This document shows positions 1 through 64,000 of a stretch of 64,000 bases of DNA, in pieces. This DNA is from Thermoplasmata archaeon (GTDB taxonomy: Archaea; Thermoplasmatota; Thermoplasmata; Lutacidiplasmatales; UBA184). Below the pieces are notes generated by a model. The model did not search any database. It worked only from the letters and a program-made list of their open reading frames with translations, and had not been told where the DNA came from. The stretch is taken from assembly GCA_022750335.1 (NCBI GenBank), contig JAKIVX010000004.1, positions 5,162 through 69,161 on the forward strand, written 5' to 3'. The translations under genes were made by a program, and so were the position numbers. Each line of letters opens with the position of its first letter. The first letter of the stretch is position 1.

Positions 1-757
1 TTCCCGACGAGGCGTAGATGATGCTGCGGGACGCGTTCACCAACAGGGCGCGGCCGTCGGCATCGACCCCCTCGCGAACGGCCGTGGCGAGCGATCCGCC
101 CTGCGCTCCGATGCCCGGGACCAGCAGGGGAACCTTGTTCCCGAGGGTCGAACGGGCCAGTCGGAACGCGTCGGAGAACGTGGCCCCGAGCACCGCTCCG
201 AAGTTCCCGTGCGCGTTCGAGAGCCGACGGACCTCGGCGATGATCGCGAGCCAGAGAGGGCCGCGGGGTGTCGGGATCTCCTGAAAGTCGACGGACCCTG
301 GATTGGACGAATGGGCCACCACGAACACACCGTGACGCGAGTCCGCATGGAACGGCTCGAGGGTTTCCCAGCCGAGCCAGGGCGTCACGGTGACCGCGTC
401 GAACCCCATCTCGTCGAAGGCGGCATCACGGTAGAACCGCATGATGTTCGGGATGTCGTTCGCCTTGAGGTCTAGGATCCGGAGGTGAGTGTTCCCGATA
501 TCCCGCGTCGCCCGGGAGAGGGCGCGGATCCCGGCCTCACCGTACGGCAGGTAGGTTGCGAGCTGCATCTTGTACGCGGCCGCGTGCGGCCGGGTCGCCG
601 CGATCGTCCCATCCAAGAAGCGGTCCAAGCGGCGTCCGGCCGGGAGCGAGCGAATCGGTTTGGGTAGGAGCGCCGGGTCGGGGTCGAGGCCGACGCACAC
701 GAGCGAGTCGCGCAACCTCAGGATCCGGTCCACCCGGTCGATGAATCGCTGCGGCAC
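1..757 (-). CDS. pyrF: orotidine 5'-phosphate decarboxylase, type 2 (C-terminal end runs off the window)
   Basis: Absent from the ORF track because no stop lies in the window. Hand translation of the minus strand gives RFIDRVDRILRLRDSLVCVGLDPD, AAYKMQLATYLPYG, LDLKANDIPNIM, VTVTPWLGWE and LLVPGIGAQGG, the type-2 OMP decarboxylase blocks. Start set at GTG 757, with an alternative in-frame GTG at 823. Confidence 0.8.
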   Translation of the reverse strand, partial: MPQRFIDRVDRILRLRDSLVCVGLDPDPALLPKPIRSLPAGRRLDRFLDGTIAATRPHAAAYKMQLATYLPYGEAGIRALSRATRDIGNTHLRILDLKANDIPNIMRFYRDAAFDEMGFDAVTVTPWLGWETLEPFHADSRHGVFVVAHSSNPGSVDFQEIPTPRGPLWLAIIAEVRRLSNAHGNFGAVLGATFSDAFRLARSTLGNKVPLLVPGIGAQGGSLATAVREGVDADGRALLVNASRSIIYASSG

Positions 758-837
758 TGGGTCCCCCAGCGGGTTCGGAGGAAAAGGGTTTCCCGGACCG
801 GGGTCGCCCGACCCCTCACCCACCGGTTCGGTCCCGA

Positions 838-848
838 CCTTTTTATCG
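838..848. promoter_or_regulatory. TATA-like element shared by divergent pyrF and rpa
   Basis: The only AT-rich run (cctttttatcgg) in the 36-100 nt divergent spacer. Confidence 0.3.
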
Positions 849-858
849 GCGGGGCGGC

Positions 859-2049
859 TTGCTCGCGTTTCGGAGACCCGTGACCGAGCCCTCCCCCCCC
901 GAGACACCGCGGGAAGTACGTCTCCGCGACCTTCGACCGGGCACGGGGCCGGTAGAATTCGTCGCCCGGGTGGTCACCTGCGAACGACGTGAGGTGAGCC
1001 GCAAGTCGGACGGGAGTCGTCGTCCTCTCCTGTCCGGCCTGCTCAGCGACGGGACCGCTACCGTGCGATTCACCTGGTGGGACCCTCCGAAGGAGGGCGT
1101 GGAACGCGGGATCGTCCTACGGGCGATCGGGCCTGAGGTCGGAGAGTACCGAGGCCGGACCGAGGTCACTTTCAGCTGGAAAAGCCGGGTCGGACCCGCC
1201 AGCGAGGTCGAGCTGCCCACCGTAGATCCCTCCGAGGTGCCGGAGTTGAAGGTCCGCGACCTTCGTCCACCGGCGGAAGGGTTCCGGGTCTCGGTGCGGG
1301 TGGCGCGCATCACCGAACGGTCGGTCTCCGTGGGCGAGGAACGGAGGGTGGTGTTCGACGGATTGGTCGCCGACGAGACGGGGGCCATCACGCTCTCCGC
1401 ATGGACGGACTTCAACCTTCGTTCCGGGGAAACCGTCGAGATCACCGGAGGATACCTCCGAGCCTTTCGAGGCGTGACCCAACTGGTCTTGGATGAGCGC
1501 GCGTCGGTCCGCCGGATCGATCGCCCGGAACTGCCCGAGGCCCGATCGATCCTCAACTCCCCGCCCGTCTCCATGGCCCGGCTGGACGAAGGGGGAGGCG
1601 CCGCATCCGCTTCGGTCGAGGGTTTGGTGGTCGGCCTCCTGCCACCGAGCGGTCTCGTGTACCGCTGCCCCGACTGCAGGCGCACCGTCCAGGACGGGCG
1701 CTGCCGGATCCACGGCCCGGTCGACGGCGTCGCTGACCTCCGCGCCCGGATCGTCCTGGACGATGGGACCGGGGCCGTGACGGTCAACGCCGGTCGCGCG
1801 GATACGGAGCGGCTCGGGGGGATCACCCTCGCCGGCGTGCTGGCCCAGCTCCAGGTGGGTTCGGACCCCGCGCGGACCGAGGAGGAGCTCCTCGAGACCC
1901 TCTTTGGTCGGAGGCTCAGGGTCCGGGGACCGGCGTCGCGCGATGATTTTGGGGTGACGATCGTTCCGGAGTCGATCGAGCCGGTCGACATCGACCTCGA
2001 GGCGACGGGGGAGGAGCTGGCCGCCCGGATCGGGGGCGGAGGTTCGTGA
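859..2049 (+). CDS. rpa: replication protein A, large OB-fold subunit with zinc finger
   Basis: 396 aa ORF with repeated OB-fold-like segments (VEFVARVV.., FRVSVRVARITERSV..) and a CPDCRRTVQDGRCRIHG zinc knuckle. Its stop overlaps the start of the partner gene. The start (TTG 859 or GTG 880) is uncertain. Confidence 0.75.
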   Translation: MLAFRRPVTEPSPPETPREVRLRDLRPGTGPVEFVARVVTCERREVSRKSDGSRRPLLSGLLSDGTATVRFTWWDPPKEGVERGIVLRAIGPEVGEYRGRTEVTFSWKSRVGPASEVELPTVDPSEVPELKVRDLRPPAEGFRVSVRVARITERSVSVGEERRVVFDGLVADETGAITLSAWTDFNLRSGETVEITGGYLRAFRGVTQLVLDERASVRRIDRPELPEARSILNSPPVSMARLDEGGGAASASVEGLVVGLLPPSGLVYRCPDCRRTVQDGRCRIHGPVDGVADLRARIVLDDGTGAVTVNAGRADTERLGGITLAGVLAQLQVGSDPARTEEELLETLFGRRLRVRGPASRDDFGVTIVPESIEPVDIDLEATGEELAARIGGGGS

Positions 2050-2960
2050 CGGTCCGCGAACCCGCCTGGCGCGTGTTCGCCCGAGAGGTCGAGAGTTCGC
2101 TCGAGGGAGAACGCGGGGTCGGCGAGCGGGCGGCCTCCTACGTCCTCTCGCCTTTCGGGGCGCGCATGAATCGGGTCCTGCTCGCCGGTTCGATCACGTC
2201 GGCCGAACCCGTGGGTCGGGAGGAGTCCCAGTCGTTCTGGCGAGCACGGCTCTCGGACCCCACGGGCGCCGTGGCGGTCACCGCGGGAAGCTTTCAACCG
2301 CGTGCGATGGCGCAGCTCCGCGCGTCCAACTCGGCACGGACCGTGCTCGTCGTGGGCAAGGTGAATCTCTTCATCGGCCGGGATGGAACGGCCCACCATT
2401 CCGTGCGCGCTGAGTCGCTCCGAGCCGTCGGAGAGAATGAGGAGCGGGCCACCTTCTCGGACGCCTTGCGTCAAACTCTCGACCGGCTCGACCTCATCGA
2501 CCGTCTCACTCACGTGCCGAGCCTCGCCACCGAGACCCTCGCCGACGAGGGCGTACCCGGGATCTGGATCGCAGGGGCTCGCGAATCCCTCCGTCGGTAC
2601 CCGAACGCCGACCGGGCCCAGTTCCGGCGGGAACTCCGCTCCGTGGCGCGACGGATCACCGGTCTGGCGTTGTCCGACGACGTGGCGCCACCGCCTGCCA
2701 CGGTGCAGATCCGGCGGGACCCTACCCCACCCTCCCGGGTTCCACCCAGTGCCGGCGAGCGGGCCGAGGAGTCGCTCCTCCTCGAACACCTCGATCAGGT
2801 CGCCGAAGCTTCCTTGGACGCCTACGCGGATCGTCGGGAGCTTCTGGCGCGGGTCGGATCGCGAGGCCTGGGTGCTGACCGCGCGGAGGAGGTCCTGACA
2901 CGGCTCGAGGACGACGGCGTCATCGAGGAGCCGATCGTCGGAAAGCTGCGCCGGGCCTAA
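2046..2960 (+). CDS. RPA-associated OB-fold protein (RPA32/COG3390-like partner)
   Basis: 304 aa ORF with a 4-nt overlap onto rpa. It has an N-terminal OB-like region (NRVLLAGSITSAEPVG..VLVVGKVNLF) and a C-terminal winged-helix-like tail. The assignment rests partly on synteny with euryarchaeal rpa-rpap pairs. Confidence 0.6.
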   Translation: MTVREPAWRVFAREVESSLEGERGVGERAASYVLSPFGARMNRVLLAGSITSAEPVGREESQSFWRARLSDPTGAVAVTAGSFQPRAMAQLRASNSARTVLVVGKVNLFIGRDGTAHHSVRAESLRAVGENEERATFSDALRQTLDRLDLIDRLTHVPSLATETLADEGVPGIWIAGARESLRRYPNADRAQFRRELRSVARRITGLALSDDVAPPPATVQIRRDPTPPSRVPPSAGERAEESLLLEHLDQVAEASLDAYADRRELLARVGSRGLGADRAEEVLTRLEDDGVIEEPIVGKLRRA

Positions 2961-3028
2961 CGACACCCGACGGGGGGCCGGAACGGGCGGGAGGACCCGG
3001 GAAGGGCTCGCCCCGGCCCCTCGGGAGG

Positions 3029-3037
3029 ATTTATATC
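3029..3037 (+). promoter_or_regulatory. TATA box candidate upstream of the FKBP gene
   Basis: tttatatc lies about 100 nt upstream of ATG 3140, which would imply a long 5' UTR. Confidence 0.3.
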
Positions 3038-3139
3038 GGGCACGGACTCGAGGCGCGGGGGAATGAGGACCACCTGTCTCTCCGATCCGTGACGAGAACT
3101 GCGACGAACTGACCCCCCTCCTTTCGAACCTCAGCAATC

Positions 3140-4069
3140 ATGGCCGAACCGGGACCCTCGCGTCTACTGATACTCATTCTCGTCGTCATAGCCCTTGTCG
3201 GGGCCGGCGTCGGCGCCTGGGGCGTGCACTACTACCTCGAGCCTAAGGGCGCGCCCTCGATCCTCACGGTACAGCTGGGCGACAACGCTACGGTGAATTA
3301 CATCGGGAGCTTCGGGAGCGGGGCGGAACTGGGCCGGACCTTCGACACGTCGATCTTCAGCGTCTATCAGAACAACGTCACCTATCCAAAATCCCTCGAG
3401 TTCGGGCTGAGCCATAGCGGGGACCCGGCAAACTATACGCCCCTCCCCACCCACATAGGAGGTTCCGGACAGTACACGATCGGGAACCTGACGTTCGGCA
3501 CCACCGTCACCGGATTCTGGCAAGGGCTCATCGGAATGACCGGCAACTCCACGCGGTACATCGTCATCCCCTCCGACCTGGGCTATGGACCGCTGAACCC
3601 GACCTGCACCCAGACCCAGCCGCTCGCCTTCGAGGTACCGGTCTACGCCTCGATGACGCCGTCGGAGTTCTCGGCTACCTATCCCGGAGTGGACCCCTTG
3701 ATCGGCACGACGTTCAACGACCCGGTGTATGGTTGGTCCGACCTGGTCCTCAACGTGAACACCACGGCGATCGTCGTGGATCACCTGCCGACGCTCGGGC
3801 AAACCACCTTGTCGGGCGGGTGGAACATCACGGTCACCGCCATCTCGACGTCCCAGATCTCGGTCCTCAACCTCCTCACACCCAGCAACTACGGGCGGGT
3901 CCTGGGGACGTTCGCGACGTCCCAGACGTGCAACGGCCAACCTCAGGCGCACTTCCTCGTCTCGGGAGTGAACCTGGCCCAGGGGACCTATACGACCAAC
4001 TGGAACAGCGAGGTCACGGGCCAGACCCTCGTGTTCCGGGTCACCATCGTCGACGTCTTCAAGGGTTGA
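3140..4069 (+). CDS. membrane-anchored FKBP-type peptidyl-prolyl isomerase-like protein, probably extracellular
   Basis: N-terminal TM helix (LLILILVVIALVGAGVGAW). The FKBP blocks VQLGDNATVNYIGSF..GRTFDTS and GFWQGLIGMTGNSTRYIVIPSDLGYG are separated by an insert. I count seven N-x-S/T sequons. Confidence 0.65.
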   Translation: MAEPGPSRLLILILVVIALVGAGVGAWGVHYYLEPKGAPSILTVQLGDNATVNYIGSFGSGAELGRTFDTSIFSVYQNNVTYPKSLEFGLSHSGDPANYTPLPTHIGGSGQYTIGNLTFGTTVTGFWQGLIGMTGNSTRYIVIPSDLGYGPLNPTCTQTQPLAFEVPVYASMTPSEFSATYPGVDPLIGTTFNDPVYGWSDLVLNVNTTAIVVDHLPTLGQTTLSGGWNITVTAISTSQISVLNLLTPSNYGRVLGTFATSQTCNGQPQAHFLVSGVNLAQGTYTTNWNSEVTGQTLVFRVTIVDVFKG

Positions 4070-4104
4070 GCTTCCCCCGGACCGGACCCGTCCGGGCGGG
4101 CCGT

Positions 4105-5007
4105 TTACCCGCCGAGGGTGATCTTTCCGCGCTTCAGCAGTTCCTGCAGTTGGGCGTCGGCCAAGTTGGACACGACCTCGTCGTTCGTCCGACCGCGCGG
4201 GCGCGTGTAGGCTCGCAGCGTTCGTTGGGCTTCCTCGCGGCGCGCCCGGCTCTCGCCGTAGATCCGGCGGGCCTCCTGGTCGAGGGTGGCCATCTCCCGG
4301 CTCAACCCGTCGGCCTTCTCCATCAGCTCCGCCCGCGCCTTGCCCTTCGCCCGCATCTCGGCGACCAAGCTGCCCGCGGATTCGAGCTTGGTCCGGATCG
4401 AGGCCATCATCGCGTCGCGGTCGGCCTTCGCCTGGGCGAACTCGGCCCCGAGGCGGTCGACCTCGGCCCGGCAGGCCCGGATCCGGGTTTCCGCCTCCTT
4501 GCGCTCGGCCTCGTGCTTGGCGACCACCGCCGTCCGGGACTCCGCCGTCTTGAGCTCCCGGGTGCGCTCGCGGATCCGGTCGACGAGCGCGTTCTCCTCT
4601 TCCAGGGGGAGGGCCGAGGTCTGCTGCTTGTGCTCGAGGTCGGCGATCTCGCGCTTCAACTGGTCCGGGCGGACCCGTTCGGTGGGGGGGATCGTGAGGC
4701 GGAGCTCGCGCAGCGCGACGACCGCGGCGTCCAGATGGCGGCGGGCCTTCTCGCGGGCCGTTCGGAGCTCCATGAGCTTCTTCCCGAGGGACCCATGGTC
4801 GTCGTAGATCCGTTCGACCTCCTGCTGGGGCGCCTGACGCCGGTCGTAGAGCGACTTCTGTTCCGAGGAGAGGCGTCGGATCTCCTCGACGAGGGTACCC
4901 CGACGGGTTTCGAGGGACCGGAACTTGCGCTCCATCTCCTGGAGGAGATCCCGGTCGTCCCGGTCCTTCTGTTCCTCCTCTTCCGAGAGGACGACCCGGG
5001 GGGCCAT
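4105..5007 (-). CDS. archaeal coiled-coil protein (COG1340-like)
   Basis: I use the C-terminal 300 aa of the 570-aa track ORF, starting at MAPRVVLSEEEEQKD (ATG 5007). The composition is heptad-rich, charged and E/R/K/L/A-biased. The upstream part of the ORF is Arg/Pro junk antisense to other signal. Confidence 0.6.
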   Translation of the reverse strand: MAPRVVLSEEEEQKDRDDRDLLQEMERKFRSLETRRGTLVEEIRRLSSEQKSLYDRRQAPQQEVERIYDDHGSLGKKLMELRTAREKARRHLDAAVVALRELRLTIPPTERVRPDQLKREIADLEHKQQTSALPLEEENALVDRIRERTRELKTAESRTAVVAKHEAERKEAETRIRACRAEVDRLGAEFAQAKADRDAMMASIRTKLESAGSLVAEMRAKGKARAELMEKADGLSREMATLDQEARRIYGESRARREEAQRTLRAYTRPRGRTNDEVVSNLADAQLQELLKRGKITLGG

Positions 5008-5057
5008 GCCGGGCGAGGAACCGCAGGCCAGAAAAGCCCTTCGCGGCCCCCTCGGGG

Positions 5058-5726
5058 TCAGGGTCGACGGTCGGCCACGTACCAAAAGTGGAGGCCCTCG
5101 GGAAAGTCGGTCGCCCACCGCTCGAACCCCTGTGCGGTGAGGGCATCGATCGTCTCGGAGCGGAAGAAGCGGTAGGGGACGCTGCCCGCGCTCCGACGCC
5201 ACACGTCGGGCGTCACCTGCTCTCCGAGTCCCGCGGTGGGATCCGTCACGGACCGGACCGCGAAGAGGTGGAATCCCCCCGGGTGGAGTACCCGACGAAC
5301 CTCCCGGAATACGGCCGCTAGCTCGTCGTCCGGGAGCATCATGTAGACGGCGTGCACGTAGACGGCTTCGAGGGAGGCGGTGAGGGTCTCCTGGAGGGCG
5401 GTGAGGGCATCCGTCCTTCGGAACCGAATGGTCGGCGGGTTGTCGATCTCCTGCCGCGCGCGCTCGATGGCGGTGACGGAGTAGTCGACCGCCGTGACCT
5501 GGAATCCGGCGGCCGCGAACCCTCGGGCGTCCCGGCCCGTCCCGCATCCCAACTCCAGCACCTGCCCCCGGGCGAACTGAGAGGTCAACCGTGCGAAGGC
5601 CCAGTGGTAGAATCGGCTCGGCGGGCCGGTGAATCGGTCGGGATTCCCGCGATAGATCCCTTCGGCGCCGGCAGCCCGAGCCGGCAGCGGGGGCCACGGA
5701 GGAGGCTGTGGGACGGGGCCGGTCAT
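5058..5726 (-). CDS. class I SAM-dependent methyltransferase
   Basis: Motif I VLELGCGTGRDA plus post-I VTAVDYS. Start at MTGPVPQPPP (ATG 5726), which overlaps the larB stop as ATGA. Confidence 0.8.
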   Translation of the reverse strand: MTGPVPQPPPWPPLPARAAGAEGIYRGNPDRFTGPPSRFYHWAFARLTSQFARGQVLELGCGTGRDARGFAAAGFQVTAVDYSVTAIERARQEIDNPPTIRFRRTDALTALQETLTASLEAVYVHAVYMMLPDDELAAVFREVRRVLHPGGFHLFAVRSVTDPTAGLGEQVTPDVWRRSAGSVPYRFFRSETIDALTAQGFERWATDFPEGLHFWYVADRRP

Positions 5727-6484
5727 GGCTTCCGTGCAGGAGGGGAGGGTCCGCGGGTGCGGGGCGAAGCCCGAGCAAAGAGCTGTGCGGCGAAGAGCGC
5801 GGCAGGCACCGCGGCATCGATGTTGACGACGGCCAACGGAGCGCAGGATTGGAGCATCGCGGAGAGTGCGGCCTCTCCCCGACCGCCTCGACCGTATCCG
5901 ACCGACGTCGGCACGCCGATCACCGGCGCATGGACGAGCCCCGCGACCACGGTGGGTAGGGAACCCTCCCGACCGGCGAAGACGAGGTAGGCATCCGGGT
6001 GGGACCGCTCGAGGAGACGCAGCGCGCGGAGAAGGCGGTGAAGGCCTGCCACCCCGACGTCGAACGCGGTGACCACCTCTATCCCCAATTCGTCCAGAAC
6101 CCCACGGGCCTCCTCCGCGAGCGGCACGTCGCTGGTGCCGGCGGTCAGGAGGGCGACCGTCCCAGGGCGGTAGCGCCCTCCGAGCGGGCCCTCGAGTCGA
6201 AGGAGCCGACCGCCGGCCAGCGAGCGGAGGGGCAACCCCTTCGCGATCAAACGGTCCACGGCGCGGAGTTGGGAAGCTGTGGGTCGAGAAATGAGCGCTC
6301 CAAGCCCGGATCGGTGCAACTGCCGGACGATCGAGACCAGGTGCTCGACCGTTTTGCCTTCCCCGAGAATGACCTCGGGAACTCCCACGCGACGGGGGCG
6401 GTCCCGGTCCACCCGGGCGAACTGCCCAACCCGGAGTTCGGGCGAGCGGCGACCCCCGTTTCGTCTCGCCGGGGACGCCGTCAT
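5723..6484 (-). CDS. larB: nickel-pincer cofactor biosynthesis protein LarB (PurE-like carboxylase/hydrolase)
   Basis: ARVDRDRPRRVGVPEVILGEGKT, VALLTAGTSDVPLAEEA and VFAGREGSLPTVVAGL..PVIGVPTSVGYG match the LarB/NCAIR-mutase-related family. Start at ATG 6484. Confidence 0.75.
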   Translation of the reverse strand: MTASPARRNGGRRSPELRVGQFARVDRDRPRRVGVPEVILGEGKTVEHLVSIVRQLHRSGLGALISRPTASQLRAVDRLIAKGLPLRSLAGGRLLRLEGPLGGRYRPGTVALLTAGTSDVPLAEEARGVLDELGIEVVTAFDVGVAGLHRLLRALRLLERSHPDAYLVFAGREGSLPTVVAGLVHAPVIGVPTSVGYGRGGRGEAALSAMLQSCAPLAVVNIDAAVPAALFAAQLFARASPRTRGPSPPARKP

Positions 6485-6503
6485 GGAATCCCCCACCCAA
6501 GCC

Positions 6504-6513
6504 GTGATATAGC
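6504..6513 (+). promoter_or_regulatory. TATA box candidate (gtgatatagc) for the ACAD-etfBA unit
   Basis: Lies 33-38 nt upstream of ATG 6545. The same 10-mer recurs upstream of speB. Confidence 0.4.
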
Positions 6514-6544
6514 GGGTTCCGGTGGCACGCCCGATCCCTCCGAA

Positions 6545-7693
6545 ATGGTCGATTTCTCGTTGTCCGCGGATCAGGAAAGCCTCCGGGATCTCGCCCGGAA
6601 GTTCGCCCGGTCGGACATGGCGCCACACGCGGCCGAGTGCGACCGGACCCCCCGATTCCCCGAGGAGATCTATCGCAAGGCGTACGAGCTCGGCCTCATG
6701 AACCTCAATGTCCCCGTGGAGTTCGGGGGCAGCGGGCTCAAAGTCTTCGAGCAGTGCCTTATCGTCGAGGAACTCGCCCACGCCTGCGGCGGGATGACCA
6801 CCTCCGTCATCGCGAACTGTCTGGCCCTCGAGCCGATCCTCCTTGGCGGGTCGCCCGAGCAACAGGAGCGGTTCTTGAAGCCGTTCTGCGCCGAGTACAA
6901 TTTCGCATCTTTCGGTCTGACCGAGCCCTCGGGAGGAAGCGACGCGGGGGGCCTTCAGACCCGGGCCCGACGGGAGGGCGACCACTATGTTCTGGACGGG
7001 GAGAAGTGCTTCATCACCAACGCCCCGCACGCCTCGCTCTTCACCGTTTTCGCGACAGTCGACCCGAGTCGGCGCACGAAGGGGATCACGGCGTTCGTCG
7101 TCCCGCGGACGGCGCGTGGCGTGTCGACGGGGAAGGATGAGGAGAAGATGGGGCACCGGGCGTCCTCCACCAGCACTGTCCGATTCGACGGAGTGGAAGT
7201 GCCGGTGAACGACCGTCTCGGTGAGGAGGGCGAAGGGTTCTCGATCGCGATGCGGACGCTCGACCAGACGCGCACTCCAATCGGCGCGCTCGCGACGGGC
7301 ATCGCGCAGGCGGCCCTCGACCTCGCGGCGGCGTACTCGCTGAAGCGCCAGTCCTTCGGAAAACCGATCAGCGAGCACCAAGCCATCCAGATCAAGCTCG
7401 CCAACATGGCTCAAGCCGTGCACGCGGCGCGCCTGCTCACCTGGCAAGCGGCGTGGACGATCGACCAAGGGGGGAAAGGAACGCTCGAGTCGTCCATCGC
7501 GAAGTGCTTTGCCTCGGATTCCGCGCTCCACGTCGCCGACGAGGCCATCCAGACGTTCGGCGGGTACGGGTACATGAAGGAGTACCCGGTCGAAAAACTG
7601 CTCCGGGACGCGAAGCTCACCCAGATCTACGAGGGAGCGAACGAGATCCAGCGGACGGTCATCGCCCGCGAGTTGCTCCGACGCTACGCCTAA
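6545..7693 (+). CDS. acyl-CoA dehydrogenase
   Basis: Starts at MVDFSLSADQESLRDLARKF. Carries the ACAD blocks FGLTEPSGGSDAGG, ..GEKCFITNA.. and QTFGGYGYMKEYPVEKLLRDAKLTQIYEGANEIQR. Confidence 0.9.
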   Translation: MVDFSLSADQESLRDLARKFARSDMAPHAAECDRTPRFPEEIYRKAYELGLMNLNVPVEFGGSGLKVFEQCLIVEELAHACGGMTTSVIANCLALEPILLGGSPEQQERFLKPFCAEYNFASFGLTEPSGGSDAGGLQTRARREGDHYVLDGEKCFITNAPHASLFTVFATVDPSRRTKGITAFVVPRTARGVSTGKDEEKMGHRASSTSTVRFDGVEVPVNDRLGEEGEGFSIAMRTLDQTRTPIGALATGIAQAALDLAAAYSLKRQSFGKPISEHQAIQIKLANMAQAVHAARLLTWQAAWTIDQGGKGTLESSIAKCFASDSALHVADEAIQTFGGYGYMKEYPVEKLLRDAKLTQIYEGANEIQRTVIARELLRRYA

Positions 7694-7707
7694 CGCCGGG
7701 GGGCGGC

Positions 7708-8487
7708 GTGGAGATCGTCGTCTGCATCAAACCCGTCCCCGAGGCCGAGACCCGGCTGCGGGTCGCCCCCGATGGACGGACGCTGGATCCGGAGGGCGTG
7801 AAGTTCGTCCTGGCCGGATACGACGAGTCCGCGCTGGAACAGGCCCTGCTGCTCAAGGAGTCCCTCCCGGGCTCGAAGGTCCACGCCGTGGCGTACGGCC
7901 CGGCGCCCCGGACGGAGGAAGTCCTCCGGGCCGCGGTCGCACTCGGGGCCGACCTGGCCACCTGGGTGGAGGGCCCCCCCGGGGTGGGCGGGGATCCGGT
8001 AGCCGCCGCCCGCGCCCTCGCCGGAGCGATCGCGTCCGTTCCGCACGACCTGGTCCTCTGCGGCAAACAGGCCGGTGATGACGAGGCCGGAATCGTCCCG
8101 CCGGCGCTGGGGGAACTGCTCGCGGCCCCCGACTTCGGCTCCGTAGTCGACCTTCGGTGGGATACCTCGGCGAGCCGACTCACCTTCCTTCGGTCCACCG
8201 AGGCGGGTGGCGAGCGGTGGGAGTCGCCGACCCCTTGCGTCATCGGACTCCAGCAAGCGTGGAACGACCCCCGAACCGCCAAGTTGCCCAACATCCTCAA
8301 GTCGCGCAAGGCGACCATCACGAAGCGCCCGATGGAATCCGCGCCGCCCGGGCCCCGAAGCGAGCCCGCGAAGTTCGAGCTCCCCCCGCCCCGCACCGGG
8401 GCGCGGATGGTGGAGTTCAAGACCCCGGAAGAGGCCGCGCAGAAACTGGTACGGATCCTTCGGGAAGACGCGAAGGTGTTCCCATGA
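7708..8487 (+). CDS. etfB: electron transfer flavoprotein beta subunit
   Basis: GTG start. VEIVVCIKPVPE..LAGYDESALEQAL..LVLCGKQAGDDEAG is typical EtfB/FixA. Confidence 0.9.
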   Translation: MEIVVCIKPVPEAETRLRVAPDGRTLDPEGVKFVLAGYDESALEQALLLKESLPGSKVHAVAYGPAPRTEEVLRAAVALGADLATWVEGPPGVGGDPVAAARALAGAIASVPHDLVLCGKQAGDDEAGIVPPALGELLAAPDFGSVVDLRWDTSASRLTFLRSTEAGGERWESPTPCVIGLQQAWNDPRTAKLPNILKSRKATITKRPMESAPPGPRSEPAKFELPPPRTGARMVEFKTPEEAAQKLVRILREDAKVFP

Positions 8488-9464
8488 GCGCGCCGATCCT
8501 CGTCGTCGCGGAAGGGTCGGACGGTCGCCTGGGTGGTCCTACCCTCGAATCGATCTCGGTCGCCCGCACGCTGGGAGGGGGCCCGGTGATCGGGTTCGCG
8601 ACCGGTCGGGCCGCGAACGAACTCGCGTCCGATTTTGGACGATTTGGCGTCGACCGCGTGCTGATCGTCCCGAACCTCGGGTCGGACGCGGTCCCGGTGG
8701 GAGTCCATGCGAACGCCGTTGCGTTCGCGGCGGATCACGTCGGAGCCGACACGGTCCTTTTCGGGGGAAGCATCTTCGGACGCGACCTCGCCGGCCATCT
8801 GGCGGTCCGCTGGAACGCCGCGGTGGCGACCGGCGTGATCGACGCCCGACGGGACGGGGCGATCGTGGAGGTGCGTCGCCCGGTCTTTGGAGGACGGGCG
8901 ACCGAGACCCGCCGACTCGAAGGGCCCCACGTGGTCCTCGCGATCCGCCTCCATGCGTTCGCCGCTCCCTCGGAGGACCCGGGCACTCCTCTCGTCGACG
9001 TCGTGGTGCCCCCGCCGGTGCTTCCGGCTCTCCTCGCTCCTCGTCGGACGTCCGTCGAGCCTTCGACGGCCGGCGCGGGACCATCGCTCGGGGACGCCTC
9101 GATCGTGGTGTCGGGGGGGCGCGGGGTTCGGGCGGCGGAAAACTTTCAGCTCGTGGAAGAGCTCGCGGCCTCCCTCGGAGCGGCGGTCGGGGCGTCTCGG
9201 GCGGTGACCGACGCCGGCTGGCGTCCCTCGTCGTTCCAGGTCGGCCAGACCGGCCGCTCCGTCTCCCCGCAGCTCTACGTCGCTGTGGGCATCTCGGGAG
9301 CGATCCAGCATCTCGTGGGAATGCTGAGCTCGCGCGTGATCGTCGCCATCAACTCCGACCCGAGTGCCCCGATCTTCCGAGTGGCCGACTACGGGATCGT
9401 CGGCGACCTGTTCCAGATCCTGCCCGCCCTGACCGCCGAGATCCGGCGGGTCCGCGGGTCGTAG
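8484..9464 (+). CDS. etfA: electron transfer flavoprotein alpha subunit
   Basis: ATGA overlap with etfB. The C-terminal FAD block is [46 protein letters not shown]. Confidence 0.9.
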
Positions 9465-10002
9465 CGGTTCGTCGCGTCGGTTCGACCCACGACGGGCGCC
9501 GCAGCCAGAGCCGCATCTCGTTGGCCGGCTCGAACCCCAGGCGCTCGTAGACTGGCCTCCCCTGGTCGGCCGCGTGCAACGTCACGCGCTGGGCGCCGGA
9601 CGTTCGTGCGACCCGCACCAGCTCCTTCACGATCGCGGACGCGATTCCCTGTCGCTGGTGGTCCGGGTCGGTGTACATCGAGAGGATGTAGGGGGTCACC
9701 GCCCGGGAAAGTCCGGGTCGCGGTTGCTGCGGCATGAACCAGATCGCCCCCGATCCCACCGGGCGGCCGTCCTCAGTGGCCACGAAGGCAACGATCGTAC
9801 CCGAGCGCAACCGGGGGCGCAGCCATCGACCGTAGGGAGCGGCGTGGGACCGGAGCTGGTCCGGAGTGTGGTGACCGATCGCCCGGAACATTTCCACCCG
9901 ATGGTGGAGGAGGACCGGAAGGTCCTCGAGCAGGGCCCGTCGGAGGCGGTACCGTCGACGGGGCCCGACGGTCGAGAGCCGGGTCTTCCCGCGACCTGCC
10001 AT
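9349..10002 (-). CDS. GNAT family N-acetyltransferase
   Basis: Starts at [10 protein letters not shown] (ATG 10002, 1-nt overlap with the fixC stop). Acetyl-CoA motif [33 protein letters not shown]. The last ~40 codons are Arg/Gly-rich and antisense to the etfA 3' end. Confidence 0.75.
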
Positions 10003-11303
10003 CAGAGGTCCCGAGCGAGGCTCGCTCCGTCCTTGAGGAGCGTCGTCGTCCGGAGGCCGGCGGTCTTCTGAGCCGCGCGCACGATCTTTCGTATCGGTTG
10101 TTTCCGGGCCCCGGTCTCGGTCAGGAGAGCGTGGAAAAGTGCGGTCGCGAACCGAGGATAGACCGTGTAGAACCGGGAGTTCCACTTCACCCGGTCCATC
10201 GACTCGAAGTCCCGAAAGTCGGAGAGGATGCCGGTGGATTCGAGCCGTCGGTGATACTCTTCCAATCGGGAGGCGGATGAGTCCTTGGCCTTCTTCGACC
10301 CGAGGGCCGTCTCGGCGGCCTCGAGGCCGCTGCGGATCGCGTAGTTCATGCCTTGGATCACGATCCCGTTCGAGAAGACGAACCCGGCCGCATCGCCCAC
10401 CACCATCCAGCCGTCGCCGTGGAAGGCTGCCGGCCGGCTCGCCCAACCCGAACTGATCAGCTTGGCCCCGTACTCGACCAACTCGGCGCCCTTGAGGCGT
10501 GCGGCGATCGTCGGATGGAGCCGAAACTGTTCGATCAACTCCTGCGAGTAGACCCCGCGTCCGAACAGCGACTGGATGTTGAGGATGAGACCGACCGAGA
10601 TCGTGTCCGCGTTCGTGTAGAGGAACCCGCCCCCCATCACCCCCGGGACGAACTGTCCCGCGACCCACTCCTCGGCGTGACCTTCCCCGGGTCCTAGCTG
10701 GAATCGTTCCTCGATGCGACCGGGGTCGAGCTGGTACACCTCCTTGATCCCGAGCTCGGTCGCCGCCGGGTCTAGCCGGGGTTGGGGTCGGATCGGCGTT
10801 CCGAGCGCGAGACGGGAGTTCGCCCCATCGGCGAGGATCGTGACGGGGGCCGTCATCGTCTCGCCGCCCTGCACGATCCCGTGCACCCGGGAACCCTCCC
10901 AATTCAATCGGTCGACCGGGACGCTCGTGACGACGGTCGCTCCCGCTTCCTCGGCCTTCTTCGCGAGCCAAGCATCGGTGCGGGCCCGGAGGACGGAATG
11001 AGCGACGTACGGCTCCCGGCGCCAGGTCGCGTCATCGAAGTCGAATGACACGGCACTGTCGGTGGAGAGGAAGCCGAACCGTTTGCGGACGATGTGGCGT
11101 TCGACCGGCATCTCGTGCCACCACTCGGGCAGGATCCGGTCGAGGTCGTGACCCCAGAGGATCCCCCCCGAGAGATTCTTGGATCCGGCTTCAGCTCCCC
11201 GCTCGAGCAGGAGCACGTTCGCTCCGCCCTGGGCGAGGCGGATCGCCGCCGAGGAACCGGCCATCCCGGCACCCACGACAATCACGTCGAAGTCGTCCGC
11301 CAT
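10002..11303 (-). CDS. fixC: FixC-like ETF:quinone oxidoreductase flavoprotein
   Basis: 433 aa with the FAD fingerprint DVIVVGAGMAGSSAAIRLA and GDAAGFV, and overall FixC/ETF-QO-like length. Confidence 0.85.
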   Translation of the reverse strand: MADDFDVIVVGAGMAGSSAAIRLAQGGANVLLLERGAEAGSKNLSGGILWGHDLDRILPEWWHEMPVERHIVRKRFGFLSTDSAVSFDFDDATWRREPYVAHSVLRARTDAWLAKKAEEAGATVVTSVPVDRLNWEGSRVHGIVQGGETMTAPVTILADGANSRLALGTPIRPQPRLDPAATELGIKEVYQLDPGRIEERFQLGPGEGHAEEWVAGQFVPGVMGGGFLYTNADTISVGLILNIQSLFGRGVYSQELIEQFRLHPTIAARLKGAELVEYGAKLISSGWASRPAAFHGDGWMVVGDAAGFVFSNGIVIQGMNYAIRSGLEAAETALGSKKAKDSSASRLEEYHRRLESTGILSDFRDFESMDRVKWNSRFYTVYPRFATALFHALLTETGARKQPIRKIVRAAQKTAGLRTTTLLKDGASLARDL

Positions 11304-11421
11304 GGGCTGTCGTCTCGAGACGTGGAGGCAGTTTAACTCTGCTCCGGCCGGTCGCCGAGCTCTCGGTGCCCGAAATGTACGATAGAGGAGTGCCGAGGTG
11401 TCCCCCGGAAGCGGGTGCGCC

Positions 11422-12084
11422 CTAGCGGGGCGGAGTCGGGGGCATCGGGGCGGCCGGGGGAGGGGACGGCGGAGGATAGTTCGGGTTCAGGAGGTTCTGG
11501 GTCGCGTCCTCGATATGCTTCTGGAATCGGAACGGATTGGGGATGCCCTTCCAATCCTCGTTGCCGACGCGGGTCCCGCCTTCGGAGCTGATCCGGACGG
11601 TCCCGTACCCGAGTACACGCTGGAAGACACCCTGGTGCACGTCCACGCCCCGGACCTGGTTGACCGGGATCTGATCGAAGTCGCGGCCGAGGATGCCTTT
11701 CTGGATGATGACCCGTCGGGAGCTGACCGCATACACCGTCGCGATCCATCGGAGGTAGCGGACGAGTAGCCAGAGCAGCCCGATGAGGAAGAGCACGAGG
11801 TAGGCGAGGGTGACGTACATGGAGGCGCTCGAACTGTGCGTGAAATGGTTGAGACTGAGGTAATCGGTGAGGCGACCCCACGACGGGATGCTGGAATAGC
11901 CGGGGTGCGCCGAGGCGAGTGCGACGAGGCCCCAGAACACGGTCCAGAGGAGCGGACCGGGGAAGTAGTACAACTTCGTGCCCCGGGTCTCCTCGAGCAG
12001 GTACTCCTGGTCCGCCAGGTAGGTCGCTTTGAGGTGCTTGGGCATTATCCGCGTCGTCGTCGGAGAGGCCATCGCGGCGCCCAC
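11422..12084 (-). CDS. membrane protein with bacterial PH (bPH_2/YdbS-like) domain and Pro-rich tail
   Basis: Two TM helices followed by VYAVSSRRVIIQKGILGRDFDQIPVNQVRGVDVHQGVFQRVLGYGTVRI. The C-terminus is NYPPPSPPPAAPMPPTPP. Confidence 0.65.
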   Translation of the reverse strand: MGAAMASPTTTRIMPKHLKATYLADQEYLLEETRGTKLYYFPGPLLWTVFWGLVALASAHPGYSSIPSWGRLTDYLSLNHFTHSSSASMYVTLAYLVLFLIGLLWLLVRYLRWIATVYAVSSRRVIIQKGILGRDFDQIPVNQVRGVDVHQGVFQRVLGYGTVRISSEGGTRVGNEDWKGIPNPFRFQKHIEDATQNLLNPNYPPPSPPPAAPMPPTPPR

Positions 12085-12130
12085 GCCGCCCGCCCCAGAT
12101 AACTTCTCGCGCGGAGTGCCGCCGACCCGT

Positions 12131-12140
12131 CTTATATCAA
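12131..12140 (+). promoter_or_regulatory. TATA box candidate for the amidohydrolase gene (leaderless geometry)
   Basis: cttatatcaa lies 24-30 nt upstream of ATG 12162. Confidence 0.4.
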
Positions 12141-12161
12141 CGGCCCCGCTTCGGCGCCCCG

Positions 12162-13013
12162 ATGGGCGTTACCGACTGCCACGTGCACATCAACCCGATC
12201 TGGGAGATGCGTCCCGACGCGGCCGAGCTGCTCGGTTTTCCCGGCGCCGCGCCAGTGCATTTCCTGAAGGACCCTGCGGCGTTCTTGGAGTATCTGGATA
12301 CCTCCGGCGTCGACCGGGCCGCGCTGATCAACTACGTCGCGCCCGACGTCATCGGGTACACCGAGAAAGCGAACGACTTTGTGAGCGAATACTCCCGGGA
12401 GAACCCGGAACGACTCCTCGCCGTAGGAGGCATCCGTCCGGATCATCCGGACCCTGAGAAGGAGGTCGGGCGTCTCGCGGAGCAGCTCCACCTGCGGGCG
12501 ATTAAACTTCACCCTCCGCACCAAGGATTCCGGCCGAACGCCTACGTCGATGGGGAGCTCCCGGGCCTTCGGGCGATCTATGGCGCCTGCGTACGGTACG
12601 AGCTCCCGGTGATCTTCCACACAGGGACCAGCGTGTTCCCCCGGGCCCGCAACCGGTTCGCGGACCCGATGATGTTGGACGATGTCGCGGTGGACTTTCC
12701 CGACCTCACGATCGTGCTCGCCCACGGAGGTCGGCCGATCTGGATGGAGTCGGCGGTGTTCCTCACGCGACGATTCCCGAACGTATGGCTCGAAGTCAGC
12801 GGAATCCCGCCGGCCCGCGTGCTCGAGTATTTTCCAACCCTGCCTCGCCTCTCGGATAAGGTCCTCTTCGGAACCGACTGGCCGGGTCCGGGGGTCAAGG
12901 ACATCCGGGCCAACCTGGAGGCGTTCCGGGCGGTCGGACTCAGCACGTCGGCGCTCGAACAGATTCTCGAGCTCAATCCGCTGCGCGTCTTTCCTCGCCG
13001 GGGGCCGACCTGA
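12162..13013 (+). CDS. amidohydrolase-2 family metal-dependent hydrolase (TIM barrel)
   Basis: DCHVHINP, KLHPPHQGF, VIFHTG, LAHGGRP and FGTDWP form the metal-ligand pattern of COG2159/ACMSD-like hydrolases. Confidence 0.8.
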   Translation: MGVTDCHVHINPIWEMRPDAAELLGFPGAAPVHFLKDPAAFLEYLDTSGVDRAALINYVAPDVIGYTEKANDFVSEYSRENPERLLAVGGIRPDHPDPEKEVGRLAEQLHLRAIKLHPPHQGFRPNAYVDGELPGLRAIYGACVRYELPVIFHTGTSVFPRARNRFADPMMLDDVAVDFPDLTIVLAHGGRPIWMESAVFLTRRFPNVWLEVSGIPPARVLEYFPTLPRLSDKVLFGTDWPGPGVKDIRANLEAFRAVGLSTSALEQILELNPLRVFPRRGPT

Positions 13014-13110
13014 AATACTGGGCCCGGCTCCGAGGCCCGTGACCACTTCCTCCGGCCCGGCCGACGTCGACGGGATCCCTCCCAGCCCCGTCGGCGAAGA
13101 GCCGGCACCA

Positions 13111-13470
13111 GTGCTCGAGCCCGTCGAGGTCAACGAGGATGTGGGCCGCCTCCCGCTGCCCCGCCGGACCCGGGGCGAGGTCTTCGCCATCGCGAACCAA
13201 TTGCTCGGCGCTGCGCGGATCCGCGTGATGTCCGAGGACAATGTCCCGCGGATGGGTCGCATCACCGGGAAAATGAAGAAGAAGATGTGGATCCGGGAAG
13301 GCGACCTCCTGATCATCCGCCCGTGGGGGTTCCAGGAAGGCAAGGCCGACATCCTGTTCCGCTACAGCCGGACCCAGGCTCAGTACCTCGCGCGGCGCAA
13401 CATCTTGCCTCCGTCCGTGAATCTGTTCGGCTCGTCCGAGACGAAGTCGGAGCCCACGCCGTCCACGTAG
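13111..13470 (+). CDS. eif1a: translation initiation factor aIF-1A
   Basis: RGEVFAIANQLLGAARIRVMSEDNVPRMGRITGKMKKKMWIREGDLLIIRPWGFQEGKADILFRY is the S1-like aIF-1A core. Start is GTG 13111 or GTG 13141. The upstream part of the 262-aa track ORF overlaps the amidohydrolase and is discarded. Confidence 0.85.
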   Translation: MLEPVEVNEDVGRLPLPRRTRGEVFAIANQLLGAARIRVMSEDNVPRMGRITGKMKKKMWIREGDLLIIRPWGFQEGKADILFRYSRTQAQYLARRNILPPSVNLFGSSETKSEPTPST

Positions 13471-13477
13471 GAGGTAC

Positions 13478-14974
13478 ATGGGGGCGCCGATCGGTCGTCC
13501 CGTCACCTCCGAGGAGATGGCCGTCGCGGAAGCGAACGCTCAGGCCCTCGGGGTCTCGACCGACGTCCTGATGGAAAATGCGGGACGGGTCGTCGCCGAG
13601 GAGGCGATCCGCTCACTTCCGGGACCGGGCGCGCGCGTGGCGGTCGTCGCCGGGCCGGGGAACAACGGAGGCGACGGCACCTGCGCGACCCACTACCTCC
13701 TCGACTGGGGGTTCCACCCGGAGATCTGGCTGGTCCGGCCCCCGAACCAGATCCGTTCCGGAGCCGCTCGCCGCTGTTTCGAGCGAGTCGCGCGCCGGTG
13801 CCCGGTCCATCTCGGAATCCCGCGGGCCGACGAGCTCGCGGGCTTTCCCCTCATCGTGGACGCCCTCCTCGGCACCGGGCAGTCCGGGATCTTGCGTCCT
13901 CCCTTTGCGGAGGCGGTGCGCGCGATCCGGACGAGCGGAGCCCCCATCCTCTCGGTCGACCTGCCCACCGGAACCTCCGACCCCGACGGTCTGCGCCCCC
14001 AGCGGACGGTCGCCCTCGCGGCGCCGAAGGTCGAGTTCGCGACCGCATCCCCGGGCGAGGTGACGGTCCGCGACATCGGGATCCCCGAGGGCGCCTGGCG
14101 AGAGACGGGCCCCGGAGATTTCCTCTTCCTCCGATCCGCCCGCGGGGCCGACGGCCGAGGCCGGACGGGTCGGCTGGTCATCATCGGAGGGGGACCCTAC
14201 GCCGGGGCCCCCGCCCTGGCCGGCCTGGCGGCGCTCCGTTCCGGTGCGGAGCGGGCGACCATCTTTGCGCCCGGTGGACCCGCCGAGCGGATCCAGTCGT
14301 TCAGTCCGAATCTGATCGTCCGCGGGTTCGGGCGCGACCGCTTTGCGTCGGCCGACGTGGGACCGATCCTCCGCTACCTCGACCAGGCACCCCCGCGCGC
14401 GGTCGTCATCGGGATGGGCGCCGGCGTGGAGTCGGAGACCGTGGAGGCGTTGCGGAGTCTGCTCCGGTCGATCGTGGGGCGGTACCCGGTTGTGGTCGAC
14501 GCGGACGCCCTGGCCGTCCTCCCGGACCTCGTGCGGGGCCGCCCGCCGGCGCGCCCGGTGATCGCCACGCCGAACGGAGGCGAGTTCGTCCGGGTGTTCC
14601 AGGGTCCCAAGGACGGCTCTTCCGAAGCGCGACGGGCCGCCGCCCAGACGGCGAGCCGGGAGCTCGGGATCACCCTCGTCGCCAAGGGAGACCCCGACCT
14701 TATCACCGAGGGAGATCGGATCTACGAGAACCGTCACCACGCCCTGTCGATGACGGTCGGAGGAGCGGGCGATGTGCTCGCGGGCGTGCTGGGCTCCCTC
14801 CTCGCCCAGGGACTCAGTCCGACGGGCGCAGCACTCCTTGGAACCTACTGGGTCGGCGAAGCCGGATTGCGCGTCGCCGCGCTGCGCGGGGACGGATTGG
14901 TGGCGACCGACCTCATCGAAGAACTGCCGGCCGTGCTGGTGGCCGGTCTCCACCGGGTCCGTCACCCGGAGTGA
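13478..14974 (+). CDS. nnr: bifunctional NAD(P)H-hydrate epimerase / ADP-dependent dehydratase
   Basis: 498 aa. The YjeF_N block is VVAGPGNNGGDG and the C-terminal carbohydrate-kinase block is GGAGDVLAGVLG. Confidence 0.9.
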   Translation: MGAPIGRPVTSEEMAVAEANAQALGVSTDVLMENAGRVVAEEAIRSLPGPGARVAVVAGPGNNGGDGTCATHYLLDWGFHPEIWLVRPPNQIRSGAARRCFERVARRCPVHLGIPRADELAGFPLIVDALLGTGQSGILRPPFAEAVRAIRTSGAPILSVDLPTGTSDPDGLRPQRTVALAAPKVEFATASPGEVTVRDIGIPEGAWRETGPGDFLFLRSARGADGRGRTGRLVIIGGGPYAGAPALAGLAALRSGAERATIFAPGGPAERIQSFSPNLIVRGFGRDRFASADVGPILRYLDQAPPRAVVIGMGAGVESETVEALRSLLRSIVGRYPVVVDADALAVLPDLVRGRPPARPVIATPNGGEFVRVFQGPKDGSSEARRAAAQTASRELGITLVAKGDPDLITEGDRIYENRHHALSMTVGGAGDVLAGVLGSLLAQGLSPTGAALLGTYWVGEAGLRVAALRGDGLVATDLIEELPAVLVAGLHRVRHPE

Positions 14975-14980
14975 GCCCGG

Positions 14981-15631
14981 TCAGACGTACCGCATCCGGC
15001 CGCGGATCTCTTTCGCCCGCTGGCGGACGTCCTTCGCTCCCGAAGGGTGGCCCTCGGCGTAGCCCTCATAGAAGGCCCGGAGCAGCGCTTCGGATTTCGG
15101 ATGCAGTGCCTTGAGATCCCCTTCGGCCAGATGCAGGTCGATCCCGAGCTCCTCGAGGCCCGGGCTCCGGCTGCCCATCGAGAGGTCGATGAACGCGGGA
15201 GCACCGCCGGGCCCGGACGGAAACAGGACGTTCGAACTCGTGAGGTCCCCGTGCGAGATGCCGCCCGCGTGGAGCCGCCCGAGGGCGGTGCCGAAAGCGC
15301 GAACCGCTCGCGCGACCGCCTCGGGCGGCTGCAGCGCGTCCTCCAGGATCTCCTTCAGCGTCGGACCCGGGAGCTCCTCGAGGATGAGCCGGTGGCGGGG
15401 CAGGTCGATGTCGTACAGGATCGGGGTGCGGATGCCGAGTCGTCGCGCGTCGACCAAGAGGCGGGCCTCGGTACGGGTTCGTTCCCGGCGCAACCGGTCG
15501 TCGAGTGCCTTGGGACGGTAGTTCTTCGCATCCCGCTCCTTCGAGAGCGCCGGAAACCCCCACCAGTCGACCCGGCGCAGGGCCGCTTCGGCGCCCCGAG
15601 CGACCGGAGCCTCTTCGGTGGTCTCGGGCAT
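14981..15631 (-). CDS. bud32: KEOPS complex kinase Bud32
   Basis: 216 aa atypical small kinase with ..RTRTEARLLVDARRLGIRTPILYDID.. and HGDLTSSNVLF. Confidence 0.8.
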   Translation of the reverse strand: MPETTEEAPVARGAEAALRRVDWWGFPALSKERDAKNYRPKALDDRLRRERTRTEARLLVDARRLGIRTPILYDIDLPRHRLILEELPGPTLKEILEDALQPPEAVARAVRAFGTALGRLHAGGISHGDLTSSNVLFPSGPGGAPAFIDLSMGSRSPGLEELGIDLHLAEGDLKALHPKSEALLRAFYEGYAEGHPSGAKDVRQRAKEIRGRMRYV

Positions 15632-15642
15632 CCCGGCCTCCG

Positions 15643-16518
15643 CTAGTGGCTCGGTCGGCTCGCGACCTGGCGAACGATCGCCTCGCGCGCGAGACGCGCG
15701 GCGAGCGCGCTCGTGTTGCCCGTGTCGTAATGCGGGCTGACCTCCATGATATCCATCCCGACCAGGCGGGGGGCGGCTTGTCCGATGACGTACTTGACGT
15801 CCCGAGGGGTCAGCCCGAACGGCTCGGGGGTGCCCGTGCCTCCGGCGTAGGCCGGATCGATGGCGTCGATGTCGAGGGAGATGTAGAGGCGGTCGGTGCG
15901 GAGCATGTTGAGCGCCCGCTGGACCGCCGACTCGATCCCTTCGCGCGCGATCTCGTGGGCGGTGACGTAGGACATCCCGAGCGTCTTGTTGTCGTCCATC
16001 TCCTCGGCCGACACGGACCGGACGCCCATCACGACGATGTTCCGGGCCCCGACCTTCTCGAGGATACGGCGCGAAGAGCAGCCGTGGCTCCTCCGATCGC
16101 CGAGATAGCTCGACCGGAAGTCCATGTGCGCGTCCAGGTAGAGCACCCCGAGGCTCGGGGCCCCGTCCGGGTAGGCCTCGACCACCGGCGGGGAGCAGGC
16201 ATGGTCGCCGCCGAGGACGATCGGGACCTTGCCGGCCGCGTAGAGGGGTCGGATCTCCTCACGGAGGGAATCGGCCATCGCTTCGGCGGTACCGAATTCC
16301 TCGGTATTGCCGAGGTCGTGGATCGGGACATCGTGGAGGTCGATCCCGGTCTCGAGGTCGTACGATTCGAAATTCCAGGAGTGCTGGCGGATGGAATCCG
16401 GCCCGAAGCGGGCGCCCGGTCGGAACGACGTGGTGCGGTCGAACGGCACTCCGACGACGACGTACTCGGCCTCGTCGAGCGGGGTCGAGGCGTCCGCGAA
16501 GGTGGTGGGCCGTTGCAC
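15643..16518 (-). CDS. speB: agmatinase / arginase-family ureohydrolase
   Basis: Mn-ligand blocks LGGDHACS, YLDAHMDF and SLDIDAIDP. Start moved to GTG 16518 because the track ORF start (16638) would overlap the upstream MFS gene. Confidence 0.85.
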   Translation of the reverse strand: MQRPTTFADASTPLDEAEYVVVGVPFDRTTSFRPGARFGPDSIRQHSWNFESYDLETGIDLHDVPIHDLGNTEEFGTAEAMADSLREEIRPLYAAGKVPIVLGGDHACSPPVVEAYPDGAPSLGVLYLDAHMDFRSSYLGDRRSHGCSSRRILEKVGARNIVVMGVRSVSAEEMDDNKTLGMSYVTAHEIAREGIESAVQRALNMLRTDRLYISLDIDAIDPAYAGGTGTPEPFGLTPRDVKYVIGQAAPRLVGMDIMEVSPHYDTGNTSALAARLAREAIVRQVASRPSH

Positions 16519-16537
16519 GGACGACGGACGGCGGTGG

Positions 16538-16547
16538 GCTATATCAC
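16538..16547 (-). promoter_or_regulatory. TATA box candidate (gtgatatagc) for speB
   Basis: Lies in the 34-nt gap after the MFS stop, 22-27 nt upstream of GTG 16518. Identical 10-mer to 6504-6513. Confidence 0.4.
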
Positions 16548-16552
16548 ACCGG

Positions 16553-17758
16553 TCACGAGAGGGGCGGCGCGCCCGCTCCCGCGAGGGGGACGTCGGAAGG
16601 GACGCGGAGCAGGCGGGCCCGGATCCCCATCTCTCCATACAGGAACTCCATCACGACCAGCGAGAGGATCGTGGTGGCGATCGCCATCCAGAACAGGCCG
16701 GCATATCCCCAGAACTCGAGGAAGACCGCGCCGACGAGCGGGCCGATGCTCCACATCGTCGAATTGATGAGCGAGAAGAAGCCGAGATACTCGGCGCGGT
16801 GACCCTCGGGCGCGACGCCGGCCACGTACACTTGCATGCCGGGGCCCACCAAGGAGAGGCCGGCGTTCCGCACCGCCTGGCCGGGCAGGGTGTCGACCCA
16901 TTCTGTGGCGGCGAGGAAGATCCCGTAAGACGCGAGCGTGAGCACGGTTCCGTACCAGATCCCACGAATGGCCCCCCGTCGATCGATCATCCGCCCGAGT
17001 GGCAGCGAGACCAACGCGCCGGTCAAGAGCCCCGCGATCGCGACCAGGCTCACTTCGAAGTCGTTCGCCCCGAGGCTGTACGCGAGATACCCGTAGAAGG
17101 TCGCGACCGCCCCGCTCCCGATCGCCCGGATCGAGACGGCGAACGAGAACGCGGCGACCGGGGCCATCTCCCGGAGGGGACGCCGGTGGGGCGTGGGAGT
17201 GACGCGACTTTCCGGGACCAGGAAGATGACGACCGAAATCGTTCCGACCATCACCGCGACGACGAATGGGAACAGGACGGTGAGGCCGAACCAGTAGGTG
17301 AGCGCCCCGGCGAGGACGAACCCCACGACCGCCCCGGCGTTCGAAGTGGCGTTGAGCAGCCCGTAGCCCTCGCCCCGTTCGTCCGTTCGGGTGACGTCCG
17401 CGACGTACGCGGTGTAGGCCGGGCCCCCGATGGCGAGCGCAAGCTCCGCGGCGATGAACAACGCCCCCGAGAGTTCCCAGCCGGGTGCGAACGTGATCGC
17501 GAGGAACAACGGGAACGCCGCCGCCTCCCCGAGGAGAAGGAACGGTCGGCGACGGCCGACCCGGTCCGAAAGTCGCCCCACCAGCGGCCCGATGAGGCTC
17601 GCCGGAACGTAGGCCAGGCTGAGGATGGCGAGCGCTACCGGGAGGGAGGCCCCCTTCACCTCGACGAGGAAGAGGGGGAGGAACACGATGAAGAGACCGC
17701 CGCGATTGCTCGCCAGCAGGGAGTAGAGGGAGAGGGACAGGAGCTCCCGCCGGACCAC
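16553..17758 (-). CDS. MFS transporter
   Basis: 401 aa, about 12 predicted TM helices, loop 2-3 motif GRLSDRVGRRRP. Confidence 0.85.
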   Translation of the reverse strand: MVRRELLSLSLYSLLASNRGGLFIVFLPLFLVEVKGASLPVALAILSLAYVPASLIGPLVGRLSDRVGRRRPFLLLGEAAAFPLFLAITFAPGWELSGALFIAAELALAIGGPAYTAYVADVTRTDERGEGYGLLNATSNAGAVVGFVLAGALTYWFGLTVLFPFVVAVMVGTISVVIFLVPESRVTPTPHRRPLREMAPVAAFSFAVSIRAIGSGAVATFYGYLAYSLGANDFEVSLVAIAGLLTGALVSLPLGRMIDRRGAIRGIWYGTVLTLASYGIFLAATEWVDTLPGQAVRNAGLSLVGPGMQVYVAGVAPEGHRAEYLGFFSLINSTMWSIGPLVGAVFLEFWGYAGLFWMAIATTILSLVVMEFLYGEMGIRARLLRVPSDVPLAGAGAPPLS

Positions 17759-17873
17759 GCCGGTCGAACGGCCCCGATTAGATAGGATTCCCCCCGCGCG
17801 CCGCGGGCGCTCCCGATCGCGGGCCGGATGGGTTAAGAGATAGAAATGGCCTCAACTCCGGAGGAGGGAGAGG

Positions 17874-18659
17874 ATGACGGACAGCGAGCTGGTCAGCCGG
17901 AAGAGCGAGGAGGACGGGGTCGAGATCCTCATCCTGAAGAACCCCCCCGTGAACGCGCTCAGCACCGCGCTGCTCACCGCGCTGGACCGACACCTCACCG
18001 CCATCGAGGGTGACGCGACGGTGCGGGCGGTGATCCTGACGGGGGACGGCCAGTATTTCAGTGCCGGTGCCGACCTGAAGGAGATGGCGACCCTGGACCT
18101 CGCGAGCGCTCCGGACCTCGTCCGACGCGGCCATGCCCTGTTCGCCCGGATCGCGGGCCTTCGGGTCCCGGTCGTGGCGGCGATCAACGGGCTCGCCCTC
18201 GGGGGCGGACTCGAACTCGCTCTGTCCGCCGACCTCCGCGTGGCGGGGGACTCGGCGAAGCTCGGAGCCCCCGAGGTCAACTACGGCCTGATGCCCGCCT
18301 ACGGGGGAACCCAGCGACTCCCGCGCGTGGTGGGCCTTTCAAAGGCGAAGGAACTGATCTTCACCGGGGCGATGATCCCGGCGACCGAGGCGCTCCGGAT
18401 CGGCCTCGTTAACAAGACCGTCCCTGCGGGTCAGGAACTGCGCGCCGCGCGGGACCTCGCCCACACCATCGCCCAAAAAGCGCCCAAGGCGGTCCAGGCC
18501 GCGAAGCGTGCCATCAACGAAGGGTCCTCGAGGCCGCTCGCTGAAGGGATCGAGATCGAAACCGGGCTTTTCGCTTCCCAGGTGCTCCCCTCGAAGGACC
18601 TCGGCGAAGGGATCCTCGCGTTCGTCGAACGTCGACCCCCGAAGTTCGAGGGGGCTTGA
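17874..18659 (+). CDS. enoyl-CoA hydratase/isomerase (crotonase family)
   Basis: ILTGDGQYFSAGADLKEM, VAAINGLALGGGLELAL and GAPEVNYGLMPAYGGTQRL. Confidence 0.9.
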   Translation: MTDSELVSRKSEEDGVEILILKNPPVNALSTALLTALDRHLTAIEGDATVRAVILTGDGQYFSAGADLKEMATLDLASAPDLVRRGHALFARIAGLRVPVVAAINGLALGGGLELALSADLRVAGDSAKLGAPEVNYGLMPAYGGTQRLPRVVGLSKAKELIFTGAMIPATEALRIGLVNKTVPAGQELRAARDLAHTIAQKAPKAVQAAKRAINEGSSRPLAEGIEIETGLFASQVLPSKDLGEGILAFVERRPPKFEGA

Positions 18660-18661
18660 CG

Positions 18662-19855
18662 ATGGCGATCGATTTCTCCTTCACCGCCGACCAGGAGGCG
18701 TTCCGCACCGCGGCCCGCGCCTTCCTCCAGAAGGAGGTCGCCCCGATCGTCGCGGAGATGGACGAGCGGGAGGAGTTCCCGGCGGCGTCCGTCCGACGGA
18801 TGCAGGAGGAGGGGTACTTCGGCATCCCCATCCCGGAGCAATACGGCGGACTCGGACTCGGGAAGGTCGGCTACTGTCTTTTCCTGGAGGAAGTCGGGAA
18901 GGTGGACGCCTCCCACGGGGTCATTGTCGGGGCGCACACCTCGCTCGGAACCACGCCGATCCTGTACTACGGGACCGAGGAACAGAAGCGACGCTGGCTC
19001 GTTCCGGCGGCGAAGGGAGAGCGCCTCCTCGCGTTCAGCCTCACCGAACCCGGATCCGGGAGCGACTCGGGGGCAGTCCGGACGGTCGCAGAGAAGAAGG
19101 GCGATCACTGGGTGCTCACCGGGAACAAGATCTACGTCTCGAACGGCCGAGAGGCGCACACGGTCGTCCTGCTCGCCGGAAACGACGTCAAGCTCGGCCC
19201 GAACGGAGGAGTTACGGCCTTCCTCGTCGACACGGACACCGCCGGATTCAAGGTCGGTCGCTGCGAGAAGAAGATGGGGCTCCACGGAACGTCCACGGCC
19301 GAGCTGATCCTCGACCACGTCGAGCTCGGACCCGACCATGTCCTCGGCGAGGTCGGAAAGGGGTTCCACGTCGCCATGACCGCCCTCGATGTCGGCCGGG
19401 TCTCGCTCGGAGCGGCCTCGCTCGGAGGGATCGAGGCAGCGATGGGCGAGGCGCTGCAATTCTCGCAGAACCGGACCCAGTTCGGGTTGCCGATCAGCGA
19501 GTTCCAGGCGATCCAGTTCAAGCTCGCGGACATGGCGATGCGGGCCCAGGCCCTCCGGCTGCTGGTCTACCACGCGGCGGCCCACCAGGACCGGCTCGGT
19601 ACCGACCCGCGGGCCTGGACCCGACTCGAACGCGCGGAAAAGACCCGGGAGTCCTCCATCGTGAAATGCCTCGCCTCCGAGTGGGCCAGCGAGGTCATCG
19701 ATGAAGCGCTCCAGATCCACGGCGGGCTCGGGTACATCCGGGGAACCCCGGTGGAACGCGCCTACCGGGATGCTCGGATCAGCGAGATCTTCGAGGGCAC
19801 GAACGAGATCCAGCGACTGGTGATCTCGCGGGACCTCATCGCGCGGGGCTGGTAG
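18662..19855 (+). CDS. acyl-CoA dehydrogenase (second copy)
   Basis: MAIDFSFTADQEAF.., FSLTEPGSGSDSG and IHGGLGYIRGTPVERAYRDARISEIFEGTNEIQR. ATG 18662 is preferred over the in-frame TTG 18656. Confidence 0.9.
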   Translation: MAIDFSFTADQEAFRTAARAFLQKEVAPIVAEMDEREEFPAASVRRMQEEGYFGIPIPEQYGGLGLGKVGYCLFLEEVGKVDASHGVIVGAHTSLGTTPILYYGTEEQKRRWLVPAAKGERLLAFSLTEPGSGSDSGAVRTVAEKKGDHWVLTGNKIYVSNGREAHTVVLLAGNDVKLGPNGGVTAFLVDTDTAGFKVGRCEKKMGLHGTSTAELILDHVELGPDHVLGEVGKGFHVAMTALDVGRVSLGAASLGGIEAAMGEALQFSQNRTQFGLPISEFQAIQFKLADMAMRAQALRLLVYHAAAHQDRLGTDPRAWTRLERAEKTRESSIVKCLASEWASEVIDEALQIHGGLGYIRGTPVERAYRDARISEIFEGTNEIQRLVISRDLIARGW

Positions 19856-21569
19856 GGGCGGGGTCCGGAGAAGCCGCCGAGGCGGCCAAGGACTCCTCCT
19901 TGAGGACTCGCCGCAGCACCTTCTGCACGCCGGTTTTCGGCAAGCTCGTCCGGAACTCGACGGTGCGGGGCGCCTTGTAGTGGGCGATCCGCTCCCGGAC
20001 GAAGCCGATCAGCTCCTCCTCGGTCGGATGGGTCCCCGGCTTCGGGACCACGAACGCCTTCACCGCCTCCCCCCGGATCGGGTCGGGGACCCCGATCGCC
20101 GCAGCGTCGGCGACGGCCGGGTGCTGGAACAGTACCTCCTCGACCTCCCGCGGATAGACCTTCATCCCTCCGACGTTGATCGTGTCCTTCTTTCGGTCGA
20201 CGATGAAAGCGAATCCGTCCGCGTCCAGGCGCGCCAGGTCCCCGGTCCGGAACCAGCCGTCGCGTAGAACGGCCCGGGTTTCGCCCTCATTGTGGTAGTA
20301 CCCCAGCATCACCTGGGGTCCCCGCACGTCGAGCTCCCCTACCTCCCCGACGGGAAGTACGCGAGTCCCCGTTTCGGGGTCCACGATTCGCTGGTCCGTG
20401 TTCGGCACAGGGATGCCGATCGACCCGACCTTCTGCTCCCCCTCAGTCGGGTTCACATGTGTTACGGGCGAGGTCTCGCTGAGGCCGTACCCCTCGATGA
20501 GAGTCCCCCCGGTCAGTTCCTGGAATCTCCGGGCGACCTCGAGCGGGAGCGGGGCCGACCCGCTGACGCAGAACGTGATGGCTCGGATCTTGGGGTGGTC
20601 CTCGATCCCCGGGGTGTTGTTGAACGCGGCATACAGTGCCGGCACGCCCGGGAACTGGGTCGGGGCGTACCGGTCGATGAGCTTCAGGAGTTCGGGAATG
20701 TCCGGTCGGGTCTGGATGACGATAGTCGCGCCGTCGGCAAGACCGGCGAAGAGCGCGACAGTGAGAGCGTAAATGTGGAAGAACGGGATCGACGCCAGCA
20801 GGACCTCTTCGCCCGACTTTCGCCGGGTGTTCCAGGAGTTGATCTGCAGCAGGTTGGCGTGCAGGTTGCGGTGCGTGAGCATCGCTGCTTTCGGGATCCC
20901 CGTCGTTCCCCCCGTGTACTGGAGGACCGCAACGGACGTGGCTGGGTCGCCGTGGAACTCCGGGATGGTCCCCCGGTAGTGCACGGTCCAGGTCCAGGGT
21001 CGGACCGACGGGTCTCCGCGCGGAAAGGCGGTGGGGAGCCCCCGGCGACGCAGCACGAGGTTGACGAAGGGTCGGGCGTGCAAGGGATAGAGCTCCCGCA
21101 GTCGCGCCACGTACAGGATCGGCACCGGCGCCTCCGCGCGGACCTTGGCCAAGTTAGGGTAGAGGATCTCCAGGGTCACCACGGCCTTCGGGGTGGAGTC
21201 GAGGAGCATCCGGGACAGGTCCTGACCGATGTAGAGCGGACTCACCTGCACGACGATTGCCCCGAGGCGGAGGATCCCCAGCAGGGCGATCGGGTAGGCC
21301 GGGCAGTTGGGAAGGTAGATCGCCACGCGGTCGCCGGCCCGGATTCCGTCGCGGGCGAGGGCGGAGGCGAAGGCGCCACTCTCCCGCCATAGGCGTCGGT
21401 ACGACCACTTGGCCCCGTAGTAGACCAACGCTGTGCGGTCCGGCCAGCGATGCACGGCCTGCTCGATCACCTCGGGGAGGAGTTGCGCGGGAATCTCGAG
21501 CGTCGGGGGGACCGAGGCCGGGTAACGGCTCAGCCAGACGGGGCCCGCGGGCGCACCGCTCTCGACCAT
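19836..21569 (-). CDS. long-chain fatty acid-CoA ligase (AMP-forming)
   Basis: 577 aa with the AMP-binding motifs LQYTGGTTGIPKAAMLTH, GYGLSETSP and YRTGDLARLDADGF. It shows a 20-nt convergent overlap with ACAD2. Confidence 0.9.
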   Translation of the reverse strand: MVESGAPAGPVWLSRYPASVPPTLEIPAQLLPEVIEQAVHRWPDRTALVYYGAKWSYRRLWRESGAFASALARDGIRAGDRVAIYLPNCPAYPIALLGILRLGAIVVQVSPLYIGQDLSRMLLDSTPKAVVTLEILYPNLAKVRAEAPVPILYVARLRELYPLHARPFVNLVLRRRGLPTAFPRGDPSVRPWTWTVHYRGTIPEFHGDPATSVAVLQYTGGTTGIPKAAMLTHRNLHANLLQINSWNTRRKSGEEVLLASIPFFHIYALTVALFAGLADGATIVIQTRPDIPELLKLIDRYAPTQFPGVPALYAAFNNTPGIEDHPKIRAITFCVSGSAPLPLEVARRFQELTGGTLIEGYGLSETSPVTHVNPTEGEQKVGSIGIPVPNTDQRIVDPETGTRVLPVGEVGELDVRGPQVMLGYYHNEGETRAVLRDGWFRTGDLARLDADGFAFIVDRKKDTINVGGMKVYPREVEEVLFQHPAVADAAAIGVPDPIRGEAVKAFVVPKPGTHPTEEELIGFVRERIAHYKAPRTVEFRTSLPKTGVQKVLRRVLKEESLAASAASPDPAPTSPAR

Positions 21570-21570
21570 C

Positions 21571-21993
21571 CTACGCTCCCGAAATGGTCGGAGCGGCCTC
21601 GGACTCCCGGATGAACTGGACTCCGGGCCGGTAGCTGGGCCGGAACCGAACGCGTTCCCCGATCACTACACCGTCGACGGTGCGAACGGTCGGCATCCAC
21701 CCGGTGATCCGGCCGCCCCCGTCCATCTCGACGACCGCATACACGTACGGCGCGTCATTCAGGAACTCGTCGCCAGGGACCGTCAAGAGCGTGAACGCCA
21801 CGACCGTGCCCGTCGCGGAGAGTGCGTGCTCTTCGAGGCCCACGGTGCCACAGCGCGGGCAGGCCAGCCCCCAGGTCGCGGTGATCAGCCCGCAGTGAGG
21901 ACATCGGAATCCCCGGAGGGGCCCGCCGTCCTCGTAGGATTTCACCCACTCGGAAATGGAGTGGGACGCCGCCGGGAGCGTCTCGGACGGCAT
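21571..21993 (-). CDS. Zn-ribbon/OB-fold protein (DUF35), thiolase partner
   Basis: C-terminal 140 aa of the track ORF from MPSETLPAAS. CPHCG..CPRCG rubredoxin-like knuckle followed by an OB fold (GTVVAFTLL..YVYAVVEMDGGGRITG). Confidence 0.8.
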   Translation of the reverse strand: MPSETLPAASHSISEWVKSYEDGGPLRGFRCPHCGLITATWGLACPRCGTVGLEEHALSATGTVVAFTLLTVPGDEFLNDAPYVYAVVEMDGGGRITGWMPTVRTVDGVVIGERVRFRPSYRPGVQFIRESEAAPTISGA

Positions 21994-22004
21994 GGACCGA
22001 CCGT

Positions 22005-23159
22005 CTACCTCCGCGAAAAGATGTGGACCGAGCAGGAACCGCCGGTGGCACCGACGTTGTGTGTGAGGGCGGTTTCCGAGTGCGGCACCTCGCGCCCCTG
22101 CGCGAGGCCGTTGAACTGTTCGTACACCTCGACGACCTGGGAGACCCCCGTGGCGCTGACCGGGTGACCCTTGGCCTTGAGTCCTCCGGAGGGGTTGATG
22201 GGCAACTTCCCGTCGCGCACGGTCAACCCGTCCATCGCGGCACGGGCCCCGGTGCCGCGCGGAACGAATCCGAGGTCCTCGAGCGCGAGTGCTTCGGCTA
22301 GGGTGAAGCAGTCGTGGACCTCCGCAAAGTCGATCTCCTTCGGCGTGAGGCGCGCCTGTCGGAAGGCCTTCGCTCCGGCCGTTTGCGTGGCCGGGAGCGC
22401 GAGGAGGTCCGGACGGTCCTGCATCTCGGTGATCCCCCCGGCGCGGGCCGAGGCACGTATCACGAGCGGTTCGGAGACCGGGGCCTTGACGAACTCCTTG
22501 GCTGCGACGACGATGGCCGCCGCCCCGTCGGAGAACGGGCAGCAGTCGTACAGTCGGAACGGCGAAGCGATGATGGGGGAGTGTAGGTACGTCTCCATCG
22601 TGATCTCCCTCTGGAAGTGGGCGTGCGGGTTCCGGGCTCCGTTCGCATGGTTCTTGATCGCGATCGCCCCGAACATCTCGGGGGTCGTGGGATAGGCAGC
22701 GCGGTACGCGCTCGCGATTGTCGCGTACAGCCCGGGGAAGGTAGCTCCGTTCTGGGTCTCGAACGCGTAGTCCGCCGCGATGGCGAAGTAGCTGGTCGCC
22801 GCGAGCGTGTCGAGGTGGGAGAGCTTCTCGGAACCGACGACCAGCACCGCGTCGACGAACCCGCCGGCGACCTGGACGAACGCTTCGTGCAGGCCGGCGC
22901 TGGACGAGGAACACGCCGATTCGATGGTCGCGGACGGCACGTCCGGGATTCCCAGGCCTCCGTTGATGAGCGGGCCCACATGCGCCTGGTGTTCGGCGAT
23001 CCCGAAGGCGTTGGAGACGAAGGTGTACCCGATATCCTTGGGGGAAAGGCCGGCCGATTGGATGGCAGCGAGGGAAACCCGGGTGGCCGCCTCGCGGGCG
23101 GTTTCACTCATCTTGCCGAAGCGGTTGGAAGCCGCCCCGACGACCCAAGTTTCTCGCAT
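22005..23159 (-). CDS. thiolase (SCP-x/archaeal acetyl-CoA acetyltransferase type)
   Basis: 384 aa with the active-site Cys context ATIESACSSSSAGL and the C-terminal block NPSGGLKAKGHPVSATG. Confidence 0.9.
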   Translation of the reverse strand: MRETWVVGAASNRFGKMSETAREAATRVSLAAIQSAGLSPKDIGYTFVSNAFGIAEHQAHVGPLINGGLGIPDVPSATIESACSSSSAGLHEAFVQVAGGFVDAVLVVGSEKLSHLDTLAATSYFAIAADYAFETQNGATFPGLYATIASAYRAAYPTTPEMFGAIAIKNHANGARNPHAHFQREITMETYLHSPIIASPFRLYDCCPFSDGAAAIVVAAKEFVKAPVSEPLVIRASARAGGITEMQDRPDLLALPATQTAGAKAFRQARLTPKEIDFAEVHDCFTLAEALALEDLGFVPRGTGARAAMDGLTVRDGKLPINPSGGLKAKGHPVSATGVSQVVEVYEQFNGLAQGREVPHSETALTHNVGATGGSCSVHIFSRR

Positions 23160-23218
23160 CGAACCCTACAGTGTTGTACAGTGGGGAGAGGCTTAACCTT
23201 GGCCGGGCCCGAACGCCA

Positions 23219-23497
23219 CTAATGCTCGGACCGGGTCGCGGACTCGACGACCGGCAGGAATCGGGCGAACGCCCGATCGGCCGCCGCGGAGTCCGAGGTC
23301 TTGAACAACAGACGCCCGTTCTGGCTGATCGTCACCTCGGGGTCGGCGCCCGCGATCAGCATGACTCGGGCGTCTACGACCCGGATTCCTTCCGTTTCGA
23401 GGGCCGACCGCACGCGCGCGAGGTCGAGGCGTCGGGGCGGGTCGGGAATCGCCTCGAAACCCCCCCCGTTCGAACAGAGTCTCAGCGTGCGATACAT
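23219..23497 (-). CDS. small hypothetical protein (92 aa)
   Basis: Intact ORF with high third-position GC. The segment VDARVMLIAGADPEVTISQNGRLLFKTSDSAAADRAF resembles, from memory only, the small C-terminal domain of some archaeal ThiF/E1-like enzymes. Confidence 0.45.
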   Translation of the reverse strand: MYRTLRLCSNGGGFEAIPDPPRRLDLARVRSALETEGIRVVDARVMLIAGADPEVTISQNGRLLFKTSDSAAADRAFARFLPVVESATRSEH

Positions 23498-23631
23498 CCG
23501 TCGTCAAGGCGCACGGGGCGGGGCCTATCTGAACTCTTCCCCCAGAGCGGGGGGTTCGGGGAACCCCCGAGGACACGGCGGTCTCCGCGGGCGGCGGGAG
23601 ACGGCGATGGGAGGAGTTCCTCCTGCGAAAC

Positions 23632-24267
23632 TCAGGGCGGGAGGGCGGCACCGCACTTGGCGCAGAACTGGGAGCCGGACGCGTTGGGGGTCCCGCAGGA
23701 CGCGCAGGTCTTCCCCGCCACCGTGGGCGCCGTCGCTTGTCCCCAAGTGGCGGGAGCCGGCGCTCCCCACTGGCCTTGGGGCGGCTGCCCCATCTGACCG
23801 GGCGGACCCCACTGGGCCACCTGCGGGGGGCCGGCCCGGGCCGACGCGATCAGTGGGTCGAACTTGATGTACGCGATCAGGAGCAGGACGCCAAGGATGA
23901 GCCCGCCCAGGATGAATCCGAGGACCATCCAGACGAGGGTCTCGTGTTTGGCCTGCTCGTACTGCCGGGCGTTGACCAACGCCTCGAGGGTCTTCATCTT
24001 GAAGTAGATGACGAGGTCAATGACTCCGAAGATCAGGACAAACAGCCCGGGGATGATGACAAACCCAACCCCCCCCGAGTTCACGGTGCAGTTCGTGGCC
24101 GCCTGACAGGCGTGGAAGGCCAGCGACAGGAAGGCGACGTACACGAGGCCTCCCAAGAAGAGGAGGATCCCGAATACGATCGCGAGGATCCGGACGATCT
24201 GATACATCGATTTGATCGACTGCGCCTCGGGCGGCTCGTAGTTGTACCCTGCGTTCAAATTCCCCAC
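23632..24267 (-). CDS. membrane protein with C-terminal zinc ribbon
   Basis: Four hydrophobic helices, a G/P/Q/W-rich linker (GPPQVAQWGPPGQMGQPPQGQWGAPAPATWGQ), then CASCGTPNASGSQFCAKCGAAL. Confidence 0.65.
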   Translation of the reverse strand: MGNLNAGYNYEPPEAQSIKSMYQIVRILAIVFGILLFLGGLVYVAFLSLAFHACQAATNCTVNSGGVGFVIIPGLFVLIFGVIDLVIYFKMKTLEALVNARQYEQAKHETLVWMVLGFILGGLILGVLLLIAYIKFDPLIASARAGPPQVAQWGPPGQMGQPPQGQWGAPAPATWGQATAPTVAGKTCASCGTPNASGSQFCAKCGAALPP

Positions 24268-24390
24268 CCTGGCCGAGCCTACCGCGGAACCACCCTTTCG
24301 CGTACATCAACCTGCCGAATCGGGCCCACCGATCAGGGAGACCGACCGAGGAGTCCGCGGTAGCCCCTCTGGGGCACCTCCGAACCTGAC

Positions 24391-25017
24391 TCAGAGGATG
24401 ACGGCCTTGCGGACGCAGTCGTCGATCATCTGGTCGACGTCGATCCGCTCCTCTTCGCGCAGAATCTGAACGAGGTTCGAGCGGGTCGCCGGCTTGTCCG
24501 GGACGGCCTGGCAACAGATCCCGGGACGGGTCGAGATCTCGTACGTTCCGATCGATTTGGCCACAGCCTCGATCTCCGACTTGTCAAACCCGATCAAGGG
24601 CCGGACGATCGGGAGGGACACCGAAGCGGTCGCGTTGCGCATGTTCGAGAGGGTCTGCGAGGCGACCTGTCCGAGCGCTTCCCCCGTGACGAGGAAGGTG
24701 GCCCCCTCGCGCTGGGCGATTTTCTCGGCCGAGCGCCACATGAAGCGGCGGCAGAGCACGCATCCCACGTGGCGGTCGGTCTCCCGCATGAGGGTGATCT
24801 GGGTCGGACCATGCGGTAGAACGTAGAGCGGGATGGGCTGGTGGTATCGCTCGCGGAGGACGGTGAGGTGATCCACGACCTTCGAGAGGGGGGAGTCATC
24901 CGTGAATGGACGATTGTCGAGGTGGACGGCCAGTAGTTCGTGGCCCTGTCGCAGCAGGTAATGCATCGCGACGGGAGAGTCGATCCCACCGCTCATCAAC
25001 ATCACGCCGCGCGACAT
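24391..25017 (-). CDS. ThiI-like PP-loop sulfurtransferase, catalytic domain only (no THUMP/NFLD)
   Basis: LMSGGIDSPVA PP-loop, TGEALGQVASQTLSNM, RPLIGFDKSEI and GICCQAVPDKP. At 208 aa it covers only the C-terminal half of full-length ThiI. Confidence 0.75.
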   Translation of the reverse strand: MSRGVMLMSGGIDSPVAMHYLLRQGHELLAVHLDNRPFTDDSPLSKVVDHLTVLRERYHQPIPLYVLPHGPTQITLMRETDRHVGCVLCRRFMWRSAEKIAQREGATFLVTGEALGQVASQTLSNMRNATASVSLPIVRPLIGFDKSEIEAVAKSIGTYEISTRPGICCQAVPDKPATRSNLVQILREEERIDVDQMIDDCVRKAVIL

Positions 25018-25035
25018 ATCGAGCGCATCAGCCGA

Positions 25036-25054
25036 CCTCCCTTATTTAGGGAGG
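25036..25054. promoter_or_regulatory. TATA-like box flanked by a 6-bp inverted repeat (cctccc ttattta gggagg)
   Basis: Sits between the divergent thiI-like and hydrolase genes. Its centre is about 28 nt from ATG 25017. Confidence 0.4.
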
Positions 25055-25099
25055 CGTCCGGGGCCGCCCCCACCCTCTTGCGCCGAACGGCGTGATCTC

Positions 25100-25960
25100 T
25101 TGCGTGCCCACGGACCTAATACGGACGCGAGATTCGCCGAAGCGATGGCCTCGAAGGTCGCGCCACCGGTCGAACTTTCCTTTCGCGAACAGGGAGCGGG
25201 GGCGCCGATCCTACTGTTGCACGGTCTGGCGGGCGACCGACTCGTCTGGAACTCGGTGTTCCCGGGACTTTCGACGGGGTTTCGAGTAATCGCTCCCGAC
25301 CTCCGGGGGCACGGCGAGACCCCCTACCCATCCGGTTCGACCGAATCGATGGACGAACTCGAGGCCGACGTGCTGGCCTTCGCCGACCGGTTGGGCCTCT
25401 CAAAAATCCATTGGGTCGGATTCAGCGCCGGTGCCTTTCTCGCCCTTCGCATCGTGCTGGACCACCCTGAGCGCGCCAGCAGCCTCACGCTCGTCAGCGG
25501 GGCCGCGTACTGTGACGCGCATCAGAAAGCGGTCATGGAACGGTGGTGGAGCACCTACGCCCAGGAAGGGCCCGACGCGTTCGCCCTCCGATTGCTGAAG
25601 GATCTGTACTATCCGGACTGGATCGAAGCCCACCTCGAAGTGGCGGACGTCCTGCGGGAGGCGGTCGTGCACTGGGACTTCACCGCCGCCCAGATGTGGG
25701 GCAAGGCGTTGACCAGCTTCGACGAGAAGAACCGGATCGCGGCCCTTCGAATCCCCACGCTCATGGTCCAGGCGATGGACGACGGCGTCGTCGACGCTTC
25801 GCACGGACGCATCCTCCGACAGACGATCCCGGGGGCCCAGATTCGCATCCTGCCGCAGACGGGACACATGATCCCTTCCGAACGGCCCAACGAACTGGTC
25901 GAGTCGATCGTGGGATTGGTACGGAAGGCGGAATCGAATTCCACCGAGACCGTCCCCTGA
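25100..25960 (+). CDS. alpha/beta hydrolase fold protein
   Basis: LLLHGLAGD, the nucleophile elbow VGFSAGA, and the C-terminal GHMIPSERP. The start may be the internal ATG at MASKVAPP. Confidence 0.8.
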   Translation: MRAHGPNTDARFAEAMASKVAPPVELSFREQGAGAPILLLHGLAGDRLVWNSVFPGLSTGFRVIAPDLRGHGETPYPSGSTESMDELEADVLAFADRLGLSKIHWVGFSAGAFLALRIVLDHPERASSLTLVSGAAYCDAHQKAVMERWWSTYAQEGPDAFALRLLKDLYYPDWIEAHLEVADVLREAVVHWDFTAAQMWGKALTSFDEKNRIAALRIPTLMVQAMDDGVVDASHGRILRQTIPGAQIRILPQTGHMIPSERPNELVESIVGLVRKAESNSTETVP

Positions 25961-26014
25961 TCCCGCGCCGTACCGGGATACGAGGTTATCTGGGGCCTCG
26001 CGGTTCGGTGGGCA

Positions 26015-26191
26015 ATGGCCCTACCCGATCCCGCCCTCACCGCCCGAATCGCCACTTTGGAGCAGCAGGTCCGCGAGCTTGTCACGCGGGTGACGGCCCT
26101 CGAGGTCATCCTCAAAGGGTCGCCGCGGGTCGAGCACCCCTTGGACCGTGACACCGTCCGCGAGAAAGTCTCGTACGACTGGCAGAAGTGA
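26015..26191 (+). CDS. small coiled-coil protein (58 aa), below the ORF-track cutoff
   Basis: Hand-translated as MALPDPALTARIATLEQQVRELVTRVTALEVILKGSPRVEHPLDRDTVREKVSYDWQK. It has high GC3, and its stop overlaps the GTG start of the Nudix gene (GTGA). Confidence 0.45.
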   Translation: MALPDPALTARIATLEQQVRELVTRVTALEVILKGSPRVEHPLDRDTVREKVSYDWQK

Positions 26192-26814
26192 CGGCCCCAC
26201 CCTCGGTGCCCTCGGGATCGATTGACGAGCTCCTGCACCGATTCCCATCCGACCCTCCTCCGACTTCCCTCGCGGGAGCGGCCGTCACCATCGTTCTGCG
26301 CGACGGAGATTCGGACGTCGAGCTCCTCTTGATCGAACGCACCGTCGCCGAGTCCGATCCCGCCTCGGGACAGGTGGCTCTCCCCGGCGGGCATGTCTCC
26401 GAGGCGGACGGAAACCTTACGCGCACGGCACTGCGAGAGCTGGAGGAAGAGGTCGGCCTTTCGGAAGGCGATCTCGAGGGCCCACTGCACTACGTCTCGA
26501 CCGAACACGCGTACCGATTCGGGGTCGATGTGGGGGTGTTTGCCGGGAGGCTAGGCGCTCATGCCCAGCCACCGGGACTCCGTAGTCCGCGGGAAGTCGC
26601 CCATGTTTTTTGGCTCCCTCGCTCGGCCCTGGAGACCTCCCAGCGGGTCCATCGCGACACGTCGCGCGGTGAGATCTTGGTCGACGCCACCGTCTATCAG
26701 GGGCACGTCCTTTGGGGGTTCACCCGTCGCGTCGTTCGGGAATTCTTTGGCTATCCGGGGGACGACGGCTCGTTCGGCGCAGTGTTCGCTTCGCACACAA
26801 CGCCGTCACCCTGA
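26188..26814 (+). CDS. NUDIX hydrolase (CoA pyrophosphatase-like)
   Basis: Nudix box GQVALPGGHVSEADGNLTRTALRELEEEVGL. Confidence 0.8.
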   Translation: MTAPPSVPSGSIDELLHRFPSDPPPTSLAGAAVTIVLRDGDSDVELLLIERTVAESDPASGQVALPGGHVSEADGNLTRTALRELEEEVGLSEGDLEGPLHYVSTEHAYRFGVDVGVFAGRLGAHAQPPGLRSPREVAHVFWLPRSALETSQRVHRDTSRGEILVDATVYQGHVLWGFTRRVVREFFGYPGDDGSFGAVFASHTTPSP

Positions 26815-26944
26815 CTCCCGATCTACTCTGTTCAACGACTGAGTGGACGCCCGCCGCTTCGGTTCCCGGTTGGTCATCATTTCGGCCGCCTGCCACCCAG
26901 ATTCTCGGCGGACGGGCGGGCCGGAAACGACGGAAAAACAACCG

Positions 26945-26952
26945 TTTATATA
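26945..26952 (+). promoter_or_regulatory. TATA box (tttatata) upstream of tbp
   Basis: Best TATA consensus in the window. It is preceded by an A-rich BRE-like cgaaaaacaacc and lies 33-40 nt upstream of GTG 26985. Confidence 0.55.
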
Positions 26953-26984
26953 TTTCGTGAAAGGTCCCGCCCCGAGGGATTTGA

Positions 26985-27533
26985 GTGGTCAAGATCCGCA
27001 TCGAAAACGTCGTCGCATCCACCTCACTCGGAGACGCTCTTGACCTCCAATCGATCGCGCTCGGTCTCGACGGGGCCGAGTACGAACCGGAGCAGTTCCC
27101 CGGACTCATCTACCGATTGAAACAGCCCAAGACCGCGATCCTGTTGTTCCGCTCGGGCAAAGTGGTATGCACCGGAGCGAAGAGCATGAACGAGGTGGAG
27201 ACTTCGATTCACACGGTGGCGACCCAGATCAAGAAGGGGGGCCAAAAGATCACTCTCAAACCCAAGATCGAGGTCCAGAACATCGTCGCGAGTTCGGACC
27301 TGGAGAGCTCGATCAACCTGAACGCCATCGCCGTCACCCTCGGACTCGACCGGGTCGAGTACGAGCCCGAACAGTTCCCCGGGCTGGTCTGCCGCCTCGA
27401 CGCCCCGAAGGTGGTCGTCCTTCTCTTTGGCAGCGGAAAGCTGGTCTGCACCGGCGCCCGGAAACCCGCCGATGTCCAGGTCGCCGTCCAGAAGATCACG
27501 AAGGAACTCCAAGGCGCCGGCCTCTTGCGCTAG
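26985..27533 (+). CDS. tbp: TATA-box binding protein
   Basis: 182 aa with two direct repeats (NVVASTSLGDALDLQSIAL..EYEPEQFPGLIYRL / NIVASSDLESSINLNAIAV..EYEPEQFPGLVCRL). Confidence 0.97.
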   Translation: MVKIRIENVVASTSLGDALDLQSIALGLDGAEYEPEQFPGLIYRLKQPKTAILLFRSGKVVCTGAKSMNEVETSIHTVATQIKKGGQKITLKPKIEVQNIVASSDLESSINLNAIAVTLGLDRVEYEPEQFPGLVCRLDAPKVVVLLFGSGKLVCTGARKPADVQVAVQKITKELQGAGLLR

Positions 27534-27545
27534 CCCGACATCTCG

Positions 27546-28430
27546 GTGGCCGGTCCCGTGCCGCTCCCGAGCGATCTGCCCGTCATTGACCACCACTGTC
27601 ACCTCCACCCGAACGGCGAGGGGGTCGCGGCCGCCCGACGGTTCGCCGCGGCAGGAGGCACCCACCTCGTGCTCGCGACACAGAATTACACCGGGACCAT
27701 CCCACGGTCGATCGAGGAGTACCGGGACCAGTTCGACACGACCTTCCAGCTGGCCCGCGCGATCCGATCCGACACCGGAGTCGAGGTCCGTTGCGTCGTG
27801 GCCCCCTACCCCATCGACCTCGTGCACGCCGCCCCGCTCATCGGGGTGGGCAAAGCCCTCGACCTACAGCGAGCGGCCCTCGACCTCGCCGGACGGTTCG
27901 TGCGCGAGGGGGAAGCGGTCGCTCTCGGCGAGGTCGGGACTCCGCACTTCCCGGTCGAGGAAGAACTCCGCACCGCCTGTGAGAGCGCGCTCGACCACGC
28001 CTTCGAGGTCGCCCGTGACGCCGATTGCCCTGCTGTCGTGCACTCGGCGGATCTGGACTCGGCCGGATACCGCGATCTCGCGGCCCGGGCGGCTCGGGCC
28101 CGACTTGCGCCGGGTCGGGTGGTCAAACACTACGCCCGCTCCCTGGTCCCTCGGCCGGATCGGGCGGGCATCGTGCCTTCCTTCCTCGCCCGCCGAGAGC
28201 TCGTGAACGAAGTGCTCGAGCAGGAAGGACCCTGGTTCCTGGAGACCGATTTCCTGGATGATCCGGCGCGCCCCGGCGCCGTCCTCGACCTCGCGACGGT
28301 CCCTCGCCGAGCCGTCGCGATCTCCGAACGAGGGGCCGAGGCGATCGAGCGCCTGCGGATCCCGTTCGTAGAGTCTTTCAGAACGGTCTACGGGTGGTCC
28401 CCTCAAGTGCCGGAACGGAGGGCTCGATGA
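27546..28430 (+). CDS. TatD-related metal-dependent hydrolase/DNase (archaeal COG1099-like)
   Basis: VIDHHCHLHP, ALGEVGTPHF, AVVHSA and FLETDF. Confidence 0.7.
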   Translation: MAGPVPLPSDLPVIDHHCHLHPNGEGVAAARRFAAAGGTHLVLATQNYTGTIPRSIEEYRDQFDTTFQLARAIRSDTGVEVRCVVAPYPIDLVHAAPLIGVGKALDLQRAALDLAGRFVREGEAVALGEVGTPHFPVEEELRTACESALDHAFEVARDADCPAVVHSADLDSAGYRDLAARAARARLAPGRVVKHYARSLVPRPDRAGIVPSFLARRELVNEVLEQEGPWFLETDFLDDPARPGAVLDLATVPRRAVAISERGAEAIERLRIPFVESFRTVYGWSPQVPERRAR

Positions 28431-29062
28431 AGCGGCGAGCGGTCCTCGTCGCGCTCGAAGGGATCGACGGGGCCGGAAAGACCACCCTCATCCGCCCGCT
28501 CGCCGCGGCCCTCCGCCGAAGGGGTCTACGGGTGATCCTCCGACGCGAACCCACGGACCCCGCGTTGGGGCAGCTCGCCCAGCGGACGAGCGTGCGGGAC
28601 CCGTGGTCCGGAGCGGTGTACTTCATGCTCGACCGTTTTCTCGCGCGACCGGCCCTCGAGCACGACCTCGGGCGTGCGGACGTCGTGATCACCGACCGGT
28701 CCGTTTACTCGACGCTCGCCTACCAAGGAAGCGCGCTCCCGACTGCGGCGCTCCGTCGACTGGAGGAGCTGGCACCACGGGCCACGGTGGTTCCCGACCG
28801 CGTGATCCTCCTCGATCTCTCCCCGAAGGACGCTCTCCGGCGCCTGGGTCGGCGCGGGCGGATCCGAGGGCCCCTCGAGCGACGGCGCACACTGACCCGA
28901 GTCGCCCGCCGGTATCGTCGGCTCGCACGTCAGGGTCGATGGAGGGTGGTCGCTGCGGGTCGCCCGACCCGGGAGCTGGTCGCTTCGATCGTCGCGGACC
29001 TGGTCGAGACAATCCCCCCCTTATCGGCCCACCGTCGCGGGCCGCGGCGACAGCGAACCTGA
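28427..29062 (+). CDS. tmk: thymidylate kinase (copy 1)
   Basis: Starts at MKRRAVLVALEGIDGAGKTT (ATGA overlap with tatD). Also REPTD, ITDRSVYSTLAYQG and VILLDLSP. Confidence 0.85.
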   Translation: MKRRAVLVALEGIDGAGKTTLIRPLAAALRRRGLRVILRREPTDPALGQLAQRTSVRDPWSGAVYFMLDRFLARPALEHDLGRADVVITDRSVYSTLAYQGSALPTAALRRLEELAPRATVVPDRVILLDLSPKDALRRLGRRGRIRGPLERRRTLTRVARRYRRLARQGRWRVVAAGRPTRELVASIVADLVETIPPLSAHRRGPRRQRT

Positions 29063-29088
29063 TATCGGGGACGTTCGTCCCCGCCGCG

Positions 29089-30246
29089 GTGACGACACCC
29101 GCCCGCATCCTGGTCAAGGAGGAAACGCTCGACCCGGCCTACCTGCCACCGCGACTGGTCCGGCGGGAGAAAGAGCTCCAGCTCCTCACGAAACGCTACC
29201 GCGAAGCCCTCGCGAAGGGGCTCGCGTTCCATCTCCTCCTGACGGGAGGTGTCGGCAGCGGGAAGACGGCGCTCGCCCGTCGGCTCGGTACCGACCTCGA
29301 ACGCACCGGTCGGGGGAACGAGCTGCCCGTCCGGGCCGCCTACATCAATTGTTGGCGGCGCGCGAGCGACCGCACCGTCATGCTGGATCTCCTCCGGGCG
29401 GTGGACGTCTCGCTGCCGGACCGCGGGTATAGCTTGTCCGAAATGATGGACGTCTTCGAACAGGGACTCCGCCGTCGACCCCAGCACCTCGTCGTCCTCT
29501 TGGACGAGGCGTCGGCCCTGGTCAAGCAGGAGACCAAGCTCGTCTACCTGCTCTCCCGCTCCCACGAGGTCGAACTCGGGTCGATCTCGCTACTGCTCGT
29601 GGCCGCCGAGGACCTCCTGCCCTACATGGACGCCCCGAGTCGGTCCAGCTTCGGGGTCACCCACCGGCTCTCGCTCGCCCCCTACTCGCGCGAGGACCTC
29701 GGGGAGATCCTCGCCTCACGCGCGGAGATCGCGCTCCGGCCGGGGAGCTTCGACCGCGAAGTGCTGGACCAGATCGCCCGCATCGCGGTCCCCAACGGCG
29801 ACGCGCGCTTCGCGCTCGAGATCCTCGGCGGGGCCGCCCACGTCGCGGAGGACGCGGGGTCGGACGTCCTCCTCGCGGAGCACATCCGCCGCACCAAGGG
29901 TTCGCTCATGCCGACCTTGTCCGAGTCACAGCTCGAGAGCTTGTCGACGAACGAGCTCGGCGTACTCCTCGCCCTCTCCCGTTCGCTCCGGAGCCGCGGC
30001 GCGGCGGTCGCGAGCCAGAAGCTCCGGACCGCGCACACCGCACTTCTCGAGGAGCTGGGGGGGTCACCGATGAGCCGCACGACCTTCTGGCGCACCCTGA
30101 AGGAACTCGAGCGGGACGGTTTGGTCACGCTCGAGGCTGCCGGTACCGGGGAGTCGAGCCGGGTCGCGATGGACGACCTGCCCGCGAGCTACCTCGCGAC
30201 GCTGGTCGAGGAGCGGCTCGGCCGGGGTCGCGCGCGGAAACGCTAA
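29089..30246 (+). CDS. cdc6: Orc1/Cdc6 replication initiator
   Basis: LPPRLVRREKELQLL, Walker A LLTGGVGSGKT, Walker B VVLLDEA, and a C-terminal winged helix (TFWRTLKELERDGLV). Start placed at GTG 29089, just after the tmk stop, so it is approximate. Confidence 0.9.
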   Translation: MTTPARILVKEETLDPAYLPPRLVRREKELQLLTKRYREALAKGLAFHLLLTGGVGSGKTALARRLGTDLERTGRGNELPVRAAYINCWRRASDRTVMLDLLRAVDVSLPDRGYSLSEMMDVFEQGLRRRPQHLVVLLDEASALVKQETKLVYLLSRSHEVELGSISLLLVAAEDLLPYMDAPSRSSFGVTHRLSLAPYSREDLGEILASRAEIALRPGSFDREVLDQIARIAVPNGDARFALEILGGAAHVAEDAGSDVLLAEHIRRTKGSLMPTLSESQLESLSTNELGVLLALSRSLRSRGAAVASQKLRTAHTALLEELGGSPMSRTTFWRTLKELERDGLVTLEAAGTGESSRVAMDDLPASYLATLVEERLGRGRARKR

Positions 30247-30269
30247 GACGAGCGGGGGGTCGGAAGGTC

Positions 30270-31184
30270 GTGGCGACTGCCGAGGCTATGGCCGGGTCCC
30301 CGCCGGGACTCGGACGCCTCCCCGATTGGATCCGCATCCGCCCTCCGCAGGGACCGCGGTATCCCGAGGTTCGGGGCTTGCTCGAGGGTCTTCGCCTAGA
30401 GACCGTCTGCCGGGAGGCCCATTGCCCGAACTTACCCGAATGCTGGTCCGCTGGGACCGCCACCCTCATGCTGCTCGGTACCGACTGCACCCGACGGTGC
30501 GGGTTCTGTGCCGTGACGACCCGCTGGCCTCGAGGGGTCGTGGATGTGAGCGAACCCGAACGCGTGGCGACGGCGGTCGAGAAGTGGGGCCTGCGCTACG
30601 TGGTCCTCACGCAGGTCTGCCGGGACGACCTCCCGGACGGAGGCGCCTCCGTGCTCCGGGAGACCGTCGAGCGGATCCGAGCTGCCGCTCCGGCGACCAA
30701 GGTGGAGCTCCTTTCCGGCGACCTGGGAGGGTCGGAGGAAGCGTTGCGGGACCTCCTGGTCCATCCCCCGAACGTCTTCGCCCACAACATCGAGACCGTC
30801 CGGTCCGTTTCCCCGCACGTCCGCGACCCACGGGCCAGCTACGATCGCTCGCTCCGTGTCCTCCGTCATGCGCGCTCGGTCGGAGGGGACCGGCTCGTCA
30901 CCAAGTCCTCGATCATGCTCGGTCTCGGTGAAGAGCCGGCCGAGGTGGAGTCGACGCTCCGGGACCTGCGCGCCGCGGGGGTGGACCTCCTCACCTTCGG
31001 GCAGTACCTCTCGCCCGGTGCCCACCACCGTCCGGTGGCCCGGTTCGTCCCCCCCTCCGAATTCGCGAGCTGGAAGGAGCGCGCCCTCGAACTCGGGTTT
31101 GCGGGAGTGGAGTCCGGCCCGCTCGTTCGATCTTCGTACCACGCGGAGGAACTGTTCGACCGGGCGGCCGCTCGGAGGACGTAG
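30270..31184 (+). CDS. lipA: lipoyl synthase
   Basis: The CREAHCPNLPECW and CTRRCGFCAV clusters plus SIMLGLGE. Confidence 0.95.
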   Translation: MATAEAMAGSPPGLGRLPDWIRIRPPQGPRYPEVRGLLEGLRLETVCREAHCPNLPECWSAGTATLMLLGTDCTRRCGFCAVTTRWPRGVVDVSEPERVATAVEKWGLRYVVLTQVCRDDLPDGGASVLRETVERIRAAAPATKVELLSGDLGGSEEALRDLLVHPPNVFAHNIETVRSVSPHVRDPRASYDRSLRVLRHARSVGGDRLVTKSSIMLGLGEEPAEVESTLRDLRAAGVDLLTFGQYLSPGAHHRPVARFVPPSEFASWKERALELGFAGVESGPLVRSSYHAEELFDRAAARRT

Positions 31185-31186
31185 CG

Positions 31187-31552
31187 ATGGCGAAGAAGGC
31201 CCGTAAGAAGCTCGAAGAGGATTCGTTGCCCGCCTTCGAGTTCCCGGAGTTCGACGCCCCCGGGTTCCTCTGGAAGGAGTTTGAGCTCATGGGGGCGACC
31301 GGCCTCGCCGGGCTGTTCGCGATCCTCCTCGGGGTCATGGGCTGGCTCTGTACAGCGGCCGGCCTGAACGGCTTCATTCCCCTCGGGATCGGGCTCGCCG
31401 GGCTGGTCGGGAGCGTCTTCCTGATCCAGCGGATACGACCCAAATCGAGTGCCTACACGAAAGGAGATTGGGCCGGGCTCATCGCGCTCGAGTTCTTCGG
31501 CTGGATGGCGGTCTGGTTCCTCTTGCTGAACGTCCTGCCGGGCGGCCTCTAG
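31187..31552 (+). CDS. small membrane protein (3 TM), hypothetical
   Basis: 121 aa with a basic N-terminus (MAKKARKKLEED) and three hydrophobic helices, 2 nt after lipA. Confidence 0.55.
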   Translation: MAKKARKKLEEDSLPAFEFPEFDAPGFLWKEFELMGATGLAGLFAILLGVMGWLCTAAGLNGFIPLGIGLAGLVGSVFLIQRIRPKSSAYTKGDWAGLIALEFFGWMAVWFLLLNVLPGGL

Positions 31553-31553
31553 G

Positions 31554-32966
31554 TCACCGCGGACCGAGCCAGGGCAGTCGCCGGCCGAGGAGTTCTCGGA
31601 GCGCCTCCGAAAGGGCCGGGCCGTCCGTTTCGGAGGTCAGGGGTCGTACCGTAACCTGGCCCGGTTCCTCGGGAGTCAGGTCGCGCCCGAGGGAGAGTCG
31701 TGGGAGGACCGCGCGCACGACCGACTCGACGTCACGGTCCTTCCGTCGCGTGTCGACCCCGAGGCTCCCGTCCGCACGGACATACGGGCCCTGGAGGACG
31801 GGGGCGTCCGGAGCGACCCACTTATCCAGGAACTGGCCGACCCGATCGAGACCCGCGGGGGGGCCGTCTTGCGCCCGAACGGCCGGCCGGTGGGAGTGCC
31901 CTACCTCGACTGCGACCAGCACGCGCTCCGGTTCGACCGCCGACGACGACCCGATCACCTCGAACCCCGACCGCGCGACCTCCTCGGCGATCGCGCGCTC
32001 GGCTTTCCGGACCTGGGGGTAAAGCGTGTCGTCGACGAGGTCCGGGCGTGGCAGGGAAACGACCGTAACGTGCGTTCCCCGCTCGTGGGTGCGCGCGAGG
32101 GCTTCCTCTCGCGAGAACGGGGCCGCCGTGTGAACCTCGAACCACCGATCCGCCGGCTGGTCGAGGTAGGCCCCGGCAGCGAGGATCAGTAGGGCCAGGT
32201 TTCGCCGGGAGAGGGCGCTCGCGACGTTCCGGTGGGAGTCCACCGGATCGGCCAGGATGAGCGCGACCTCCGCGGGAAGGCGCGGCGGGTCTCGTGCGGG
32301 CTCCTCGATCCGAACCGGTATCCGCCAACTGCGGGCGGCTCGGAGGAGTCCCTGGAGGGACCCGAAGCGCAGGACCATGAGCTCGACGAGGTAGCCCGAA
32401 CACCCCTCGGTGCGCGATTCCGATCCATAGACCCCGAGCGCCCGGAAGAACTGCTTCGCGAGTCGGACCTGGGCGACCAGCTCAGGCGTCTCGCGTGCGG
32501 CGAGATACTCCTGGTGGAACGGAGTACGATCGACCGGTGAGAGGGGCTGCGACGGGTCGGTGATTGCGAATCCGGGCACGGCGTCCACGTTGAAACCGTC
32601 GAAACGACCCCGCAGGTACGGGTGCTCCGCGTACCGGGTCTCCGTCTCGGTCAGGACCGAATTCCCGAGCGCCAGACCCTCTTCGCGGAGTCGCTCCCGT
32701 GAGAGGTCGGGCGGGAAGAGGAGAAACAGGTCGACGTCGAGTCGATCGGAGAGGTACGTTCCCCGCGCCGCGCTGCCGGCCACCAGCGCCCGCACGAGAG
32801 GGCTCGCTCGTTCCTGCGCGACCGCTCGGACGCGCTCGACGAGCGCGAGGCGGACTCGGGCCACTCGCTCCTGCATCTCGGGAGTGGGGGCGATCTGGGC
32901 GGAGACCTGGGCTTCGAGCCGGTCGGCCTCCGGATTCGACGCGGCCGGGCGGGAGGAGCCCTTCAC
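31554..32966 (-). CDS. cca: CCA-adding enzyme (archaeal class I tRNA nucleotidyltransferase)
   Basis: VAGSAARGTYLSDRLDVDLFLLFP, YAEHPYLRG, DRTPFH and GVYGSESRTEGCSGYL. Start at GTG 32966 (alternative ATG 32876). Confidence 0.9.
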   Translation of the reverse strand: MKGSSRPAASNPEADRLEAQVSAQIAPTPEMQERVARVRLALVERVRAVAQERASPLVRALVAGSAARGTYLSDRLDVDLFLLFPPDLSRERLREEGLALGNSVLTETETRYAEHPYLRGRFDGFNVDAVPGFAITDPSQPLSPVDRTPFHQEYLAARETPELVAQVRLAKQFFRALGVYGSESRTEGCSGYLVELMVLRFGSLQGLLRAARSWRIPVRIEEPARDPPRLPAEVALILADPVDSHRNVASALSRRNLALLILAAGAYLDQPADRWFEVHTAAPFSREEALARTHERGTHVTVVSLPRPDLVDDTLYPQVRKAERAIAEEVARSGFEVIGSSSAVEPERVLVAVEVGHSHRPAVRAQDGPPAGLDRVGQFLDKWVAPDAPVLQGPYVRADGSLGVDTRRKDRDVESVVRAVLPRLSLGRDLTPEEPGQVTVRPLTSETDGPALSEALRELLGRRLPWLGPR

Positions 32967-33078
32967 ACGCGCCCGAGCCCGTACCGGGGGATGAACCTTC
33001 GGCTGGAGGTCGGGGCGAGATGACGGCACCGTTATCGGATAATTCGTCCTAGGAAGGGCGGAGGATGACACCGGCCGA

Positions 33079-34134
33079 ATGGCGCATCCCGCCGTCCTGT
33101 TTCGCGCGTTGGCCGGAGAGAAGGTCCAGTGCACCGCCTGCGCCCGATACTGCACCATTCCCGCGGGATCGCACGGCTTTTGCTTCGTTCGGAAGAACGT
33201 GGCGGGGCACCTCGAACTCCTCTCCTACGGGCGAGCGGCGGCCGTCCAGGTCGACCCGGTCGAGAAAAAGCCGCTCTCGCACTTCCACCCCGGGACCCGG
33301 GTCTATTCGATCGGCACCGTCGGCTGCAACTGGCGATGCCTGTACTGCCAGAATGCGGAGATCTCGCAAGAGAAGGAGATCGTCGGACGGCCCCTCTCGC
33401 CGCAGCAGGCCGTGGCGGGAGCCCTCCGGTACGGGTGCTCGGGCGTCACCTTCACGTACAACGAACCGACCATCTTCATCGAGTACGCGCTGGACGTGAT
33501 CCGGGAGGCCCGGGCCGCGGGACTCTATGCCAACTTCGTCACGAACGGCTACATGACCCCCGAGGCGACGGAGTTGCTCGGCCCGCACCTCTCGGCGATC
33601 AGCGTCGATTTCAAGGGCAGCGGGGAGCCCGGGTTCCTGCGGAAGTACGTCTCGGCGAAAGGACCCGAACCGATCTGGTCCACGATGGCCGACCTTCACC
33701 GCCGTGGGGTCCACGTCGAGGTCACCGACCTCATCGTCCCCGACGTGGGCGAGTCGGTGGAAGCGACCCGGCTTCTCGCCCGGCGGGTCCGGGACGACCT
33801 CGGAGCGTCGACCCCCTTCCACCTCCTGCGGTTCCATCCCGACTACAAGATGATGGATGTCCCCGAGACGCCGGTCCGCACCCTCGAAAAGCTGCACGCC
33901 GTCGTCAAAGCCGAGGGACTCGAGTACGTCTACCTCGGGAACGTCTGGGGGCATCCGCTCGAGCACACGTATTGCCCCGCCTGCGGCGCGATCGCGGTGC
34001 GGCGCTACGGGTTCACGATCCAGGCCTGGAACCTCGACGCACAGAACCGGTGCCGCGCGTGCGGCCACGCGATCCCGATCGTCGGTCGCCCGCCGCCCGA
34101 GTACGTACCGAGCTTCGCAACCCCCGTCGCGTGA
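33079..34134 (+). CDS. AmmeMemoRadiSam system radical SAM enzyme
   Basis: VQCTACARYCTIPAGSHGFCFVRKN, VDPVEKKPLSHF and CNWRCLYCQNAEISQ, plus a C-terminal CPACG..CRACGH ribbon. Confidence 0.85.
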   Translation: MAHPAVLFRALAGEKVQCTACARYCTIPAGSHGFCFVRKNVAGHLELLSYGRAAAVQVDPVEKKPLSHFHPGTRVYSIGTVGCNWRCLYCQNAEISQEKEIVGRPLSPQQAVAGALRYGCSGVTFTYNEPTIFIEYALDVIREARAAGLYANFVTNGYMTPEATELLGPHLSAISVDFKGSGEPGFLRKYVSAKGPEPIWSTMADLHRRGVHVEVTDLIVPDVGESVEATRLLARRVRDDLGASTPFHLLRFHPDYKMMDVPETPVRTLEKLHAVVKAEGLEYVYLGNVWGHPLEHTYCPACGAIAVRRYGFTIQAWNLDAQNRCRACGHAIPIVGRPPPEYVPSFATPVA

Positions 34135-34921
34135 GCCGCCCGAGCGCCTCGGGCGAGACCGGCACCCGCATCGCCTCGGCGACGAGGTGGAGCGGGATCT
34201 CGAGCATGAAGGGGCCCTGCTCGCTCTTCCGGATCGCCTCCGCCTGCGGCATCGGCTCCTCGAGTCGGGTCACCACCATCCCGGCCGAGCGCAGGTAGCC
34301 CACGTACGTCGGTAGGGGACGGTGGTACGACCGGGTGTACGCCACCTCGCTCTCGGAGATCTTCCACGGGATCCGGACGGGGTGCTCTTCCCGGTAACCG
34401 GCGACGCTCCGATAGACGGTCGCGCGATACGGAACTCGTTCCACGACCCATTTGGAACGGAGGTCGACGTCGAAGCACGGGTGACTGATGGAGAAAACGA
34501 AGCGTCCGCTCGGGCGCAAGACCCGCCCCACCTCGAGTATCGTGTTCTTGGCATCGCGGATGTCCATGAGCGACATGTGGGCGACGACCAGGTCGAAGCG
34601 TCCCGATTCGAGCGACGTCAGGTGGGCGGCGTCCTGCCGGAGGAACCGGGCGCCCGACCTACGCCGTGTCTCGCGACGTCGGGCGATTCGAAGGTTCGCC
34701 TCCGTTGCGTCGACCCCGAGGGATTCGGCCGCCCCCTCGCTTGCCCACCTCCGAGTCAGGTAGCCGTTCCCGCATCCGAGGTCGAGCACGTGCAGGCCCC
34801 GGACCTTTCCCACGACCGCGAGGAGGCTCGGGTCGAGGATCGCGCGGTGCCACAGGTCCCCGTCCTCGCCCATGCGGACGTCACGCCATGCGGCGAGGGC
34901 GCTCCACCCTTCCTTCACCAT
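34013..34921 (-). CDS. class I SAM-dependent methyltransferase
   Basis: Starts at MVKEGWSALAAW (ATG 34921). Motif I VLDLGCGNGYLT. The Arg-rich last ~40 codons are antisense to the radical SAM gene 3' end. Confidence 0.75.
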   Translation of the reverse strand: MVKEGWSALAAWRDVRMGEDGDLWHRAILDPSLLAVVGKVRGLHVLDLGCGNGYLTRRWASEGAAESLGVDATEANLRIARRRETRRRSGARFLRQDAAHLTSLESGRFDLVVAHMSLMDIRDAKNTILEVGRVLRPSGRFVFSISHPCFDVDLRSKWVVERVPYRATVYRSVAGYREEHPVRIPWKISESEVAYTRSYHRPLPTYVGYLRSAGMVVTRLEEPMPQAEAIRKSEQGPFMLEIPLHLVAEAMRVPVSPEALGRLTRRGLRSSVRTRAAGDRRSGSRGRTRGTGSVRRGSRPGS

Positions 34922-35093
34922 GCTGCCCCCGAGGGGGCAGAGGGGAGATATCACCCCGGCTCCGGTCGGCGGGGTTTGGCCCGGACCTTCGTGCGGCCCG
35001 GGCCGGACCAACGGTCCCTCTCCCGTCCGATCGGCAGTTCCACCGCTCCGACCATCGACCTTAATCCTCGAAAATAATCAACGGGAACCGAGG

Positions 35094-35834
35094 ATGAACG
35101 CGGAGCAACGCCCGGACGAGTCCGCGAGCCGCACCCCCGTGGGCCGTAGCCACGGGCGTCGGCTCTACTGGGTCGTCATGGGCGCGATCGGCCTGTATGC
35201 CGTGCTGGACGTCATCGCCCAGCTCCTCCCCCCGCATTACAGCCCTGTGACTCAGGCCGAGAGCGACCTCGCGGTCGGCCCGTACGGATATTTGATGGCC
35301 GTCAATTTCGTCAATCGCGGGGTCCTCTCCGTCGTGTTCCTGTACGCGCTGGTCCGGACCGTAGGGGCCGAGACTCGGGGTTGGCGACCGTTTCGGAGCG
35401 GGGTCGCCTTCCTCAGCATCTGGGCCGGCGGCTCGGTGGTACTAGCCATCTTCCCGACCGATGTGCCCAACCTTCCCCTGACGGGTCATGGTGCCGTCCA
35501 CCTCGTGGTTGCACTGTTGGTGTTCTTCGGTGGGGCGGTCGGCGTCTTTGCCCTCGCCGACCACTTCGGGGAGAGCGACATTCTCCGCCCCGCGAAGCCG
35601 TACGCGATGGCCTTGTCGATCTTGGTGCTCATCTTCTTCGTCCTCGAACTGGGCGTCGGCTTCGTCGCTCCTCGATTCGGGGCGAGCGTGGCCGGGGTTA
35701 CTGAACGTCTGTTCCTCGGCTCGGTCCTGGCGTGGATCTTCCTCGTGAGCTGGTATCTGGCCCGACAGCCCGGGCCCGGATCGCCGACGACCGCCGGGTC
35801 GGCTCCGGCCGAGCCGATCTCGGCAGCACGCTAG
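35094..35834 (+). CDS. DUF998-like integral membrane protein
   Basis: Starts at MNAEQRPDES. It has six or seven hydrophobic helices and an AT-rich ttaatcctcgaaaataatc upstream. Confidence 0.6.
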   Translation: MNAEQRPDESASRTPVGRSHGRRLYWVVMGAIGLYAVLDVIAQLLPPHYSPVTQAESDLAVGPYGYLMAVNFVNRGVLSVVFLYALVRTVGAETRGWRPFRSGVAFLSIWAGGSVVLAIFPTDVPNLPLTGHGAVHLVVALLVFFGGAVGVFALADHFGESDILRPAKPYAMALSILVLIFFVLELGVGFVAPRFGASVAGVTERLFLGSVLAWIFLVSWYLARQPGPGSPTTAGSAPAEPISAAR

Positions 35835-36030
35835 CGGGGCCCCCGGGAGAGGTACGCCTTCTCCCACGGCCGGGTCATGAACCTGTCGGGTGGGCTTTTA
35901 CCCGCCGCGCCCTGCGGGGGTCCGGAGGACCCGGATCGAGCGCGCGGAGTGACCAAACGCTGGGAGGCACACCCAGTCCCGACCGCGTTGGCCCACTTCG
36001 CTCTCTTGCGCACGGGTTCGACCCACCAGC

Positions 36031-38046
36031 ATGACCGACCTCGATACGACGTGCATCAACACCTTGCGGTTCCTCGCCGTCGATGCGGTCGAGACCGCAA
36101 AATCCGGCCACCCCGGACTGCCGCTCGGAGCGGCTCCGATGGCGTACGTACTGTGGGACCGGTTCCTCCACCACAATCCGGCCGACCCCGCCTGGTCCAA
36201 TCGAGACCGATTCGTCCTCTCGGCCGGGCACGGCTCGGCGCTCCTCTACGCCCTCCTCCACACGACCGGGTACGACCTCCCGGTCGATGAATTGAAGCGA
36301 TTCCGTCAGTGGGGAAGCCGGACTCCGGGTCATCCGGAGCACGGACTTACTCCCGGGGTGGAAGCGACGACCGGCCCGCTCGGCCAGGGGTTCGCGATGG
36401 GCGTCGGGATGGCGATCGCCGAGCGCCACCTCGCTTCCGTCTTCAACCGGGACGGATTCCCTCTCGTCGACCACTTCACGTACGGCATCGTCTCGGACGG
36501 GGATCTCATGGAGGGTATTGCCTCCGAGGCGGCTTCGCTCGCAGGCACGCTCGGTCTCGGCAAGCTGGTCTATCTGTACGACGACAACCACATTTCTCTC
36601 GAGGGCCCGACCGAATGGGCGTTCACGGAGAGCGTGCCGGACCGGTTCGCCGCCTACGGCTGGCAGGTCCTGACGGTACCCGACGGCAACGACCTCGCGG
36701 CTATCGACGTTGCCCTCCGGGCGGCCCGGTCCGACCTGCGACGCCCCTCCCTCATCTGCGTGCGCACCCACATCGGCTACGGGAGCCCGGTCCAGGACAC
36801 GCGCGAAGCGCACGGCGAAGCACTCGGCCCGGTCAACCTGAGGGCCACCAAAGAAAAGCTCGGGTGGCCCCTCGCACCGACCTTCCTCGTTCCCGAGGAA
36901 GCCCGCCGACATTTGCTCGAGGCCCGGGACCGCGGAGCTACCTGGCAGCGCGAGTGGGACGTCCTGCGAACGCGCTTCGCGTCCGCGCACCCGGAAGAAG
37001 TGCGCACGTTCGATGGCCAGATCTCGGGACAGTTGCCCGACGGCTGGGACTCCGGCCTGCCGGTCTTCCCGCCGAGCTCCGGTCCGATGGCGACCCGGGA
37101 CGCTTCCCAGAAGATCCTGGAATCGTTCGTCGGCCGATTCCCGGCGTTGCTCGGGGGCGCGGCCGATCTCTCGCCGTCGACCAAGACCCTCCTGCCGGGT
37201 TCGCCCGACTACTCGGCCGTGGACGGGGTCGGGCGGAATTTCCATTTTGGAGTCCGCGAGCACGCCATGTCCGCGATCCTGAACGGCATGGCGCTCCATG
37301 GGGGGCTCGTGCCGTACGGAGGCACCTTCCTCACGTTCTCCGATTATGCACGGGGCGCCCTCCGTCTGGCCGCCCTGCAGCAAACCCACACCATCTTCGT
37401 CTACACGCACGACAGTATCGGGATGGGCGAGGATGGGCCCACGCATCAACCCGTCGAGCAGTTGGTGAGCCTCCGCGCGATCCCGGGATTCACCGTCCTT
37501 CGACCCGCGGACGCAAACGAGACCGCGGCCGCGTGGCGCGTCGCGGTGCTACGGAAGGGACCGACGGCCCTCGTGTTCAGCCGGCAGAAGCTCCCGGTCC
37601 TCGACCCGGCCACGCACCCCATCGCGGCCGGCGTTCCTCGGGGGGCGTACGTCCTCTCCGAGGCGCACGGAGGGACCCCGGAAGTCATTCTGCTAGCGAC
37701 TGGTTCCGAGGTCTCCCTCGCTCTCGAATCGCAGACTCAGCTCGCCCGAGACGGGATCGCGGCGCGCGTTGTGTCGTTCCCGAGTTGGCGACTGTTCGAT
37801 GAGCAGCCGACCTCCTACCAGGAGTCGGTACTCCCCACCGGCATCCCGAAGTTGTCGGTCGAAGCGGGAGTGACGCTCGGATGGTCCCAGTATGTCGGGG
37901 CCGAGGGCGCGTCCATCGGGGTGGACCGCTTCGGGGCGTCGGCGCCCGGACCGGTCGTGCAACGGGAGCTCGGCCTCACCGTCGACCATGTCGTCGAGGT
38001 CGCCCGACGTCTGGTGCATTCCCCCACGACCGGGAGGACCCCGTGA
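36031..38046 (+). CDS. tkt: transketolase (single-polypeptide, full length)
   Basis: 671 aa with [43 protein letters not shown], the TPP motif GDLMEGI, and [15 protein letters not shown]. Confidence 0.97.
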
Positions 38047-40799
38047 CGCGGTTAAGCGACCTGGTCGCCGTCGGTCAATCTCCGTGGCTCGACTACATCC
38101 GGCGCAGCATGCTCGCCAGCGGTGAACTCCGCCGAATGGTCGAGGTCGACGGGATCACCGGCATCACGATCAACCCGACGATCTTCGACAAGGCGATCGC
38201 GGGGAGCGAGGACTACGACTCCGCCCTCCAGGCCCTGCTGGCGAAGGAACCGACCCTCTCTCCCGCGCAACTCTACGAACGCCTGGCCGTGGAGGACGTC
38301 ACCCGCGCGGCCGATGTGCTCCGTCCCGTGTACGACCGCACGCACGGGGTCGACGGCTTCGTCAGTCTGGAGGTCGCTCCGGGCCTCGCGCACGACACCG
38401 CCGGAACGATCGCCGAAGGTCGGCGCCTGTGGGACGCGGTCGACCGACCAAATCTCCTGATCAAGGTGCCCGCGACCCCGGAGGGAATCCCCGCGATCGA
38501 GGAATTGCTCGCCCAGGGGGTAAACGTGAACATTACGCTCATGTTTTCGCTCGCGCACTACGAGGCCGTCGCGCAAGCCTACCTCCGCGGGCTCGCGCGT
38601 ACGCCGGAACCGACGCGCCTCGCCTCCGTGGCCTCCGTCTTCGTCAGCCGCATCGACTCCGCCGTGGACAAGTTGCTCGACGCTTCGCCGGCGCCGGAGG
38701 CGAAACGGCTCCGCGGTAAGATTGCGATCGCCAACTGCCGGGTCGTCTACGCGCGCTTCTTGGAGATCTTCCACGGACTCGGCTTTGCGCCGTGGATCGG
38801 CAAGGGCGCGCACCCCCAGCGCCCACTCTGGGCCAGCACGAGCACGAAGGACCCCGCCTACCGGGACACGCTCTACGTCGAGGAGCTGATCGGCCCCGAG
38901 ACCGTGGATACGATCCCGCCGGCCACCCTCACGGCGTTCGAGGACCATGGGGTCATCCGCCGCGACGCGGTCGCGGGCGGACTCTCCGAGGCCCGGGCCG
39001 AGCTCACCCTCGCCGCGACGATCGGGATCGACCTCGCGAAGGTCACGGACGACCTCCAAGTCGAGGGAGTCGCGTTGTTCTCGGCTTCGTATGACCACCT
39101 GCTGAGCTCGCTCGCGGCGAAGAAGGCGGCGCTGTTGGCGAGCGCCGTTGACCCCCTGACGGGGAGTCTCGGCGTGGAGGGGGCCCGCGTGACGGCTCGC
39201 CTCACCGAATGGCAGGCCGCCCGATTCGGGGAACGCTTCTGGCGCCTCGACCCGACCCTGTGGCCCGCGGCTCCCCCGAAGGAAGTCCCGGACCGGATGG
39301 GTTGGCTCTCCCTCCCCGAGCGCATGCATCACGAGGTCGGAGAGCTGACCGCGTTCGCCGAAGAGATCCGGGCCGAAGGGATTCGACACGTGGTCGTGCT
39401 GGGGATGGGCGGGTCGAGCCTCGCGCCGGACGTGTTCGCCCGAGTCTTCGGGCATAGGTCGGGATACCCCGAACTGCACGTCCTCGACAGCACCCACCCG
39501 GAGGCGGTGGCGTCGCTCTCCCGACGGATCGACCCCGTCCGGTCGCTGTTCCTCGTCTCGAGCAAATCCGGCACGACCATCGAGCCCCTGTCGTTCTACC
39601 GGTACTTCTGGGAGGCCCTGCAGGCCGCGGGCGCTCCGCCCGCCCGGCACTTCGTCGCCATCACCGACCCCGGAACCCCGCTCGACCAGCTCGCAAAGGA
39701 CAAAGGATTCCGCGCGGTGTTCCGCGCCCTCCCGACGGTGGGAGGACGGTACTCGGCCCTGACGCACTTCGGGCTCGTGCCGGCAGCGCTCGCGGGCGTC
39801 GAGCTCGGCACGCTCCTAGACCGGGCGCGGACGATGACCGAGGCCTGCGGCGCCGACATCCGGGTGGCAGAGAATCCCGGCCTTCGGTTGGGGGCGATCC
39901 TGGGCGAGTTCGCGACGCACGGCCGCGACAAGCTCACGTTCTACGCCTCGCCGGAGGTCGCCGCGTTCCCCGACTGGGTCGAGCAATTAGTCGCGGAGAG
40001 TACTGGGAAGATCGGCAAGGGTATCGTCCCCGTCGTGGGCGAACCCCGGGTCTCCCCGGACCGGTATCCTCCGGACCGTTTGTTCGTCGAAATCAATTCG
40101 GGAGATTCCACAGACCCGGCCCTCGCCGCCCATACCGCCCGTCTCGTGGCCGCGGGTCATCCGGTCGTGCGGTTGCGCCTCTCTGACCCCCTCGGCCTCG
40201 GTCAGGAGTTCTTCCGGTGGGAGCTCGCCGTGGCCGCTTCGGGCGCGGTCCTCGGGATCGACCCGTACGACCAACCGGACGTCGAACTCGCCAAGGAGCT
40301 CGCGCGGGCCTTGATGGCCCACCCATCAGAGTCCGACGGGAGCGCGAACGTTCCGACGGTAACGGTCGCAGACCCCGTGCGGCTCGGCCACGCCACGAAG
40401 GAGTGGACCGACTCCGGACGAACCGGCGACTACGTGGCCATCCAGGCGTACCTCGCGCCGACCGACGTCACCACGCACTCGCTCGAACTGCTGCGCGCCC
40501 GGATCCTGGACCGTCAGGGGGTAGCGACGACCCTGGGGTATGGCCCCCGCTTCCTCCATTCTACCGGACAGCTGCACAAGGGAGGTCCCGACAGTGGCCG
40601 CTTCCTCCAGATCGTGGACTCGCCCCGGCACGACCTCGCGGTGCCGGAGTCGGGCTACACGTTTGGTCAGCTCATCCGGGCGCAATCCCTGGGCGATTTC
40701 CAGGCGCTGATGCAAAAGCACCGTCGGGTGCTCCGGGTGGACCTTGGGGCGGACGTCCCGGGCGGCCTGATGCGCCTCACCGAGGCCCTCGATGGGTAA
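38043..40799 (+). CDS. bifunctional transaldolase / glucose-6-phosphate isomerase fusion
   Basis: GTGA overlap with tkt. The N-terminal ~370 aa are transaldolase ([33 protein letters not shown]). The C-terminal ~550 aa are PGI-like ([35 protein letters not shown]). Confidence 0.85.
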
Positions 40800-41406
40800 G
40801 GTCTCAGCGTTGTTCTGGGACGTGGGCGGCGTGCTCCTCACCAACGGCTGGGACCAGGAGGGCCGCTCCGCGGCCGCCGCGCGGTTCCACCTAGACCTCG
40901 AGGAACTCGAACGCCGGCATTGGCGCGTGGCGGAGGCGTTCGAAACCGGTGGCCTCGACCTCGACCGGTACCTGGCCGAGACCGTGTTCGACGAGCCCCG
41001 CTCGTTCACGCCGGCCGAGTTCGTCGAATTCATGCACTCCCGCTCCCAACCGTACGAGTCGGCCCTGGCGTGCGCTCGCTCGTTCCGGGAGGGCGGACGG
41101 TACGTCCTGACCGCCCTCAACAATGAATCCCGAGAACTGAACGAGTATCGGGTCGCGACGTTCCACCTCCGGGAGATCTTCCCGTTCTTCCTCAGCTCCT
41201 GTTACACCGGGAGACGCAAACCCAGTCCCGACGCTTTCCGGTTCGCCCTTCAAGTCACCCAATGTGCCCCCGACGAGGCGCTGCTCCTGGACGATCGGCG
41301 TGAGAACGTCGACGCCGCGGCCCAGCTCGGACTCCGCACCCTCTGGGTGCAGGACCCGGAGCGGGTCCGGGAAGAGCTGGCCACCGCCGGGATCGTCGCG
41401 GGGTGA
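40792..41406 (+). CDS. HAD-superfamily hydrolase (phosphatase)
   Basis: DVGGVL motif I, LNNES motif II, and LLLDDRRENVDAA motif IV. 8-nt overlap with tal-pgi. Confidence 0.75.
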   Translation: MGKVSALFWDVGGVLLTNGWDQEGRSAAAARFHLDLEELERRHWRVAEAFETGGLDLDRYLAETVFDEPRSFTPAEFVEFMHSRSQPYESALACARSFREGGRYVLTALNNESRELNEYRVATFHLREIFPFFLSSCYTGRRKPSPDAFRFALQVTQCAPDEALLLDDRRENVDAAAQLGLRTLWVQDPERVREELATAGIVAG

Positions 41407-41414
41407 GGAGAAGA

Positions 41415-42326
41415 ATGATGGAACTGGGAATGGTCGGACTCGGCAAGATGGGCGGCAACATGACCGTACGACTCGTTCGGGGCGGCCACAAGGTCGTGGG
41501 CTACGCCCGTAACCCCGCGGTCGTCAACGTCGTGGTCCAGCAGGGCGCGGCCGGGGCGACGTCCCTCGCGGACCTCGTCCGGCAACTGGCGCCGCCCCGC
41601 GTCCTCTGGCTGATGATCCCCTCGGGAGATCCCGTCGATCAGACGCTCGCCCAGCTGAAACCCCTCCTCGCCCCCGGCGACTTGATCGTCGACGGAGGCA
41701 ACTCCTACTACCGTGACTCCCTCCGCCGTTCCGCCCTCGTCACCAGCTGGGGATTCCGGTACGTGGACGTGGGCACGAGCGGAGGCATCTGGGGGCTCCA
41801 GGAAGGGTACTCGATGATGGTCGGAGGGGATCCGGTCGATGTCGAGCGGATCCGCCCCATCCTCGAGACCCTCGCCCCCAGCCCCACCACGGGTTGGGGT
41901 CGCATGGGGCCGGTGGGCTCCGGTCACTTCGTCAAGATGGTCCACAACGGGATCGAGTACGGACTCATGCAGGCCTACGCCGAAGGGTTCGCGGTCCTGC
42001 AGGCCAAGTCGGAGTTCGCCCTCGACCTCCACCAGATCGCCCAAGTGTGGCGCTACGGGAGCGTAGTCCGCTCCTGGCTCCTCGAACTGACGGAGTCCGC
42101 GCTCGCCGACAACCCCACCCTGAAGGGGATCGAGCCCTGGGTCGCCGACTCGGGAGAGGGTCGATGGACCGTCACGGAAGCGATGGACCTCAACATCCCG
42201 GCCCCGGTGATCACGCTCGCCCTCCAGCAACGGCTGCGCTCGCGAGAGACCGACCCGTTCACGGAGAAGCTGCTCGCGATGATGCGCAACAAGTTTGGCG
42301 GGCACGAAGTCAAGACGGAGAGTTGA
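41415..42326 (+). CDS. gnd: 6-phosphogluconate dehydrogenase, decarboxylating (short ~300 aa form)
   Basis: MMELGMVGLGKMGGNM, GGNSYY, SGGIWG and GSGHFVKMVHNGIEYG. A GGTGAGGAG Shine-Dalgarno-like run lies upstream of ATG 41415. Confidence 0.9.
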   Translation: MMELGMVGLGKMGGNMTVRLVRGGHKVVGYARNPAVVNVVVQQGAAGATSLADLVRQLAPPRVLWLMIPSGDPVDQTLAQLKPLLAPGDLIVDGGNSYYRDSLRRSALVTSWGFRYVDVGTSGGIWGLQEGYSMMVGGDPVDVERIRPILETLAPSPTTGWGRMGPVGSGHFVKMVHNGIEYGLMQAYAEGFAVLQAKSEFALDLHQIAQVWRYGSVVRSWLLELTESALADNPTLKGIEPWVADSGEGRWTVTEAMDLNIPAPVITLALQQRLRSRETDPFTEKLLAMMRNKFGGHEVKTES

Positions 42327-42328
42327 CG

Positions 42329-43786
42329 ATGCCGGCCCCCGCCGCCGAACCCCACCTGTTCGTCGTGTTCGGCGCGACGGGGGACCTCATGCAGCGCAAG
42401 CTGCTCCCCGCGCTCTTTCACCTGCGCGAACAGGGACTTTTCCCGGCCGGGAGCCTCATCCTCGGAGTCGCCCGCCACCCGCTCGACGACGCGACCTTCC
42501 GCACCACGTCCGCCCAATCGCTCGTGTCGGCCGTGCCGGACCGAGCGGCGGGCGCCCCGGCGTTCTGTGCGGCGACCGTCTTCTACTACGGGCTCACCGC
42601 CGAGACCGCGGACGGGTATCGCGCCCTCCGGGGTCGGATCGAACAGCTGGAGACGGAGCACCACCTCTCCGGAAACCGGATCTTTTACCTCGCCCTCCCG
42701 CTCGAGGCGTTCGGTCCCACGCTGGAGGGACTGGGTGGCGCGGGGCTGAACCGGGGGCCGGGCTGGACGCGCGTCGTCATTGAGAAGCCGTTCGGCCGGG
42801 ACCTGCGCTCCGCCGAGGCCCTCAACCGCATCGCCCACCAGCACTTCGAGGAGAAACAGCTCTACCGGATCGACCACTACCTCGGGAAAGAGACGGTCCA
42901 GAACCTGCTCGTTTTCCGATTCGCGAACGCTTTCGTCGAGTCCGACTGGAACCGGGAGCGCGTGGAACAGGTGGAGATCACCGTGGCCGAGAGTCTCGGG
43001 GTCGAGGGCCGGGCGGGGTACTATGAGACCTCGGGGGCGCTCCGGGACATGATCCAGAACCACGTGACCCAGGTCCTCGCGCTGGTCGCGATGGAGCCCC
43101 CCGCCCGCCGGAACGAGGACGACATCCGGGACGAGAAGGTCAAGGTGCTCCGCAGCGCACAAGCCCTCGGACCGGACGACGTCGTTCGGGGCCAGTACAC
43201 GGCTGGGACGATCGCCGGGACCCCCGTGCCGGGGTACCGCGAGGAACCGGGGGTCTCATCGACCTCGACCACCGAGACCTACCTCGCGCTCCGGCTCAAG
43301 ATCGCCAACTGGCGCTGGCAAGACGTCCCCTTCTTCCTCCGCACCGGTAAACGCCTGCCCGAGAAATCGAGTCGCGTGGTGGTGACCTTCAAGGCCCCTC
43401 CCGTCTCCTTCTTCCAGAACGAAAGTGAGTACCGCCAAAGTCCCGACCGGCTCACGATCCTCATCCAACCCGAGGAGGGGTTCGAGATCGCCTTCGAGAT
43501 CAAGGTCCCGGGGCGGGAGATGCGGGTTCAAACGCATCGAATGAAATTCCACTACGCGGACGTGTTCGGTCCCCTCCCCGACGGCTACGAAATGCTCGTC
43601 CAGGACGTCATGATCGGGGACGCGAGCCTGTTCGTGCGGGCCGACGAGGTCGAGGAGTCGTGGCGGCTCTACGCGCCGATCCTCGAGCACCCGACCCCGT
43701 TGGTGTTCTACGCCGCGGGCTCCGACGGGCCCGAGTCCGCGCAGAAGCTGGTCGAGGGATGGGGGCACCGATGGAGCGCGGACTAG
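42329..43786 (+). CDS. zwf: glucose-6-phosphate 1-dehydrogenase (classical Zwf)
   Basis: FVVFGATGDLMQRKLLPAL, IEKPFGRDL, RIDHYLGKE and the YE..GA.RDMIQNH block. Starts 2 nt after the gnd stop. Confidence 0.95.
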   Translation: MPAPAAEPHLFVVFGATGDLMQRKLLPALFHLREQGLFPAGSLILGVARHPLDDATFRTTSAQSLVSAVPDRAAGAPAFCAATVFYYGLTAETADGYRALRGRIEQLETEHHLSGNRIFYLALPLEAFGPTLEGLGGAGLNRGPGWTRVVIEKPFGRDLRSAEALNRIAHQHFEEKQLYRIDHYLGKETVQNLLVFRFANAFVESDWNRERVEQVEITVAESLGVEGRAGYYETSGALRDMIQNHVTQVLALVAMEPPARRNEDDIRDEKVKVLRSAQALGPDDVVRGQYTAGTIAGTPVPGYREEPGVSSTSTTETYLALRLKIANWRWQDVPFFLRTGKRLPEKSSRVVVTFKAPPVSFFQNESEYRQSPDRLTILIQPEEGFEIAFEIKVPGREMRVQTHRMKFHYADVFGPLPDGYEMLVQDVMIGDASLFVRADEVEESWRLYAPILEHPTPLVFYAAGSDGPESAQKLVEGWGHRWSAD

Positions 43787-44523
43787 CCCGCGGGCTACGG
43801 GTCTTTCCCGACCTCTCCTCCGCGACGGCCGCCGCGGCGCGCCACGTTCGGGAGCGTGCCGTCGAGGCCGTACGGGCCCGAGGGCGGTTCGCGTGGGTGT
43901 TGGCGGGAGGACACACCCCCGAAGGGTTGTACCGGCTCCTCGCGCGAAGCTACCGCGCCCGATTTCCGTGGAGAGAGACCGAGATCTACTTCGGGGACGA
44001 ACGGTGCGTCTCGCCCCGAAGCTTGGAGAGCAACTACGCCACCGCCCGCGACGGCCTACTCGCTCGGGTGCCGATCCGCCGGACGCGGATCCATCGTCTC
44101 CTGGGCGAGGTTCGACCTCCGTCGCGAGCGGCGGCGGGCTATGCCCGAGCGCTCGGGACTCTCCCGCCCCCGGGTGACGCCGGCGCGGCGTGGTTCGACC
44201 TGGTGCTCCTCGGGATTGGACCGGACGGCCATACCGCCTCCTTGTTCCCCGGTTCCCGTTCCCTCTCCGAAACCCGACGGTCGGTGGTCGCAGTCCGAAG
44301 GGCCGGACGGCCGCCGTTCCTTCCCCGATTGACAATGACGTTGCCGGCTCTCGCCGCCTCGCGCGAGGTCCTCTTCCTGGCCGCGGGCGCCGACAAGGCC
44401 GACGCCGTCGCGGCGATCTTCCACGCCCTTCCGAACGGAACCCCGGAGTGGCCGGCCAGTCTGGTTCGGTCGACCGGACCGGTGGTATGGTACGTCGATC
44501 GCGCCGCGGCGTCGCGACTCTGA
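43771..44523 (+). CDS. pgl: 6-phosphogluconolactonase
   Basis: Starts at MERGLARGLRVF (16-nt overlap with zwf). VLAGGHTPEGLY, IYFGDERCV and LLGIGPDGHTASLFPG. Confidence 0.9.
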   Translation: MERGLARGLRVFPDLSSATAAAARHVRERAVEAVRARGRFAWVLAGGHTPEGLYRLLARSYRARFPWRETEIYFGDERCVSPRSLESNYATARDGLLARVPIRRTRIHRLLGEVRPPSRAAAGYARALGTLPPPGDAGAAWFDLVLLGIGPDGHTASLFPGSRSLSETRRSVVAVRRAGRPPFLPRLTMTLPALAASREVLFLAAGADKADAVAAIFHALPNGTPEWPASLVRSTGPVVWYVDRAAASRL

Positions 44524-44548
44524 GGCCCGGGCGGGACCGTTCGACCGG

Positions 44549-45325
44549 TCAGTCGGAAGTGGGACGGGGACGTCGACGCGCCCGCGGCCGCGGGTGTCGG
44601 GCCGGTTCGAACGCGTCCGGTCCGCTCGTGGGGAACCCCGGCCAACCGGAACCTCCCCAGAGTCGGATACCCCCCACGATCGCTTCCCGGTTGTCCCCCC
44701 GCCGGACCCCCGGCAGCAAACGGTCGAGTTTGCGGACATTCCCCCCGCCGAGGATGACCTCGTCCGGCTCGAGGGCGGCCTCGAGGATCTCCACAACGCG
44801 GATGACCTCCTTCTGCCACTTCTTCCGGCCGAGACGTTCGAGGCTCGCTTCGCCGACGTAGTCCTCGAAGGACCGGCCCTTCTTGTACGGCAGATGCGCG
44901 AGCTCCATGGGCAGGAGGCGGCCCTCCACGATCATCGCCGACCCGAGACCGGTGCCGAGACCGAGGAAGAGCAGGCGCCCACCCCGGTAACTTCCCAGCG
45001 CCTGCATCGCCGCGTCGTTGACGATGCGAACGGGGCTCCCGAATGCTTCCTCGAAGTCGAAACCAACCCAGCCTGGGCCGAGATTGTGGGGCTCCCGCGC
45101 GATCTTCCCGTGCACGACCAACCCCGGATACCCGATCGCGATCGCGTCGAACGATTCGCTCTTCAGGATCCGCGAGAGGCCCCGGACCATCCGCTCTGGT
45201 GTGAGATTGGCGCCGGAGGCGATCCGGTGTTCTCGGGGATTGTCCGAGAACGCCGCTTTGACGTGACTCCCGCCGACGTCCAAAACCAGGATGCGGGAGG
45301 GCCGATCGACAGTAGCCGGGCTCAT
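44549..45325 (-). CDS. ROK-family glucokinase (polyphosphate/ATP glucokinase-like)
   Basis: ILVLDVGGSHVK, VNDAAMQALG and FLGLGTGLGSAMI. Convergent on the PPP operon. Confidence 0.75.
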   Translation of the reverse strand: MSPATVDRPSRILVLDVGGSHVKAAFSDNPREHRIASGANLTPERMVRGLSRILKSESFDAIAIGYPGLVVHGKIAREPHNLGPGWVGFDFEEAFGSPVRIVNDAAMQALGSYRGGRLLFLGLGTGLGSAMIVEGRLLPMELAHLPYKKGRSFEDYVGEASLERLGRKKWQKEVIRVVEILEAALEPDEVILGGGNVRKLDRLLPGVRRGDNREAIVGGIRLWGGSGWPGFPTSGPDAFEPARHPRPRARRRPRPTSD

Positions 45326-45441
45326 TCGGGGCCGGGTGAGCCCCGGGCGGGATTAAGGCTCACGGGCCACGATGCTCCCCCACCGGACGGTCAAAGGATC
45401 GCGCAAGAAACCCCGGGGCCGGCGGCCTTGCCGTCCGAGGG

Positions 45442-45675
45442 TCATTTGCAACGGGATTCACTGCTCGGGACGAGGGCACCGGCAAAGAGGATGACGGCGA
45501 CGACCGTGAGCACCGTTCCCGCCTCTTCGAGCTCGGTCGCCCCTTTGCAGTCTGAGAATGTCGGATCGGAACTGGGCCCGCCGACGCTGCATCCGATACG
45601 GACAAACCCCGCGAACAGTAGGAAGAGACCGAGCATGATGGCGACCAGCCCGAACGCGAGAAGGTACGATCGCAT
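45442..45675 (-). CDS. small membrane protein (77 aa, 2 TM), hypothetical
   Basis: Two clear hydrophobic helices flank a Cys-containing loop. No competing gene overlaps it. Confidence 0.45.
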   Translation of the reverse strand: MRSYLLAFGLVAIMLGLFLLFAGFVRIGCSVGGPSSDPTFSDCKGATELEEAGTVLTVVAVILFAGALVPSSESRCK

Positions 45676-45685
45676 GCGTTCTCAC

Positions 45686-46564
45686 TCAGTGGGGAGCCAC
45701 GACGGAGGCCCGAGGTCTTGCCGGCGACCCGAAAGTGTATCGAAGGAACAACAGGTTGTCCGCCCTTCGAATTCCGGCCAACGTCCCCCAGACCGGGCGT
45801 TCGGGGGCGAACGTGCGGCCGGCGACCAAGCCGGGGCGTGCGAGGGGGTCCCGCCGACCGGCGATCTGAGGCGCGAGCGTGAGGAAGAGCTCATCGAGAC
45901 GCTTCTCCGCGAAGAAGTCTCCGAGTAGCTGGGGCCCTCCTTCGACCAAGATGAGGCCGGCGCTCGTGGCCGAACCGATTGACCGGAGGACCGCGGCCGC
46001 CGTGATGCGGCCCGCCGGTCGGGTGGACACGACCCGCACGGTCGACGGCCAAGTCTCCCGGGGCAGACGACGGGCACCCGCCCGGTTCGTCACGATGAGG
46101 ACGGGTACCTCGCCGGAGGAGAACAGCGGAAGCCGCAGGTCCACGTTCCCGGAGGCCGTCACGACCACGTTCAGCGGCGATGGCGGTTTCCCGAGACGGC
46201 GTCGAAATTCCTGATACGATCGAGCCCGGGACGGGTCCACGTGCTCCGCCGTCCAGACGTGTCGTGGAACCGCACGAAACGTGCCGGCCCCGACAACCAC
46301 GGCATCCGCTGAGGCCCGTAAGAGACCCATCAAGAGACGGTCGTGCGGTTCGAACCCGGTGATATCCCCGCCACCGGACGTTCCGGTTCTCCCGAGCGCG
46401 ACGACTCCGTCCAGGGTCGCGGCCACGTTCCCGACCACGTACGGCCGGCCGGCCAGCCCGGGCATCCGGAGAGGACCGTAGATCCGTGCGAGCGCAGGGG
46501 GAAGGTCGAGGGTTTGACCCCTCGCTCGATCCACCAGGGTCTCGAACGCGGAGAGGGGCTTCAC
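45686..46564 (-). CDS. RibD C-terminal domain / dihydrofolate-reductase-like reductase
   Basis: VVGNVAATLDGVVAL, LRASADAVVVGAGTF, LILVEGGPQLLGDF and LDELFLTLAPQIAG. GTG start. Confidence 0.7.
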   Translation of the reverse strand: MKPLSAFETLVDRARGQTLDLPPALARIYGPLRMPGLAGRPYVVGNVAATLDGVVALGRTGTSGGGDITGFEPHDRLLMGLLRASADAVVVGAGTFRAVPRHVWTAEHVDPSRARSYQEFRRRLGKPPSPLNVVVTASGNVDLRLPLFSSGEVPVLIVTNRAGARRLPRETWPSTVRVVSTRPAGRITAAAVLRSIGSATSAGLILVEGGPQLLGDFFAEKRLDELFLTLAPQIAGRRDPLARPGLVAGRTFAPERPVWGTLAGIRRADNLLFLRYTFGSPARPRASVVAPH

Positions 46565-46857
46565 CGGGAGGCCTTCCTCGCGACCGATGGGGCCGGCGAA
46601 CCCGGTCGGTGGCCCGATCTCCCCGGGTCCGTGAAGCCGGTCGTCTGTACCCGGGGGCTCTTCTGGTAGATCCTGACCCGCATTGTTGAATGGATCGGCG
46701 TGGGGAGGTCGAGCTGGAAAGTCATCGGTGGCCCGACAGAGGCGCCCGGACGATAGCCCTACCCTCCCGTGGTGAGCGGGTCAGAGTTCGGTCCAAGTCC
46801 CGGCCGGCATGGGTTGACGCCCCATCGTGGCCCGCTGCGGGCGCGCTCCCGGCCGTC

Positions 46858-47454
46858 CTAGAGGCCCGAGGCCATCACAGCGTTCATGGCCTGCTCCAGC
46901 GTGCGATCGGCATTTCCGGTCGCATTGATCCGGACCCATTGGGGTTGCTGAAACATCTGCTCAAACTTGAACTTCACTTTGGTCAAGTACGGCTCGTCCT
47001 CGTCGGCCTCCCTCGGCCCCGTACCCTTGAGGCGCGTGATGGCGACGTCGACAGGCGCGTCCAGGTAGAGGACCAAGTCCGGCTCGAGGGCGATCGCTCG
47101 CTCGATCCTCTCGAGTTCGCGCCAGGATTCGAGGGGGAGTCCGGGATACTGGTACGCCAGGGTCGAATAGAACGACCGGTCCTGGATGACCACATCGCCC
47201 TGATCCAACGCCGCTTCGAGCTCCGGGCGTTGCAGAGCCCGATCGACTGTGAAGCAGAGCGCCGCGCCAAGCGAATCTACGTCGAGGAGCCGCGCAGCCT
47301 GGCTCCTCAGGAACCGGTCCGTGGGTTCACGGAAGCTCGACACCGAGTGTCCACGGTCGAGAAGAGGGGGGACCATTCGGGCCGCCAACTCGGTCTTCCC
47401 CGTTCCGTCGATCCCCTCGATGACGATATGGGTCCCCCGCTCGCTCACGGCCAA
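46858..47454 (-). CDS. tmk: thymidylate kinase (copy 2)
   Basis: IVIEGIDGTGKT, REPTD, IQDRSFYSTLAYQ and VLYLDAP. TTG start at 47454 (GTG two codons later is also possible). Confidence 0.8.
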   Translation of the reverse strand: MAVSERGTHIVIEGIDGTGKTELAARMVPPLLDRGHSVSSFREPTDRFLRSQAARLLDVDSLGAALCFTVDRALQRPELEAALDQGDVVIQDRSFYSTLAYQYPGLPLESWRELERIERAIALEPDLVLYLDAPVDVAITRLKGTGPREADEDEPYLTKVKFKFEQMFQQPQWVRINATGNADRTLEQAMNAVMASGL

Positions 47455-47751
47455 TCCTCAAAGTGCTCCCGGCAAGTGTCGTTCGGGCCGAAGGACGGCG
47501 AGTCGGCCATACCCGGTGATTTTGAACCGGGCAATAAAGCTCACGTAACGCGTGACCCGATGGAACCGGTTCAACGAGCAGTCTGCGCTCCGAGCGAAAG
47601 AGTCGAATCGAGCCGTTCGGCCCCCGGGGACAACGACAGAATGAACTTCTCGATTCGATGCCGATCGAACCGGTGCTCCGCGGCTAGGAAACAGGTGAGA
47701 CGAGCATCAAGCTGACCGAGTTTCGAGGCGGAACCAGCGACCCGTATTCGC

Positions 47752-48102
47752 TTACGAGTACTTCGCCCGCCACCGAGTGATAGGCCGGAAGATCTTCACG
47801 AGGTCGCGCCCCATGGGTGTGAGCCGGTATTCGACCCGCCGGGGGAGGACCCGAATCACGTCGCGACGGATGAGCCCCAACTTTTCCATCTGCTTCAGAC
47901 GGTCCGCGATCGTAGCCGTGTTGGCGCCCACACTCTCTCGAAGTTCGTTGAATCTTCGCGGGCTCTTCTCGACGAGCGCCCACAGTACACGAAGAACGTG
48001 CTTCTGACCGAGAAGCCGAAACGTCCCCTCGAAATCGCAGTGGGGGGCTACCGGCCGGGCACGGACGGTGGACATTGGGTTGGATGTACCCGCCCGGGTC
48101 AA
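47752..48102 (-). CDS. HxlR-family winged-helix transcriptional regulator
   Basis: GQKHVLRVLWALVEKSPRRFNELRESVGANTATIADRLKQMEKLGLIRR..RVEYRLTPMG. Start is TTG 48102 (leaderless geometry) or ATG 48075. Confidence 0.85.
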   Translation of the reverse strand: MTRAGTSNPMSTVRARPVAPHCDFEGTFRLLGQKHVLRVLWALVEKSPRRFNELRESVGANTATIADRLKQMEKLGLIRRDVIRVLPRRVEYRLTPMGRDLVKIFRPITRWRAKYS

Positions 48103-48170
48103 AAAGCTTACTACACTTTAATATTCAAAGCTTAAGTAGGTTCTATAATTGGTTTTCTTGGGTGCGCTCG
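48103..48170. promoter_or_regulatory. divergent promoter/operator region between hxlR and the Rieske genes
   Basis: The most AT-rich stretch in the window. It holds the octamer aaagctta twice (48103-48110, 48127-48134; core palindrome AAGCTT), 24 nt apart, bracketing tttaatatt. A second TATA-like ttctataatt lies 21-30 nt upstream of ATG 48171. Confidence 0.5.
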
Positions 48171-48563
48171 ATGCAATCCTGGCACGAAATCCACGGAGCG
48201 AATGGCTTGAAACCTGGCGATATGACCCACGGGAAAGCGAGCGGGGAGGACATCCTGGTGCTCAACCAGGGGGGCGAACTCCACGCGTACATCAATCGCT
48301 GTGGCCATATGAACGCCCCGCTGGACCTCGGGACCTTCAAGAGCGGAGTGGTGAAGTGTCCCCAACACAACGCGGTGTTCGACGCCCGGACCGGCGAAGT
48401 TCGCGGTCAACCTCAGTTTTCGATGCCCGGGATGGACAAACTCCCGCCGGAGTTCATGGAAGCCATGGCGCGAATGGCCCCGATATTTGCACGTACGGAG
48501 TGCCGACCGCTGACTCCTCTTCCCGTTGAAACCCTCGACGGAAAGGTTCGAGTCTGGGTGTAG
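48171..48563 (+). CDS. Rieske [2Fe-2S] domain protein (130 aa)
   Basis: CGH (RCGHMNAPL) and CPQH (KCPQHNAVF) ligand boxes. Confidence 0.85.
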   Translation: MQSWHEIHGANGLKPGDMTHGKASGEDILVLNQGGELHAYINRCGHMNAPLDLGTFKSGVVKCPQHNAVFDARTGEVRGQPQFSMPGMDKLPPEFMEAMARMAPIFARTECRPLTPLPVETLDGKVRVWV

Positions 48564-48576
48564 GCAAATCCATTCG

Positions 48577-48969
48577 ATGCAGTCCGTGACACCGACCTGG
48601 CAGCGTGTGGCCCCCCCTGGCCAGCCCTCGGAAGGCCTCACCCAATACGGAGAGTTGGCAGGGGGACGCCGCGTCCTGCTGGCCCGGGTCCAGGGGAAGG
48701 TCTACGCCACTCAGGCGAACTGTGGCCACATGCGTTTCCCCCTCGGAGATGGGAAGCTCGACGGAACCATCCTCACGTGCCCGCTCCACAAGGCCCAGTT
48801 CGACTTGACCACCGGGGCCGCGGTGAAGGGTCCCCAGATCCCCTTCCTCATCAAGGGCACGAAGATGGGAAGGGGAATCCTCTCCGTGGCGGCGGATCCT
48901 CTGCAGACCTACGAGGTCGACGAGCATACGGACGGGGTCTACGTGCGAGGGCGGGTAGCCGTTCAGTGA
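48577..48969 (+). CDS. Rieske [2Fe-2S] domain protein, tandem paralogue (130 aa)
   Basis: NCGHMRFPL and TCPLHKAQF. Same length as its neighbour, with a 13-nt gap. Confidence 0.85.
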   Translation: MQSVTPTWQRVAPPGQPSEGLTQYGELAGGRRVLLARVQGKVYATQANCGHMRFPLGDGKLDGTILTCPLHKAQFDLTTGAAVKGPQIPFLIKGTKMGRGILSVAADPLQTYEVDEHTDGVYVRGRVAVQ

Positions 48970-49047
48970 AATTCGGCCCCGCTTAGAACGGCAGTCCGAC
49001 TCCGAGTATCGGGCCGGCGTCGAGTGCGCCGGCGGGGCAGATTCAGG

Positions 49048-49130
49048 TGCCGGGGCCAGGATTTGAACCTGGGTACTCCTGCGAGAGCAGATCTTGAGTC
49101 TGCCGCCTTTGGCCGCTCGGCTACCCCGGC
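49048..49130 (-). tRNA. tRNA-Leu (anticodon CAA), class II, intron-less
   Basis: Minus strand reads GCCGGGGTAGCCGAGCGGCCAAAGGCGGCAGACTCAAGATCTGCTCTCGCAGGAGTACCCAGGTTCAAATCCTGGCCCCGGCA. It has a 7-bp acceptor stem, anticodon loop CTCAAGA, a long variable arm and T-loop TTCAAAT. CCA is not encoded. Confidence 0.93.
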
Positions 49131-49155
49131 GCAATCCTCCGGGAGCGCCGGGTCC

Positions 49156-49626
49156 TTATGCTTCTTCCGAGCCGTCGTCTTCGGTCGTATCGTCGTCTTC
49201 CTCGCTGACCGGACCGACCAGGACCCCCTGTTCGCGAGGGGCCCCCGTGGTAAATCCCTCCGGAGGTGAGGCGCCCGCTCGGCCCCGGCCGAGGGGCACG
49301 CGTCGCGCCCGCCCGCACGCGAGGCACGTCCGTATCCTTCGGCCTCCGCGCAACCGGGTCCGGACCGTCCGTCCCTCGACCCAGTAGGCCGAGCACCCGC
49401 GACAGTAAAGCTCTCGGTACTCCGCCGGGAGCCTCGCGTTGTATCGGGTCCCCACCCGGCGTGCCAACTGCACGTACCGGTCCGCGAGGTGACTGTCGGG
49501 TCGCTCCGACTCCCGTTCAGCCAGCGCGAATAGGTCGGCGATCCGTTCGCGGGCGATCCGGACCATGGCCGAGGTCCGGCGGCCCCGTCGGCCCCCGCGT
49601 TTCAGGGTCCCTGCGGTTGCTGACAT
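49156..49626 (-). CDS. rnp4: RNase P protein component 4 (Rpp21/Rpr2)
   Basis: IARERIADLFALAE..ADRYVQLARRVGTRYN plus the zinc ribbon YCRGCSAYW..RTCLACG. Acidic tail SEEDDDTTEDDGSEEA. Start is ATG 49626 or ATG 49566. Confidence 0.8.
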   Translation of the reverse strand: MSATAGTLKRGGRRGRRTSAMVRIARERIADLFALAERESERPDSHLADRYVQLARRVGTRYNARLPAEYRELYCRGCSAYWVEGRTVRTRLRGGRRIRTCLACGRARRVPLGRGRAGASPPEGFTTGAPREQGVLVGPVSEEDDDTTEDDGSEEA

Positions 49627-49979
49627 ACCGGACAATAGACCGCGGGCCGGGAGATGAGGGTCCCGCACCGAATGCAGTACTTCCCGTTCGGGGGTGGCGG
49701 CATCCGGGTGAGGTACTGAGGTGCGCTAGCCCATGCAGGAGGCAGAGGCGAGGGCCCGGAGGGAGCGGGAGGCGGCGTCGCGGGGGGGGACGCCGGCGGA
49801 GGGGGCGGACGGATCGGGGCCGTAGGAGTTGACGGAGGGGGGGAGCTCGGAGGAGGAGCAGACCCTACCGGAATCCCAGAGGAGATCGGCCCGTCCCCTT
49901 GGGGGAGGGTGAAACCGCATTTGGAGCAAAACAGCGCGCCGTCCGGGGCGAGCTGGCCGCAGTGAAGACAAACGGGCAC
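49602..49979 (-). CDS. double zinc-ribbon protein with proline-rich linker
   Basis: From GTG 49979 it reads VPVCLHCGQLAPDGALFCSKCG, then an ~70-aa P/S/A linker, then YCIRCGTLISRPAVYCPVCQ. The upstream part of the 219-aa track ORF overlaps the divergent gene and is discarded. Confidence 0.6.
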   Translation of the reverse strand: MPVCLHCGQLAPDGALFCSKCGFTLPQGDGPISSGIPVGSAPPPSSPPPSTPTAPIRPPPPPASPPATPPPAPSGPSPLPPAWASAPQYLTRMPPPPNGKYCIRCGTLISRPAVYCPVCQQPQGP

Positions 49980-49990
49980 GCCGGCAGCAA

Positions 49991-50006
49991 GGTATATGCG
50001 ATATTT
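49991..50006. promoter_or_regulatory. back-to-back TATA boxes (gtatatgcgatattt)
   Basis: gtatatgc is ~27-30 nt from GTG 50025 on the plus strand. aaatatcg on the minus strand is ~24 nt from GTG 49979. The two start codons are only 45 nt apart. Confidence 0.45.
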
Positions 50007-50024
50007 GACCGTCAGGGAGGTCCG

Positions 50025-50828
50025 GTGAGACTTCGGTCGGTCGCGCTCGTTACCCGGGACCCGGCTCTCTACGGAGAGCTCGCGGGGCTTCTGCGGGAGC
50101 GACGTTGGCCCACGGTGAGCCTCCTTCCTGGTCAACGCATCCCCGAGAGCGTTGCGGTCGTGCTCACGTCGGCCGCGGAAGCGGACTCGATCGCTCATCG
50201 ACGGGTCTTGAGCGTCACGCCCGATGGCGATCATCGGGCGCTTGGCGCCGCGGTGGCGCATGCCCTTGAAGCCGGAGATCCACAGGAGGAGATCATCGTC
50301 GGCATCGACCCCGGACCGCGCCCCGGGTATGCCGTCTGGGTAGGCAGCTCTTGCCTCGGAGAGGGTAATCTCGAATCACCCGAAGCCATCACGCCCTTTG
50401 CGAGCCAGATCCACCACCGGTTCCCGTCGCGCCACGTATTGTTTCGAGTCGGAGCCGGCGACCCCCCCGACCGAAACCGGATCGTGAACGAGCTCCTCGC
50501 CCACCAACGCGCGATCGAGGTCGTGGACGAGCATCGCACGACGCCGCGCGGCCATCGACGCCCCCGGGACGCGGCCGCGGCCCGATCGATCGCCCGGATC
50601 CCCGGCGATACCGTGCGGGAACGCATTCCCCTCACCTTCACTCCCGGCGAGATATCGAACTTGCAGCGGCTCAGCCGCGAACGAAGCGGAGGACGCTTCA
50701 CGATCTCCCGGATCACGGCCGTCCGAGTGTTGCGGGGAGAGGTCTCTTTGGGCGAGGCGGTGGACGCGGGCGTCCTTCCACGCCCCCGCGTCCTACCTCG
50801 AGGCCGGCGCCCCTCGGAACCCCTTTAA
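50025..50828 (+). CDS. predicted RNase H-fold (RuvC/YqgF-like) nuclease
   Basis: IIVGIDPGPRPGYAVWV...VLFRVGAGDPPDRNRIVNEL...IEVVDEHRTT follows the D..(G)..D/E spacing of RuvX/YqgF-type folds, with an N-terminal alpha/beta domain and a C-terminal helical tail. Start GTG 50025 is inferred from the promoter geometry. Confidence 0.5.
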   Translation: MRLRSVALVTRDPALYGELAGLLRERRWPTVSLLPGQRIPESVAVVLTSAAEADSIAHRRVLSVTPDGDHRALGAAVAHALEAGDPQEEIIVGIDPGPRPGYAVWVGSSCLGEGNLESPEAITPFASQIHHRFPSRHVLFRVGAGDPPDRNRIVNELLAHQRAIEVVDEHRTTPRGHRRPRDAAAARSIARIPGDTVRERIPLTFTPGEISNLQRLSRERSGGRFTISRITAVRVLRGEVSLGEAVDAGVLPRPRVLPRGRRPSEPL

Positions 50829-50851
50829 TCCACCCGCCACTCGGAGCCCTC

Positions 50852-52582
50852 GTGACGGTTCCTGCCGAGGTTCGGACCCGCGCGCTGCGTCTCGCTCTCG
50901 AGAACGCGGTCGCGCACGACGGGGCCGCGCGCGTCGAGCCGATCGTCGGGCGTCTCCTCGCGACGGACCCCACGCTCCGGCCCCTGGCAGCCGAATTGCG
51001 GGACCTGGTGTCGGCCGTGGTCGCGGACGTCCTCGCCATCCCGGGACCGGAGCTGGCCGACCGCCTCGCGCAACTGGGCGGCCCGGAGGCCGCACGTCCC
51101 CGGGAGGCGGCCAGCACGGGGGGCGATTTCCCGGACCTTGTCGGGGCCGTCCCAGGAAAGGTCGTGCTCCGGCTCGCCCCGTTCCCCAGCGGCGCTCTCC
51201 ACATCGGCCACGGCCGAATGCTCTTCATCAACCAGCATTACCGGGAGCAGTACCGGGGCAAGATCTACCTCGTCTTTGACGACACGATCGGTTCGGAGGA
51301 GAAGCGGGTCGAGACCGAGTTTTTCGGATTGATCGAGGAGGACCTCGCGTCCGCCGGGGTTCGGCCGGATGCGGTCTACTACAAGTCCGACCGGATCCCC
51401 AACTTCTATCCGTGGGCCCGTCGGGTCATCGACAAGGGCGGCGCCTACGTCTGCACTTGTCCGGCCGAGCTCCTGCGCGAGAACCGGGCGCACGGAGTCG
51501 CGTGCGCCCACCGGACGCAGACGCACGACGAGACGGTGGAAGAGTGGGAGCGGATGTTGGCGAACGCCTACGGGCCGGGGGAGGCGGTCTTGCGCCTGCG
51601 TACCAATCTCGCGGACCCCGACCCCGCCTTCCGCGACCGGGTGCTGCTCCGCATCAGCGACATCGACCACCCCCGGGTGGGGACGAAGTACCGGATCTGG
51701 CCGATGCTCGAGTTCTCGTGGGCGGTAGACGACATCGAGCTCGGGATCACGCACGTCATCCGCGGCAAGGACCTCGTCATCGAGGACCGAATGCAACGGT
51801 ACATCTGGGACCTCCTCGGGATCACCGGCCCGCCGTTCCTGCACTGGGGCATCCTGCGGGTGCGGGAAGCCAAGGTGGCGAAGAGCAAGGCCTACCGTGA
51901 GGTAAAGTCGGGCCAGTTCGACGGGTGGGCGGACCCACGGACCTGGTCCCTCCGATCTCTGGACCGCCGGGGAATCTCGATGGAGGCCCTCCGCGCGTTC
52001 ATCCTCTCCTTCGGCATGTCCCTGTCGGACATCGAGGTACCCGCCGAGACGCTCTACTCCGAGAACCGAAAACGCATCGACGCGACCACGGTCCGGCGCG
52101 CGTTCGTCGCCGACCCGGTCCGAGTGGAGGTGGAGGCGTTTCCCGACGGTCTGGAGACCGTGGTCCTGGCCAACCATCCCGAGCGAGCCGAACTCGGAAC
52201 GCGCCGCGTGCCCACGGGGCCCGAGTTCTTCCTCGCCCGTCGGGACCTCGAAGGAAAGGGCGGGACCGAAGTTCGCCTCAAGGATCTCATCAACATCGAG
52301 CTTCCGAGCACGGTCCCGGCGCCGGGGCAACCGCTCCGAGCCCGATTCACCAGCCGCGAGAATAAACGGATCCCGCGACTTCAGTGGGTGGGCGCCCAGG
52401 GCGCACTCCCGGTCGACATCCTGGGCATCGAGGGCGAGCACACGGCGGGCCTGGGGGAGGCCACCCTCGCGGAAGCGAAGCCTCGGGACATCCTCCAGTT
52501 CGAACGGGTCGGCTTCGTTCGCGTCGAGCAGAATTGGGTTCCGGGCACGAGTCCCCTTCGGGTCGCGTTCGGCCATCCCTGA
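50852..52582 (+). CDS. gltX: glutamate--tRNA ligase (archaeal/eukaryal type)
   Basis: RLAPFPSGALHIGHG (HIGH), WPMLEFSWAVDDIELGITHVIRGKD, and VAKSK (KMSKS-like). 576 aa. Confidence 0.92.
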   Translation: MTVPAEVRTRALRLALENAVAHDGAARVEPIVGRLLATDPTLRPLAAELRDLVSAVVADVLAIPGPELADRLAQLGGPEAARPREAASTGGDFPDLVGAVPGKVVLRLAPFPSGALHIGHGRMLFINQHYREQYRGKIYLVFDDTIGSEEKRVETEFFGLIEEDLASAGVRPDAVYYKSDRIPNFYPWARRVIDKGGAYVCTCPAELLRENRAHGVACAHRTQTHDETVEEWERMLANAYGPGEAVLRLRTNLADPDPAFRDRVLLRISDIDHPRVGTKYRIWPMLEFSWAVDDIELGITHVIRGKDLVIEDRMQRYIWDLLGITGPPFLHWGILRVREAKVAKSKAYREVKSGQFDGWADPRTWSLRSLDRRGISMEALRAFILSFGMSLSDIEVPAETLYSENRKRIDATTVRRAFVADPVRVEVEAFPDGLETVVLANHPERAELGTRRVPTGPEFFLARRDLEGKGGTEVRLKDLINIELPSTVPAPGQPLRARFTSRENKRIPRLQWVGAQGALPVDILGIEGEHTAGLGEATLAEAKPRDILQFERVGFVRVEQNWVPGTSPLRVAFGHP

Positions 52583-52631
52583 CCTCCAACCGAACCTTTA
52601 GGTGCGAGGACCGGAATCCCCGGCTCGGTCC

Positions 52632-53021
52632 ATGAAGTTCCTGCATACGTCGATCACGGTCCGCTCGATGGACGAAAGCCTCCGTTTCTACACCGAGGTT
52701 CTCGGTCTCGAGTTCGAGCGGCGTCGGACGATTCCGGAAAACAAGGCCGAGATCGCCTTTGTCAAGGACCCGGTCTCGGGCGGACGGGTCGAACTCACCC
52801 ATTGGGACGGCAAGGACACGTTCGAGGCCGGCGAGCAGCTCGACCACCTCGCGTTCGAGGTGGAGGACTTGGACCGCTTCCTGATGCGGATGCGGACGAA
52901 AGGGATCCGCATCGCGAAGGAGCCCTACCAGATCTCGGGAGGGACCACCCGCCTCGCCTTCATCCTCGACCCCAACGACGTCTGGATCGAGCTGATCGAA
53001 CGGGCCAAGGCGCCCGGCTGA
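52632..53021 (+). CDS. VOC/glyoxalase I family protein
   Basis: MKFLHTSITVRSMDESLRFYTEVLGL and DHLAFEVEDLD. 129 aa. Confidence 0.8.
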   Translation: MKFLHTSITVRSMDESLRFYTEVLGLEFERRRTIPENKAEIAFVKDPVSGGRVELTHWDGKDTFEAGEQLDHLAFEVEDLDRFLMRMRTKGIRIAKEPYQISGGTTRLAFILDPNDVWIELIERAKAPG

Positions 53022-53031
53022 TCTCCGGACC

Positions 53032-54282
53032 GTGCCTTCTTCGACGGGCGAACCGCCGTCCACCGAGTTCCGGCGCCCGATCTCGGCGGTCCTGATCGCG
53101 ACCTTCTTCGTCCGGTTCGGGTTCGGCCTCACCCTCGCCGTCTTCGCGAGCTACATCGTCGGGCGGTCCACCGGACTCGGCGGGAGCGATGTCGGGGTCG
53201 CCGGTCTCGTCAGCGCGATGGCTCCGGTGGGAGAGTTTTCCACCGTCCTCGTCTCCGGCGCCCTGGCCGACCGCTACGGCCGGTGGCCGGTGCTCCTGAC
53301 GGGAATGGCAGGGGCGGCGATCCTGTTCGCTCTGGCCGCGACCACCCGAAACCGGTTGGACCTAGGCGCGATCAACCTGTTCTTCGGGTTCGCGAGCGGC
53401 GCGATCCTCGCCTCCAGCCTCGCCGTGGTGGGCGACCGGGCCGACGCGTCCCACCGGGGGTACGAGATGGGCCGGTTCGATGCGATGAACCTGTTTGGGT
53501 GGGTCGGAGGGTTTGCGCTCGGCTTCGGGCTGCTCGGGGCGCTGCCGAACGACCGTCTCGACCTCGTATTCGTGGGGGGAGCCGTCGCGCTCGCCGGCGG
53601 TCTGGGCGTGACGCTCGTGCTCATTCGCGGCGCCGCGACCTACCGCGGCACGACGGCGTTCGACCTGGAGAGCGTGCTCGGGAACGTCTTTCGCCGAAGC
53701 GTGCTGCTGGTGACGCTCCCCTGGCTCGTGATCTACATGCTCATCGGGACCGCCCTCGTGTTCCTGGGGACCGCCGCGGAAGGCATCGGGATCTCGACCA
53801 CCTACCTCGCTATCGCGATCGGGGGAGGCGGCGCACTGTTGGTCGTCACGCAGCCGTACTACGGGGGGCTGGCAGACCGGTTCGGCCGAAATCGACTCAT
53901 GACGGTGGGAGCGGCAGGATTTGTCGGGGCGATGCTCTGCGCGTCGCTCCTGCTGGCCTACGGCACGAATCTCCTCGTTCTCGGAGGGCTCGGGGTCAGC
54001 ATCCTGTTGGCGCTCGCGTACGGTCCGGCCGCCCTCGCGGCGCTCGCGGACCTGACCCTCCTGATGAGTCGGGCGACGACGATGGCGATCTACTCCCTCA
54101 CTATCTCGCTCGGAATGCTCGTGGGTCTGATCGCCTCGACGTACCTCTACGCCCATTTCGGCGACGTGGGGATCTACATCTTTTTCACGTTCGTCTCGGT
54201 CGGTTTGGTGCTCCTGACCGTGGCCCGTCTCCGGGACCGGCCGCAGGTCCTCCCCGGGACGCCTACGACTCCGGCTCGATGA
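53032..54282 (+). CDS. MFS transporter
   Basis: 416 aa, about 12 TM helices, with GALADRYGRWP and GGLADRFGRNR loop motifs. Confidence 0.85.
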   Translation: MPSSTGEPPSTEFRRPISAVLIATFFVRFGFGLTLAVFASYIVGRSTGLGGSDVGVAGLVSAMAPVGEFSTVLVSGALADRYGRWPVLLTGMAGAAILFALAATTRNRLDLGAINLFFGFASGAILASSLAVVGDRADASHRGYEMGRFDAMNLFGWVGGFALGFGLLGALPNDRLDLVFVGGAVALAGGLGVTLVLIRGAATYRGTTAFDLESVLGNVFRRSVLLVTLPWLVIYMLIGTALVFLGTAAEGIGISTTYLAIAIGGGGALLVVTQPYYGGLADRFGRNRLMTVGAAGFVGAMLCASLLLAYGTNLLVLGGLGVSILLALAYGPAALAALADLTLLMSRATTMAIYSLTISLGMLVGLIASTYLYAHFGDVGIYIFFTFVSVGLVLLTVARLRDRPQVLPGTPTTPAR

Positions 54283-55147
54283 CGACGTGGTGTACGGTCG
54301 GCCGGACCTGCCGGATGGCGGCCGTCACCCGGTCGATCGTCTGCTCGATCTGATCGGTCGTGAGACCGTCCTGGAAGTTGATCCGAAGCGCGAGCAGGGC
54401 ATCGTCGGGTCCGAGGAGCATGGAGTACAGGCCTCGGACCTTCGCGACCCGAGGGTCGCGTTCGACGATCGAGAGGATCGCACGCGTGTCGGCCGGCTGG
54501 AGCGCGCGTCCGACCAGGTACTCCCGGCTTTCGGCGCTCAATACCACCCCGGCCGCGAACAGGATCAGCCCCTCGACGACCGCCGTGAACCCGTCCACGG
54601 CGTTGTTGCCCGTCTTGTAGACGACCAGCAACCCGACGAACGCCGCGACGGACCCCACGATCGCGACCAGGTCCTGGTAGAAAATGGACTTCAACCCCTG
54701 GTTGGCCGACGCCAGCAGGGAGCCGAGCGTTTCCCGCGAATGGCGGAGCTCGCGGAGCGTGATGTAGATCCCGGCGAGGCTCGCGAGGACCGTGCCCCCG
54801 ACGACGATGAGTCCGTATCCGATGTGCGTGACCTTCACCGGCGACGAGAGTTGTTCGAAACCGATCGTCAGGGCGAGGAGGCCGGCGACGGTGAAGGTGA
54901 CCACGATCGAAACGAACGCCCAGAAGAACCGTTCCCGGCCGTGGCCGAACGGACGGTCGTAGTCGGCGGGACGTCGGGACAGATAGAGCCCCCAGAGGAG
55001 GAAGGCGCTGCCCACGAGGTCGGTAATGGTGTAGATCGCCTGGGACAATACCGCCCGGCTCCCCGAAAGCAGGGCGACGGTGAGGTTGACCGCGAACAGG
55101 GACGCGTTCAACAGGAGGGTGGCGATGATGATGACCTGGGGACGCAT
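54263..55147 (-). CDS. cation diffusion facilitator (CDF) family transporter
   Basis: Six TM helices plus a C-terminal cytoplasmic domain, with LSQAIYTITDL and PFGHGRERF. 20-nt convergent overlap with the MFS gene. Confidence 0.85.
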   Translation of the reverse strand: MRPQVIIIATLLLNASLFAVNLTVALLSGSRAVLSQAIYTITDLVGSAFLLWGLYLSRRPADYDRPFGHGRERFFWAFVSIVVTFTVAGLLALTIGFEQLSSPVKVTHIGYGLIVVGGTVLASLAGIYITLRELRHSRETLGSLLASANQGLKSIFYQDLVAIVGSVAAFVGLLVVYKTGNNAVDGFTAVVEGLILFAAGVVLSAESREYLVGRALQPADTRAILSIVERDPRVAKVRGLYSMLLGPDDALLALRINFQDGLTTDQIEQTIDRVTAAIRQVRPTVHHVVIEPES

Positions 55148-55247
55148 CCGGATCCCGGGTGCTCCTCCGGGGTTGGACCTAGCGTGGGCCGGCGGTTAAT
55201 CCTTCTGGAATCGACCGACCTCGACCCTCGGGGGCCTCAAGGACCAA

Positions 55248-55257
55248 GCATTAAATC
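55248..55257 (+). promoter_or_regulatory. TATA-like element upstream of fbaB
   Basis: gcattaaatc lies 35-40 nt upstream of GTG 55291. Confidence 0.3.
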
Positions 55258-55290
55258 GCGCCGCCCGCTGCCCGCGTCCGAGGGCAGAAA

Positions 55291-56271
55291 GTGAGCGATT
55301 CGACCGCACACACCCCGACAAATCCCCCCGGCGTCGGAACCGGCTCCTCCTCGGTCAAGAACCCTCGGTACCCTCGGGTTCCCCTCTCCAAGCTCGGACT
55401 CTCGCCGGGGAAACGGACCCGACTGAAGCGCCTCCTCTACGACTACGGACCGGGCGGTGGTACCCTCTTGGTCCTCCCGATCGACCAGGGCCTCGAACAC
55501 GGCCCCGTCGATTTCTTCGCCAATCCGGCGGCCCTCGACCCCGCGTACCAGTACGACCTGGCCAAGGAGGGTAAATTCAGCGCGATCGCGCTCCACATCG
55601 GCCTGGCGGAGAAGTACTTCCACGAGTACGCGGGCGAGGTCCCGCTCATCCTCAAGCTGAATGGAAAGACGAGCATCCCCTCCGATGCCCAATCGTTCAG
55701 TTCGCTGACCGGAACGGTCGAGGACGCGGTCCGCTTGGGTGCCGACGCCGTCGGGTACACGGTCTATGTGGGCTCGCCGGCCCAGGACCGGGACTTCCTC
55801 CAGTTCGCCCAAGTCCGGGAGCAGGCCGACCGGTTCGGGATGCCGGTCATCGTATGGGCGTACCCCCGGGGCGAAGCGGTCGCGAAGAAGGGCGGGAAGG
55901 AGAGCCTCTACGCGATCGACTATTCCGCACGCGTGGCGCTCGAATTGGGCGCGGACATCGTGAAGATCAACTACCCGGTCCCCTCGGAGAAGGACAAGGA
56001 CAGTCCGCCGCCGTACAACACCCTCCAGCTCTCGCATTTTGAGATGTTCCGCAAGGTGGTCGAGAGCGCCGGTCGGAGCCTGGTCCTCGTCTCGGGTGGG
56101 GAGAAGGTCGACGACGCCGAGCTCCTCGACAAGGTCCGCTCCTCGATGGACGCCGGGGCGACCGGGATCATCTTCGGCCGGAACTTGTGGCAACGACCGA
56201 AGGCCGAAGCCCTCCGCCTGACCCGAGAATTGCATGCGATCTTCCGAGGATACGCCGAGCCCCTCGCCTAG
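55291..56271 (+). CDS. fbaB: class I fructose-bisphosphate aldolase, DhnA/FbaB family
   Basis: LVLPIDQGLEHGP, ILKLNG, DAVGYTVYVGS, VIVWAYPRG, ADIVKINYP and IFGRNLWQ run parallel to E. coli FbaB. Confidence 0.85.
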   Translation: MSDSTAHTPTNPPGVGTGSSSVKNPRYPRVPLSKLGLSPGKRTRLKRLLYDYGPGGGTLLVLPIDQGLEHGPVDFFANPAALDPAYQYDLAKEGKFSAIALHIGLAEKYFHEYAGEVPLILKLNGKTSIPSDAQSFSSLTGTVEDAVRLGADAVGYTVYVGSPAQDRDFLQFAQVREQADRFGMPVIVWAYPRGEAVAKKGGKESLYAIDYSARVALELGADIVKINYPVPSEKDKDSPPPYNTLQLSHFEMFRKVVESAGRSLVLVSGGEKVDDAELLDKVRSSMDAGATGIIFGRNLWQRPKAEALRLTRELHAIFRGYAEPLA

Positions 56272-56803
56272 GCCCGCTATCCCCCTCCTGCTCCTCCTGG
56301 CCGGGGAGGATCACCCGAAAGCCTGTACGGGTCGGAGGCTCCTACATCGGGGGCTGGCTCGGCCGGTCCGGCGGATCGCGAGCTTGCGGCCGGTCCCCAT
56401 CGTGCTGGACCCGCATGCCCCCGACCCGCTCTCCGCGGCCGACCGGGCGTACGCCCGACGAGGCGGCGTCCTCGCCGTCGACTGTTCGTGGAACCGCCTC
56501 GCGGCCCGAGGCAGCCTACCTGGCCTCGTTTCCGACGACGGCGGGATCCACCGCCGCCTGCCGATCCTGGTCGCCGCGAACCCGCAGCATTTTGGGCGGA
56601 TCGCCGAGCTGAACACCGTCGAAGCGTTGAGTGCCGCCCTCTACCTCCTCGGGCAACGCTCGCAGGCGGCGCGGATCCTCGAGGGATTCCGGGGCGGCGA
56701 CGGCTTCCTGACGATCAACCGGGAGCGGCTCGACTTCTATGCAAGCCGACGGACGGCCGACGCGGTGCGCGTGGCCGAACGCAAGCTCTACGGGGGGGAG
56801 TGA
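56234..56803 (+). CDS. tsr3: rRNA aminocarboxypropyltransferase Tsr3
   Basis: GEDHPKACTGRRL, VLAVDCSWNRL and LVAANPQHFGRIAELNTVEALSAALYLLG. The only in-frame canonical start overlaps fbaB by 38 nt. Confidence 0.8.
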   Translation: MRSSEDTPSPSPRPAIPLLLLLAGEDHPKACTGRRLLHRGLARPVRRIASLRPVPIVLDPHAPDPLSAADRAYARRGGVLAVDCSWNRLAARGSLPGLVSDDGGIHRRLPILVAANPQHFGRIAELNTVEALSAALYLLGQRSQAARILEGFRGGDGFLTINRERLDFYASRRTADAVRVAERKLYGGE

Positions 56804-56831
56804 GGGGGCGCACGCCGAGCGAGTCCGGTGC

Positions 56832-57731
56832 TCATTCCAGGACCTCGAAAGTCTGCCCTTCCGTGGGCAGGTGTTCGAGCAGCACGTCCCGGGTCGACTC
56901 GATCGTTCGGCCGAGGGGAAACCGACCGATGATGACCCCTCCGAACCTCTGGAAGACCCGGGTCGTGTGCAGCGTGATGCAATGGCCGTCGTAGAGCGGT
57001 AGCCCCGCAACGTCCGGGTCGTGACCGCGGAGGAAGATGCGAATTCCCGAGGCCCGAAAGAGTCGCTCGAGGTCGCGACCACCCCACGTGGGGACGGAGG
57101 CACGCCGATACCGGGACGCGTCGCATTGACCCCATACGATCTCGGTCAGTCGATCGTCGCTGACCTCATCGAAGGCATGGGCCCACTCGTCCGACGAGCC
57201 AACAAACGGGAACCCTGCGTGGGCGAGATAGATCTTTTCGGGGAGTACCGCTGCGAGGGGACCGCGCTCGAGGAGCGCCTCGATCCGGGTACACCGGGTC
57301 GAGTCCGGTCCCCAGAGCGCGTCGACCTCTTCGGGCAGGTCGTGCGGGTCGGTGGGGATTCGACGAGTCGTTTCGTGGTTCCCCTGGATCAGATAGACCT
57401 GGTTGGGCGCTTGGGCGGCCAGCGACAGCAGGTGGAGGGCGTTCGCGACCGAACCTTGGGCACAGTCGGGAGGGGCCCGGTCGACGTAGTCGCCGAGGCC
57501 CACGAGGAGCCGTGGAATTCCCCCCGCGAGGAAGCGTCGTTCGACCTCGAGGGTGGACCGCCAATCCCCGTGCGTGTCGCCAAAGACGATGGCCTCCCGG
57601 AGCGCAGCGGTGGGGATGCTGACGAACGGCGGGTGAACCGGAACCGTACGCTCCAGGAGGTCGAGCAACGCATCGGCCTCCCCCTCGTCCAACTGCAGGA
57701 TCTCTTCCGGCGTCGGCACATTTACCGCCAT
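56832..57731 (-). CDS. metallophosphoesterase / PPP-family Ser/Thr phosphatase
   Basis: FGDTHGDW, GDYVDR and QGNHE. Confidence 0.8.
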   Translation of the reverse strand: MAVNVPTPEEILQLDEGEADALLDLLERTVPVHPPFVSIPTAALREAIVFGDTHGDWRSTLEVERRFLAGGIPRLLVGLGDYVDRAPPDCAQGSVANALHLLSLAAQAPNQVYLIQGNHETTRRIPTDPHDLPEEVDALWGPDSTRCTRIEALLERGPLAAVLPEKIYLAHAGFPFVGSSDEWAHAFDEVSDDRLTEIVWGQCDASRYRRASVPTWGGRDLERLFRASGIRIFLRGHDPDVAGLPLYDGHCITLHTTRVFQRFGGVIIGRFPLGRTIESTRDVLLEHLPTEGQTFEVLE

Positions 57732-57784
57732 TGTCGGTCAACCTCGGCGAACGCTTCGGCCGGGCAAAGATGCGGGGGGCCGGA

Positions 57785-57819
57785 GTTCCCGGCCGCCGGT
57801 CGACGTGACCGGCCGGCCC
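57785..57819 (-). other. 35-nt tRNA intron at T-loop position 59/60 of tRNA-Leu(UAG)
   Basis: The intron is GGGCCGGCCGGTCACGTCGACCGGCGGCCGGGAAC. The T-stem acts as the outer helix. TTCA(54-57) pairs with GGGA in the intron (2 Watson-Crick, 1 G-U, 1 mismatch). Bulges are AA|G and AC|T, with a strong intron-internal helix. Confidence 0.7.
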
Positions 57820-57867
57820 TTTGAACCGGCGTATGCCCTAGGCAACAGGGTCCTAAGCCCTGCCTCG

Positions 57868-57894
57868 GTAGCCCCACCGGCGTTTGCCGGCGGA
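57868..57894 (-). other. 27-nt tRNA intron in the D-loop of tRNA-Leu(UAG), about position 21/22
   Basis: The intron TCCGCCGGCAAACGCCGGTGGGGCTAC contains an 8-bp hairpin. GGCC (nt 19-22) pairs with GGCT (nt 46-49) as the 4-bp central helix (3 Watson-Crick, 1 G-U). The flanking 3-nt bulges are AA|T and AC|C. Confidence 0.65.
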
Positions 57895-57945
57895 TTGGCC
57901 GAACTGGAGCACCCCCGCACTGGTATCATGGAATCGCCCGCGGAG

Positions 57946-58052
57946 TAGCCCCGGCAGGAGTTTCGGACCACGGGCGGGCCCACCCCCGCGGCATTCGAAC
58001 CTGCGTCGCGAGATCCAGAGTCTCGCATGATTGGCCACTACACTACGGGGCT
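57946..58052 (-). tRNA. tRNA-Gln (anticodon CUG) with a non-canonical T-loop intron (73 nt after in-silico splicing)
   Basis: The spliced sequence is AGCCCCGTAGTGTAGTGGCCAATCATGCGAGACTCTGGATCTCGCGACGCAGGTTCGAA+TCCTGCCGGGGCTA. It has an A1-U72 acceptor AGCCCCG/CGGGGCT, anticodon loop CTCTGGA and T-arm GCAGG-TTCGAAT-CCTGC. Confidence 0.85.
57960..57993 (-). other. 34-nt tRNA intron at T-loop position 59/60 of tRNA-Gln(CUG)
   Basis: The intron is TGCCGCGGGGGTGGGCCCGCCCGTGGTCCGAAAC. TTCG(54-57) pairs perfectly with intron CGAA (nt 29-32). The 3-nt bulges are AA|T and AC|T, and the T-stem is the outer helix, which is canonical BHB geometry. Confidence 0.8.
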
Positions 58053-58076
58053 ACGGCGCGAGCCAGCGGTGCGCGG

Positions 58077-58085
58077 TTGATAAAC
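58077..58085 (-). promoter_or_regulatory. TATA box candidate for the tRNA-Gln/tRNA-Leu unit
   Basis: Minus strand gtttatcaa. The tttatc core ends 27 nt upstream of tRNA-Gln position 1. Confidence 0.45.
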
Positions 58086-58233
58086 ATTCCTCCGAATTTC
58101 GACCCTCTGGTCCCGTAGCTCTAAGTCGAACGACCTCGACAGAACTCACGACCTCCGAAGCGACGGGGGCTGCTCCCCGCCGGTCGAACGAACCCCTTGG
58201 AAGGGGGCATTACCTTACCGGTGCGATTGGTCC

Positions 58234-58515
58234 TCAACTCGTTCGCTTTCGAACCGCGTGGAGCCGGTCCCGGGCTTCGTCATCCGTCATCCCGTCGACG
58301 TTCACAACCTTAGCCCGGGAACTGCCGGCCTTCTCGAGTCGAACCGATCCTTGGGCGACCCCCAACCAATCCGCCACGAGATCGATCACCGCGCGATTCG
58401 CCTCGCCTCCGGCTGGAGGGGCGCGACAGCTGAGTGCCCATCGCCTCCTCCAGGGGTCCCACTCGATGTGGTTTACCTTGGCTCCGGGCTTTACCCAGAC
58501 CGCGATTCGAGCCAC
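58234..58515 (-). CDS. DUF167 (YggU-like) protein
   Basis: IAVWVKPGAK...APPAGGEANRAVIDLVADWLGV...VRLEKAGSSRAKVVNV. Confidence 0.75.
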   Translation of the reverse strand: MARIAVWVKPGAKVNHIEWDPWRRRWALSCRAPPAGGEANRAVIDLVADWLGVAQGSVRLEKAGSSRAKVVNVDGMTDDEARDRLHAVRKRTS

Positions 58516-58629
58516 GGGATTCCACTCAATCCGGGAACCGTTGGAAGTCCGACTTCCGTCTGGGGAGGTTCCGATCGAGAATCGGAATCTCGGAGGCGTT
58601 CCCCGGAAGAAATTCGGGGCGCGACTCGC

Positions 58630-59403
58630 CTACTCGCGCCGAGGTCGGCGACGGGGGCGTTCGTCCCCATCCCGGTCCTCGCTACCCTCGCGTCGACGGA
58701 ATCCGCCCCCCGGGGGGCGACCGTAGGGCCGGGAACCGCCGCGACCGCCGAACTTGCCCCGGGGAGGGCCGCGCTGCTCGAACCGACGACCACCGCCGCG
58801 GTCGCCGCCACCAGCACCACCGAAGTCTCTTCGCGGTGGTAGGGTGAATCGGTTCCCACAGGAGCCGCACTCTCCGGAGATCGTCCCGTCAGGCGCGGTC
58901 GAGAAGCGGAGGGCACCGCCGCACTCCCGGCAGGGACGGGCATTCGCGTTTCGGAACCCGGGGCCGGAGTCATCGGAGCGTTCCGAACGATCCGAACGCT
59001 CCGACCGGTCCGAGCGCTCCGGTCGTTCCGTTCGCGAGGGTTCTCGCCGCTGGAACTCACGGGGAGCCATTCCCGCGGGGACGTACGAAGAGATCGCTCC
59101 ACACCCGGAGCAGGAAGCCTCGATGTTCGGGCCACCCGAGGAACGGAACGTCAACGCCTCACCACAGGCCGGGCAAGGCGGGCCCTCCACGGCCGGCGCG
59201 GTCGCTTTCCAGGAGTGGAGCGTTCCGGCGTCCGCCGCACTGGACGGGTCGAGGTTCGGGATGCCACCTTCCGTCGCAGCCGCGCCTCCTCCCTGGAGGA
59301 TCGTGAGCTGGTGGCCGCAGGAACCGCAGCTCCCAGTGAGCACCGTGGCCGGGCGAGCGTCGTATTCCATCGCGGTTCCGCAGTCGGGACAAGCTCGTGT
59401 CAT
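58630..59403 (-). CDS. triple zinc-ribbon protein with RGG/Arg-Gly-rich C-terminal tail
   Basis: Starts at MTRACPDCG (ATG 59403). It has three ~32-aa modules: CPDCG..SCGSCGHQLT, CPACG..SCSGCGAISS and CRECG..ECGSCGNRFT. These are followed by an ERSDRS repeat and then GGAGGGDRGGGRRFEQRGPPRGKFGGRGGSRPYGRPPGGGFRRR. Confidence 0.65.
   Translation of the reverse strand: MTRACPDCGTAMEYDARPATVLTGSCGSCGHQLTILQGGGAAATEGGIPNLDPSSAADAGTLHSWKATAPAVEGPPCPACGEALTFRSSGGPNIEASCSGCGAISSYVPAGMAPREFQRREPSRTERPERSDRSERSDRSERSDDSGPGFRNANARPCRECGGALRFSTAPDGTISGECGSCGNRFTLPPRRDFGGAGGGDRGGGRRFEQRGPPRGKFGGRGGSRPYGRPPGGGFRRREGSEDRDGDERPRRRPRRE
58966..59019 (-). repeat. three tandem 18-nt units encoding (ERSDRS)x3 inside the zinc-ribbon gene
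   Basis: Minus strand reads gagcgctcggaccggtcg / gagcgttcggatcgttcg / gaacgctccgatgactcc. Confidence 0.7.
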
Positions 59404-59633
59404 GTTCGTGAGACCCGGTACGGTCGTCGGGACCTCATTACAGCGCGCCCCCCCCCAATTTCCCGATTCCGATAGAGCCGCGGGAAGACCACGAGAGAAC
59501 TTTCTCGTTGAGCGGGAAGGCCTCGATTCATCCGAACACGAGGTCCACCGGATACCGGCTCCCCCAAGGGATTCGACCAAATGCCACAAATAGCCCGCGT
59601 TCGTCTGCGACTCATCCATGTCCGGGGGGACGC

Positions 59634-61457
59634 ATGGAGCCCGACACTTCGATTCGCTCGCTCGAGGAGGGGAACGGCCCGGCCGGCGACCGACCACATG
59701 CGCCTTCGCCTTCCCCCTCCGGTGACGTCTCCCCCCGGACGTCTGCGTGGTCCACCGGCCGCCAGCGATCGGCTATCCTCTACCTGCTGACTCCGATCCT
59801 CGCGGGGGGGGCGCTGGCCGCCACGGTCGGTCTCTCGCTCGGCAGCTTCGCCGGTTACATTCCGACCGCGGCAGTGGACCTGTTCTACTCCTTCCTCCGG
59901 ATGTGTGCGGCCTACGTCGCCTCGCTCGGGTTCGCGCTGGCGTATGGGTACTACGCGGCCACCCGGCCCCAAGGAGAACGGGTGATGATCCCCGTCCTCG
60001 ACATCCTTCAATCGGTTCCAATCCTCGGATTCTTTCCGGTCGCGATCGTAGCGCTCGCCGATCTGACGCCCAACAGCTGGGTCGGGCCGAACATCGCCTC
60101 GGTGTTCCTCATCTTTACCTCGATGTCATGGAACATGGTCTTCGGCGTGTACGAGTCGGTGAAAACGCTCCCCATCGACCTCCGGGAAGCCACCGACTCC
60201 TTCGGCGTCCGCGGCATGCAACGGTTCCGTCAGGTCCTCTTCCCGGCCATGGTGAATCGACTGGTCTACAACTCCGTCCTCTCCTGGACCGCGGGCTGGT
60301 TCTTCCTCGTGGAGGCCGAGATCTTCACCACGAACAAGGGAGGCGCGCTCCCGGGCATCGGAAGTTACCTATCCTTCGCGGCCGGCGGACACAACGGCAC
60401 CGCCTTCCTGACGGGCCTCGTCCTCCTGGTGATCCTGATCGCCCTGCTCGATTTCGGCGTTTGGCGACCCCTCGGTCGGTTCGCCGAACGGTTCCGGTAC
60501 GATTCGTCGCCCTCCGGTGAGGGGGACCTGGGGAGCTTGGGCCTAACGACCACCCGGTTCCGGCGAGCGGCGGCGTACATCACTCGAGGGGTTCGCTCCG
60601 GGGTCACCCGGGTCGGCACGCCCCTGGTCCAATTCGCGGCCATTCCATTCCGCTCCACCGCCGGGCGCCTGCGCCGGAACGAGCATCATCCGGCGTTGTA
60701 CTACGGCATTCTCGGCGGGATCCTCGTGGGGGTCTGGTTGCTGCTCATCGCGATCATCGTGGCGATCTTCAACGTGTTCTCGAGCCCCCTCATTCCCTCC
60801 GTTCGTGGCCAGATCCTCGAGCTCCCGCTGGCGATGGGAGCGTCCCTCATCCGAGTGGTGGTTGCGTTCGCATTCTGTCTCGCCATCGCCCTTCCCCTCG
60901 CGGTATTGATGTCCCGCCGACCGCGTGCGGCCCGGGTCGGCCTGCCGGTGGTGGAGGTGATCGCCTCGTTCCCGGCGACCGCGCTCTTCCCGGTCATCAT
61001 CTTCGAGCTCCTGCCCTACATCAGCGGTGAGGGGGCCGCCGTCCTCATGCTGATGACAGGAATGCTCTGGTATCTCTTCTTCAACCTCCTGTCGGGGATC
61101 CGCTCGTTGCCGCCGGACCTCGAAGAGGCCTCCCGTTCGTTCGGGGTGAAAGGACGCGGTTTCTTCACCAAGGTCCTCCTACCGGGCATCTTCCCCGCCC
61201 TCATCACGGGTTCGATCACGGCGTTCGGGGGCGGTTGGAATACGCTCATCGTCGCCGAGTATCTCAACGTCGGTGCGTCCCAGAAGTTCCAGCTTCTGGG
61301 CGTGGGATCCGCGATCGATATCGGCTACGCGGAGCCGAACGGGCTCCCGCTCATGGTCGCGGCCCTGCTCACACTCGTCATCACCGTGATCGCCATCAAC
61401 GAACTCATATGGAAGCCGCTGTACCGCCGGGCGGTCGAGAAGTACCGGTACGACTGA
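59634..61457 (+). CDS. ABC transporter permease, fused double TMD (NitT/TauT-type)
   Basis: Starts at MEPDTSIRSL. It has two BPD-type halves, each with an EAA-like loop (DLREATDSFGVRGMQRFRQVLFPA and DLEEASRSFGVKGRGFFTKVLLPG). 607 aa. Confidence 0.85.
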   Translation: MEPDTSIRSLEEGNGPAGDRPHAPSPSPSGDVSPRTSAWSTGRQRSAILYLLTPILAGGALAATVGLSLGSFAGYIPTAAVDLFYSFLRMCAAYVASLGFALAYGYYAATRPQGERVMIPVLDILQSVPILGFFPVAIVALADLTPNSWVGPNIASVFLIFTSMSWNMVFGVYESVKTLPIDLREATDSFGVRGMQRFRQVLFPAMVNRLVYNSVLSWTAGWFFLVEAEIFTTNKGGALPGIGSYLSFAAGGHNGTAFLTGLVLLVILIALLDFGVWRPLGRFAERFRYDSSPSGEGDLGSLGLTTTRFRRAAAYITRGVRSGVTRVGTPLVQFAAIPFRSTAGRLRRNEHHPALYYGILGGILVGVWLLLIAIIVAIFNVFSSPLIPSVRGQILELPLAMGASLIRVVVAFAFCLAIALPLAVLMSRRPRAARVGLPVVEVIASFPATALFPVIIFELLPYISGEGAAVLMLMTGMLWYLFFNLLSGIRSLPPDLEEASRSFGVKGRGFFTKVLLPGIFPALITGSITAFGGGWNTLIVAEYLNVGASQKFQLLGVGSAIDIGYAEPNGLPLMVAALLTLVITVIAINELIWKPLYRRAVEKYRYD

Positions 61458-61493
61458 CGCGATCCGGGACCGGGGGCTGGGGGTGAGGTATAG

Positions 61494-62312
61494 GTGGCGC
61501 TGATCCGGCTGAACGGGGTGAGCAAGAGCTTCGCCTCGCGTCACGGCACGATGTCGATCATGGAGGGGATCACCTTCGACGTGAAGAACGCGGACTTCCT
61601 CGCGATCGTCGGCCCCTCCGGTTGCGGGAAGTCCACCCTACTTCGCCTGATCCAGGGCCTCGACCACCCGACGACGGGGGAGATCACCTTCCGTGACAAA
61701 CCCGTCGAAGGGGTCTGCCACGAGATGGCCATGGTCTTTCAGAATTTCGCGCTCCTCCCCTGGTTGACCGTCACCCAGAATGTCACGTTCGGGCTCGAGG
61801 CACTCGGTTGGCCGGCCGAGCGGATCAAGGCCCAGTCCGAACGGTACATCTCGGTCACCGGCCTCGAGGGATTCGAGGAGGCCTATCCTCGGGAACTGTC
61901 GGGCGGGATGCGGCAGCGGGTGGGCCTCGCGCGAGCGCTCGCGGTGGAACCGGCGGTGCTGTTGATGGACGAACCGTTCAGCGCGCTCGACCCACTGACC
62001 GCCGAAAGTCTCCGGGAGGAGATCCTGCAGCTCTGGCGGGATCCGCAGCTACCGCCCGAGGCGGTCGTCCTCGTGACGCACAATATCGAAGAGGCGATCC
62101 AACTCGCGGACCGGATCGTCGTCATGGCGCGCCGACCTTCCCACGTCCTGGAACAGGTCGAGGTCGACCTCCCCCGACCCCGGGACCGGAAATCGCCGGC
62201 CTTCTACGAGCTCACCGACCGGGTCTACTCCCTCATCACCGAGAGCGGGACGCCGCGACCTGCTCCGGCGGTCACCTCCCCCACCTTGCCATCGAGTTCA
62301 CAACCCTTATAG
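61494..62312 (+). CDS. ABC transporter ATP-binding protein (NitT/TauT family)
   Basis: Walker A GPSGCGKST, signature LSGGMRQRV, Walker B LLMDEPFSALD. Confidence 0.92.
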   Translation: MALIRLNGVSKSFASRHGTMSIMEGITFDVKNADFLAIVGPSGCGKSTLLRLIQGLDHPTTGEITFRDKPVEGVCHEMAMVFQNFALLPWLTVTQNVTFGLEALGWPAERIKAQSERYISVTGLEGFEEAYPRELSGGMRQRVGLARALAVEPAVLLMDEPFSALDPLTAESLREEILQLWRDPQLPPEAVVLVTHNIEEAIQLADRIVVMARRPSHVLEQVEVDLPRPRDRKSPAFYELTDRVYSLITESGTPRPAPAVTSPTLPSSSQPL

Positions 62313-62350
62313 GGCACTTTCCTGGTTGGTTTTCCCTCCGCGGAGCAACC

Positions 62351-62965
62351 TTGGCAACGAGCTATCCGAAATGCAGCCCGACCGAGATGATGGGCCTGAT
62401 CGTCCTGCTGAACTCCCACGCGGGTTCCGAGGACGTCGCGCGTTTGGCGGACGACCTCGACCTTGAGATCGACGAGATCTTGCCCTCAGTCGACTATGCC
62501 GCCGTGCTCCAGATGGTGAAGGTCTCCGACGGCCGAGCCACCCTCACCGAGCTCGGAAAGAATTTCCTCGCGTCCACGATCCGCGACCGGAAAGCGGTCC
62601 TTCGAGAGCAGCTCTCGCGCACCACGCTCTTCCGCACGCTCCTGCGGGCGCTCGATAAGTCACCGGACCGCCAGCTGACGGACGAGGAATTGGGGTCGAT
62701 CGTATCGCTCGCCCAGGCTCCGCTGGAAGATGCTGTTCAGAACATCGTCAACTGGGGTCGGTATGCCGAGCTGTTCCGCTACGACTCCGAAGAGCACCTT
62801 CTGACGGCGATCCGGCATCCTCCGGCGAAGACCGGAGGCGGGACCCGGCCTCCGCCGCCGACCTCACCGTCCGAGCCCAAGGCACGGAGCGTTCCCCAGC
62901 GGAGCGGCCGCTCAGCGGCCGAGTCCGAGACCCGAACGGTCCCGCTCGCTTCCCTCGCCGCGTAG
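62351..62965 (+). CDS. stand-alone AAA-associated (ABC ATPase C-terminal accessory) domain protein
   Basis: EMMGLIVLLNSHAGSEDVARLADDLDLEIDEILPSVDYAAVLQMVKVSDGRATLTELGKNF..RKAVLREQL..LFRTLLRAL fits my recollection of the domain usually fused to the C-terminus of NitT/TauT-type ATPases. The start (TTG 62351 or ATG 62387) is uncertain. Confidence 0.55.
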   Translation: MATSYPKCSPTEMMGLIVLLNSHAGSEDVARLADDLDLEIDEILPSVDYAAVLQMVKVSDGRATLTELGKNFLASTIRDRKAVLREQLSRTTLFRTLLRALDKSPDRQLTDEELGSIVSLAQAPLEDAVQNIVNWGRYAELFRYDSEEHLLTAIRHPPAKTGGGTRPPPPTSPSEPKARSVPQRSGRSAAESETRTVPLASLAA

Positions 62966-63048
62966 TCTCGACCGGCGCCAACACGTGGCGTCGGAGTTCG
63001 TTCGCTCTTTTAGGCCCGCGTCGTGTTCTTTCGACTGAGGGAGCACGC

Positions 63049-63608
63049 GTGCCGGCGCTCACGGTCGCCGGGATCCCGTCCAGCCTCCGAAAGAACGCCT
63101 ACAGCACCGGATTGCTCGGGGCGGCCGTGGAAGTGGCACCGGCGGACCTGAAGATCACGACCGTCGACACTTCCCAGTTTCCTCTCTTTATCCAGGATAA
63201 CGAAGCCCGCCCTCCGGCCGACGTGCGGGCGTTCAATGAGCAGGTACGGACGGCGGACGCCGTACTGTTCGCTCTCAACGAGCACGAATATTCCATCTCG
63301 GCGGCCCTCAAGAACGCGATCGACTGGGGCGCCCGACCGTATCTCGAGAACGTATGGACAGGAATACCGGCCGGTCTCCTGAGCTCCTCGATTAGTCGTA
63401 TCGGCGGACTTCGGGCCAAGTACCAACTTCGCCAGATGTTCGACTGGCTGAACGTCTTCCCCATCAACCAGCCCGAAGTCAGCATCCCCTTCGCCCCCAG
63501 GGGTTCGACTAGGCCGGCAAGTTGGTGGACGAAGAGAGCCGGAAATTGATCTCGGTCCACCTAGCCGAGCTCGCACGCTACACTCGCCAGTTGCAAGCCA
63601 AGGTCTAG
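63049..63608 (+). pseudogene. NAD(P)H-dependent FMN reductase (SsuE/YieF-like), apparently disrupted
   Basis: Frame 1 gives LTVAGIPSSLRKNAYS..LFALNEHEYSISAALKNAIDW..NQPEVSIPFAP and then junk to TGA 63549. The expected C-terminus QGFD*AGKLVDEESRKLISVHLAELARYTRQLQAKV is in the -1 frame from the C5 run at 63494-63498 and contains an in-frame TAG at 63510-63512. Confidence 0.6.
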
Positions 63609-63650
63609 CGATCGGGTTCGACCGCGCGGCTCGGTCCGCTCCCCAGAAGC

Positions 63651-63658
63651 CCTTAAAG
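63651..63658 (+). promoter_or_regulatory. TATA-like element upstream of tRNA-Ala
   Basis: ccttaaag lies 25-32 nt upstream of tRNA position 1. Confidence 0.35.
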
Positions 63659-63682
63659 TGGTTCGGCTCTCCCCCGCGCCGA

Positions 63683-63757
63683 GGGCACGTAGATCAGCGG
63701 AAGATCGCTGCTTTCGCAAAGCAGAGGTCGGGGGTTCAAATCCCCCCGTGTCCACCA
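63683..63757 (+). tRNA. tRNA-Ala (anticodon CGC), CCA encoded
   Basis: GGGCACGTAGATCAGCGGAAGATCGCTGCTTTCGCAAAGCAGAGGTCGGGGGTTCAAATCCCCCCGTGTCCACCA. It has the G3-U70 identity pair, anticodon loop TTCGCAA and T-loop TTCAAAT. Confidence 0.93.
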
Positions 63758-64000
63758 TTCATTCCGCGTGGGCGGAGGTAAGTAACGCTGGGAGAACGAC
63801 CGACTGGGTCACTCAGTGGATCCCAATCGGAACGCGGTCCGTCGGTCGTCGACGGGTCCAACCGGAGCTCGGTCGCTACTCCGCCGGACTCAGGTGGCTG
63901 GGCCTTCGGGGTTGGTAGGTTCGCGTCGGCGGCCGCGGACCAAGGGCTTCGGTTCAACCCCGAACGCCGTTCGGTCCTTCGAAGGGGCGACCGCAGTCCA

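Follow-up and report, generated by a model that had tools for sequence, protein, structure and literature searches.

The question raised by this locus is whether a 148-nt segment of a Thermoplasmatota contig, in which the two halves of a tRNA acceptor stem enclose an interrupted D-arm and an interrupted T-arm, is a functional gene for tRNA-Leu(UAG) relieved of two introns by protein enzymes, and which type of splicing endonuclease would have to serve it. Introns that fold into bulge-helix-bulge (BHB) motifs and stand elsewhere than at the canonical position are common in Thermoproteales, where a gene may have as many as three (PMC4033280, PMC8450103), and non-canonical BHB introns are also described for Thaumarchaeota, Korarchaeum, Nanoarchaeum, ARMAN, and Methanopyrus (PMC4033280, PMC8450103, PMC3239211, PMC5829648). 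Where Euryarchaeota possess alpha4 or alpha2 endonucleases, their tRNA introns are reported to be exclusively single and canonical in position (PMC4090602), and multi-intron tRNAs are listed for a handful of lineages with no Thermoplasmatota among them (PMC4033280). The remark accompanying the original prediction for this DNA, that tRNAs with several introns are rare outside a few archaeal orders, thus agrees with the reviews (PMC4033280, PMC4090602). At the level of enzymes, archaeal EndA recognizes the BHB motif without need of the mature tRNA domain and cuts after the second base of each bulge, and RtcB joins the ends (PMC4090602, PMC5829648). [quoted passage not shown] Lutacidiplasmatales (PMC9287336), and no report of multi-intron or non-canonical-intron tRNA genes in Thermoplasmatota was found in the literature searched.

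In the window (the whole 64-kb stretch of DNA that was analyzed), the gene, the exact boundaries of its introns, their BHB geometry, and their evolutionary conservation are established here. Judging from the sequences compared, the segment is very probably a functional tRNA-Leu(UAG) gene of an uncultured Thermoplasmatota archaeon, with two protein-spliced introns at the non-canonical positions 21/22 (D-loop) and 59/60 (T-loop). A tRNA-Leu(UAG) with one such intron in the D-loop and one in the T-loop was the core of the original prediction, to which the standard position numbers are added here, and the spliced product, the orthologous loci, and natural alleles devoid of introns all speak for it.

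Gene Layout and Spliced Product

The precursor occupies 148 nt of the minus strand (57918..57771) and consists of three exons and two introns, reading GCGGGGGTGCTCCAGTTCGGCCAA (exon 1), TCCGCCGGCAAACGCCGGTGGGGCTAC (intron 1), CGAGGCAGGGCTTAGGACCCTGTTGCCTAGGGCATACGCCGGTTCAAA (exon 2), GGGCCGGCCGGTCACGTCGACCGGCGGCCGGGAAC (intron 2), and TCCGGCCCCCCGCA (exon 3). Its parts, with the evidence for them, are as follows.

57771..57918, minus strand: pre-tRNA-Leu(UAG), whole gene (sequence; ARAGORN on the spliced form; 26 orthologous genomes)
57895..57918, minus strand: exon 1, 24 nt, with acceptor 5' strand, U8 and G9, D-stem 5' strand CUC, and D-loop up to A21
57868..57894, minus strand: intron 1, 27 nt, at tRNA position 21/22 (pairing and covariation; RNAalifold; an allele, L017, without intron 1)
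57820..57867, minus strand: exon 2, 48 nt, with D-stem 3' strand, anticodon arm, long variable arm, T-stem 5' strand, and T-loop U54-A59
57785..57819, minus strand: intron 2, 35 nt, at tRNA position 59/60 (pairing and covariation; both introns missing in loci L036 and L037)
57771..57784, minus strand: exon 3, 14 nt, with U60, T-stem 3' strand, acceptor 3' strand, and discriminator A73

Reading of the sequence bears out the predicted acceptor halves, GCGGGGG at 57918-57912 and CCCCCGC plus A at 57778-57771 of the minus strand, as well as their 148-nt span and the coordinates of both inserts, all to the base. Exon 2 carries the anticodon arm CAGGG-CUUAGGA-CCCUG with the anticodon UAG, and no CCA is encoded by the gene. 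The numbering was fixed by alignment with the tRNA-Leu(CAA) of the window and with intron-less orthologs, which places intron 1 between A21 and C22 and intron 2 between A59 and U60. Being contiguous, colinear, and confined to one strand within 148 nt, the exons do not make up a split or permuted tRNA gene.

With both inserts taken out, an 86-nt product is obtained that ARAGORN calls as tRNA-Leu(tag), and this call needs both removals, since no tRNA is returned if one insert or neither is excised. (ARAGORN was used for the spliced sequence; the Rfam covariance-model scores given below belong to the natural intron-less orthologs only.) The spliced molecule has a 7-bp acceptor stem, a 3-bp D-stem, 5-bp anticodon and T-stems, the T-loop UUCAAAU, and the signature bases U8, A14, G18G19, A21, U33, U54U55C56, A58, C61, and A73. 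The UAG anticodon, a 15-nt variable region with a 4-bp stem, A73, the 3-bp D-stem, and an extended D-loop characterize it as a class II tRNA-Leu, and its architecture resembles both the tRNA-Leu(CAA) of the window and the intron-less orthologs; the expectation of an 86-nt class II product paralleling tRNA-Leu(CAA) was thereby realized in the ARAGORN call and in the alignment. Position 10, usually G in tRNAs, is C here, and the pair C10-G25 recurs in the intron-less orthologs.

In the raw 64-kb window neither ARAGORN nor Rfam reported a tRNA at 57771-57918. This silence of the standard detectors, together with the atypical C10 and the unpaired C13 and C22, would suit a decaying tRNA pseudogene, out of use and disrupted by two insertions; the evidence against such decay comes from the comparison of genomes and is given with it. 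That the arrangement is not a product of chance follows from two controls. Firstly, both strands of the entire window were scanned for removable BHB segments (3-nt bulges and 3-bp flanking helices around a 4-bp central helix that might contain one mismatch), and the 4,409 candidates gave 22,530 single- and double-removal constructs that were put through ARAGORN. The sole two-intron solution in 64 kb was exactly the insert pair of tRNA-Leu(tag), and ten dinucleotide-preserving shuffled windows treated in the same manner yielded zero junction-spanning tRNAs. Secondly, the precursor folds more stably than its shuffled versions (z = -3.3), none of 200 being as stable. The scan revealed no further hidden intron-containing tRNAs in the window; it is incomplete because three perfect inner-helix pairs are required, so that a true intron in the neighboring tRNA-Gln, described below, is overlooked.

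Two other readings of the inserts were considered and rejected. Group I and group II introns of tRNA genes are hundreds of nucleotides long, possess a ribozyme core, and usually reside in the anticodon loop; the inserts in question, of 27 and 35 nt, are plain hairpins in the D-loop and T-loop matching no Rfam intron family, and self-splicing is ruled out. A guide-RNA role, as for the intron of tRNA-Trp, is likewise rejected because both box C (RUGAUGA) and box D (CUGA) are missing from the two tRNA-Leu introns.

Bulge-Helix-Bulge Motifs of the Two Introns

Each helix and bulge proposed originally for the two introns is present in the sequence. Intron 1 adopts the full hBHBh' form: a 3-bp outer helix YUC/GAG, a bulge AA|N (the bar marking the cut), a 4-bp central helix GGCC/GGYY, a bulge AN|C, and an inner hairpin of 8 bp with a 4-nt loop; in the window the central helix is GGCC/GGCT and the bulges are AA|T and AC|C. 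In intron 2 the T-stem serves as the outer helix and is followed by a bulge AA|N, a 3-bp central helix UUC/GRR, a bulge AY|U, and an 11-bp interrupted hairpin; in the window TTCA faces GGGA with one G-U and one A.G pair, and the bulges are AA|G and AC|T. Both introns thus keep the BHB register, each predicted cut separating the second base of a 3-nt bulge from the third, and all four predicted cut sites obey the EndA bulge rule exactly; strictness is attained by intron 1 only, intron 2 departing from it by a single non-standard A.G or A.A pair beside the 5' bulge. In view of the preference of alpha'2 enzymes for strict motifs noted above (PMC5829648, PMC4033280), this mismatch counts against the proposed splicing of intron 2.

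The geometry is shared by relatives. Among 21 aligned genomes, the central helix of intron 1 (GGCC opposite GGCY or GGYC) is paired without exception, its outer helix in 98% of cases, and its hairpin in 93.5%, with seven of eight hairpin pairs covarying by changes on both sides. For intron 2, the central pairs U54-A/G, U55-G/A, and C56-G are kept in 21/21 genomes, while A57 at the fourth central position is never paired and faces G or A in all of them; its outer T-stem is 100% paired and its hairpin 89%, six of the 11 hairpin pairs being changed on both sides. The 5' bulges of both introns start with exonic AA, and the first base of the 3' bulge is A in 20/21 genomes for intron 1 and in 21/21 for intron 2. 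Evaluated against an ungapped alignment of the 21 sequences (A1), the proposed structure leaves 94.6% of cells paired and includes 13 pairs altered on both sides; none of 500 shuffles reaches the observed score, and sliding the partner strand by 1-3 columns lowers pairing to 36-54%. Both introns, as these alignments indicate, keep the predicted BHB geometry through compensatory changes.

RNAalifold, run unguided, recovers the whole hBHBh' motif of intron 1 together with the T-stem and hairpin of intron 2; the central helix of intron 2 was not predicted by it from the 21-genome alignment. This omission and the imperfection of that helix are what could be said for only one of the inserts being an intron, the other persisting in the mature molecule as an enlarged D-loop or T-loop. 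ARAGORN, as noted, recognizes no tRNA with either insert kept. The interaction between D-loop and T-loop is universally conserved in tRNA, and a 35-nt T-loop hairpin would break it.

Orthologous Loci and Alleles Lacking Introns

Relatives were found via the neighboring class I aldolase and comprise soil and peat metagenome-assembled genomes labeled "Thermoplasmata archaeon" or "Thermoplasmatota archaeon" plus one Bacillota contig. Aldolase identity to the relatives is 74-92% for 27 related loci and 77-92% for the 21 aligned species, the closest being AcS1-45 (JAKIVW01), a member of Ca. Lutacidiplasmatales and of GTDB o__UBA184 (PMC9287336). The tRNA-Leu(UAG) gene is found at the same locus with the same neighbor genes in 26 of the 28 related loci, which represent species-level genomes, at a distance to the aldolase of about 1.5 kb, reaching about 4.7 kb at most; the tRNA pair is missing from L010, where the gene order downstream of the aldolase is different, and from the Bacillota contig (L028). 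Intron 1 measures 27 nt in 24 of the 26 orthologs and 33 nt in one and is missing in one; intron 2 is mostly 35 nt and in a few cases 32 or 36 nt.

Intron positions are therefore conserved, exons are nearly invariant, and introns vary and are yet maintained structurally. In 21 genomes, the exons have a mean pairwise identity of 98.5% with 5 of 86 columns variable (two in the D-loop part of exon 1, three in exon 2, none in exon 3), as opposed to 61% for intron 1 (23 of 27 columns variable) and 68% for intron 2 (27 of 35). This contrast is not expected of a pseudogene: the exons surpass the 77-92% identity of the aldolase, the inserts diverge freely in sequence while preserving length and helices by compensatory changes, and intron-less relatives retain a sequence of the mature form. 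The conservation pattern effectively refutes decay, and the pseudogene reading is left with hardly any credibility.

The most direct comparison is offered by alleles in which an intron is naturally missing. In L017 intron 1 is missing and the sequence reads GGCCAA|CGAGG, which is the predicted junction. In a single-gene neighbor-joining tree of the aldolase without support values, this locus is nested among intron-bearing lineages, a position that hints at precise secondary loss of intron 1. A metagenome scan for alleles with no intron 2, or with one of at most 30 nt, returned two contigs, L036 and L037, which have 59% GC, are more distant, and contain the same Gln-Leu tandem with a tRNA-Leu(UAG) free of introns. 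Their T-arm reads GCCGGTTCAAA|TCCGGC, so the junction TTCAAA|TCCGGC is as foreseen; the tRNA-Leu is called tRNA-Leu(tag) by ARAGORN and scores 49-51 bits with the Rfam tRNA model against a threshold of 29 bits. These genes are identical to the spliced product at 73-74 of 87 positions, and some of the differences are compensatory, namely CAGGG/CCCTG versus CAAGG/CCTTG in the anticodon stem and U11-A24 versus C11-G24 in the D-stem. Position 17 varies together with positions 11 and 24 between intron-less and intron-bearing forms, and this joint change fits a scheme in which G23-A24-G25 would pair with the D-loop YUC first and with C10-U11-C12 later.

Both exon junctions of the original prediction are accordingly reproduced in nature, GGCCAA|CGAGG by L017 and TTCAAA|TCCGGC by L036 and L037, and to the extent that related alleles reflect the spliced molecule they confirm the two splice sites. 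The same alleles weigh heavily against retention of one insert, given that the form without intron 1 and the form without either both point to a mature tRNA devoid of the two; we regard a single-intron gene as most improbable. As far as the loci compared indicate, the introns of tRNA-Leu are confined to this clade, with intron 1 apparently lost precisely in one member.

The tRNA-Gln Neighbor and the Putative Promoter

A tRNA-Gln(CUG) gene lies immediately upstream of tRNA-Leu, and the elements on that side of the locus are the following.

57919..57945, minus strand: Gln-Leu spacer, 27 nt, with no TATA-like box
57946..58052, minus strand: tRNA-Gln(CUG), 107-nt precursor upstream of tRNA-Leu (spliced form called by ARAGORN)
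57993-57960, minus strand: intron of tRNA-Gln, 34 nt, at position 59/60
58076..58088, minus strand: putative promoter-like box AATGTTTATCAAC, proposed from its position and resemblance to archaeal BRE/TATA elements

The tRNA-Gln intron exhibits a perfect 4-bp central helix UUCG/CGAA, bulges AA|N and AC|U, and a one-base bulge in the inner helix. In 31/31 loci, L036 and L037 included, the spliced form is called tRNA-Gln(ctg) by ARAGORN, and in the same 31/31 the intron has a geometry of the tRNA-Leu intron 2 type. This preservation of the 59/60 arrangement with a perfect central helix is one more argument against intron 2 of tRNA-Leu being a retained loop. The tRNA-Gln intron appears, from its occurrence in these loci, to be common to this clade and a more distant lineage. 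As to a possible descent of tRNA-Leu intron 2 from the tRNA-Gln intron, comparison by eye limits their likeness to the 3' CCGRRAAC, a stretch that base-pairing with the T-loop constrains already. The raw ARAGORN and Rfam call of tRNA-Gln at 57980-58053 (29.5 bits, just over threshold) is wrong in its 3' half, its acceptor being paired with intron sequence.

The TATA-like core TTTATC of the promoter-like box ends 26 nt upstream of position 1 of tRNA-Gln, and the box is kept as AAYGTTTATCAAC-like in most related loci. The Gln-Leu spacers are roughly 25-40 nt long in all loci, and in none of them does the spacer contain the box found upstream of tRNA-Gln. Since the box precedes tRNA-Gln and the short spacer lacks one, both tRNAs are probably transcribed together, as a dicistron carrying three introns. 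A metallophosphoesterase gene, whose exact sequence recurs only on JGI metagenome contigs, also adjoins the locus, and the GC content of the window is 64-70% throughout.

Predicted Splicing Pathway and the Splicing Endonuclease

The sequence suggests the following course of maturation, of which we infer the enzymes, the order of events, and the co-transcription. One promoter would probably drive transcription of tRNA-Gln(CUG) and tRNA-Leu together, and in the precursor each intron with the flanking exon bases would fold into a BHB motif. An archaeal EndA would cut each 3-nt bulge after the second base, and an RtcB-type ligase would join the three exons. Upon removal of intron 1, G23-A24-G25 are proposed to exchange the YUC of the D-loop (16-17a), with which they form the outer helix of the first BHB, for C10-U11-C12 of the mature D-stem. 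CCA would then be added to the spliced tRNA-Leu, because it is not encoded in the gene.

The identity of the endonuclease was approached by homology. A phmmer search with M. jannaschii EndA (sequence identical to that of PDB 1a79) against ORFs of at least 60 aa did not find EndA in the window and 30 loci. Searches seeded with sequences of solved EndA structures, and then with the Thermoplasmatota hits, led to two large families from high-GC soil genomes of "Thermoplasmata archaeon", 350 and 354 aa in length. One member of the 350-aa family comes from the Lunaplasmatales genome JAKIWT01; the 354-aa family is widespread in peat and soil, and one of the genomes that carry it belongs to the same accession series as the SPRUCE peat genome L005. 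By tetranucleotide composition the DNA flanking the 354-aa family resembles the window slightly more, which favors this family weakly. Both families have the two-unit alpha'2 architecture with the catalytic Tyr-His-Lys triad in the second unit only, and from both the crenarchaeal-specific loop (L1, roughly 11 residues in alpha subunits of Sulfolobales) and the ARMAN loop are missing. Among the recovered EndA records none shares an assembly with any of the tRNA-bearing loci. The record P0184, taken from its accession series for a Lutacidiplasmatales EndA, was ruled out, as the paper supplement places it in the single Lunaplasmatales genome of the study. Since neither family is tied to a UBA184 genome, assignment of an alpha'2 EndA to this order is something that we infer.

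It may be asked in this connection whether the inserts are removed by a specialized endonuclease of broad specificity, that is, an extra EndA paralog or a loop-bearing variant, instead of a plain alpha'2 EndA. In the literature, non-canonical introns and multiple introns are associated with enzymes of the (alpha-beta)2 or epsilon2 type or with inserted loops (PMC5829648), and no recovered EndA is linked to a UBA184 genome. Against this, the best 120 database matches per query and the best 150 representatives related to Thermoplasmata EndA are two-unit proteins of about 330-400 aa or fragments, and both soil Thermoplasmata families (350 and 354 aa) are devoid of the CSL/L1 and ASL/L2 inserts. 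Moreover, intron 1 and the tRNA-Gln intron, with their strict bulges and 4-bp central helices, should suit any archaeal EndA. We consider a specialized enzyme unlikely.

Discussion

The kind of feature described here is already known, and the unexpected part is the lineage. A two-intron tRNA conserved in Thermoplasmatota widens the known distribution of such genes, and the two-, one-, and zero-intron alleles of related genomes constitute a small and clean system for the study of tRNA intron gain and loss. Whether the order Ca. Lutacidiplasmatales has fixed non-canonical introns, including a two-intron tRNA, under a plain loop-less alpha'2 EndA alone is a proposition for and against which we see even chances. 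If true, it would provide a natural exception to the accepted co-evolution rule, by which non-canonical and multiple introns go with (alpha-beta)2, epsilon2, or loop-bearing enzymes, and would mean that an alpha'2 enzyme does not prevent strict BHB introns from spreading to the D-loop and T-loop. If the EndA of the clade is a plain alpha'2 enzyme, the clade permits a direct test of the limits that enzyme type sets on intron placement, and the interest would be higher still should a complete genome of the order show only such an EndA beside many introns of this sort. [quoted passage not shown]

Among known systems, ARMAN-2 (Ca. Micrarchaeum; PMC3239211) is alike in having many non-canonical introns and in having once been placed deep in Euryarchaeota; its EndA, however, is a three-unit epsilon2 enzyme with a specific loop (PMC3239211), an architecture not seen among the Thermoplasmata relatives recovered. 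The pre-tRNA-Glu of Methanopyrus kandleri (PMC5829648) is another euryarchaeal case of multiple introns, a D-loop intron being combined with a canonical one. It is served by an (alpha-beta)2 EndA, and its D-loop motif is a relaxed HBh' poorly cut by alpha'2 (PMC5829648), whereas position 37/38 carries no intron in the tRNA-Leu(UAG) studied here, whose D-loop intron has the full hBHBh' form. The multi-intron tRNAs of Thermoproteales (Pyrobaculum, Thermofilum, Caldivirga; Sugahara et al., 2008, as cited in PMC4033280, PMC8450103) belong to hyperthermophilic crenarchaeal hosts, while the present host is a mesophilic, acid-soil Thermoplasmatota archaeon of 68% GC. Thermoproteales possess an (alpha-beta)2 EndA with the crenarchaeal-specific loop and tolerate relaxed hBH, HBh', and BHL motifs; lineages related to the present host have alpha'2 without the loop, and the motifs are strict or nearly strict hBHBh'. 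Instead of a TACK host with an L1-bearing EndA, we thus find that the closest genomes are Thermoplasmata and that the related EndA proteins are without L1. Finally, BHB junctions at position 59/60 are known from Thermofilum pendens and Cyanidioschyzon merolae (PMC3218864), whose permuted tRNAs share with intron 2 both this T-loop site and the T-stem in the role of outer helix; the genes in question are circular permutations, whereas in the present locus the exons follow in normal order with a hairpin intron of 32-36 nt between them.

Organization and transcription of the Gln-Leu tandem

Immediately upstream of tRNA-Leu(UAG) and on the same strand, the following elements are located (window coordinates):

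58076-58088, minus strand: promoter-like box AATGTTTATCAAC, 26 nt upstream of tRNA-Gln
57946-58052, minus strand: tRNA-Gln(CUG) gene, adjoining tRNA-Leu(UAG)
57960-57993, minus strand: 34-nt bulge-helix-bulge (BHB) intron of tRNA-Gln(CUG), position 59/60

Removal of this intron leaves a mature tRNA-Gln(CUG) of 73 nt. Both ARAGORN and Rfam place the gene at 57980-58053 (29.5 bits), taking intron sequence for the 3′ acceptor strand, and the 3′ end of these calls is therefore wrong. The box AATGTTTATCAAC upstream of tRNA-Gln is conserved in related genomes, while no equivalent of it precedes tRNA-Leu(UAG), which suggests that the two genes are expressed as a dicistronic transcript.

As for the 3′ termini of leucine tRNAs, at least the initial CC of the 3′ CCA end seems to be part of the gene of intron-less tRNA-Leu(CAA) (49046-49130, minus strand), which ends in GCACC; tRNA-Leu(UAG) is directly followed by TCTTT, and CCA is not encoded there.

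Exceptions at the aldolase locus

In the related Thermoplasmata genome JASHYQ01 (L010:6600-10369), the gene order downstream of the class I aldolase gene, which lies near the tRNA pair in the window, is different, with a 900-aa ORF found there; the Gln-Leu pair is missing from this locus, and synteny is thus not universal. A contig labelled as Bacillota bacterium (L028, JAKATP010000002.1) carries a class I aldolase with 59% identity to the archaeal aldolase of the window and no tRNA pair near it. The presence of this gene under a bacterial label could be due either to horizontal transfer or to a binning error.

Short EndA-like protein

Among the hits of a homology search for the splicing endonuclease EndA is P0016, an EndA-like protein of 254 aa that belongs to the high-GC Thermoplasmata type. 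In alignment it lacks about 97 residues if compared to its 350-aa relatives. The missing stretch takes in the end of the first unit and the linker, as well as most of the catalytic unit's N-terminal subdomain. The protein could be a genuine short variant or an artefact of gene calling or assembly.

Apparent loss and relative age of introns

In the related genome JAKABH01 (WH2.bin150; L017:15481-15601, minus strand), tRNA-Leu(UAG) is devoid of intron 1 and retains intron 2. Since the aldolase tree nests this genome among intron-bearing ones, its state looks like precise loss of intron 1. The 59/60 intron of tRNA-Gln is kept in all loci compared (31 of 31), including two distant metagenome contigs of 59% GC (Ga0326727; L036:3601-3806 and L037:8339-8543), where the Gln-Leu tandem is also found and tRNA-Leu(UAG) is intron-less. 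The tRNA-Gln intron therefore appears to be older than both introns of tRNA-Leu(UAG).

Follow-up and report, generated by a model that had tools for sequence, protein, structure and literature searches.

A conserved bulge-helix-bulge intron at position 59/60 of a tRNA-Gln(CUG) gene, next to a doubly interrupted tRNA-Leu(UAG) gene, in Thermoplasmata of soil and peat

Two adjacent interrupted tRNA genes

The window, by which we mean the whole 64,000-nucleotide stretch of DNA analysed here, carries on its minus strand a tRNA-Gln(CUG) gene that is split within its T-loop and, 27 nt downstream, a tRNA-Leu(UAG) gene that is split twice. The features of this locus are as follows:

58077..58090, minus strand: BRE/TATA-like box GGAATGTTTATCAA (predicted archaeal promoter), 25-38 nt upstream of the mature tRNA-Gln 5' end
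58052..57946, minus strand: tRNA-Gln(CUG) gene, exons of 59 and 14 nt with a 34-nt insert at 59/60
57994..58052, minus strand: tRNA-Gln(CUG) exon 1, positions 1-59, 59 nt, AGCCCCGTAGTGTAGTGGCCAATCATGCGAGACTCTGGATCTCGCGACGCAGGTTCGAA, 3' end GCAGGTTCGAA
57960..57993, minus strand: tRNA-Gln bulge-helix-bulge (BHB) intron at 59/60, 34 nt, TGCCGCGGGGGTGGGCCCGCCCGTGGTCCGAAAC
57946..57959, minus strand: tRNA-Gln(CUG) exon 2, 14 nt, TCCTGCCGGGGCTA
57919..57945, minus strand: spacer between tRNA-Gln and tRNA-Leu, 27 nt, without a conserved A/T box
57918..57771, minus strand: tRNA-Leu(UAG) gene, 148 nt
57895..57918, minus strand: tRNA-Leu(UAG) exon A, 24 nt (acceptor 5' strand, D-stem 5' strand, D-loop to A21)
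57868..57894, minus strand: tRNA-Leu intron 1 (BHB, D-loop, about 21/22), 27 nt
57820..57867, minus strand: tRNA-Leu(UAG) exon B, 48 nt (D-stem 3' strand, anticodon arm with UAG, long variable arm, T-stem 5' strand, T-loop nt 54-59)
57785..57819, minus strand: tRNA-Leu intron 2 (BHB-like, 59/60), 35 nt
57771..57784, minus strand: tRNA-Leu(UAG) exon C, 14 nt (U60, T-stem 3' strand, acceptor 3' strand, A73)

Exon 1 of the tRNA-Gln gene comprises the acceptor 5' strand, the D-arm, the anticodon arm (CUG), the T-stem 5' strand and T-loop nucleotides 54-59, while exon 2 supplies U60, the T-stem 3' strand, the acceptor 3' strand and A73; CCA is not encoded. The insert lies between mature nucleotides 59 and 60 and belongs to the class of 59/60 (T-loop) introns. 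Its removal at the symmetric bulge positions yields a 73-mer that ARAGORN reads as a tRNA-Gln(ctg) with a perfect cloverleaf, in which the acceptor stem has 7 bp, the T-stem 5 bp and the loop on the T-stem the sequence TTCGAAT. To the CUG anticodon of this cloverleaf are added A1-U72 and A73, read from the sequence, which are typical of the archaeal tRNA-Gln used by GatDE and are putative identity elements. Thirty-three intron-less archaeal tRNA-Gln(CUG) genes are colinear with the spliced sequence and identical to it at 55-68 of 73 positions.

In the unconstrained minimum free energy (MFE) fold of the 107-mer, the T-stem is followed by a UUCG/CGAA helix of 4 bp, set between two 3-nt bulges (AAU, ACU), and by an inner hairpin, i.e., a strict hBHBh' arrangement of the 3-4-3 type, in which the outer helix h is the 5-bp T-stem and the bulges are A58 A59 N1 and N33 N34 U60. 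Intron nucleotide 1 lies in the 5' bulge, nucleotides 2-28 form the inner hairpin h', nucleotides 29-32 (CGAA) pair with U54-G57, and nucleotides 33-34 lie in the 3' bulge. The initial annotation had proposed a tRNA-Gln(CUG) with a 34-nt intron at 59/60, with the T-stem as outer helix, TTCG/CGAA as 4-bp central helix and both splice sites within 3-nt bulges, and all of this is borne out by the sequence, the spliced cloverleaf, the MFE fold and the related loci described below. Its view of the geometry as textbook holds for the 3-4-3 motif but not for the window's inner helix, whose start beside the central helix is irregular: a single G-C pair is followed by a C-U mismatch or 1-nt bulge, and only then by a long stem.

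The doubly interrupted tRNA-Leu(UAG) gene had been overlooked in the first reading of this DNA. Removal of both inserts leaves an 86-nt class II tRNA-Leu(tag) that is accepted by ARAGORN, whereas the unspliced and both singly spliced forms give nothing with this program, and Rfam reports no tRNA at this locus even at E values up to 10. Each insert resides in a BHB or BHB-like fold. For intron 1, the strict hBHBh' motif is predicted unaided by RNAalifold: exon GGCC and intron GGC(C/U) (GGCU in the window) are paired in all 31 sequences, both bulges are 3 nt long (AAN and NNC), the inner hairpin covaries, and the outer helix, formed by D-loop nucleotides 16-18 (CUC) and the D-stem 3' strand, is paired in 97.8% of cells. 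Intron 2 uses the T-stem as its outer helix, and the pairs U54-A, U55-G/A and C56-G are standard in 31/31; the fourth position of its central helix H, A57 opposite G129, never forms a standard pair in the 31 sequences (G is found there in 30), so that this motif falls short of the four standard H pairs of strict hBHBh', and RNAalifold fails to predict its H helix. The inner hairpin of intron 2, on the other hand, contains eight pairs with compensatory double changes, and the intron is 32 or 35 nt long in most relatives.

Upstream of tRNA-Gln, a BRE/TATA-like box would act as the promoter, judging from its composition and placing: positions -30 and -29 are 100% A/T in 88 upstream sequences (the window and related loci) amid DNA of ~68% GC, and the TATA box at -32..-25 is conserved at a fixed distance from the tRNA. 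The majority consensus of the relatives is aAacgTTaataac, the window has GGAATGTTTATCAA and several relatives have ACGTTTATCAAC. The spacer between the two tRNA genes is 24-36 nt long in relatives and not conserved in sequence; since it is short and contains no conserved A/T box, we infer that both tRNAs are probably co-transcribed as a single transcript.

Comparison of related loci

Related loci were defined by an exact match to exon 1, and the invariance of this exon among relatives therefore follows from the search pattern and is no independent evidence. The 87 loci retrieved from species-representative genomes, 85 of them complete at the insert, all derive from Thermoplasmata/Thermoplasmatota MAGs of soil and peat, including Candidatus Lutacidiplasma silvani and UBA184. 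The mean GC content of these loci is 68%, and that of the window 67.6%; for the Lutacidiplasmatales (TMEG), a GC content of ~69% and a genome size of ~2.1 Mb are given (PMC9287336), a description that the present loci fit, and the host can be called Lutacidiplasmatales-like. An insert is found at the identical site in 85/85 complete loci, with a length of 34 nt in 84 and 33 nt in one, and exon 2, on which the search pattern did not draw, is the same in all 85. The inserts themselves fall into 75 distinct sequences with a mean pairwise identity of 56% (range 29% to 97%). The base following A59 is any of A, C, G and U among the relatives and U60 preceding CCUGC is invariant, which settles a one-base ambiguity of the window in favour of 59/60.

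Despite this drift in sequence, the structure of the tRNA-Gln intron is conserved. In an ungapped alignment of the 75 sequences, the four pairs of the central helix are standard in 75/75, and substitutions there are limited to A to G facing the fixed U54 and U55 and a single C to U facing G57. Within the inner helix h', pair 61-87 is formed in 75/75, 62-86 in 58/75 and 63-85 in 67/75; all 8/8 tested pairs changed on both sides in a compensatory manner, and the covariation score of h' (0.254) exceeds that of every slid register and of shuffled alignments (0.156 +/- 0.014, with 0/500 reaching it). Unconstrained MFE folding recovers the complete BHB for 36/75 real sequences, compared with 1/1500 with a shuffled intron; it is not obtained in this way for the other 39 relatives, which are GC-rich sequences with competing folds. 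The tRNA-Gln BHB thus exceeds chance, as judged by the folds with shuffled introns and by the fixed insert site in 85/85 loci, and what had been claimed for intron position, length, BHB geometry and splice sites from a single sequence is now backed by the comparison of relatives.

The split structure of tRNA-Leu is likewise present in 76/77 relatives with enough flanking sequence, and the signature of its split T-arm in 83/85 loci. Over the 50 pairs of its structure, 93.5% of cells pair (37-54% in slid registers), and twelve pairs show compensatory change, a result reached by 0/500 shuffles. One relative (L014) naturally lacks intron 1 of tRNA-Leu, and its junction GGCCAA|CGAGG is exactly as predicted; at the level of sequence, this locus is a natural control for the splice site of intron 1. 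A pattern scan of the window and the 87 related loci (L001-L087) for further T-arms split at 59/60 recovered only the Gln and Leu genes. One split T-arm candidate, at 44601-44642, has no acceptor stem, lies within a ROK-family ORF and was rejected; so was a small ORF (MRGCSS...) in the conserved block 3' of tRNA-Gln, as this block resolves into the tRNA-Leu exons.

An intron-less tRNA-Gln(CUG), whose existence the initial annotation had left to be checked, was found in none of the 87 related species with two sequence patterns: 37 other genomes have the uninterrupted junction sequence, and all of them lack the intron, and a pattern for intron-less tRNA-Gln(CUG) with the same acceptor and D-arm matched 33 genomes, none from the intron-bearing set. 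Within the limits of these patterns, the interrupted gene looks like the only CUG isoacceptor gene of the intron-bearing species. Five high-GC Thermoplasmata loci (L133, L144, L146, L147 and L151), which may belong to species other than the intron carriers, have an intron-less tRNA-Gln(UUG) whose product might read CAG by wobble. Because such tRNA-Gln(UUG) genes exist among high-GC Thermoplasmata, the proposal that splicing is essential for reading CAG is unproven.

Standard tRNA finders, rival explanations and the splicing endonuclease

Both ARAGORN and Rfam call an unspliced tRNA-Gln at 57980-58053, the latter with 29.5 bits against a gathering threshold of 29. In the corresponding Rfam alignment, seven pairs of the acceptor and T stems are non-standard. 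This call is an artefact: it exists only because the first intron bases of one subclade happen to resemble the true 3' exon (UGCCGCGGGGGUG in the 5' part of the window's insert, compared with UCCUGCCGGGGCUA), a resemblance confined to that subclade. When Rfam was run on the tRNA-Gln locus of 15 relatives, it gave 0/15 hits, though the neighbouring tRNA-Ala was found at 68 bits. As proxies for the spliced 73-mer we used intron-less homologues, of which Thermoplasmatota tRNA-Gln(CUG) genes identical to the spliced sequence at 66-68 of 73 positions score 55.2 and 55.6 bits on the Rfam tRNA model, and a tRNA-Gln(UUG) homologue with the same D-arm, T-arm and acceptor scores 64.2 bits; the unspliced reading lies ~26-35 bits below them. 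The earlier remark that simple scans can mishandle 59/60 genes is confirmed here, by a distorted call in the window and by the missed loci of the relatives. Rfam also lists matches below threshold within 57700-58120, among them dauA (25.9 bits; threshold 45), which GC-rich hairpins produce by chance. For annotation, this means that ARAGORN and the Rfam tRNA model mis-call or miss two adjacent tRNA genes in this lineage, and that claims on codon usage or genome completeness drawn from either would falsely report a missing tRNA-Leu(UAG) and a defective tRNA-Gln(CUG). Of other tools, tRNAscan-SE 2 in archaeal mode looks for non-canonical introns by default (PMC8450103), and the Lutacidiplasmatales genome paper, which used tRNAscan-SE 2, lists tRNAs for all 20 amino acids and leaves introns unmentioned (PMC9287336).

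We hold with considerable confidence that the locus is a functional archaeal tRNA-Gln(CUG) gene carrying a protein-spliced intron of 34 nt at 59/60. Directly observed are the structure of the gene, the motif with its conservation and covariation, and a promoter box that is conserved; transcription, cleavage and ligation are proposed from sequence, as follows. In the precursor, the T-stem would serve as outer helix and U54-G57 would pair with intron nucleotides 29-32 as the 4-bp central helix, flanked by bulges made of A58-A59 plus intron nucleotide 1 and of intron nucleotides 33-34 plus U60, with the remaining intron folded into the inner hairpin. The splicing endonuclease EndA would cut each bulge 3' of its second nucleotide, and an RtcB-type ligase would join the exons. 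Only after ligation could the T-loop form and be modified, and the CCA-adding enzyme would then add CCA. As presumed first cistron, tRNA-Gln would precede on the same transcript a second tRNA, Leu(UAG), with two more BHB introns (about 21/22 and 59/60).

Could the locus instead be a tRNA pseudogene in decay, or a tRNA gene disrupted by a random insertion or carrying an integration scar, without any splicing? The resemblance of UGCCGCGGGGGUG to UCCUGCCGGGGCUA is what an attachment-site duplication might leave behind, but it is limited to one subclade, and Rfam recovers 0/15 of the loci in other relatives. Decay or a scar would also have to be reconciled with an invariant exon 2, with a promoter box conserved in 85-88 loci, and with inserts that have diverged to 56% identity and still keep their site, length and BHB pairing. 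No replacement intron-less CUG copy was found in intron-bearing species, and the search for viral contigs with an uninterrupted T-arm plus acceptor sequence found none for either tRNA-Gln or tRNA-Leu, so that the idea of an integration target was dropped. A pseudogene or scar is accordingly very improbable. Even less credit can be given to the unspliced reading of 73-74 nt (57980-58053) as the real tRNA, with the downstream CCUGC-CGGGGCUA a coincidence: it is called by ARAGORN and passes the Rfam threshold by half a bit, yet it carries the seven non-standard pairs and the score deficit described above, and its 3' end is intron sequence that varies freely in relatives, where Rfam gives no hit, whereas the true 3' exon is invariant.

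A further alternative accepts the intron as real and has it removed by a broad-specificity endonuclease, or by some other route, rather than by a narrow alpha'2-type EndA. According to published work, alpha4 and alpha'2 EndAs require the strict 3-4-3 motif while the mature domain is irrelevant, and relaxed BHB motifs require an (alpha-beta)2 or epsilon2 EndA (PMC3488258, PMC3239211); the EndA of Thermoplasma acidophilum is an alpha'2 enzyme of narrow specificity (PMC6379350). With at least three introns at non-canonical sites in two neighbouring genes, two of them in one gene, the lineage fits the usual association of (alpha-beta)2 or epsilon2 enzymes with introns that are multiple or non-canonical, and in intron 2 of tRNA-Leu the central helix is always mismatched at A57 (A-G in 30/31) and not predicted by RNAalifold. 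Against this stand the motifs themselves, two of the three being strict 3-4-3 hBHBh' in most sequences and the third being off by a single H mismatch. The candidate enzymes also bear on the question. EndA is encoded neither in the window (Pfam scans of 50 ORFs from the window and the fetched loci) nor in the fetched loci (tblastn and an HMM built from EndA hits). A wider search, seeded by a M. jannaschii EndA sequence that is 91% identical to Methanocaldococcus EndAs, uncovered in Thermoplasmata MAGs a large family of EndAs of ~350 aa with N-C-N-C domain order, several of them on contigs of 68-69% GC; these EndA-bearing contigs match none of the 87 intron-bearing loci. In the PDB, a related MAG EndA is best matched by the M. 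kandleri beta-alpha fusion 5x89 and by the alpha subunit of A. pernix rather than by the T. acidophilum alpha'2 enzyme, which speaks for broad specificity; on the other side, the candidates are single N-C-N-C proteins of 350 aa, and in alignment to A. pernix alpha they are ~10 residues short at what we take to be the position of the crenarchaeal specific loop. The EndA of this lineage is likely of the two-repeat type, a proposal drawn from these related proteins, and we regard removal of the intron by a broad-specificity enzyme or another route as unlikely. Among other genes, the window encodes TBP, Cdc6/Orc1, an archaeal CCA-adding enzyme and a Glu/Gln-type tRNA synthetase; the last two, like the similar make-up of the adjacent tRNA-Leu(UAG), are context in favour of a functional tRNA-Gln gene.

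On the reading of a functional gene with a protein-spliced intron, one may further ask whether the three introns of tRNA-Gln and tRNA-Leu are kept order-wide by selection under a narrow-looking EndA, rather than being neutral. This is a speculative notion to which we give little weight, and toward it can be cited the tRNA-Gln intron length of exactly 34 nt in 84/85 species despite 56% identity. Were it so, the introns might shield a T-arm/acceptor attachment site from integrating elements, impose an ordered, EndA-dependent maturation on a two-tRNA transcript, or give rise to small circular RNAs with a role of their own; combined with a narrow-looking endonuclease, the finding would go against the accepted view that introns which are non-canonical or multiple require enzymes of broad specificity.

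Relation to known archaeal introns

The tRNA-Gln feature is real and very likely functional, and it represents a known type of archaeal intron, the BHB intron outside the canonical position. The evidence against a tRNA pseudogene comprises the invariant exon 2, the conserved TATA box and the lack of any intron-less CUG copy among the intron-bearing species searched. We found no published description of such introns in Thermoplasmata. The novelty lies in the lineage, in conservation across the order and in the neighbouring two-intron tRNA-Leu, by which tRNA introns that are multiple or at non-canonical sites (59/60, D-loop) are extended to an uncultured order of Thermoplasmata widespread in soil. 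In reviews, Euryarchaeota with alpha4 or alpha'2 endonucleases are described as carrying only single introns at the canonical position (PMC4090602). Since the motifs found here are strict or nearly strict BHBs, they fit the rule set by the enzyme (a strict motif at any position) and contradict the generalisation on position. The 75 or more natural intron variants on invariant exons also provide a ready-made covariation data set for BHB recognition.

The closest canonical counterparts are the 37/38 introns of Euryarchaeota, such as those of Haloferax volcanii tRNA-Trp, tRNA-Met and tRNA-Gln(UUG), the last being 31 nt long (PMC7714728). They share with the tRNA-Gln intron the 3-4-3 BHB, a site between the sixth and seventh residues of a 7-nt loop that caps a 5-bp stem, and the expected class of enzymes, a strict-BHB EndA plus ligase; they differ in that the loop here is the T-loop and not the anticodon loop, so that the T-arm and elbow cannot form before splicing. 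A haloarchaeal 59/60 intron in tRNA-Gln(UUG), considered as a precedent, was dropped, as all pattern-matched haloarchaeal genes are uninterrupted at 59/60.

Introns at 59/60 had initially been described as known mainly from Thermoproteales-type crenarchaea and a few other lineages. They do occur in Thermoproteales, ARMAN-2 and DPANN; the host here is a high-GC member of the Thermoplasmata and not a crenarchaeon. The multi-intron tRNA genes of Thermoproteales (PMC8450103, PMC4090602) resemble the present ones in their non-canonical positions, in having up to three introns per gene and in being cryptic to simple finders; there, an (alpha-beta)2 EndA, many relaxed motifs and 0.84 introns per gene are found, whereas here only three introns are known, in two genes. 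The same 59/60 break point, with a junction BHB, is used by the permuted tRNAs of Thermofilum pendens and Cyanidioschyzon merolae (PMC3218864), but unlike those circularly permuted genes the tRNA genes described here are colinear.

In ARMAN-2, tRNA-Cys has a 59/60 intron with a relaxed motif, and tRNA-Pro has introns at 53/54 and 59/60 with strict motifs (PMC3239211). The likeness lies in protein-spliced introns exactly at 59/60, in the strict hBHBh' of tRNA-Pro and in the presence of some multi-intron genes. ARMAN-2 differs by belonging to DPANN, by affecting other tRNAs, by its shorter introns and by an epsilon2 EndA of broad specificity, with 56% of its tRNA genes disrupted, whereas the present lineage belongs to the Thermoplasmata and its EndA is likely a two-repeat protein. 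Still nearer in the tRNA concerned are four DPANN tRNA-Gln(UUG) genes with 59/60 inserts (L125, L132, L134 and L136), three of which appear further interrupted in their 5' half. They share with the gene described here the isoacceptor family, the site and a CGAAA(C/G)|U motif at the intron 3' end that pairs with UUCG, and they differ in their UUG anticodon, in the length of their inserts (30-48 nt) and in their unrelated intron sequences.

A tRNA-Leu gene with two introns

The tRNA-Gln(CUG) gene, whose T-loop intron lies at position 59/60, is followed on the same strand by another interrupted tRNA gene, which was detected by neither ARAGORN nor Rfam:

57771-57918 (-), tRNA-Leu(UAG), 27 nt downstream of tRNA-Gln

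Two bulge-helix-bulge introns split this gene, the first (27 nt) within the D-loop, near 21/22, and the second (35 nt) at 59/60. The gene is kept in 83 of the 85 related loci. A single relative, L014, carries a tRNA-Leu gene (at about 900-1040 of that locus, downstream of its tRNA-Gln) in which the T-loop intron is present and the D-loop intron absent. Where the intron is missing, the sequence reads GGCCAA|CGAGG, in exact agreement with the splice site that was predicted. This locus thus records either a natural intron loss or else the state preceding intron gain. The lengths of the two tRNA-Leu introns vary across relatives (24-35 nt and 32-38 nt); that of the tRNA-Gln intron (57960-57993; columns 60-93 of the ungapped 75-sequence alignment A1) stays at exactly 34 nt in 84 of the 85 species, even though mean identity is 56%.

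Other interrupted tRNA-Gln genes

Two assemblies each contain two intron-bearing tRNA-Gln(CUG) loci, namely L022 and L059 in isolate SMAG_U15060, and L048 and L073 in isolate clean1967. Within each pair the intron sequences differ, and the pairs represent either true duplications or mixed bins. Inserts at 59/60 were also observed in tRNA-Gln(UUG) genes of DPANN archaea (L125, L132, L134 and L136, from Woesearchaeota, Nanoarchaeota and related lineages), where the 3′ end of the insert reads CGAAA(C/G) and is followed by U60. In three of these four genes the acceptor 5′ strand is out of its expected place, which suggests additional interruptions.

Other genes of the window

Several other genes of the window also relate to tRNA:

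50852-52582 (+), class I Glu/Gln-type aminoacyl-tRNA synthetase (PF00749, PF03950), 5.4 kb from tRNA-Gln
31554-33158 (-), archaeal CCA-adding enzyme (PF09249, PF21133, PF01909)
24391-25017 (-), short (208-aa) ThiI-domain protein
63683-63757 (+), tRNA-Ala(CGC), without intron

In archaea, such a synthetase is usually GluRS, which also charges tRNA-Gln ahead of transamidation. The presence of the CCA-adding enzyme is consistent with the fact that neither the tRNA-Gln nor the tRNA-Leu gene encodes CCA, and the ThiI-domain protein is possibly a stand-alone tRNA s4U8 sulfurtransferase. Synteny between tRNA-Ala(CGC) and the Gln-Leu pair is preserved in at least 42 of the related loci L001-L087, with 3.5-5.6 kb separating them and tRNA-Ala encoded on the other strand. 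The remaining features concern replication, transcription and metabolism:

26985-30246, adjacent genes for TBP, a TatD-family protein and Cdc6/Orc1
36031-43786 (+), pentose-phosphate cluster
5999-23159, fatty-acid beta-oxidation set

A replication origin may lie near the first block. The pentose-phosphate cluster comprises transketolase, a fused transaldolase/phosphoglucose-isomerase (972-aa), a HAD hydrolase and a classical glucose-6-phosphate dehydrogenase with an N-terminal extension of about 155 residues; an oxidative branch of bacterial type is uncommon among archaea. The beta-oxidation set (two acyl-CoA dehydrogenases, ETF alpha, an ETF-QO-like oxidoreductase, enoyl-CoA hydratase, acyl-CoA ligase and thiolase) agrees with the proposal that Lutacidiplasmatales live as organoheterotrophs (PMC9287336).
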